Origin: a virus
Lineage: Duplodnaviria > Caudoviricetes
DNA length: 25,349 bases
Direction: 5' to 3' (one strand)
Virus record (IMG/VR): IMGVR_UViG_3300008255_000447
Span: 1-25,349 of that record
Part shown: positions 1-25,349 of the stretch, piece by piece
Position numbering within the stretch: the first letter of the stretch is position 1
Layout: every line of letters begins with the position of its first letter
Made by a program: the position numbers and the translations under genes
The notes under the pieces: generated by a model
The model's database searches: none
What the model was told of the DNA's origin: nothing
What the model saw: the letters and a program-made list of their open reading frames with translations, nothing else

Positions 1-132
1 AACGGCCGATCGCTCGGCCCGCGCCATCAGAGCAAGCCCGCGAAGCTGGCTCGCGCAGCGCTTCCGATCCGCGAGCGTGGGGGCATGGTGGGGGTCACAT
101 CTCTCGGCTGCGCTGCACCTCGTATCGTTCAT
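1..132 (-). CDS. Small hypothetical protein, runs off the left edge (MNDTRCSAAERCDPHHAPTLADRKRCASQLRGLALMARAERSAV...)
   Basis: Hand-translated: ATG at 132 on minus strand, no stop in 44 codons; preceded by purine-rich GAGAGAGAGGGATCGAAG, nearly identical to the leader of the 245-400 ORF. Confidence 0.55.
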   Translation of the reverse strand, partial: MNDTRCSAAERCDPHHAPTLADRKRCASQLRGLALMARAERSAV

Positions 133-244
133 CTTCGATCCCTCTCTCTCGCGCCGTCTGGCGCTGTCGTGGGCTCCCGGTCTCGGGTGCCTCTCATGCC
201 CGCAGGCCCGGGACTGCCGGGCCGGTGAGGCTATGTTTCGGGGT

Positions 245-400
245 CTATTCCTCTTCCTCATTGCCTGGGTGAGCCAGGATGAACTCCGCGTCGCACCAGT
301 CGCATATCCCCCCGCACCCATCTACACCCATCTCTGCGCAGCTAGGTACGCAGATACATTCCTCAGCGCTCGTCTTCGTCTTCGTGTTCGTGTTGCTCAT
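245..400 (-). CDS. 51-aa Cys-rich hypothetical protein (MSNTNTKTKTSAEECICVPSCAEMGVDGCGGICDWCDAEFILAHPGNEEEE)
   Basis: Hand-translated: ATG at 400, TAG at 247-245; strong SD AAGGAGAGGG upstream; six clustered Cys; below the ORF-track size cutoff. Confidence 0.6.
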   Translation of the reverse strand: MSNTNTKTKTSAEECICVPSCAEMGVDGCGGICDWCDAEFILAHPGNEEEE

Positions 401-489
401 CTCGATCCCTCTCCTTCGGTCACCGGCCCAGCTCGTTCGGCGGGCCCATACTCCGGAAACCAGAAAAAACGGCGGCGGTGGCGCTTCCA

Positions 490-540
490 GGGAGCTTTAC
501 GCACGGGGGGGTGTGCGCATGCACGGGGGGGGGAGCTCCC
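490..540. repeat. G-tract direct repeat (GCACGGGGGGG x2, 20-bp period) ending in palindrome GGGAGCTCCC; candidate packaging/terminus signal
   Basis: GCAC+G7 at 501-511, GCAC+G9 at 521-533, perfect palindrome 531-540, in the divergent intergenic region upstream of terS. Function inferred only. Confidence 0.5.
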
Positions 541-564
541 CTCGCTCGAATTGAAATCCTAGTG

Positions 565-635
565 TTGCCTCTCTGCCACACCTTCCCCAAAATTGGCTAT
601 GGCGAGTAAAACCTACGGATTGGATCTGGTATGGT
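565..635 (+). promoter_or_regulatory. Possible rightward promoter of the late operon
   Basis: TTGCCT(565-570)-N17-CAAAAT(588-593), or extended -10 TGgTATGGT (627-635); locally AT-richer. Weak consensus matches only. Confidence 0.25.
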
Positions 636-649
636 GGTAGTTTTCGGTT

Positions 650-1114
650 ATGTCTCGGATGTCGAAGATGGCGCTTGGTAAGGAGTTGGTGAAGCGAGCG
701 GGTCTGCCAACGCACGAAGGAGATGTTGTGGAGACGCCGGGAGGAGATGTAGTGACGGCGAAGGATGTTCGTCACTATTTACGGGATGGTGTTCCTGGTG
801 GTGGTAAGGCGGCGGTGAGGATACGTCGAGAGGTGGCGTCAGCGCTGGCGATGCAAACGCTGGAGAACCAGCGGATGGTGGAGGCGTTGAAGTCAGGTGG
901 TGTGACGCCGGAATTGGTAGCTGGCGTGGTGAAGGGTTGGCTGGAGCATCCGAATCCAACGGTTCAGGAGGCTGGTGTGAGATTTGCGGCGAAGGCGATG
1001 GGTTTGGACAAGCGGGTGGAGCCGGCAAGGGTAACGGAGACAGCGGAAGCGACGTTTGAGGATTTGCTGGATAGCTGCGAAGATGGTGAAGATGGCGAAG
1101 AGAACGCGGGCTGA
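650..1114 (+). CDS. terS: Terminase small subunit (putative)
   Basis: 154 aa, helical, acidic C-terminal tail; directly upstream of and overlapping terL. Mainly positional. Confidence 0.65.
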   Translation: MSRMSKMALGKELVKRAGLPTHEGDVVETPGGDVVTAKDVRHYLRDGVPGGGKAAVRIRREVASALAMQTLENQRMVEALKSGGVTPELVAGVVKGWLEHPNPTVQEAGVRFAAKAMGLDKRVEPARVTETAEATFEDLLDSCEDGEDGEENAG

Positions 1115-2849
1115 GGTTATCCTGGAGATGCGGGACTCTTGGGAGAAGTGCTGTGCGGAGCATTTCGTTATCAAGAACCGGCGAACGGGTGGTCAGAGCC
1201 TGTTTGTGTGGAACCGTGGCCAGCGGAAGCTGGCAGGAGTGATTCTGGAGCAGTGGTCGTCGGGGAAGCCGATCCGAGTGATTTTGCTGAAGGCGCGGCA
1301 GTTTGGCGGGAGCACGTTGTTTCAGAGCTTCCTGTTGTGGATGGGGATGTTTCGGAAGATGATCCGTGCGTTGACGGTGGGTGACACGGACGACAACGCG
1401 AAGCATTTGCATTCGCTGTCGCGGTTGATGTTTAGGCATGTGGATGGTGATTTGAAGCCGAAGAAGAGCATTGACCGTATGGACCAGTTGTTTTTCGCGA
1501 ATCCTGATTCGAAGACGAGCGCGACGAAGCCGGGTCTGAACTCTGGTCTGTTCTGCGAGACGGCAGGGAGTCTGAGTCGGGATCAGGGTTTGGAGGGGGC
1601 GGTGAGTTTCCGGCGTGGTGAGACGTTTGACCTGCTGCATTTGAGTGAGGTTGCGTTTTGGCCGGACATGAAGCGGCTGATGCAGTCGCTTGTACGAGCT
1701 GTTCCGAAGCGAGCTGGGACGGCGATCTTCCTGGAGAGCACGGCGAATCTGAAGGGTGATCCGTGGTACGACGAGTGTCGTCGTGCGCAGGACGGCGAGA
1801 GCGAATATACGTTTGTGTTCGTGCCGTGGTTCGAGGCGGAGGAGTACGAGTCGGCTGTGCCGGATGTGGGCCTTGGAGAGTTGTCAGGCCGCGAGAAGTG
1901 GCTGATGGAGATTCATGGTGTGAGCGAGGGTCAAATCCAGTGGCGTCGTGAGACGTTGCGGGAGATGCATGACGACCTGAGCGCGTTTCTTCGGGAGTAT
2001 CCGGAGGACCCGGAGAGCTGTTTCACGGTGAGCGGTAGCGGAGTGTTTGGTGGGGTGTTGGCGCAAGCAGAGGCTAGCATCGAAGAGCCGCGGCTGGTGG
2101 GCGATATCGTGAGGGTGAAGGACGAAATCGAGATTCTTCCGAGGCGAGATGCGGAGCTGTGGATTTGGGAGAAGCCGCGTGCTGGTGAACGGTACGTGGT
2201 AGCGGTGGATGCGTCGGAGGGGCTGACGAAGGACGCAGACAACGCGGCGGCGGTTGTTCTGGATCTGTTTGGTCGTGTGGTTGCGTCGTGGAATGGGAAG
2301 GAGCCGCCGGGCGTTTTCGCGTCGACGGTGGCGCTTCTTGGGGAGTGGTACAACTGGGCGCTGATGATGCCGGAGGCAAACGGCCCTGGGCTAGTTGTCC
2401 TCGAGGGTCTGTTCGAGATGGGTTATCCACGGATCTACCAGCGGCGGCTGGTTGACGGCAGGCCGCACACCAAGGTGGACCGTGGTGGGTGGGTTACGAC
2501 GAAGCAGAGTCGTGGCATCTTGATTGCGGGGATTCGTAGTTATCTTGCTGAAATGAAGGGTGAGGGTTGCGGTGTTCGTGACCGGCGTCTGGTTCGGGAG
2601 TTGGGTACTTTCGTCAAGAAGGTTGGATCGTCTGGCGGTGTGAGAATAGAAGCGGCGCATGGTTGTACGGATGACCTCGTGATGGCCTACGGGATCGCGT
2701 TGCAGGGGTCGCACGAGTTCAAGCCAGGGAAGGTGGTCCAGATTGGTTATCGTGTTGGTCGTGAACCTCGGTCGCCGATTCAGCGTATTCGGTACTTGAA
2801 CCCGGATAGGGACAAGCAGAAGGGGATCAGAAGAGTAGGTGTTGCTTGA
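1083..2849 (+). CDS. terL: Terminase large subunit (ATPase + RNase H-like nuclease)
   Basis: Walker A ILLKARQFGGST, Walker B LLHLSEVAFW, coupling motif FLESTAN, nuclease YVVAVDASEG, EANGPG and DDLVMA. Start uncertain (TTG 1056, ATG 1083 or ATG 1092). Confidence 0.95.
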   Translation: MVKMAKRTRAEVILEMRDSWEKCCAEHFVIKNRRTGGQSLFVWNRGQRKLAGVILEQWSSGKPIRVILLKARQFGGSTLFQSFLLWMGMFRKMIRALTVGDTDDNAKHLHSLSRLMFRHVDGDLKPKKSIDRMDQLFFANPDSKTSATKPGLNSGLFCETAGSLSRDQGLEGAVSFRRGETFDLLHLSEVAFWPDMKRLMQSLVRAVPKRAGTAIFLESTANLKGDPWYDECRRAQDGESEYTFVFVPWFEAEEYESAVPDVGLGELSGREKWLMEIHGVSEGQIQWRRETLREMHDDLSAFLREYPEDPESCFTVSGSGVFGGVLAQAEASIEEPRLVGDIVRVKDEIEILPRRDAELWIWEKPRAGERYVVAVDASEGLTKDADNAAAVVLDLFGRVVASWNGKEPPGVFASTVALLGEWYNWALMMPEANGPGLVVLEGLFEMGYPRIYQRRLVDGRPHTKVDRGGWVTTKQSRGILIAGIRSYLAEMKGEGCGVRDRRLVRELGTFVKKVGSSGGVRIEAAHGCTDDLVMAYGIALQGSHEFKPGKVVQIGYRVGREPRSPIQRIRYLNPDRDKQKGIRRVGVA

Positions 2850-3067
2850 GCGATCTGGCCGTTGGATATCTGGTTGGGCATGTTGTCGCGTGGGTTGAGG
2901 TGGTTCTTGCGATGGTGTTTGTGCGGTGGTTGTCGCGGTCAGTCGGCGGTGTGGTGCCTGGATTTGTCGGGGTTGGGTCAGTACGGACGCACTGGGAGCC
3001 GAGTGAGCGGTCTGGAATGAGGCCGTTGCCGAACCCTGGTAGGCGAACGCCGGAAGGTGTCGCGTGA
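2846..3067 (+). CDS. Small putative membrane protein between terL and portal
   Basis: 73 aa; 4-nt overlaps with both neighbours; hydrophobic N-terminal segment LAVGYLVGHVVAWVEVVLAMVFV followed by a basic/Pro tail. Confidence 0.6.
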   Translation: MSDLAVGYLVGHVVAWVEVVLAMVFVRWLSRSVGGVVPGFVGVGSVRTHWEPSERSGMRPLPNPGRRTPEGVA

Positions 3068-5241
3068 GCATTTTGGAGCGGACCAAGGCTTTGTTTGCAG
3101 GCGTGGTGCCCGGGTCGAAGGGCGCAACGGCGTCTTCATCGGAGGCGCTGGCGAAGCAGAGCGAAGCAGAGAACACGCTGGCGTCGCTCCTGTTGGATAG
3201 GTTTCGTGCGGATACGGAGGGTGGAAACCAGGCCCACGAGAGGTATGGGCTCTACCTGGAGAGGTGGCGGCGGCGGTATCGGCTGCCGGACCGGGCCTCG
3301 TGGCGCTCGAACGTCAATACCGGAGCGGAGTTTGCGAGTATAGAGACTCAGGTTTCCATTTTGACAGCGACGCCGCTACGGCTTGAGATTCGGCCAAAGA
3401 GCAATCCGAAGCTGGCCGTTCTAGCGCCGTTCTTTCAGTCGATGTTTGACGACTGGTCAGAGCGCCATCATTTCCAGGACCAGATCGAGCGGGCCGTGCG
3501 GATCAGTCTTCTGAATTCGTGGTGTGACTCGAAAACTGGTTGGGATCCTGAGTTTGGGGGAGGCGAAGGGGACCCAGTTGTTACGATTACGGACCCGCGA
3601 AACGTGTACGTGGATCAAGAGGCGACCAGCTTTCACGGCAGAAAGCGTTACACGGAGATCGAGTGGTTCACTGCCGAGGAGATGTCCGTGCTGTTTGGGC
3701 GCTCGGCCGAGGGCCTGAGTTCACAGAACAGGTATTACGATTCTGGGCTTGGGATGGCGAGTGAGGCTGAGGGTACGAGTCAGCTCCAGAAGATCCGGGT
3801 GATCCGGGTCTGGTGGGAAGACCTATCTCGGGAGAGGGTCGAGGTTCCCTTTGCGCCACAGGAAGAGGCGGCTCCGCTGACGATTGGCGAGGATGAGCAG
3901 ATCGTTGAGGTTGAAGACAACACGTCGTCAGAGGAAAAGCTGCTCGACAAGGAGTCTGTCTGGGTCAGGAAATACCCGTCTGGTCGCGTGACGACGTTAA
4001 CCGACGAGGGAATCATCCTGGATGACCGGCCGAACCCCTATCCGGATTGGCCCCATAACCGGCTTTACAACTACGCCGACCCGCACATGGCGACTGGTAT
4101 TTCTGAGATGGATCTAACGCGAGAGATTCAGGACGTGATCGATACGTTCCTATCGAACGCCTCGGACCACATGGAGCAGCACGGGAACTACCGGATGATT
4201 CTGGAGAGTTCGACCGGGATCGACCCGGACCAGGTGACCGGGGCACCGGGGGAAATCTTCGTGCCGAACGCCGGGACCGGTCAGACGATTCGCTGGATGG
4301 AGCCGCCACCGTTGCAGGAGTGGGTTGTTCAGATCCCGGAACTGATGCGGCGATGGCACGACAACGCGACGGGTGTCCAGGACGTGATTCGTGGTGAGCG
4401 GCCGGCGGGTTTGGAGACGTTCGCAACGCTTCGGGCGCTCGAGGATTCTGGTTTGTCTCGGATCAAGCCGAAGGCGAAGAGACTTCGGGAGTTCGTCCGA
4501 CAGATTGCCCTACGGGTGATCTACATGTTCCAGACCCGATATACGACGCCGAGGAAGCTCCGCGTTTCAGGCGACAAGGGAGAGAAGCTGGTTCGCATCC
4601 TGACTGAGAACCAGGAGTTCATCGCGGAAAACTCTGGGTTGACGCCGGATGAGGATGGATTTAGCCCGGAAGATGCCATTCGGTATCTCGGCCAGTCGGG
4701 GAAGGATTTCTATTTCGAGATCATCGGGATCGGGATGAAGGGGGCCATGGATATCGAAGTTCAGTCCGGCCGGATGATCGAGAAGACTCAGGCAGAGATT
4801 GAAGCTACCGCGCTGGAGCTCTCACGAGAAGGCCACATTGACACCCAGGACTTGCTGGAGAAGATCGATTGGCCGGCCCGTGAGGGTGTTCTGGAGCGGG
4901 TTGGACAGCTTCAGCAGGCGCAGGCTCAGATTGAGCAACTGACGGCTGCGTTGCAGGAGATGCAGAATCAGATTCAAGGGCAGGGGCAGGGGCAGGCGTT
5001 TCAGGGAGCGCCGGGAGGGTCTGACCCATTGGTAGCACCGATTCCTGGAGCGGTTGACGCTGGCCCCCTGGACCCGGATCAGGAAAATCAGCTTCTGGCG
5101 GACGGCCAGTTGCTGGTGACGCATCCCGAAGACGATATTGCTCAACACATTCAGGTTCATACCGTCGCGATGCAGCAGGCGCCCGGAGAGGTTCAGCCTG
5201 TATTCGCGCAGCACATCCAGATGCACCAAGGAAGGGGGTGA
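3064..5241 (+). CDS. Portal protein, P22-like, with Gln-rich C-terminal barrel
   Basis: 725 aa after terL; portal-like segments TDPRNVYVD, KYPSGRVTT, NATGVQDVIRGERPAG; Q-rich coiled coil near the C-terminus; SD GGAAGG before GTG. Confidence 0.9.
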   Translation: MSILERTKALFAGVVPGSKGATASSSEALAKQSEAENTLASLLLDRFRADTEGGNQAHERYGLYLERWRRRYRLPDRASWRSNVNTGAEFASIETQVSILTATPLRLEIRPKSNPKLAVLAPFFQSMFDDWSERHHFQDQIERAVRISLLNSWCDSKTGWDPEFGGGEGDPVVTITDPRNVYVDQEATSFHGRKRYTEIEWFTAEEMSVLFGRSAEGLSSQNRYYDSGLGMASEAEGTSQLQKIRVIRVWWEDLSRERVEVPFAPQEEAAPLTIGEDEQIVEVEDNTSSEEKLLDKESVWVRKYPSGRVTTLTDEGIILDDRPNPYPDWPHNRLYNYADPHMATGISEMDLTREIQDVIDTFLSNASDHMEQHGNYRMILESSTGIDPDQVTGAPGEIFVPNAGTGQTIRWMEPPPLQEWVVQIPELMRRWHDNATGVQDVIRGERPAGLETFATLRALEDSGLSRIKPKAKRLREFVRQIALRVIYMFQTRYTTPRKLRVSGDKGEKLVRILTENQEFIAENSGLTPDEDGFSPEDAIRYLGQSGKDFYFEIIGIGMKGAMDIEVQSGRMIEKTQAEIEATALELSREGHIDTQDLLEKIDWPAREGVLERVGQLQQAQAQIEQLTAALQEMQNQIQGQGQGQAFQGAPGGSDPLVAPIPGAVDAGPLDPDQENQLLADGQLLVTHPEDDIAQHIQVHTVAMQQAPGEVQPVFAQHIQMHQGRG

Positions 5242-5351
5242 TGGCGATGAAGGGAAACAACGGCAGCACGGTTCCGGTGAAGATGGAGGTCGAAGTCACT
5301 CGGGTCCCTGGCGGCAACATGAAGCCGCGACCGGGAACAAAGGGCAAGTGA
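5241..5351 (+). CDS. 36-aa basic peptide (MAMKGNNGSTVPVKMEVEVTRVPGGNMKPRPGTKGK)
   Basis: Hand-translated; TGATG overlap with the portal stop; SD-like AAGGAAGGGGG upstream; fills the portal-scaffold gap. Confidence 0.55.
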   Translation: MAMKGNNGSTVPVKMEVEVTRVPGGNMKPRPGTKGK

Positions 5352-5365
5352 GCTGAAGTTTTACG

Positions 5366-5392
5366 TTGCGGGTCTGATGAACTGGCCCGCAA
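5366..5392 (+). promoter_or_regulatory. Stem-loop immediately 5' of the scaffold RBS
   Basis: TTGCGGGTC / GGCCCGCAA 9-bp stem (one G-U), 9-nt loop, 3 nt before GGAGG (5396-5400); no U-tract. Confidence 0.5.
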
Positions 5393-5406
5393 ACTGGAGG
5401 AAGGAC

Positions 5407-6210
5407 ATGGCGACTGACGCCGATTCCGTTGAAGTTCCTGGCGCCGACAACGGCACTCCCAGGGGATTCGACGCCGACGAAGCAGCCATTGAGGTTGAAG
5501 TCGAAGAGACAGTCGAGACCCGGGACGAGGATCAGGAGAGCAAGCCGGAGGATCTTCAGGCGAAGGTTCGAGAACTCGAGAGAGTGAATGAGGCGCTGTC
5601 TAAGTCCGCGAAGGACACGAAGGCGGCGTTTCACCAGACGCGGCAGGAGATCGCCGAACTCAAGCGTCGGCTTGAGGATAGGCAGCCTGTCGTCGAACCA
5701 GAACCAGATGTTGACCTTGCAACGGCAATCGCCAATGGAACCGAGAAAGAAGCGCTCGATCGGCTGCTGGATGCGCGTGAACAGCGCATCCGAAAGCAGC
5801 ACGCTGATCGAGAGCAGGCCATCGCCAATCAGCTACAGGCTGAGTGGATTGACCTGGTTGACGCGGACGGTTCTGTCGGTGAGTTCAAGTCGGAGATGCA
5901 GCAACTTTCTGGAGAGTATCCCAACGCCACCCTCGGCGGCCTCTGGGTTCGATACGGCCAGGCCCTCAAGGACCGAAAGAACTGGGCCGGAAACGGCAAG
6001 GACGCCGACCGACTCCGCAGAGAAGGGGCCCTTGCGGTCGTGAACAAGGACAAGAGCAACCGGGTCGCGACCGCAACCGTTGACGCCAACGGCAAGGCGG
6101 GAGTGGCCCCAGGCAATAGAATCAAGCTGACAAAGGAAGAGGCGGACATGGCCAAGAGGTTCGGCCTGTCGCTCGCGGACTATGCCAAGTACCGGCAGAA
6201 GTCGCAGTAG
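5407..6210 (+). CDS. Capsid scaffolding protein
   Basis: SD GGAGG then ATG 5407 (MATDADS...); acidic N-terminus, coiled coil, C-terminal helix-turn-helix-like KLTKEEADMAKRFGLSLADYAKY; lies between portal and capsid genes. Confidence 0.8.
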   Translation: MATDADSVEVPGADNGTPRGFDADEAAIEVEVEETVETRDEDQESKPEDLQAKVRELERVNEALSKSAKDTKAAFHQTRQEIAELKRRLEDRQPVVEPEPDVDLATAIANGTEKEALDRLLDAREQRIRKQHADREQAIANQLQAEWIDLVDADGSVGEFKSEMQQLSGEYPNATLGGLWVRYGQALKDRKNWAGNGKDADRLRREGALAVVNKDKSNRVATATVDANGKAGVAPGNRIKLTKEEADMAKRFGLSLADYAKYRQKSQ

Positions 6211-6421
6211 CGTCGAACGGCGGCGACACCGCCGGGCCATCGGGGTCGAGATCGGCATTCAGCCTAGACGTCATTTCCAGCATCAGTCTTCAGAGGAACC
6301 AAACAAAGTACCTTGCGGGCGTTGTGGATTCAGTAGCTGCGATACGGAACGGGACACGCTGTGTCCGTTCTGTAGGACGGAGAACTATCTCGGCGCTCAC
6401 TCGGAGTCGAGGAGCTGGTAA
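6182..6421 (+). CDS. Small zinc-ribbon-like protein
   Basis: 79 aa, basic N-terminus, CGRC...CPFC; fills the gap; its stop overlaps the next ATG (TAATG). Confidence 0.6.
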   Translation: MPSTGRSRSSVERRRHRRAIGVEIGIQPRRHFQHQSSEEPNKVPCGRCGFSSCDTERDTLCPFCRTENYLGAHSESRSW

Positions 6422-7173
6422 TGCAGATTTCGAGACTGTTTCACCCCGGTGCGGCGTTCATCCGCGATCAGCGGCTCGTCGATCCGGGCGGGAGCGCTGA
6501 TATCAAGTACGGCGCCGCGCTGATGGCGGGCACCACGACGAGCCGATCGGGGCTGGTTCTCGCGTCTGGCGCCATCGCGGATTTCGCTGGCATCTGTCTG
6601 GAGGAAGCGCTGAGCGCCGCCTTCGGGACGGTCGCCCTGGGAACGCTGCTCAAGCGGAAGGTGGCGCTGGAGCCGTCCGCGCTCTACGAGGTCGAGTGCA
6701 GTCAGGCTGCGGCTGACCTGATCGCCAACGACGTGGCTAGTGCAACAGCGGGCTCTACGACGTTCACGACCGATCAGGCCGACGACTTCGACGGTGGCTG
6801 GAAGTACATCGTGACGGGAACCGGAGCCGGGCAGCTTCGCTACGTCACGGCGGCGACAACGACCGTCTTCACGAACGGCCTGACGGACTGGACCACCCAG
6901 CCTGACGCCACGAGCGACCTAATGATGATTCCGAGCCGCAACACGCAGCTTCTGGACCTTCGGGCAGACGCAACGATGTTCGCGTGCCAGAACGGGTCCA
7001 GCAGCGCAGAGGTCGGGCGCATCCACGTGGTCGAGCTGAAGATCAAGAGCGACGCCATCGCGACGACGCCGCTGGAAGAACTGACGCACGAGCTAGACGG
7101 CCTGAACACGGCCAATGTCAGGTTCTTCCTGGAAGTGTTCTTCACCAACAGCATTCTGCACAAGATCGACTAG
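6421..7173 (+). CDS. Putative capsid decoration/cement protein
   Basis: 250 aa, A/T/G-rich and beta-rich; directly upstream of the MCP; contains phage structural motif IVTGTGAGQLRYV...WTTQPDATS. Confidence 0.55.
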   Translation: MQISRLFHPGAAFIRDQRLVDPGGSADIKYGAALMAGTTTSRSGLVLASGAIADFAGICLEEALSAAFGTVALGTLLKRKVALEPSALYEVECSQAAADLIANDVASATAGSTTFTTDQADDFDGGWKYIVTGTGAGQLRYVTAATTTVFTNGLTDWTTQPDATSDLMMIPSRNTQLLDLRADATMFACQNGSSSAEVGRIHVVELKIKSDAIATTPLEELTHELDGLNTANVRFFLEVFFTNSILHKID

Positions 7174-7189
7174 GAGGAGGTGAGATCAG

Positions 7190-8095
7190 ATGACCCACAT
7201 CAGCGAAAATTGGGCAAACACCGTCGACCCTGTCATCAGGCACGTGTTCGACACGTCCCTTATGGGCATGACGAAGGACTGGGTGTCTCGCCTCTACCGT
7301 GTCGAGACCTCGGATCGGAGTATCGAGAGGTCTCTGGGTGTCGGCGGCTTCTCGGATCTCCAGGCCCACAACGGCGAGGCTCAGGAACTGCTCAGCTACG
7401 AGCAGTACCTCCAGACGTACACGCACAGCGAGTATTCCGGCCTGATCACCATCGAGAAGAAGTGGCTCGAGGACGACCTGACCGGAACGGCGAAGTCGAG
7501 GGCCGAGGGCGCTGCCGGCGCGTGGTTTCGCACCCGTCAGAAGCACGCGGCGAGCATCTTCGAAGAGGCATTCACAACGACCCGTGGCGCCGATTCGCTG
7601 GCTCTCTGCGCCTCGGCGCACACGAGCAAGACGCCTGGCGTCGCGGTCCAGAGCAACACAGGGACCGCAACGCTCACGTCGGCAAACATCGTGGCCGGCC
7701 AGAACAACATGAACGTCTACAAAGACGATCAGGGCGAGCTCATGTCGTCCAACGGAACGCTGGTTCTGGCTGGCAACGCTCAGCGGGAGACGCTCTCGAA
7801 GATCCTGAAGAGTGTTCACGTCCACGGATCAGCCAACTACGATCCGAGCATCGGCCGCGAGACGTTCGATGGCGACGACCTGAAGGGCGTGATCTGGAAC
7901 CGGATCACCGGCAACAAGTGGTTCCTCATCGACGAGCAGATGATGAAGACGATGCTTCGCTGGTACGACCGCGTGAAGAAGGAGATCGTCCGAGATGTCG
8001 CCTTCAAGCAGAGGGCGGCGCAGTGGATGGTATACGGTCGATGGAGCTACGGCTTCGATGACTGGCGCTGGATCTACGGTAACAACCCCGGCTAA
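7190..8095 (+). CDS. Major capsid protein (HK97 fold, resembling the Mu gpT-like head subunit family)
   Basis: 301 aa; strongest SD in the window (AGGAGGAGGT); strong codon bias; motifs YSGLITIEKKWLEDD, DSLALCASAH, KWFLID, RWSYGFDDWRWIYG. Confidence 0.88.
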   Translation: MTHISENWANTVDPVIRHVFDTSLMGMTKDWVSRLYRVETSDRSIERSLGVGGFSDLQAHNGEAQELLSYEQYLQTYTHSEYSGLITIEKKWLEDDLTGTAKSRAEGAAGAWFRTRQKHAASIFEEAFTTTRGADSLALCASAHTSKTPGVAVQSNTGTATLTSANIVAGQNNMNVYKDDQGELMSSNGTLVLAGNAQRETLSKILKSVHVHGSANYDPSIGRETFDGDDLKGVIWNRITGNKWFLIDEQMMKTMLRWYDRVKKEIVRDVAFKQRAAQWMVYGRWSYGFDDWRWIYGNNPG

Positions 8096-8111
8096 AGAAC
8101 TGAAGCATGAA

Positions 8112-8143
8112 GGCCCCCGGGCGACGTGAAGTCCCCTGGGGCC
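8112..8143 (+). terminator. GC-rich hairpin after the MCP (attenuator or mRNA stabiliser)
   Basis: GGCCCCCGGGCGAC-GTGAA-GTCCCCTGGGGCC imperfect stem; no U-tract, so not a classic intrinsic terminator. Confidence 0.4.
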
Positions 8144-8159
8144 AAGATGGAGCTGAAGA

Positions 8160-9293
8160 ATGCGAACCACCCTTTGGGGGCTTTCGGCCCTGCTTGTTCT
8201 GGCGGTAATCGTTCATGCCGGGACGACGAACTTCGACTCGCTTGGGCTGTCCGGCGACCTGACCGTCACCGGCGATGCAACCGTCACAGGAGACCTCGCG
8301 GTCACCGGCGCTCAGACGTTCGCGGGTAATCAGGCAGTAGCGGGAAACCTCGACGTTACCGGCGCCACGACGGCCACGACGGCGACTTTCACGGGAGCTG
8401 TCACTGTCAACGACGGCAGCAATCCAAGCTCCGACTTCCGGGTCGAGAGCAACGGGCAGACTGACGCACTTTTCGTGGATGCGTCAACCGACCGGGTAGG
8501 TGTCCTCACTAGCGTACCGACTCACGACTTTGAGGTGGATGGCGCTGTCGGCATGGCCTCCACGCTCCAGGTGACGGGCAACGTCAACTTCGACGGTACG
8601 CTCGACATTGCCGGCGCAACCCAGGTCGACGATGACTTCAACGTTACTGGGTCAACGACGGTCGTTGGTCTGGCAGCGACCGGCCATACAACCGTAGTCA
8701 GCCTGACCGGATCGGGTCGTATCTCTACCTCGGATGTTACGCAGATGCGCGTAACTGAGTTCATACCCTGGCAAGACTTCGTGACTGGCCAGGTTACCGG
8801 CGCCTCGACGGTCTTTTCTGGCTTTGGTGCTGGATCGCCCGTTACCACAGCCACAGAGCTTGGTGGCGCGGGTGGTCTTGGTGGCTTTCTTGTCGGTGCA
8901 GCAAGTGATGAGTTTGAAACCTTGTGGAACATCCCATTCGACTTCGATCGAACCCAGGATACAACCTTCTTTGTCCTGTTCTACGTTGACGCGGAAGCTG
9001 AAAGCGGCGATTCGATCACGTGGTCGCTAGACTACGCCGAGATTGTCCCGGGTACGACAGTCATCGGTGACCCGGCAACCGCCCCAAACACAGACTTCTC
9101 TGCGGCGGCATGGGCTGCTGATGGTGTGGTACAGGGATCTGGTATGCCACCGGCTACGATCAACGGCGGCACCATTGGCGCAACGACTTCACTACTGCAT
9201 CTTGAGTTCATCGTTGCCACCCTGACGAATTACAGTGCGGATGAAGTGACGTTCGTCGGTGTGGTCGTGAACTACGGAAAACTGTTCCTGTGA
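8160..9293 (+). CDS. Head-fibre-like structural protein with N-terminal signal peptide
   Basis: 377 aa after the MCP; SD GGAG; MRTT-LWGLSALLVLAVI-VHA|GTTNF; 6-aa repeats GDLTVT/GDATVT/GDLAVT; beta-rich C-terminal domain. Confidence 0.7.
   Translation: MRTTLWGLSALLVLAVIVHAGTTNFDSLGLSGDLTVTGDATVTGDLAVTGAQTFAGNQAVAGNLDVTGATTATTATFTGAVTVNDGSNPSSDFRVESNGQTDALFVDASTDRVGVLTSVPTHDFEVDGAVGMASTLQVTGNVNFDGTLDIAGATQVDDDFNVTGSTTVVGLAATGHTTVVSLTGSGRISTSDVTQMRVTEFIPWQDFVTGQVTGASTVFSGFGAGSPVTTATELGGAGGLGGFLVGAASDEFETLWNIPFDFDRTQDTTFFVLFYVDAEAESGDSITWSLDYAEIVPGTTVIGDPATAPNTDFSAAAWAADGVVQGSGMPPATINGGTIGATTSLLHLEFIVATLTNYSADEVTFVGVVVNYGKLFL
8253..8378 (+). repeat. Seven degenerate 18-bp (6-aa) coding repeats, beta-helix-like
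   Basis: GDLTVT GDATVT GDLAVT GAQTFA GNQAVA GNLDVT GATTAT. Confidence 0.7.
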
Positions 9294-9508
9294 TGGCTCT
9301 GGATCTTGTTCGTCTTCGGCAGCAGATCAACCAGCGGATGCGTCCGTTTGGTCAGTCGAAGATGCGCGGGCTTGACCCCTCGAGGGTCAACAGGATCACC
9401 GAAACGGTCCCCGTGAAGTTCTGCGGCAACTGCAACAGGCGGTCGGCCCTCTACCTCCCGCAGTGGGCGGAGTACCGGTGTATCTATTGCGATCGCCAGG
9501 TGAAGTGA
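9290..9508 (+). CDS. Small zinc-ribbon-like protein
   Basis: 72 aa, basic, CGNC-x15-CIYC; coupled to the upstream stop. Confidence 0.7.
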   Translation: MMALDLVRLRQQINQRMRPFGQSKMRGLDPSRVNRITETVPVKFCGNCNRRSALYLPQWAEYRCIYCDRQVK

Positions 9509-9512
9509 GGCC

Positions 9513-9800
9513 ATGTCAAACGCAACTCTCGTTATCGCCACAAGCCAGGTTTTCACGGTTGCAACGACCATCTACAAGGTGGTCGTTGTTGCGGCCGCTG
9601 ACGCCGCCGAGGTGACGATTCGAGACAACGCGAACGTGCTTCTTGTCCCGCTTGCGGATGGACAGAAGGCCGCCCACCTGAAGGCGGCTCTCGGGACAAG
9701 CGTCAACTTCGACTGGCACTGCGGGCTGAGCCTCCATAGCGGGTGCCACGTAACCATCAATTCCGGTACGGGAGTCGAAGTCTGGATCTACACGAGATGA
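9513..9800 (+). CDS. Hypothetical beta-rich structural protein
   Basis: 95 aa, V/A/T-rich; tight spacing within the operon. Confidence 0.7.
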   Translation: MSNATLVIATSQVFTVATTIYKVVVVAAADAAEVTIRDNANVLLVPLADGQKAAHLKAALGTSVNFDWHCGLSLHSGCHVTINSGTGVEVWIYTR

Positions 9801-9804
9801 GTCG

Positions 9805-10722
9805 ATGTCCACCGTCAACGAACTTGTCTCGAACCTGAAGAATCGGCTCAGGGACCAGCAGGCCGACACCTACATCCTTCAGGCCATCAACTGGTGCCGC
9901 CGGGATATCGTGACCCGGCGCAACTGGGCGTGGGCGCAGACGCTTGTGGGTGGGCTTCGGACTCTTGGTCCGGCAACGATCACGGATGACGTGACCGTCA
10001 CGCTCGAGGGAACGTCGGTCACCGTAGCAACGGCTGACGACTCGATGGACCAGCTTGTCACAGATGTTGCGGCCGGCATTGAGCCTCATGTGACGTTCAC
10101 GCTGGGAGGGGACCGCTTCTATCGAGTGACGGCGGCAACCGGTTCAGGACCCTACACCCTGAGCATCACGCCGGGATACTTCGGCGCCAGCTCAGCGGCA
10201 GAGGACATGGTGATCTACTTTCGGGAGTACGCACTCACGAGCGGAACACGCAAGATCGCAAACGTGGTCGGCGAGGATGGGCACACGCTAGGGCTGAGGA
10301 CCTTGAGCGAGATTGCCTACGCCAACGGCGAGCCAACGGAATCGACAGGACAGCCGAGGTTCTACGCCGTCCGCGGTGGGATGACTCCGACTCTCATCCT
10401 GGACCCGATACCCGATGACAACTACTCGATCGCGTTCGACCGGATCGGGGCGCTTACTGATGTTTCCGTTAACGGTACCGAGGCCTCGGTGGTTGTGCCT
10501 GCGGAGTGGCATTTCGTGATCGAGGAGGGGGCGCTCTATTTCCTCCGCAGGGATGTGAAGGATGATGACCGGTGGGCTGACACTCGAGACATGTACTTGG
10601 AATACCTCGGTCGGATGGAGCGGGCCGACCTGACTGGTGGGTTCGCAAGCTCGGGTGGCGTGATTCACGCGACGAGGAGCCGTCACGGGATGGCCCAGCA
10701 GAGGCGGGCAAGTCGATCGTGA
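9805..10722 (+). CDS. Head-tail adaptor (P22 gp4 / T7 gp11 equivalent) with inserted beta domain
   Basis: N-terminal helices TVNELVSNLKNRL...AINWCRRDI...WAW; GQPRFYA...LILDPIPDDNYSI; VPAEWHFVIEEGALY; located before the nozzle gene. Confidence 0.78.
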   Translation: MSTVNELVSNLKNRLRDQQADTYILQAINWCRRDIVTRRNWAWAQTLVGGLRTLGPATITDDVTVTLEGTSVTVATADDSMDQLVTDVAAGIEPHVTFTLGGDRFYRVTAATGSGPYTLSITPGYFGASSAAEDMVIYFREYALTSGTRKIANVVGEDGHTLGLRTLSEIAYANGEPTESTGQPRFYAVRGGMTPTLILDPIPDDNYSIAFDRIGALTDVSVNGTEASVVVPAEWHFVIEEGALYFLRRDVKDDDRWADTRDMYLEYLGRMERADLTGGFASSGGVIHATRSRHGMAQQRRASRS

Positions 10723-12260
10723 CCTACCGCGGCAACATCGTGACGTTTGATCCGATGATCGAAGGGCTCTATGACACGAAGAATCCTGTTGAGCTTGGAA
10801 ACCACACGCCGGAGTGTTACAACGCCAGGTTTTTTCCGACGCACGTTGAGAAGCGGAGTGGGATGTCGTCGGTTCATGATGCGGTGGCTGCCGGGAAGAC
10901 CGGCATTGGTGGCTGGTACTTCACGACGGCGGCTGGCGCAGGCCGAAACATCGTCGTGGATGAGGATGGGGTGATCTATGGCGACGACACCGGGGCGTGG
11001 GTTGCTCGGACTGGATCTGTAACGCTTTCAGTGACATCCAGTTCTCGCGTTCACTTCTGCACGTTCGACGACAAGATCGTCGGCACGGACAACGCCACCA
11101 CACCGTTTCGTTGGGACGGGTCTTCTGATAGCGCCGCCGTCCTGACCGGCACACCGCCCGCCCGGGCGAAGTACATGGCGACATTCGCGAATCGACTTCT
11201 CGCGATCAATTTCACGGAGAACGGAGGCGTGACCGTACGAAATGACGGCATCGCCTACAGCGCCATCAATGATCTCAACAGTTGGGGGGCGTCGGACTTT
11301 CTGAGGATCCAGCAGGCCGGCGGAAAACCGATAACAGGGGTTGGCTATAAGACCGATAGCCTGCTGATCTTCTTCGAGAACAACGTGTTCGAACTGACGG
11401 ATAGCGGCAACGAGCTGATTCCTTTCCAGGCGTCGCTCTACACGGCCGGGCTTGGGCTGAAAGCTGGGTATGCCGTCTTCAGTCGAAACGGTCGCGTGAT
11501 CGGGTGGACGGCGCGGGGGCCGGTTGACTTCTCGAATCCTGATCCGGTCTATCTCGGCGAGAAGATTCGTCAGACGGTTGCCGATGTGGACTACTCGAAC
11601 GCGGAGCTCTTTGCTGCCGTTGTGTCCCAGAAAAACGAGACGGTCCGGTTCTGCGTTCGCAATAACGACAGCACCGAGAACGACCTGATCATGGTCCTTA
11701 ACCCTCAAACTGGGGTTTGGTCTCGGGACAACGGATATGCCATCGAGGCGGGATGGGAGGCGTTGAACTCTGCCGGCCAGTGGGTCGCTTACGGGATCTC
11801 CACGGATCGGGTCTACGAGTTCGACACGGGCCAGGAGGACGCCACGCCGTCGACGAACGCCACGGCGTCGATCGTCTTTGATATCTGGACCCCGTGGTAT
11901 GACTTCCGCGGCCGGGTTGACGGGCAGGGCCCGATGACGCACAAGATTTGGCAGGAGTTCCAGTTGCTCTACCGCGAGGAGACAGACGGAAACTTCGACC
12001 TCGGCTATCAGCTCGCGCTGCTTCCTGGTGAGCGGGTTACTGAAAGCGTGGCGATGATCGGGCGCGAGAATGCGCTGATCTGGGATGATGGGATCTGGGG
12101 GGTCGACATCTGGGGAGGGTCCGGGGATGCGCCCGCAGAAAGCCGCCTCTTTCTGGATGGGTCGTCAACCCACATCCGATTTCGAATTGTCAACGATGAC
12201 GACAAGGACGTGACCCTGCTGGGGCACACAGTGGCCTTCAAGGGGACAGGCAGTCTATGA
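10719..12260 (+). CDS. Tail nozzle / tail tubular protein B (P22 gp10 / T7 gp12 equivalent), beta-propeller
   Basis: 513 aa; motifs ATFANRLLA, IAYSAINDLNSW, GKPITGV, LLIFFENNVF; Trp repeat WDDGIWGVDIWGG near the C-terminus; follows the adaptor. Confidence 0.82.
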   Translation: MTYRGNIVTFDPMIEGLYDTKNPVELGNHTPECYNARFFPTHVEKRSGMSSVHDAVAAGKTGIGGWYFTTAAGAGRNIVVDEDGVIYGDDTGAWVARTGSVTLSVTSSSRVHFCTFDDKIVGTDNATTPFRWDGSSDSAAVLTGTPPARAKYMATFANRLLAINFTENGGVTVRNDGIAYSAINDLNSWGASDFLRIQQAGGKPITGVGYKTDSLLIFFENNVFELTDSGNELIPFQASLYTAGLGLKAGYAVFSRNGRVIGWTARGPVDFSNPDPVYLGEKIRQTVADVDYSNAELFAAVVSQKNETVRFCVRNNDSTENDLIMVLNPQTGVWSRDNGYAIEAGWEALNSAGQWVAYGISTDRVYEFDTGQEDATPSTNATASIVFDIWTPWYDFRGRVDGQGPMTHKIWQEFQLLYREETDGNFDLGYQLALLPGERVTESVAMIGRENALIWDDGIWGVDIWGGSGDAPAESRLFLDGSSTHIRFRIVNDDDKDVTLLGHTVAFKGTGSL

Positions 12261-12592
12261 GCCGGATCACCTTCAACAAGCAGAACATCGCCGAGACCGT
12301 TCGCGGCCTGGTGGCTCTCGTCAACGGGAAGATCAGCCTGGGAACTCGGGTGAACCCAGGGAATCTGGCGGCCGTCCCGGTTGATTTCACCGTCACGGGC
12401 GGCAACGAGAATACGGATCAAGCGGTGGCTCACAAGCTGGGCAGGCCGCCGGCGGGCTGGATCGTCGTTGGTCAGACGGTTGCCGGGATCGTTTACGACT
12501 CCTCCGCGTCGCCGTATAATGACAACTGGAGCGACACGTCAATCGAGCTCCGGGCCGATACGGCAGGCACCTACAGGCTGGTGATCTTCTGA
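12257..12592 (+). CDS. Small tail protein (needle/knob position)
   Basis: 111 aa; short helix then beta domain with VAHKLGRPPAGWIVV; coupled to nozzle and fibre genes. Confidence 0.6.
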   Translation: MSRITFNKQNIAETVRGLVALVNGKISLGTRVNPGNLAAVPVDFTVTGGNENTDQAVAHKLGRPPAGWIVVGQTVAGIVYDSSASPYNDNWSDTSIELRADTAGTYRLVIF

Positions 12593-14193
12593 TGCGAGAG
12601 CGCGTTGCGCTGGCTTTTCTTGGGGCGATTCTGGCGATCCTGATCTTCGTTGGGATGGGGGCCCGCCCCACGGCGATGAACACGTTTGTTTCTGGGACGG
12701 TAGCGAATCCGTCTCTGGTGAATGCGAACTTCACGAGTCTGTTCAATCCGCTCAACGGGAACATCGACGCGGGGAATCTCTCGACTGGGGCTGTCCTGAC
12801 TACCAACGTCGCCGACAACGCGATCACGCTGGCGAAGATCGCGGACATGAATTCGGGGCAGATCATCGTGACGGCCAGTTCCGGGGCCCCAACGGCGACA
12901 ACTCTCACGGGTGACGTGACAATCGGGCCGACTGGGGTTACCACGCTTGCGGCCAATTCTGTGGCGACCGGCGACATTGTCGATGGCACGATCATCGCAG
13001 CAGACATCGCGACGGGCGCCGTGATAACAGCCAAGATCCTTGACGGCACGATCGTCGCTGACGATATTGCCACTGGCGCGGTTACGACTGCGAAGATTCT
13101 CGATAACACGATCATCGCTGGGGACATCGCCACTGGGGCTGTGGCGACCGCTGAGATCCTTGACGGCACGCTCATCGCAGCCGACATCGCAACTGGCGCT
13201 GTTGCGACAGCAGAGATTCTCGATAACACGATCATCGCAGCCGACATCGCAACTGGCGGTGTCGCCACGGCCGAGATCCTTGACGGCACCATCCTCAACG
13301 AGGACATCTCTGCATCAGCGGCAATCGCCCTCTCGAAGCTCGCCACGCCGGTTGTCACGGCATCGTCTTCCAGCACTAGCAAGGTGGCAAAGTTCGTCAG
13401 TGGGAACCGGGTTGGTGACAGTCGAATCTCCGACAATGGGTCGGGTGACGTGTCGATCTCGACGGGGCTTGACCTTGGCGTGAATGAGCTGACGGCTGGC
13501 ACAGCGACAATTTCCACGATATCGCGTGCTAGCCCTGGGATGGTCGGGCTCAGTGCGGCCGGGATCGACTTCAATGACCTCTACATGTTCATCCCCGAGG
13601 GGACTGACTTTCCTACTGGCTCCGGGGCCTCCCCCTACTTCGACAACTTTCGGATCGCCCGTGCTCTCCCGATGTTCTACGACCCGGAAATGCTGGATGA
13701 CCGCTGGCTCGTCCCGGAGGCACACGACAACGTGCCGTTTACCAGCAAGCACTTGCTGAGCAGTGATTTCTTCGGCGAGAGTGTCCCGCCTTCATCCGAG
13801 GTCGCGTGGAACTTTCTGATTCCTCAGAACGTGGACAGCACGGTTGCCGCAACAATCCAGATCAATTGCTGGACGACTCAATCTGCTGACGCTCGCTTCG
13901 ACCACAACTCGGCAAGGTGGGCGTCTGGCGCCACGTATACCGCACCGACAGGGATATCGGCGGTCGCGTGGACTTCGACCTTTACGGCCAACCAGATCCT
14001 TGTGATCAATCAGTCGATCACCCTGACGCCAACGGCGGGTGACGTGTTCAGTAGTTTTGTGCGTCGTATCGGTGGTGATGCCGCAGACACGCTGACAACG
14101 GATATTCGGGTGATCGGCGCCGGGCTGCGGATAACTCGCTCCAGCGGTGAGGTGGACATCATCCAGCCGTGCGCCACAACTCACATTCACTAG
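12592..14193 (+). CDS. Tail fibre / receptor-binding protein with N-terminal signal peptide
   Basis: MRER-VALAFLGAILAILIFV-GMGA, then fibre-anchor-like NTFVSGTVANPSLVNANF, 20-aa shaft repeats and a beta-rich head; TGATG coupling supports Met1. Confidence 0.82.
   Translation: MRERVALAFLGAILAILIFVGMGARPTAMNTFVSGTVANPSLVNANFTSLFNPLNGNIDAGNLSTGAVLTTNVADNAITLAKIADMNSGQIIVTASSGAPTATTLTGDVTIGPTGVTTLAANSVATGDIVDGTIIAADIATGAVITAKILDGTIVADDIATGAVTTAKILDNTIIAGDIATGAVATAEILDGTLIAADIATGAVATAEILDNTIIAADIATGGVATAEILDGTILNEDISASAAIALSKLATPVVTASSSSTSKVAKFVSGNRVGDSRISDNGSGDVSISTGLDLGVNELTAGTATISTISRASPGMVGLSAAGIDFNDLYMFIPEGTDFPTGSGASPYFDNFRIARALPMFYDPEMLDDRWLVPEAHDNVPFTSKHLLSSDFFGESVPPSSEVAWNFLIPQNVDSTVAATIQINCWTTQSADARFDHNSARWASGATYTAPTGISAVAWTSTFTANQILVINQSITLTPTAGDVFSSFVRRIGGDAADTLTTDIRVIGAGLRITRSSGEVDIIQPCATTHIH
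12961..13310 (+). repeat. Tandem 60-bp (20-aa) coding repeats, about 6 copies, in the fibre shaft
   Basis: I(L/V)D(G/N)T(I/L)(I/V)AxDIATG(A/G)VxTA(K/E); consecutive 60-nt sequence lines align. Confidence 0.92.
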
Positions 14194-14200
14194 GAGAATC

Positions 14201-14572
14201 ATGCGAACCATCATTATCTTTTCACTCGTGTTTATGGCCGCCGTCCTTCCGGGGCTGGTTTTGGCCCAAGATGTTCCCGTGACCGTGGGCGGTATTCACG
14301 TCTCGGTCCCCGAGGCTCGGTTTCGGGCGCTCCTGGCTGGACTCGACGGGCCGTCCCGGCAGCGTCTGGAGACGGGGAAGGCTCGGGCCCGCATGGAGAC
14401 CGCCTGCAACTCGGTAGCCCAGAAGGCGGCTCGGATCAACTCGCTTAGAGACTACTTGGCGGCAGAGGACTTCGCCGCCATCGCCGCTGCGCTCGACGTT
14501 GGAATTGCCGCGGGTGAAGCTGAACGGGATCGGCGCAGCTCCGAGCCTCCGACTCCGGTAGTGACGCGGTAG
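14201..14572 (+). CDS. Secreted helical protein downstream of the tail fibre (possible fibre chaperone/partner)
   Basis: SD AGGAG at 14192-14196, ATG 14201; MRT-IIIFSLVFMAAVLPGL-VLA|QD signal peptide; 123 aa. Confidence 0.7.
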   Translation: MRTIIIFSLVFMAAVLPGLVLAQDVPVTVGGIHVSVPEARFRALLAGLDGPSRQRLETGKARARMETACNSVAQKAARINSLRDYLAAEDFAAIAAALDVGIAAGEAERDRRSSEPPTPVVTR

Positions 14573-15720
14573 TGGTCAACATCGGCAGCCTGATCGGCCT
14601 TGGCATAAGCCTCTTCGGTGGCGGGAAAACCAAGGCCACAAAAACGGAGGGGCCGATTCCGGTCTCACCTCCGCCGGGGATCTTTGACTCTCCGACCGGC
14701 TTTCTCGGGCTGCCGACCAGAACGCGATTCGACGATCGGGATCGCGTTGCCGCGCTGAACGCGCTCAAGAGCACGCAGAACGTGGCGCAGGCTGAGGCCA
14801 TGCTTGCGTCCAATCCTGGAGCCCTCACCATCCTCCGGCGTGTCACGCAGGAGATGGGCCTCCTACTGGCCAACCGGGGAACACTGTCCGACGCAGAGGT
14901 CGTCAAGCAGTCCGTCGTCAGGCTTGGGCTTCCTAACGCGCTCGCCTTTCAGGACCTCGGAACGGACCAGTTCGAAACGCTCCAGGATCGGCTTGCGTTG
15001 CCGGGGCCGGCCACGGAGCTCTTTCGCCGGTCTCAGGGGCAAATGAGTTCTACGACGCCGGGCAATGTCCGGGAGGACCCGGCGCTTGTTGCTGAAGCGG
15101 CCCGGCTTCAAGAGATCGGAGGTGGGCGCATCCAGGCGCTCATGGGTGGGGCTCTGCAAGGCGAATTCCCGAGCCTGTACGCTCATCTTCAAGGAGAAGC
15201 CTCTCGGCAGCAAGCCTCGGGGCGTAGCCCTGGTCACCCCGATGCTGTGGCTGCGATGCAGGCCGAGGTTGACCGGCTGTCCGGGCTTTCGTCACGGACG
15301 GGGCCGACCGGTCAGCAGTTGCCGGTTTCCGGCGCCAGGGAGACCGACGCCCTTCTTCCGAAAAGCATGAGCCCGGAGGATGTAGCCGGCGGTCGACGAA
15401 CGGTCGATCCCGGAACGTTCTCGCGGCTGAAGTCGTCGGTCGGCTCCCTCCCCGGAATAGGACCTACGACGTTCCAGCGGCCAGCGGGTGGCGGGCAGCC
15501 TCCAGGGCCGGCCCCGACGCCGTTCCCTACGAGGCAGGCCCCGCAGGTGCCAGCCGGTGGCGCGGCCGAAGCTTTCCGGCGCGAGCGCGGCGGATTGCCC
15601 GGTGTGAATATGTCGCCGGTTGCTGACCCGGCCGGCGCTGGTGGGTTTGCCGAAAGAATTCGCTCGGGGCGATTCACGCCAGAAGACATCGCCGAACTCA
15701 TGAAAGGGCAGATGAGATGA
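14572..15720 (+). CDS. Putative ejection (internal virion) protein 1
   Basis: Gly-rich hydrophobic N-terminus IGSLIGLGISLFGGGK typical of pilot/ejection proteins; low-complexity G/P/A body; located after the tail genes. Confidence 0.6.
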   Translation: MVNIGSLIGLGISLFGGGKTKATKTEGPIPVSPPPGIFDSPTGFLGLPTRTRFDDRDRVAALNALKSTQNVAQAEAMLASNPGALTILRRVTQEMGLLLANRGTLSDAEVVKQSVVRLGLPNALAFQDLGTDQFETLQDRLALPGPATELFRRSQGQMSSTTPGNVREDPALVAEAARLQEIGGGRIQALMGGALQGEFPSLYAHLQGEASRQQASGRSPGHPDAVAAMQAEVDRLSGLSSRTGPTGQQLPVSGARETDALLPKSMSPEDVAGGRRTVDPGTFSRLKSSVGSLPGIGPTTFQRPAGGGQPPGPAPTPFPTRQAPQVPAGGAAEAFRRERGGLPGVNMSPVADPAGAGGFAERIRSGRFTPEDIAELMKGQMR

Positions 15721-17322
15721 ATGGTTGACGGCCCCTTCAGTAGACGACGGCGACCGAGGCAGATGGACCTGTCGCTCGGGCAGCCTCCGAGTGCGCTTCG
15801 GCCGGCCGGGACGAACCGGGACCCGGCGCAGCCTCGGCCGGTCGGCACGCCGCCAACCTCGAACATCGGCATGAACAGGACCGAGTCGTTCCATCGGCGA
15901 GCGTCGCTTGCTCAGCCCGCTGGGCTGCGCGCCGGCGGAGGTAGCCCGCCGCCGGGGACGCCCGGGATCTTCGACATCCTCCGAGGCGTCAATTCTGGCT
16001 TTCGCCCGACCGGAGACGTTTCGACCGGTTCGGCTCTTGGGTCTCAGCTCGACACCTTCAACAGCCAGCGAAACAGGAACATGCGATCTGGCATTGGCGG
16101 GGGCGGTGGGCTGAGGCCGGAGACTGTATCGCCGGCCACACAGCCAGCCCGCCCGCCGGCCACCCCGCCGGGGACGCCTGTCGGTTCTTCCGTGCCGCCT
16201 GGAGCCATCGCCCCGGGCGCATCGCCGACGAACCCCGTAACGATTCCACAGGCACCAGCAAGCGCCGTGCAGCTCCCAGGCGCGGTGTCGCTTCCGGACC
16301 CGCAGAGCTTCGTTCGTCAAGGGCTGCAAACCTTCGACGCGGACGCGACGGTCCAGAACCAGCGCCAGATGGACGCGCTGCTTTCCGACCTCAACCGCCT
16401 TGGCGTCAACTCGCCACGTGTTGCCGATGCGGTCATGCGGAACGTGCTTGAGCCCAGCAACAGAAACCGGATGCTCCTCCAGTTCGAGTTGGAGAAGGAG
16501 GCCGAGGCGAGCCGGCAGGCCAATGCCCGGGACGAGTTCGGACTCAACCTCGACAGGTTCCAGGCTGGTCGGGTGTCTGAGGGGCAGTCCTTCTCCGAGG
16601 GTTTGCAGCGGTTCCATGCTGGTGAGAGCCAGGCCGGACGGCTCGGCGCCGAGGAGTTGGCCCGGTTCGAGTCTGGCCGCAACGTCGTCCAGCAGGATCG
16701 CGAGTTCGCTATCCAGCAGCGGGCGCAGGAGCTTCAGGCTCAGGGACAGTCCTTCGATCAGGCTGTCCGGGCCGCAACGACGGAGTTCGACCTGCGTGAA
16801 GGTGAGCAGCGTATTGGGCTCAACCAGATGCAGGCGAATCTTGCCGCCGAGCAGCAGTCATTCAATCAACAGATGGAGGCGTTCCGGGAGGGCAGGGCAA
16901 CCACGGAGCAACTTGAGGCGTCGGCTATTCGGGCCTTCCAGGCAGAACTCGGGGCGCGACAGCAGACGTTCGAGAACGAGGTCACCAAGCTCCAGCTTGA
17001 GGCCGGGCTTTCCCAGGCAGAGGCTGCGGAAGCCAGGGCAGCATTTCAGCAGTACATGGACTATCGCCGGAACGAGCAAAACGCCCTTCTGGAACTTACG
17101 AAGCTGTCGAGCCTCGAAGGCGCGGAGCGGGACCGGGCACTGCTGGAGCTGTTCCAGACGTCGGGGGCCTTCATCGAGGGCGCCATCACGAGGGCAATGC
17201 AGGCCAGAACGGCGGCTGCGGATACCCGGTCAACGAACCTGGAGGCTGACGCGGCGGCGCTGTCGGCCGAGAACACGCGAATCGCGGGCATCGGCGATCA
17301 GATTGCGGGGGTGTTCTCGTAA
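15721..17322 (+). CDS. Putative ejection protein 2 (DNA conduit), long helical repeat region
   Basis: 533 aa; disordered Pro/Gly N-half, Q/E/A-rich helical C-half with 18-aa periodicity. Confidence 0.62.
   Translation: MVDGPFSRRRRPRQMDLSLGQPPSALRPAGTNRDPAQPRPVGTPPTSNIGMNRTESFHRRASLAQPAGLRAGGGSPPPGTPGIFDILRGVNSGFRPTGDVSTGSALGSQLDTFNSQRNRNMRSGIGGGGGLRPETVSPATQPARPPATPPGTPVGSSVPPGAIAPGASPTNPVTIPQAPASAVQLPGAVSLPDPQSFVRQGLQTFDADATVQNQRQMDALLSDLNRLGVNSPRVADAVMRNVLEPSNRNRMLLQFELEKEAEASRQANARDEFGLNLDRFQAGRVSEGQSFSEGLQRFHAGESQAGRLGAEELARFESGRNVVQQDREFAIQQRAQELQAQGQSFDQAVRAATTEFDLREGEQRIGLNQMQANLAAEQQSFNQQMEAFREGRATTEQLEASAIRAFQAELGARQQTFENEVTKLQLEAGLSQAEAAEARAAFQQYMDYRRNEQNALLELTKLSSLEGAERDRALLELFQTSGAFIEGAITRAMQARTAAADTRSTNLEADAAALSAENTRIAGIGDQIAGVFS
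16555..16986 (+). repeat. Eight degenerate 18-aa helical repeats
   Basis: RFQAGRVSEGQSFSEGLQ / RFHAGESQAGRLGAEELA / RFESGRNVVQQDREFAIQ / QRAQELQAQGQSFDQAVR / AATTEFDLREGEQRIGLN / QMQANLAAEQQSFNQQME / AFREGRATTEQLEASAIR / AFQAELGARQQTFENEVT. Confidence 0.7.
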
Positions 17323-18536
17323 TGCCAAGCAACAGATTTCTGGTGACAACGGTTCCGGAGGCCTATTCTCGATTTCAGAACGAGCGATCGGAGCGTGACA
17401 AGAACGCTTCGTCGGCGGAATTGAACCGGGCATCAGCGAAGCGCCAGGAGGTCGAGGGGCGGCTTGCGGAGATGAAGATCCAGGCCGAGCGGGTAGGGAT
17501 CAGCGAGAAGATGTTTGACCTGTCGGTTCGCCAAGCATTGATGGGCGAGCCCGACTTGCTGAACTCCATCGACGATATGACTCGAACGTTAGGCCAGTCG
17601 TCGCCGGGTGGTGGTGGGTCTTCAATGTCGGCGCCGGAGCCGGAAACTTTCCAGCGGGAGGGGCTCACCCAGCCTGTTGCCGGGCAGGCCGCCGGCGCCA
17701 CGGCGACGCCGTTTCAGCCGTCGGGGTCCATCACGGACGCGGCGAGGCAAGGATCTGGCCTTGATTCGTTTCGCCCCACCGGCCTCATGGGGCAGTTGCG
17801 CGACAGGGCTGGTGTCGGCGGCGCCCAAGGGAAGGCTCTCGAATTTCTCATGCTTGAGAACTTCTCGAAGGACCCCGGTAAATTCGTTCGCATCCCGGGC
17901 CAGATTGGTAAGGACGTGGCGGGAACATTCTCACGTGAGAGTGCGGGGAATCTTAGCCGGTCGCGACAGGCGGAAGTCGAGACGCTTACGCCGCTTCGTG
18001 CGGGACTTCTCCGGGAGCGTACAGGCTCAGCATCACGGGCAAACCGGCCTTCCGCGCCATCTTCGTTGACGCCGGAACAGCAGACCATTCAGAAGCAACG
18101 GCTTGAGGCATCGATGATGCATGCAGAGGCTGAGCTTTTGAAAGGCAAAGCGAACTTGATGGAGGCCGAACGTCGATTTAAGGCAGTGATAACGCCCGCC
18201 GCGCCGGACGAAAGAACGGCAACGTCTCTGGCGCAAGAGCGGAAAGAGCGGGAGCGGGAATACCGCCAGAAGGTTGCCGCCGGGAACCGGCTCCGGGCAG
18301 AGTTGAAAGCCTACCGGTTCAAAACGTTGACCAGTGAAGAGCAAGACAAGGTGTTTCGTCTCACCGAGAACATCCGGCTTTTTGGTGAGGAAGCACAGAT
18401 GGCCCTTGACGGTCTCCCGCCACCGACAGGAGCCACGCAGCCGACAGCACCAGTATCGCCGGCGGCAGCACCGGCGCCAGGGGACCGCGGCCGGGCCATT
18501 CAGTTCATCATCGACAACGCCCGCCGGAGGCCGTAA
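17322..18536 (+). CDS. Putative ejection protein 3
   Basis: 404 aa; coiled coils with flexible linkers; TAATG coupling at both ends. Confidence 0.58.
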   Translation: MPSNRFLVTTVPEAYSRFQNERSERDKNASSAELNRASAKRQEVEGRLAEMKIQAERVGISEKMFDLSVRQALMGEPDLLNSIDDMTRTLGQSSPGGGGSSMSAPEPETFQREGLTQPVAGQAAGATATPFQPSGSITDAARQGSGLDSFRPTGLMGQLRDRAGVGGAQGKALEFLMLENFSKDPGKFVRIPGQIGKDVAGTFSRESAGNLSRSRQAEVETLTPLRAGLLRERTGSASRANRPSAPSSLTPEQQTIQKQRLEASMMHAEAELLKGKANLMEAERRFKAVITPAAPDERTATSLAQERKEREREYRQKVAAGNRLRAELKAYRFKTLTSEEQDKVFRLTENIRLFGEEAQMALDGLPPPTGATQPTAPVSPAAAPAPGDRGRAIQFIIDNARRRP

Positions 18537-21500
18537 TGGCTGACCTCTCCGAAGAGGAGGCTGGCATCATTTACGATGCCATGCAAGCCGATCCGTCGAT
18601 TTCGGTCGAAGCGGCGATAGACGCCTATCTTGAATTCCGTGATGGGTCCAGTTCCGCCGGGCCGATCGAGCCAACGACGGACGCCGCGGCGGGCGGCGGA
18701 TTCTCGTTTGCGCCGGCAGGGACTCCAGAGTCTTCGCTGTCTTCTCGGATCGATGAACCGGACGCGCAGCCTGCGGGGCCATCGCCCGCACCACTCCAGG
18801 CATCCTCGTTGGCGCCGACCGTAAGAAGAGACCAGGCGCTAGGAGAGTCGGAATCACTCGTAAAACAGGCGTCCGAGGCAGTTGTTGGGTTCCCATCTGC
18901 GATTGGCCGCCTTGCGAGTGGCGCCGCCAGCGCTGTGGAACAAACGGGCCGAGGGCTGATTTCCGGCGCTGCTGGGCTCGCGGGTGCTGTGGCTGGGAAG
19001 ATGGCAGAGGTTGGCCCATCAACGCTTGAGCCACTATATCCGGGGGCTTCTCAGTTGAGCGAGAAGCAGCAGCGGTTTATCGAAGCTGGCCGCGCCACTC
19101 GCGCCGATGTTGCCCGCCGGGCGCCGTCAGAGGCTGTCGAGCAGGCCGGGCTAGGCCTCGACCCCAGGATCGGTGGTAGGATTCGCCGCGCCTATCAGCC
19201 GCTTGCCGAGCACGTTCCGGCAATGGAGGGTGATCTTGTCGGGCAAGCGGCTCGGATCGGCGGCGCTGCCAGGAAGTTAGGGGAGTCGGTTGTCGGCGCC
19301 GATCTGGATCGGTCCTCGGAGGCTGGCGGCGGAATCAAGCTCGGGGAGCAGGGGAAGCCGCGAGGACTCGAGACCGTCTTACCGGCCGCGCAGGGACTCC
19401 TCGGCGAAACGATGGCGCCCATCATGGCGCCGTTCTCGGTCGGGTTCCAGTTGCCGGTTGAGGCCGTGGCCCAGTCGCTGCGTGACGCCGGATATCAGCC
19501 CGAGCCGCGGGGCGTCGAGGACGCTGTTCGCGCCGTCGCCAACATGGCCGAGCTGGTGGGGTCTCTGCCGATGGTCTCTCGGGCGCTATCGGCTGTTCCC
19601 GGGAAGCTCGCGCGCCCGATGTCCGCAGCCTTCGCCGCCGACCTTGCGACGAGTACCGGTGAGCAGGTGCAACAGGCGTCAGAGCAGGAGCAGAAAGTCA
19701 GCTTCGAGCAGATGAGCGACGCGGCCACCACGGCGGCGTTCGCGCTCATGTCGGCGATCCACGCTTCCCGGCCGCGCGGGCTTGAGACCCCGCCGCCAAC
19801 GAAAAACGAAACCGACTTTCTGCTCGACAAGATTCTCGAGGCCCCAGAGTTCCAAAAGATGCCAGACGGTACGGTTCGCCGTGTTGAGGTGCTGGTGAAT
19901 GAGGCGATGGAGAAGGCTGTGACAAAGGAGGCGGAACCCGCGGCGCCTTCCGTGCCCGTGGTCGAGCCAACGGCACCATCTCAACCGCCGACTCCCGCGA
20001 TCGCCGCCGATTCCAGCCAACCCACAATCCAGCCCATGCCGCGGTTGCAGGTTGGGCCACCTCAAGTCTCGCAGGGAACACGCGTAACCGCGCCAGAAGC
20101 GCGACCGGAAACGCGCGCCGACATCAGCCAGCCATTCGCCTTTCAGTCACCACAAGCGGAAGCCAAGGCACCAATCAGAAGAGATGCGCCGCCTTCGCCG
20201 CCGCCGGAAACGCGACCAGAAGCCCCGCCACCCGTAGCGCGAGAGGTCGCGAAGCCGCCGGCAGTCGAGCTCGCCAAGCCATCCGAGCCGGAGGCCCGGC
20301 CAGCCAGACTCGTGGAACTCCTCGACCGGGCCGCTTCTGGTGACGCATCGGTTGCCGACGCCATCAGGCAGCATCCGCGATTCACGCAGAAGGCAGAGAA
20401 GAAGCAGGTTGCCGTAGCCGAGTTCAGGAAGGTCGGAGGGGTCGCCCAGCGAAAGGCGATCAAGACGGCACTGCTTCGGGAAGATCCAAAGCTGGGACGA
20501 GAGCGCCTTGACCTACTTGCGGATGCTGCGTCTGCGGCGTTTCAGGGATTCGTTGAGGAGTCGCCCTTCGTGCTTCGAATTCCGGAAGGGCTTGAGTTCA
20601 ATCCCGAGCTTCGGCGGCTGACGCCCGCCCTGAAAGCCGGGCTCGAGATCAAGGATAGGACCCAGGCGCCAACAGAGGTCAAGCTGTCAGAGGTTGGCCG
20701 GTTCGCCGCCAAGAAAGAAGCCATCGAACGAGTCGACGAAGCGGTCGGCGTGCGGGAGGAAACGGGAAGGGCTGCGGCACGGGTAAAAACGTTGGTTGAC
20801 GAGTTGAACGCCGGCCTTGAGCCAGGAGCACGCGATGTTCGTCTGGCAGAGCTCCAGTCGGAGGTGCGGCGCTTCGAGGATCTGATCGTAAAAGCGGAAG
20901 AGGGAAAGAAGTCAGAGGAAAAGCAGGCGACAAGAGCGAAGAAAGCAGCCGAGAAGCGGGAGGATCTCCCTGCGCTCTTCAAGAATGTTCGCGAGGTCGT
21001 TGGAGACGGGTTGAGTGAGTCTGACATCTCCCTCGCGGAGAAGACTCTTGGCGCCGTCCTGAAGCGCGCCGCAGCTGCCGGGCGTGGCGATGATGTTGCT
21101 TCCCTCCGCAAGTTCGCCAGTGAACACGGGTTGGAGCTTCCTGACGTGCCGATGCCGAAGGACTATGTGGCGTCCGTTGACCGGGAGATTGCCAGGGCCA
21201 AGAAGGAGCCGCCGAAGATCAAGGGGTCCGTCTCGAACGTGGGTGAGAAGGGGCCGAGCGTCTCGTTCTCGTCAAGGAACACGCCGGCGATCGTTCGCCG
21301 GGTTGTCGATCCGGAAGTTGGATATAAAGCAGCCGTAGCCGAGACCAACCGGCCAGCCAAGCCACCCGTTGAAGGCGCCAAGGCGAAACGGCCGAAGCTC
21401 GTGAGGGTCCAAAAGGTAGCCGTTCCGGTAACCGACAGGCAAGCACCGACAGACGTTCGGTTATATCGCGTCAAGCCAAAGGCTGGCGCCGAAGCCAGCG

Positions 21501-23908
21501 GCGACCGTTACGGCGCCACCAAGGAGCACTTAGCCCGCTTCCGCAAATCTGGCGATCTTGGCGATCTAGTTCTGATTCCGGAAGGCTTCGATCGGGCCGA
21601 TCTACGACTTTACGAAACGTTCTTTGCCCCGCGCAAGGAGGACATGACATTCCAGAACGACCAAGGGATGGTGAGGATCGTTGGCCCCGTTGCAGAGGGC
21701 AAGATGGCTTCACGCCTTTGGGCCGGCAGCATGTATGAACGATTCACGCAGATCCTGGATTCCGGGCCGAAGGCGGCTCATGACGAGGTGAGGAACTTTA
21801 GGATCACCTTTGACGCCAGAAAGCGATCTGGAGAAAACCCGTCCGAGTCGGAGCTCTCAAAGCCAGCAAGAGACATGCTCCGCCAGATCAACGAGGAGGT
21901 CGAGCGGCCGGCGGCGCGGATGCTCGGGGTCGCGGAAGACAAGATTGAGAACCACCTTGCCCAAATCTACCTGAACAGGGAGATCGATTTCCTCCGCGAT
22001 TCTGCCGGTGGGAGTCAGTTCGAGAAGGAGCGGAAAAACCATTTCGATAGCGTCGAAGATGCGGAGGCGGCCGGCCTCCTAATGGATCAGCGGGTGGCCG
22101 AGTACATCTACCTTCAGGCTGTTGGCGACGCCCATTTTGTCAAGCCACGGTTGCCTGACGCGGCGGTCTGGATTGCAATGGCCCCGTCCGGGTCGAGAGA
22201 GCTCTACCGGAACATGCTGACGGACATCATCCATGGGCTGTCCATAAAGGCCAGAGACGCCGCATCCCGGTTCCCGCTCACCAGTGAAGGTTTGAACGCC
22301 TACACCGCCGTAGTCTACGCAGTGCAGCTCGGGGCGTTGCCGGCGGCATTGGTGAAGCGTGCTGGGTTTGGACTTGGTGCTCAAGTAGCCGCCTCCGTTG
22401 GAAACATGGCCGCCCCGGTGATCAACGCCTCACAGATGGCGCTTGCGAACGCTTTTGTTGGGCCCCGGGCAGTCGCTCGCGGGGTCTCTCTCATGGCCAA
22501 ACTTGGCCCGGAGAAGTTCTTTCGGCTCGCGAAACGCATGGGCTTTACCGGATCGGACTTCGGCGATGAGATGGCGCTTCTGATTCGCGACATGCGCCCA
22601 CCGAAGAGCGCCGTAGCCGACACGAGCAAGTTGACTCAATGGTTCTACGATAAGCTGAGTAGCGCCGCAAGTGGGGCTCGCGGGCTTGCCTCCGACTCAA
22701 TGATGGCATTCCTCGGCGTGGAGCAGATCATGCGCGGCGTTGTTGGCGTCGGGTCATTTGCTGACGCGCTCGACGCTGTAGCGCTGACGAAGGCTGACCC
22801 CTATCGGCTCTCGGTAAGGCTTGGCATGAGCAAGTACGCGCAGGGAGAGGTCCCATGGATCTTGGAGCCGCTCAAGACGGGAAACCATGAAGCGTTCGCG
22901 CGCCGGCTTGCGCAGTCGAATGTCGATTCGACGCTGTTCGCCTATGCACCGGAGAATCACAGCGGAATAATCCGGGCCATCCGTGACGCCGCCGGCCCGG
23001 CGTTAGGTCAGTCGGTGTCGCAGTTCTTGACGTTCTCCATGCAGATGTCATTCACCTACCTCCGGAAGATGGCCGGACTGAAGACCCGGTCACGGGCACT
23101 CGACACGCTACTGAAGGACAAGACATCACAATTCGTTGACGCTCAAGGCAAGGGGTTCGAGACGCAGGCAAACGAGATCCTGTCAGCGCTTCAGGAAAAG
23201 CGTGGCTTCAGCCGTCCGATGGCTCTGTTCACCTTCATCACGACGATTGGCGCTTACCATCAGGCGCTCCGGCAGACGGGCGTCAACATCGGCAGCTCGC
23301 TCGCGCTGGACCCTGACGACGTGATCCCGGGAGGGTCGCCGGCGGCGCAAGCGCTCAACGGGTTCTGGCAGTTCACCGGGGCGCTGGCTTCGGATCGGAA
23401 GAGCAGCAAGCAGGCGTCTGCGGTGTTCAAGGCCACGATGCGAGGGCTTGCGCGGTCACTTTCGCCGCGTAACTCACCGCGCATCCTGAACCTCCTCATC
23501 GACTACACTCATGCTGAGCCGGAGGAGAAGCACACGATCATCCGCAAGTTCAACCGGCTGGACCAGCGCGAAAAGGATCTCTTTTACGAGGTGTTCGGGG
23601 TGCAGAACGTGCAGGACATCGTCCACCAGATGGACGCCTTCCCTGTTCGAGACAGGAAGCATAATATCCTCTTCTATCAGGCGTTGCCGCAGGTCTTAGC
23701 GGAGGCGATCGGGTTCACGTCGGAACGTCGAGCTGCGGCGGTCTCTGCCAACGCATGGCTTGACGAGACGATGCGGCTAATTCGCGAGGATGGCGCGATC
23801 AGTCGAGGGGAGATGGATGGTTTAGAAAAGGCCATTCACGATTTCAAAACGAGGTACAAGGGTATCAGGGACACAGGCAGTAAGATGTTGCGGTCGGTGG
23901 TTCCATAA
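18536..23908 (+). CDS. Large internal virion/ejection protein (T7 gp16 / P22 gp16 position)
   Basis: 1790 aa; Ala-rich amphipathic N-region, Pro-rich linker, helical C-region with PVINASQ, STLFAY...SQFLTF; last gene before the lysis cassette; no enzyme motif recognised. Confidence 0.7.
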   Translation: MADLSEEEAGIIYDAMQADPSISVEAAIDAYLEFRDGSSSAGPIEPTTDAAAGGGFSFAPAGTPESSLSSRIDEPDAQPAGPSPAPLQASSLAPTVRRDQALGESESLVKQASEAVVGFPSAIGRLASGAASAVEQTGRGLISGAAGLAGAVAGKMAEVGPSTLEPLYPGASQLSEKQQRFIEAGRATRADVARRAPSEAVEQAGLGLDPRIGGRIRRAYQPLAEHVPAMEGDLVGQAARIGGAARKLGESVVGADLDRSSEAGGGIKLGEQGKPRGLETVLPAAQGLLGETMAPIMAPFSVGFQLPVEAVAQSLRDAGYQPEPRGVEDAVRAVANMAELVGSLPMVSRALSAVPGKLARPMSAAFAADLATSTGEQVQQASEQEQKVSFEQMSDAATTAAFALMSAIHASRPRGLETPPPTKNETDFLLDKILEAPEFQKMPDGTVRRVEVLVNEAMEKAVTKEAEPAAPSVPVVEPTAPSQPPTPAIAADSSQPTIQPMPRLQVGPPQVSQGTRVTAPEARPETRADISQPFAFQSPQAEAKAPIRRDAPPSPPPETRPEAPPPVAREVAKPPAVELAKPSEPEARPARLVELLDRAASGDASVADAIRQHPRFTQKAEKKQVAVAEFRKVGGVAQRKAIKTALLREDPKLGRERLDLLADAASAAFQGFVEESPFVLRIPEGLEFNPELRRLTPALKAGLEIKDRTQAPTEVKLSEVGRFAAKKEAIERVDEAVGVREETGRAAARVKTLVDELNAGLEPGARDVRLAELQSEVRRFEDLIVKAEEGKKSEEKQATRAKKAAEKREDLPALFKNVREVVGDGLSESDISLAEKTLGAVLKRAAAAGRGDDVASLRKFASEHGLELPDVPMPKDYVASVDREIARAKKEPPKIKGSVSNVGEKGPSVSFSSRNTPAIVRRVVDPEVGYKAAVAETNRPAKPPVEGAKAKRPKLVRVQKVAVPVTDRQAPTDVRLYRVKPKAGAEASGDRYGATKEHLARFRKSGDLGDLVLIPEGFDRADLRLYETFFAPRKEDMTFQNDQGMVRIVGPVAEGKMASRLWAGSMYERFTQILDSGPKAAHDEVRNFRITFDARKRSGENPSESELSKPARDMLRQINEEVERPAARMLGVAEDKIENHLAQIYLNREIDFLRDSAGGSQFEKERKNHFDSVEDAEAAGLLMDQRVAEYIYLQAVGDAHFVKPRLPDAAVWIAMAPSGSRELYRNMLTDIIHGLSIKARDAASRFPLTSEGLNAYTAVVYAVQLGALPAALVKRAGFGLGAQVAASVGNMAAPVINASQMALANAFVGPRAVARGVSLMAKLGPEKFFRLAKRMGFTGSDFGDEMALLIRDMRPPKSAVADTSKLTQWFYDKLSSAASGARGLASDSMMAFLGVEQIMRGVVGVGSFADALDAVALTKADPYRLSVRLGMSKYAQGEVPWILEPLKTGNHEAFARRLAQSNVDSTLFAYAPENHSGIIRAIRDAAGPALGQSVSQFLTFSMQMSFTYLRKMAGLKTRSRALDTLLKDKTSQFVDAQGKGFETQANEILSALQEKRGFSRPMALFTFITTIGAYHQALRQTGVNIGSSLALDPDDVIPGGSPAAQALNGFWQFTGALASDRKSSKQASAVFKATMRGLARSLSPRNSPRILNLLIDYTHAEPEEKHTIIRKFNRLDQREKDLFYEVFGVQNVQDIVHQMDAFPVRDRKHNILFYQALPQVLAEAIGFTSERRAAAVSANAWLDETMRLIREDGAISRGEMDGLEKAIHDFKTRYKGIRDTGSKMLRSVVP

Positions 23909-23943
23909 CAGAGGCGCGCCTTTCTGACTGGAGGACGCGAGCA

Positions 23944-24186
23944 ATGAATCCAGAGCTCACAGCGACATGGCGAGACGTGGAAGACATCGAGCGCCGGCTC
24001 AAGGACATCAAGACGGCGCTCACCGAGGAGATCAACCGCCCGCGGACGGATTACGACAAATGTCACGTGAGGATACCGCCGAGCTCCACAGCCTCAAGAC
24101 TACTGTCGAGGTATTACGATCTGAACTCGCGCACGTCCAGCGCCTTCTCGAAGATTTACGGCAAAATGCTCGGGAGAGATCGCTAG
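23944..24186 (+). CDS. Small coiled-coil hypothetical protein
   Basis: SD GGAGG 23930-23934; first ~39 codons have operon-like codon usage; 3' part overlaps the next ORF by 127 nt. Confidence 0.5.
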   Translation: MNPELTATWRDVEDIERRLKDIKTALTEEINRPRTDYDKCHVRIPPSSTASRLLSRYYDLNSRTSSAFSKIYGKMLGRDR

Positions 24187-24335
24187 AAGTGCGATCGATT
24201 CTCAGCGAACATCGTGACGTGATCGATCTCAACACTGAGGCGATCGCATGGGCCAGGACTACATTTAGAGTCGTTCTGTCCATTGCGTCCGCTGTAGCTG
24301 GCGTCGTCGCGTGGATGACGAGTAAGAGGAACTGA
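24060..24335 (+). CDS. Coiled-coil protein with C-terminal TM helix (holin/XhlA-like lysis accessory)
   Basis: MSREDTAELHSLK...VVLSIASAVAGVVAWM-TSKRN; directly upstream of the endolysin; start uncertain (ORF open from 23967). Confidence 0.6.
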   Translation: MSREDTAELHSLKTTVEVLRSELAHVQRLLEDLRQNARERSLEVRSILSEHRDVIDLNTEAIAWARTTFRVVLSIASAVAGVVAWMTSKRN

Positions 24336-24338
24336 ACC

Positions 24339-24926
24339 ATGGCGAGAGCGAAGCGGATCATCGCGCTGGATAAGGAACTCGTCGCGGAGTACGTGCGTCT
24401 GTGGGATTCGGTGAGCATCAATCCTGGCTCCGGGCCACTCGCTGGGAATCAGGCCATAAGGCTTTTCCAGCATCGCCAGCGGTACTGGGATGCTGGCGAG
24501 CCGATCGGCGTCCCGTGGCAATTCGTGGCCGTCATCCACATGATGGAGAGCGGCCAGCGGTGGAATAGACACGCCCACAACGGCGACCCGCTGACGGCGC
24601 GGACGGTCCATGTCCCTCGGGGTCGGCCACCGAAGCCCGCGAGGCCGCCGTTCACGTGGGAGGTTTCGATGCGTGACGCGCTCAAGATGAAGGGCCTCGA
24701 CTCGTGGGACCGGTGGGACGTGGCCGGGATGCTATTTCAGCTGGAGCGCTTCAACGGCTGGGGCTACCGGCTCTATCACCCTGAGACGCTCTCCCCGTAT
24801 CTCTGGGCCGGGACGAGCCACTACCGGAGCGGCAAGTATGTGGCTGACGGAAAGTGGAGCCCGACCGCCGTGTCGAAGCAAATTGGCGCCGTGGCGCTGC
24901 TCCGCTGCATGAGGTGGCCGACGTGA
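24339..24926 (+). CDS. Endolysin, lysozyme-family (COG5526-like)
   Basis: GVPWQFVAVIHMMES, HNGDPLTARTVHVPRGRP, LERFNGWGY, SPYLWAGT, GKYVADG, AVSKQIG; SD AGAGGA; no signal peptide. Confidence 0.9.
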   Translation: MARAKRIIALDKELVAEYVRLWDSVSINPGSGPLAGNQAIRLFQHRQRYWDAGEPIGVPWQFVAVIHMMESGQRWNRHAHNGDPLTARTVHVPRGRPPKPARPPFTWEVSMRDALKMKGLDSWDRWDVAGMLFQLERFNGWGYRLYHPETLSPYLWAGTSHYRSGKYVADGKWSPTAVSKQIGAVALLRCMRWPT

Positions 24927-25135
24927 CCATCGAGCGCCGCTCTGCGGAACTGATGGCCGAGGCGCACGAGCATGCCGCGCTGATCGTCGAGGAACTGACG
25001 GCGACGCTCCGCGAGACCGACTGCAATCGGTTCCGGAATCTGATCACCGCGGCACTCGTGGCCGCGAAGACCACGGTCACGAAGATCGCCGACGCCGAGA
25101 CGATCCTGCGGCTCGGCGCCGAGGTGGCGAGGTAG
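24923..25135 (+). CDS. Small helical hypothetical protein (70 aa)
   Basis: GTGA overlap with the endolysin stop; SD GAGGTGG; MTIERRSAELMAEAHEH... Confidence 0.6.
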   Translation: MTIERRSAELMAEAHEHAALIVEELTATLRETDCNRFRNLITAALVAAKTTVTKIADAETILRLGAEVAR

Positions 25136-25161
25136 ACTACTGACCGAGGAGGTCATCGACC

Positions 25162-25349
25162 ATGGGACGAAAAGACTGGCGTACTTTTTTGGGTGTCTTC
25201 ATCACTGCCGGCGTTGTCGCCGTACTGAAAAAAGTTGGGCTCTCCGATGAGATGGCCGTCGCCGCTGGTGGGCTGATCGCCGGGCTCTTCGGGACGAACA
25301 TCGCCGGCATCGCCTTCGAGGACGCGGGGGCGAAGCTCGGCGGCGCGCC
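25162..25349 (+). CDS. Putative holin, two TM helices, truncated by the window end
   Basis: Hand-translated MGRKDWRTFLGVFITAGVVAVLKKVGLSDEMAVAAGGLIAGLFGTNIAGIAFEDAGAKLGGA...; SD GAGGAGG 25146-25152; within the lysis cassette. Confidence 0.7.
   Translation, partial: MGRKDWRTFLGVFITAGVVAVLKKVGLSDEMAVAAGGLIAGLFGTNIAGIAFEDAGAKLGGA

Follow-up and report, generated by a model that had tools for sequence, protein, structure and literature searches.

In vitro, fibres can be added to finished fibreless particles of phage T4, as can the tailspike to those of P22. Among other phage proteins, SAR endolysins, spanins, Llp, Cor and Lom are known to be exported through Sec of the host. In Escherichia phage SU10 (Kuravirus), the tail is described as consisting of the portal, the adaptor gp11, the nozzle gp17, the long fibres gp12/gp13 and the short fibre gp16, with residues 3-6 and 23-25 of the short fibre docked on the nozzle and the long-fibre N-termini on the adaptor (PMC9509320). 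As far as this account goes, docking by these residues suggests that the N-termini remain uncleaved in SU10. The MAT (mosaic adhesive trimer) fibres of Bdellovibrio bacteriovorus are reported to be phage-fibre-like trimers with a signal peptide that act outside the cytoplasm, so trimers of this kind can fold after export (PMC10769870). The endolysin Lys44 of Oenococcus phage fOg44 is described as having a signal peptide and using the host Sec route (PMC8878798).

The window, that is, the whole 25.3-kb stretch of viral DNA analysed here, is an incomplete genome of which a 26.8-kb copy exists. It belongs to an uncultured phage of the SU10/P22-like short-tailed type (for the Pfam families of portal and adaptor see Table 1). 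The DNA is GC-rich and contains many spurious ORFs.

Table 1. Features of the window referred to in the text (a slash marks a predicted cleavage site).
Feature	Position	Strand	Leader	Remarks
Portal protein	3064..5241	+	none	PF16510 P22_portal 49.8 bits, PF23899 SU10_portal 47.8 bits; both above cut-offs
Major capsid protein	7190..8095	+	none	phrog_371, E 5e-12
377-aa fibre-like protein	8160..9293	+	20 aa (aa 1-20, nt 8160-8219; predicted VHA/G)	
Adaptor	9805..10722	+	none	PF24175 SU10_adaptor, 43.8 bits vs cut-off 27
Nozzle-type tail protein	10719..12260	+	none	phrog_3287, E 2.9e-17
111-aa protein between nozzle and fibre	12257..12592	+	none	start and stop codons overlap both neighbours
533-aa tail fibre	12592..14193	+	aa 1-23/24 (nt 12592-12663)	
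123-aa small protein	14201..14572	+	22 aa (nt 14201-14266; predicted VLA/Q)	

Results

Three late genes, confirmed as open reading frames, encode proteins with export-type leaders built on a common plan: Met-Arg, then an uncharged hydrophobic core, then a small-residue site. The N-terminus is MRTTLWGLSALLVLAVIVHA/GTTNF in the 8160 product, MRERVALAFLGAILAILIFVGMGARPTAM in the 12592 tail fibre and MRTIIIFSLVFMAAVLPGLVLA/QDVPV in the 14201 product, with uncharged cores of 14, 16-20 and 13-19 residues, respectively. The predicted sites are VHA/G, GMG/A and PGLVLA/Q, the last with a helix-breaking PG, and the Kyte-Doolittle mean of the best 15-residue stretch up to residue 30 is 2.46, 3.02 and 2.52, in the same order. 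Neither a lipobox Cys (at +1) nor a twin arginine was present in the three leaders. Judged from the sequence, the layout is the tripartite (n/h/c) one of Sec/signal peptidase I substrates. The sequence-only reading had claimed such leaders on these three proteins, and the reading frames, the Met-Arg, the core and the small-residue site were all seen. Its core length of 13-16 residues was wrong for the fibre, where the uncharged stretch covers 20 residues (aa 5-24), and the fibre site it gave, MGA/R, has to be replaced, as Met at -3 breaks the -3/-1 rule and GMG/A, one residue earlier, fits. The Cys counts (0, 2 and 1 for the 8160, 12592 and 14201 proteins) give little sign of a periplasm-dependent chemistry.

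The leader test, a home-made and crude n/h/c-region rule set and not a trained signal-peptide predictor, flagged 3 of the 23 likely genes and a cut holin-like ORF at 25162. Two of 144 control six-frame ORFs (at least 50 aa) were also flagged, and shuffled versions of the three leader proteins passed in 21, 73 and 102 cases per 5000 trials (0.4-2%). Among the genes of the window, leaders were restricted to the fibre-type proteins and one small neighbour. The Kyte-Doolittle score did not exceed 1.09 for the portal, scaffold, capsid, adaptor, nozzle and internal proteins, with the exception of the 382-aa protein at 14572, which reached 1.83. Hydropathy and the rule set both bear out the earlier claim that capsid, portal, adaptor and nozzle have no signal peptide; the nozzle N-terminus, MTYRGNIVTF, is not hydrophobic. 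Further small hydrophobic ORFs lie at 2846-3067 and 25162-end, and the ORF at 23967-24335 has a hydrophobic segment at its C-terminal end.

The start of 8160 is preceded by GGAG at 7 nt from the ATG (Shine-Dalgarno-like), that of 12592 by GGTGA at 7 nt, with the ATG overlapping the upstream TGA, and that of 14201 by AGGAG at 4 nt. The late-operon genes 12592 and 14201 are translationally coupled, and the stop of the latter overlaps with the start codon of the gene that follows at 14572. No second in-frame ATG, GTG or TTG was found in the first 70 codons of 8160, and the leader is therefore obligatory in its product. In the fibre gene, in-frame ATGs occur at codons 22 and 29. A protein started at codon 29 (position 12676; MNTFVSG…) begins at a conserved motif and has no leader; GGGGCCCGCCCCACGGCG, upstream of 12676, contains no well-spaced Shine-Dalgarno match and is a poor ribosome-binding site.

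The identification of the 12592 product as a tail fibre was confirmed by matches to the 'tail fiber protein' families phrog_892 (E 4.3e-11) and phrog_28766 (E 3.3e-9) and, by tblastn, to 15 cyanopodovirus records, some of them annotated tail fiber. Its gene stands just after those of the nozzle and the 111-aa protein, which had no family match and, from its position, is possibly a needle or plug. In the fibre, a conserved N-terminal motif (aa ~31-50) is followed by DIATGAV-type repeats (aa ~60-310), and the C-terminal domain has no detectable relatives; the 1194 homologues of the fibre match over the repeats only. Of 119 repeat homologues, 104 lacked a leader, and so did 29 of the 31 tip homologues; the 15 repeat homologues with a leader are apparently cellular proteins, two being labelled as proteins of Bacteroidota MAGs. 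A 10-row alignment (A6) was made of the window fibre, the fibre of the relative L013 and 8 leaderless fibres, seven of which begin MPRNGSGT… while the eighth is a shorter reading. All 8 leaderless rows show a gap of at least 20 columns exactly opposite the hydrophobic segments, and the motif (T/S)(F/Y)xSGxxI…VNxNF aligns in 10 of 10 rows, after the leader segment. Since the leaderless homologues begin where the leader ends, the leader is an add-on to a conserved fibre N-terminus.

In L013, a distant but syntenic phage, an SU10_adaptor gene is followed by a phrog_3287 nozzle (~24% identical to that of the window), a 112-aa ORF in the slot of the 111-aa gene, and a fibre starting MKSCWQFVVLVSAVALLSAGALA/NN, a textbook leader (SAGALA/N) in the same slot as that of the window fibre. 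The ATG of this fibre overlaps the upstream TGA, as at 12592, and, apart from starts within the leader itself, its only other possible start is codon 46, which is part of the conserved motif. The protein matches phrog_8763 'tail protein' (E 8e-42) and phrog_8469 'tail fiber protein' (E 1.5e-16), and its residues 44-86 align to residues 41-83 of the window fibre (37% identity, E 4e-5). The leader sequences of the two fibres are unrelated, while the motif behind both is conserved, and L013 appears to be an independent recurrence of a fibre leader at the same slot. Another phage, L106, has the same gene order as the window and a capsid protein 27% identical; its fibre, of the same family and in the same slot after the nozzle, is leaderless. 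The L013 and L106 fibres belong to the same collar-like tip family. Because L106 and most homologues are leaderless, export is not needed for this fibre fold. Co-occurrence of the three leaders, which had been put forward as a check, was not conserved in L013 and L106, the relatives compared (the closest matches of the nozzle, at 41% and 37% identity, lie outside this set): L013 has neither a leader-bearing gene after the capsid gene nor a counterpart of the 123-aa protein, and the L106 fibre is leaderless.

Leader-like starts were also seen on other fibre-family proteins, in a myovirus-type baseplate module (L128), adjoining an endolysin (L097) and following a tape-measure gene (L006), and, ahead of the conserved GGLNT motif, in 16 of 150 nozzle-family representatives. 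The window nozzle has 233 relatives at E<=1e-3. At 18 loci drawn from the nozzle family at large, leader-like ORFs numbered 7 of 129 downstream of the nozzle versus 17 of 211 upstream; this tally, crude and with a rough choice of starts, points to no general excess downstream.

Behind its leader, the 8160 protein has beta-strand repeats followed by an FRVESNG…LFVDASTDRVG motif; its C-terminal domain belongs to no recognised family. It matches phrog_697 'structural protein' (E 4.2e-7) and has 8 non-self homologues, several with the FRVE…VDASTDRVG region and none with a leader. The nearest ESM Atlas clusters shown were viral save for one, the lowest-ranked feature row (Bacteroidota), with scores all below 0.9 that make this a lead only. 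The name 'head fibre' given to this protein had position as its sole basis and found no support; tails of the SU10 type are described as carrying two fibre sets on the tail (PMC9509320). For the 123-aa protein, nothing above noise was found in Pfam, PHROG and NCBIfam, no family was detected for its mature part, and ESM Atlas matches stayed below 0.8. With no family match and no occurrence in L013, its earlier label of 'helper' was not upheld; that it assists the fibre in the periplasm is a guess from position and shared compartment.

The nozzle and fibre residues 25-100, the latter in three copies, were predicted as a complex with a score of 0.60 (runs 0.62, 0.59 and 0.60), while the best of 3 controls scored 0.00. 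Agreement of contacts between the runs was 90% or more, and the pLDDT of the partner was at least 77. The prediction passes the mark, as do 116 of the 157 solved complexes and 2 of the 215 mismatched pairs in the calibration, but at scores of 0.60 or less it is passed by only 18 of those 157 and by both of these mismatches. Our run, unlike the calibration, used its own alignments and three copies. Likeness to podophage tails of solved structure may lie behind the pass, and the predicted docking lends weak support to an export route.

Discussion

With a probability that we put at about even, the Sec-type leaders would send the fibres across the cytoplasmic membrane, where they would fold outside and likely join the cytoplasm-built particle only at lysis. 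The products of 8160, 12592 and 14201 would be targeted to Sec and cut by signal peptidase I after A20, after G23 or A24, and after A22, respectively. Cleavage would free the fibre N-terminus, the end that docks on the tail in SU10. Folding would take place in the periplasm or envelope, and attachment to fibreless particles after holin action. If this is true, the outer parts are made outside the cytoplasm, and the head and core tail inside. Full-text literature searches on the topic found no description of a late-joining exported fibre route in tailed phages.

A possible but rather unlikely reading is that these are envelope proteins, exported or anchored in the membrane, which never become part of the virion: as fibre-derived proteins they would mask or occupy a receptor, exclude superinfecting phage or keep released particles off the dying cell, the fibre stretch being an uncleaved signal-anchor. 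Receptor-blocking exported proteins are encoded beside fibre genes (T5 Llp, Cor, lambda Lom). The 20-residue h-region of the fibre is long enough for an uncleaved anchor and its site is weak, leader-bearing homologues of the repeats are common in apparently cellular proteins (15/119), and in Bdellovibrio, MAT proteins that resemble phage fibres and have signal peptides are described as displayed on the surface of the bacterium itself (PMC10769870). However, no leaderless fibre candidate remains in the structural module of the window or of L013 (one could lie elsewhere in the genome, beyond the 25.3 kb), the leader-bearing fibres retain the N-terminal motif of leaderless tail fibres, the genes are coupled within the late operon, a lipobox is absent, and the predicted nozzle-fibre docking argues weakly the other way. 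The hydrophobic N-termini could also have nothing to do with export, if the fibres stayed in the cytoplasm and their helix served to nucleate trimers, to dock them in a hydrophobic tail pocket or to gather them at the inner membrane face where particles finish. To our knowledge, textbook tailed phages all assemble their fibres in the cytoplasm; the export signals here are predictions of the home-made rule set, and in SU10 the very N-terminal ends of the fibres are described as docking hydrophobically, with Ile24 in contact with Trp side chains (PMC9509320). We consider this unlikely, since a docking helix would have no need of small -3/-1 residues that follow the core directly and are preceded by helix breakers, as in the full n/h/c layout found here (PGLVLA/Q; SAGALA/N in L013). 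The unrelated leaders in front of a conserved motif, the docking of leaderless homologues without such a segment and the same kind of leader on the small 123-aa protein also speak against it.

Two products from the fibre gene, an exported form from the 12592 start and a leaderless cytoplasmic virion fibre from codon 29, would agree with the ATG at that codon and with a product that starts at the conserved motif as leaderless homologues do. The poor site upstream of 12676 makes this quite improbable, and because 8160 and the L013 fibre have no such internal start it cannot be the general answer. That the hydrophobic stretches are untranslated or meaningless, through chance or mis-called starts, might be suspected in GC-rich DNA with many spurious ORFs, where 2 of 144 control ORFs pass the test. 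The good ribosome-binding sites, the single possible start of 8160, the leader seen again at this slot in L013 and its add-on character relative to leaderless homologues largely refute this, and its chance is very small.

Comparison with known systems

The window resembles SU10 in its portal and adaptor, which match the SU10 Pfam families above cut-offs, and in the two fibre-type proteins encoded beside the adaptor and nozzle; the SU10 fibres are described as attaching by their extreme N-termini, the end that has the leader in the window (PMC9509320). The gene order differs, and, compared by description, the account of the SU10 fibres in that source mentions no leader. The MPRNGSGT…/phrog_8763-type fibres of uncultured phages (L096-L106, L113) have the N-terminal motif in common with the window fibre but start at it, without a hydrophobic leader. 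The MAT fibres differ in being products of bacterial genes, shown on the bacterium's own surface via a conserved N-terminal domain of ~130 aa (PMC10769870); they are not encoded in a phage morphogenesis operon, nor do they belong to a virion. Lys44, the SAR endolysins, spanins, Llp, Cor and Lom have N-terminal export signals and are expressed late or from the late region, as in the window; unlike the proteins here, they serve lysis or the host surface and are not structural fibres. In T4 and P22, fibre attachment is a last, separable step, as the proposed route would need, but both partners are made in the cytoplasm.

Gene content and completeness

The window is the entire virus record, a single contig of 25,349 bp with about 60% G+C, and its long ORFs, all on the plus strand, together make up the late module of a short-tailed phage. 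The portal and the adaptor belong to the SU10/P22 families, every score lying above the Pfam cut-off. The genome is incomplete; a 26,787-bp metagenome contig represents the same phage (nozzle 100% identical) and extends about 1.4 kb further.

Features of the phage genome and their assignment
Feature	Coordinates	Strand	Assignment
Large terminase	1056-2849	+	phrog_2
73-aa ORF	2846-3067		
Portal	3064-5241	+	P22_portal PF16510, 49.8 bits (cut-off 26.1); SU10_portal PF23899, 47.8 bits (cut-off 30)
Scaffold-like protein	5377-6210	+	position
Capsid protein	7190-8095	+	phrog_371
377-aa protein	8160-9293	+	phrog_697 'structural protein', 4.2e-7
72-aa protein	9290-9508		zinc-ribbon-like
Adaptor	9805-10722	+	SU10_adaptor PF24175, 43.8 bits (cut-off 27)
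Nozzle-type protein	10719-12260	+	phrog_3287, E 2.9e-17
111-aa protein	12257-12592	+	no family
Tail fibre (533 aa)	12592-14193	+	PHROG tail fiber families
123-aa protein	14201-14572	+	
Four large low-complexity proteins	14572-23908	+	no family match; presumably internal or ejection proteins
Lysis region, probable	23944-25349 (right end of window)		predicted
122-aa protein	23967-24335		coiled coil
195-aa protein	24339-24926		no known family
Cut ORF	25162-end		

Several of the remaining products deserve mention in their own right. The 73-aa ORF fills the gap between terminase and portal exactly, with overlapping stop and start codons on both sides; the N-terminal half of its product is strongly hydrophobic (2.26), the n-region is negative and hence not leader-like, and no family match was found for it, the NCBIfam search included. 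The 72-aa protein, encoded just upstream of the adaptor region, has four Cys (45, 48, 64, 67), and the distant syntenic phage L013 carries an 88-aa Cys-containing ORF (7829-8095) at the matching position. The four low-complexity proteins, of 382, 533, 404 and 1790 aa, are encoded by consecutive genes, rich in Pro, Gln and Ala and free of Cys; the first has a mildly hydrophobic start, MVNIGSLIGLGISLF, as does its counterpart in L013, MDWLSLVPSALSAVSSLF. In the probable lysis region the 122-aa protein carries its hydrophobic segment at the C-terminus, the cut ORF has two hydrophobic segments, and searches of PHROG, Pfam and NCBIfam gave no match to endolysin, holin or spanin families.

Leader-like N-termini of three proteins

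When the ORFs and the sequence were re-read, the N-termini of the 377-aa protein, the tail fibre and the 123-aa protein were found to be as the sequence-only reading had described them. All three begin with Met-Arg (n-regions MR, MRER and MR), the net charge ahead of the core is +1, and the best 15-residue hydropathy means are 2.46 for the 377-aa protein, 3.02 for the fibre and 2.52 for the 123-aa protein. The lack of a leader in capsid, portal, adaptor and nozzle was likewise confirmed (hydropathy at most 1.09), and the scaffold-like and internal proteins stay within the same limit, apart from the 382-aa protein at 14572, whose value is 1.83. The h-region comprises 14 residues in the 377-aa protein and about 13, followed by a Pro-Gly break, in the 123-aa protein, and for these two the proposed core of 13-16 aa stands. 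It does not stand for the fibre, where the uncharged stretch is 20 residues long and the h-region of 16-20 residues falls within the membrane-anchor range, roughly 7-15 being expected of a signal peptide. In the c-regions, positions -3 and -1 are occupied by small residues, and position +1 is not Pro, at the sites VHA↓G (377-aa protein), VLA↓Q (123-aa protein) and GMG↓A (fibre). The fibre site proposed before, MGA↓R, places Met at -3 in violation of the rule, which GMG↓A obeys.

A Shine-Dalgarno-like sequence with good spacing precedes each of the three starts, the ATG of the fibre gene overlaps the stop codon of the preceding gene, and the 377-aa gene has no alternative in-frame start within 70 codons. 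A lipoprotein signal for signal peptidase II was rejected, since the three sites have neither a lipobox nor a Cys close by, as was a Tat signal, with no RR pair in any of the three n-regions. Terminator-like elements within the leader-coding DNA were also discarded (6 observed vs 4.4 expected). The Cys counts of the three proteins (0, 2 and 1) are unremarkable.

All three genes open with ATG CGA (8160-8168, 12592-12600 and 14201-14209), which is seen in 0 of 18 other likely genes; among the genes of the window, CGA accounts for 13% of Arg codons and 1% of the codon total. This shared start may reflect chance or a feature of initiation.

Assignment of the three proteins

The 533-aa protein falls into PHROG tail fiber families (phrog_892, 4.3e-11; phrog_28766, 3.3e-9), with a further match to phrog_35419 (9.7e-5), and tail fibres in 15 cyanopodovirus records match it over residues ~31-237. 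Its similarity to 1194 database homologues is confined to the central repeats. Among the 119 homologues listed, 15 were positive in the leader test, two of them named as Bacteroidota MAG proteins, and most of the others have the ordinary phage-fibre start MTVRKYSS…. The fibre of S-TIP37 was tried as a guide to the true start and set aside, since the match begins ~78 residues into the S-TIP37 protein.

The 377-aa protein contains beta-strand repeats and the motif FRVESNG…LFVDASTDRVG, and its family match in the table is the only one obtained. Of its 8 sequence matches, all of them leaderless, several share the motif. Its Atlas neighbours are viral except for one, among the matches listed, with scores below 0.9 that make them a lead only, and its single-sequence AlphaFold2 fold has a mean pLDDT of 38, too low to be of use. 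The earlier designation as a head fibre could not be upheld, as no head-fibre or decoration family was matched and the slot after the capsid gene is its sole support. This slot is variable: the leader-bearing fibre-like protein of the window is replaced by leaderless, unrelated proteins of 319 aa in the relative L106 (1589-2548) and 166 aa in L013 (7332-7832). Searches of Pfam, PHROGs and NCBIfam (noise only in the last) place the 123-aa protein in no family, and its Atlas scores are below 0.8. It had been called a helper of the fibre; no chaperone homology and no counterpart 3' of the L013 or L106 fibre were found, which leaves the name unsupported. A PDB sequence search with both fibre-like proteins of the window and the L013 fibre gave no meaningful match.

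Relatives and the conserved fibre N-terminus

The phage stands apart: no close nozzle relatives were found in viral contigs or species genomes, the metagenome scan returned the same phage only, and a word-based homologue search gave no relative of the nozzle. A full HMMER scan yielded 233 nozzle relatives, the nearest two (P0122 and P0123) being 41% and 37% identical. Cultured phages gave only weak portal and nozzle matches, and a lead to the Tunturi phages of Acidobacteriota (PMC11924767) did not hold.

With an alignment of the next-nearest nozzle group a single viral contig, L013, was recovered. Its gene order is terminase, portal, capsid, small zinc-ribbon protein, SU10_adaptor, phrog_3287 nozzle, 112-aa ORF and fibre, and its nozzle is 24% identical to that of the window. 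In both phages the fibre gene adjoins the nozzle gene and the intervening 111- or 112-aa gene through overlapping stop and start codons, the L013 fibre ATG overlapping the upstream TGA. The L013 fibre (phrog_8763 'tail protein', 8e-42; phrog_8469 'tail fiber protein', 1.5e-16) starts with a textbook leader, MKSCWQFVVLVSAVALLSAGALA↓NN, unrelated in sequence to the window leader, and its residues 44-86 align to residues 41-83 of the window fibre (37% identity, E 4e-5). L106 shares the gene order, with a capsid protein 27% identical to that of the window, and encodes in the same post-nozzle slot a leaderless fibre of the same family, with an endonuclease gene intervening. That gene (6532-7254), of the HNH/endonuclease VII type (phrog_1035, E 1e-26), occupies the place of the 111/112-aa gene. 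Among related phages, then, one and the same type of fibre N-terminus may carry a leader or lack it. Joint occurrence of leaders on all three proteins, which the sequence-only reading had proposed to look for among relatives, was not borne out: L013 is without the partner gene and the L106 fibre is leaderless.

The L013 fibre as a query detected 34 further loci in viral contigs. An ORF with a readable start was present in 31 of these, 2 of the 31 having a leader-like start (L097 and L128), and many leaderless homologues start MPRNGSGT…. Eight leaderless homologues were aligned with residues 1-100 of the L013 fibre and of the window fibre; seven of the eight start MPRNGSGT, and in the last this N-terminus is read from a later point. 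In the MAFFT alignment every leaderless row has a gap of at least 20 columns exactly facing the hydrophobic segments, and the motif (T/S)(F/Y)xSGxxI…VNxNF aligns past the leader in 10 of 10 rows. The gap and the common motif together indicate that the leader is an N-terminal add-on. By analogy with SU10, we infer that the motif may be the docking part of the fibre.

Tail-fibre-family proteins with leader-like starts were also found at L128, within a baseplate module of myovirus type, at L097, next to an endolysin, and at L006, following a tape-measure gene; such starts occur as well on 16 of 150 nozzle-family representatives, directly ahead of the conserved GGLNT motif. Inspection of 16 loci showed leader-bearing nozzles in two (L014 and L021), where several ORFs near the nozzle also have leader-like N-termini. 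The nozzle of the window and its nearest relatives have no such start. The nozzles, a core tail part, with a leader-like start are P0130, P0131, P0134, P0139, P0140, P0146, P0156, P0160, P0161, P0165, P0183, P0188, P0197, P0211, P0245 and, doubtfully, P0180. A crude tally over 18 loci, in which the choice of starts was rough and unreliable and which carries little weight either way, gave no excess of leader-like ORFs downstream of the nozzle (7/129 vs 17/211 upstream).

Predicted docking of the fibre

The nozzle, with an alignment of 19 rows, was modelled together with fibre residues 25-100 in three copies, with an alignment of 10 rows. The complex scored 0.60 (runs 0.62, 0.59 and 0.60), compared with 0.00 for the best of three controls. 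In the calibration, 116 of 157 solved complexes passed the mark, as did 2 of 215 mismatches; just 18 of the solved complexes, and both of these mismatches, passed with a score of 0.60 or below. Agreement between the runs is 90% of contacts or better, and the partner has a pLDDT of 77 or more. The use of our own alignments and of three copies departs from the calibration, and likeness to solved podophage tails could add to the score. The model gives weak support to docking of the fibre on the nozzle. The tail of SU10, whose portal and adaptor families are those of the window phage, has been solved, and its fibres are reported to dock via their extreme N-termini (PMC9509320). If so here, the leader would have to come off before docking, and a signal-peptidase site supplies that.

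Discussion

On the likeliest reading, for which the odds are about even, all three proteins are exported by Sec. Removal of the leader would then free the conserved N-terminus of the fibre, the fibres would fold outside the cytoplasm, and they would join fibreless particles once the holin opens the membrane. Against this export count the long h-region of the fibre, the leaderless state of L106 and most homologues, the lack of the partner gene in L013, the unremarkable Cys counts and the incomplete genome.

The leader-bearing proteins could instead be envelope proteins that stay out of virions, an unlikely explanation, favoured by the anchor-length h-region of the fibre and disfavoured by the N-terminal motif that it shares with leaderless fibres. 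Tailed-phage assembly is, by the textbook, wholly cytoplasmic, and the hydrophobic N-termini could also act within the cytoplasm; with cleavage sites of regular form in all three proteins, this is rather improbable. Codons 22 and 29 of the fibre gene are further in-frame ATGs, and the gene could yield two products, the second from codon 29, which appears distinctly improbable. Chance has hardly any likelihood. The home-made leader test asks for a net positive n-region, a core free of charges that spans 10 residues or more and averages 2 or higher in hydropathy, and small residues at -3/-1. It was positive for 3 of 23 likely genes and the cut ORF at 25162. Of the other six-frame ORFs 2 of 144 were positive, and of shuffled versions of the three proteins 0.4-2%.

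Export of the fibres may be carried further, tentatively, to an assembly pathway split between compartments. The cytoplasm would be the site where head, portal, adaptor and nozzle are built, while both fibre sets would be exported by Sec, lose their leaders and trimerise in the periplasm, one set perhaps served by a dedicated periplasmic helper. The fibres would snap onto fibreless particles within seconds, after the holin has triggered and before the envelope ruptures, and the leader would be a portable element, gained and lost by phage lineages on a conserved fibre N-terminus.

If fibres routinely mature outside the cytoplasm, annotation would change, as fibre genes with a leader may be passed over because their products resemble surface proteins of the host; expression of such fibres for engineering or host-range work would need the periplasm and the correct mature N-terminus, and the view of the last assembly steps and of lysis timing would change. 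Related phages whose fibres share an N-terminus but differ in having a leader offer a clean natural experiment for the export idea.

Full-text searches of the open literature that paired signal peptides with tail fibres or tailspikes brought up, among the papers listed, no account of exported tail fibres. In PMC8878798 the signal peptides are reported on endolysins, not fibres, and the MAT fibres of Bdellovibrio are reported to be bacterial, surface-displayed and equipped with signal peptides (PMC10769870). The nearest known cases are the Bdellovibrio MAT fibres and the Sec-dependent lysis proteins of phages.
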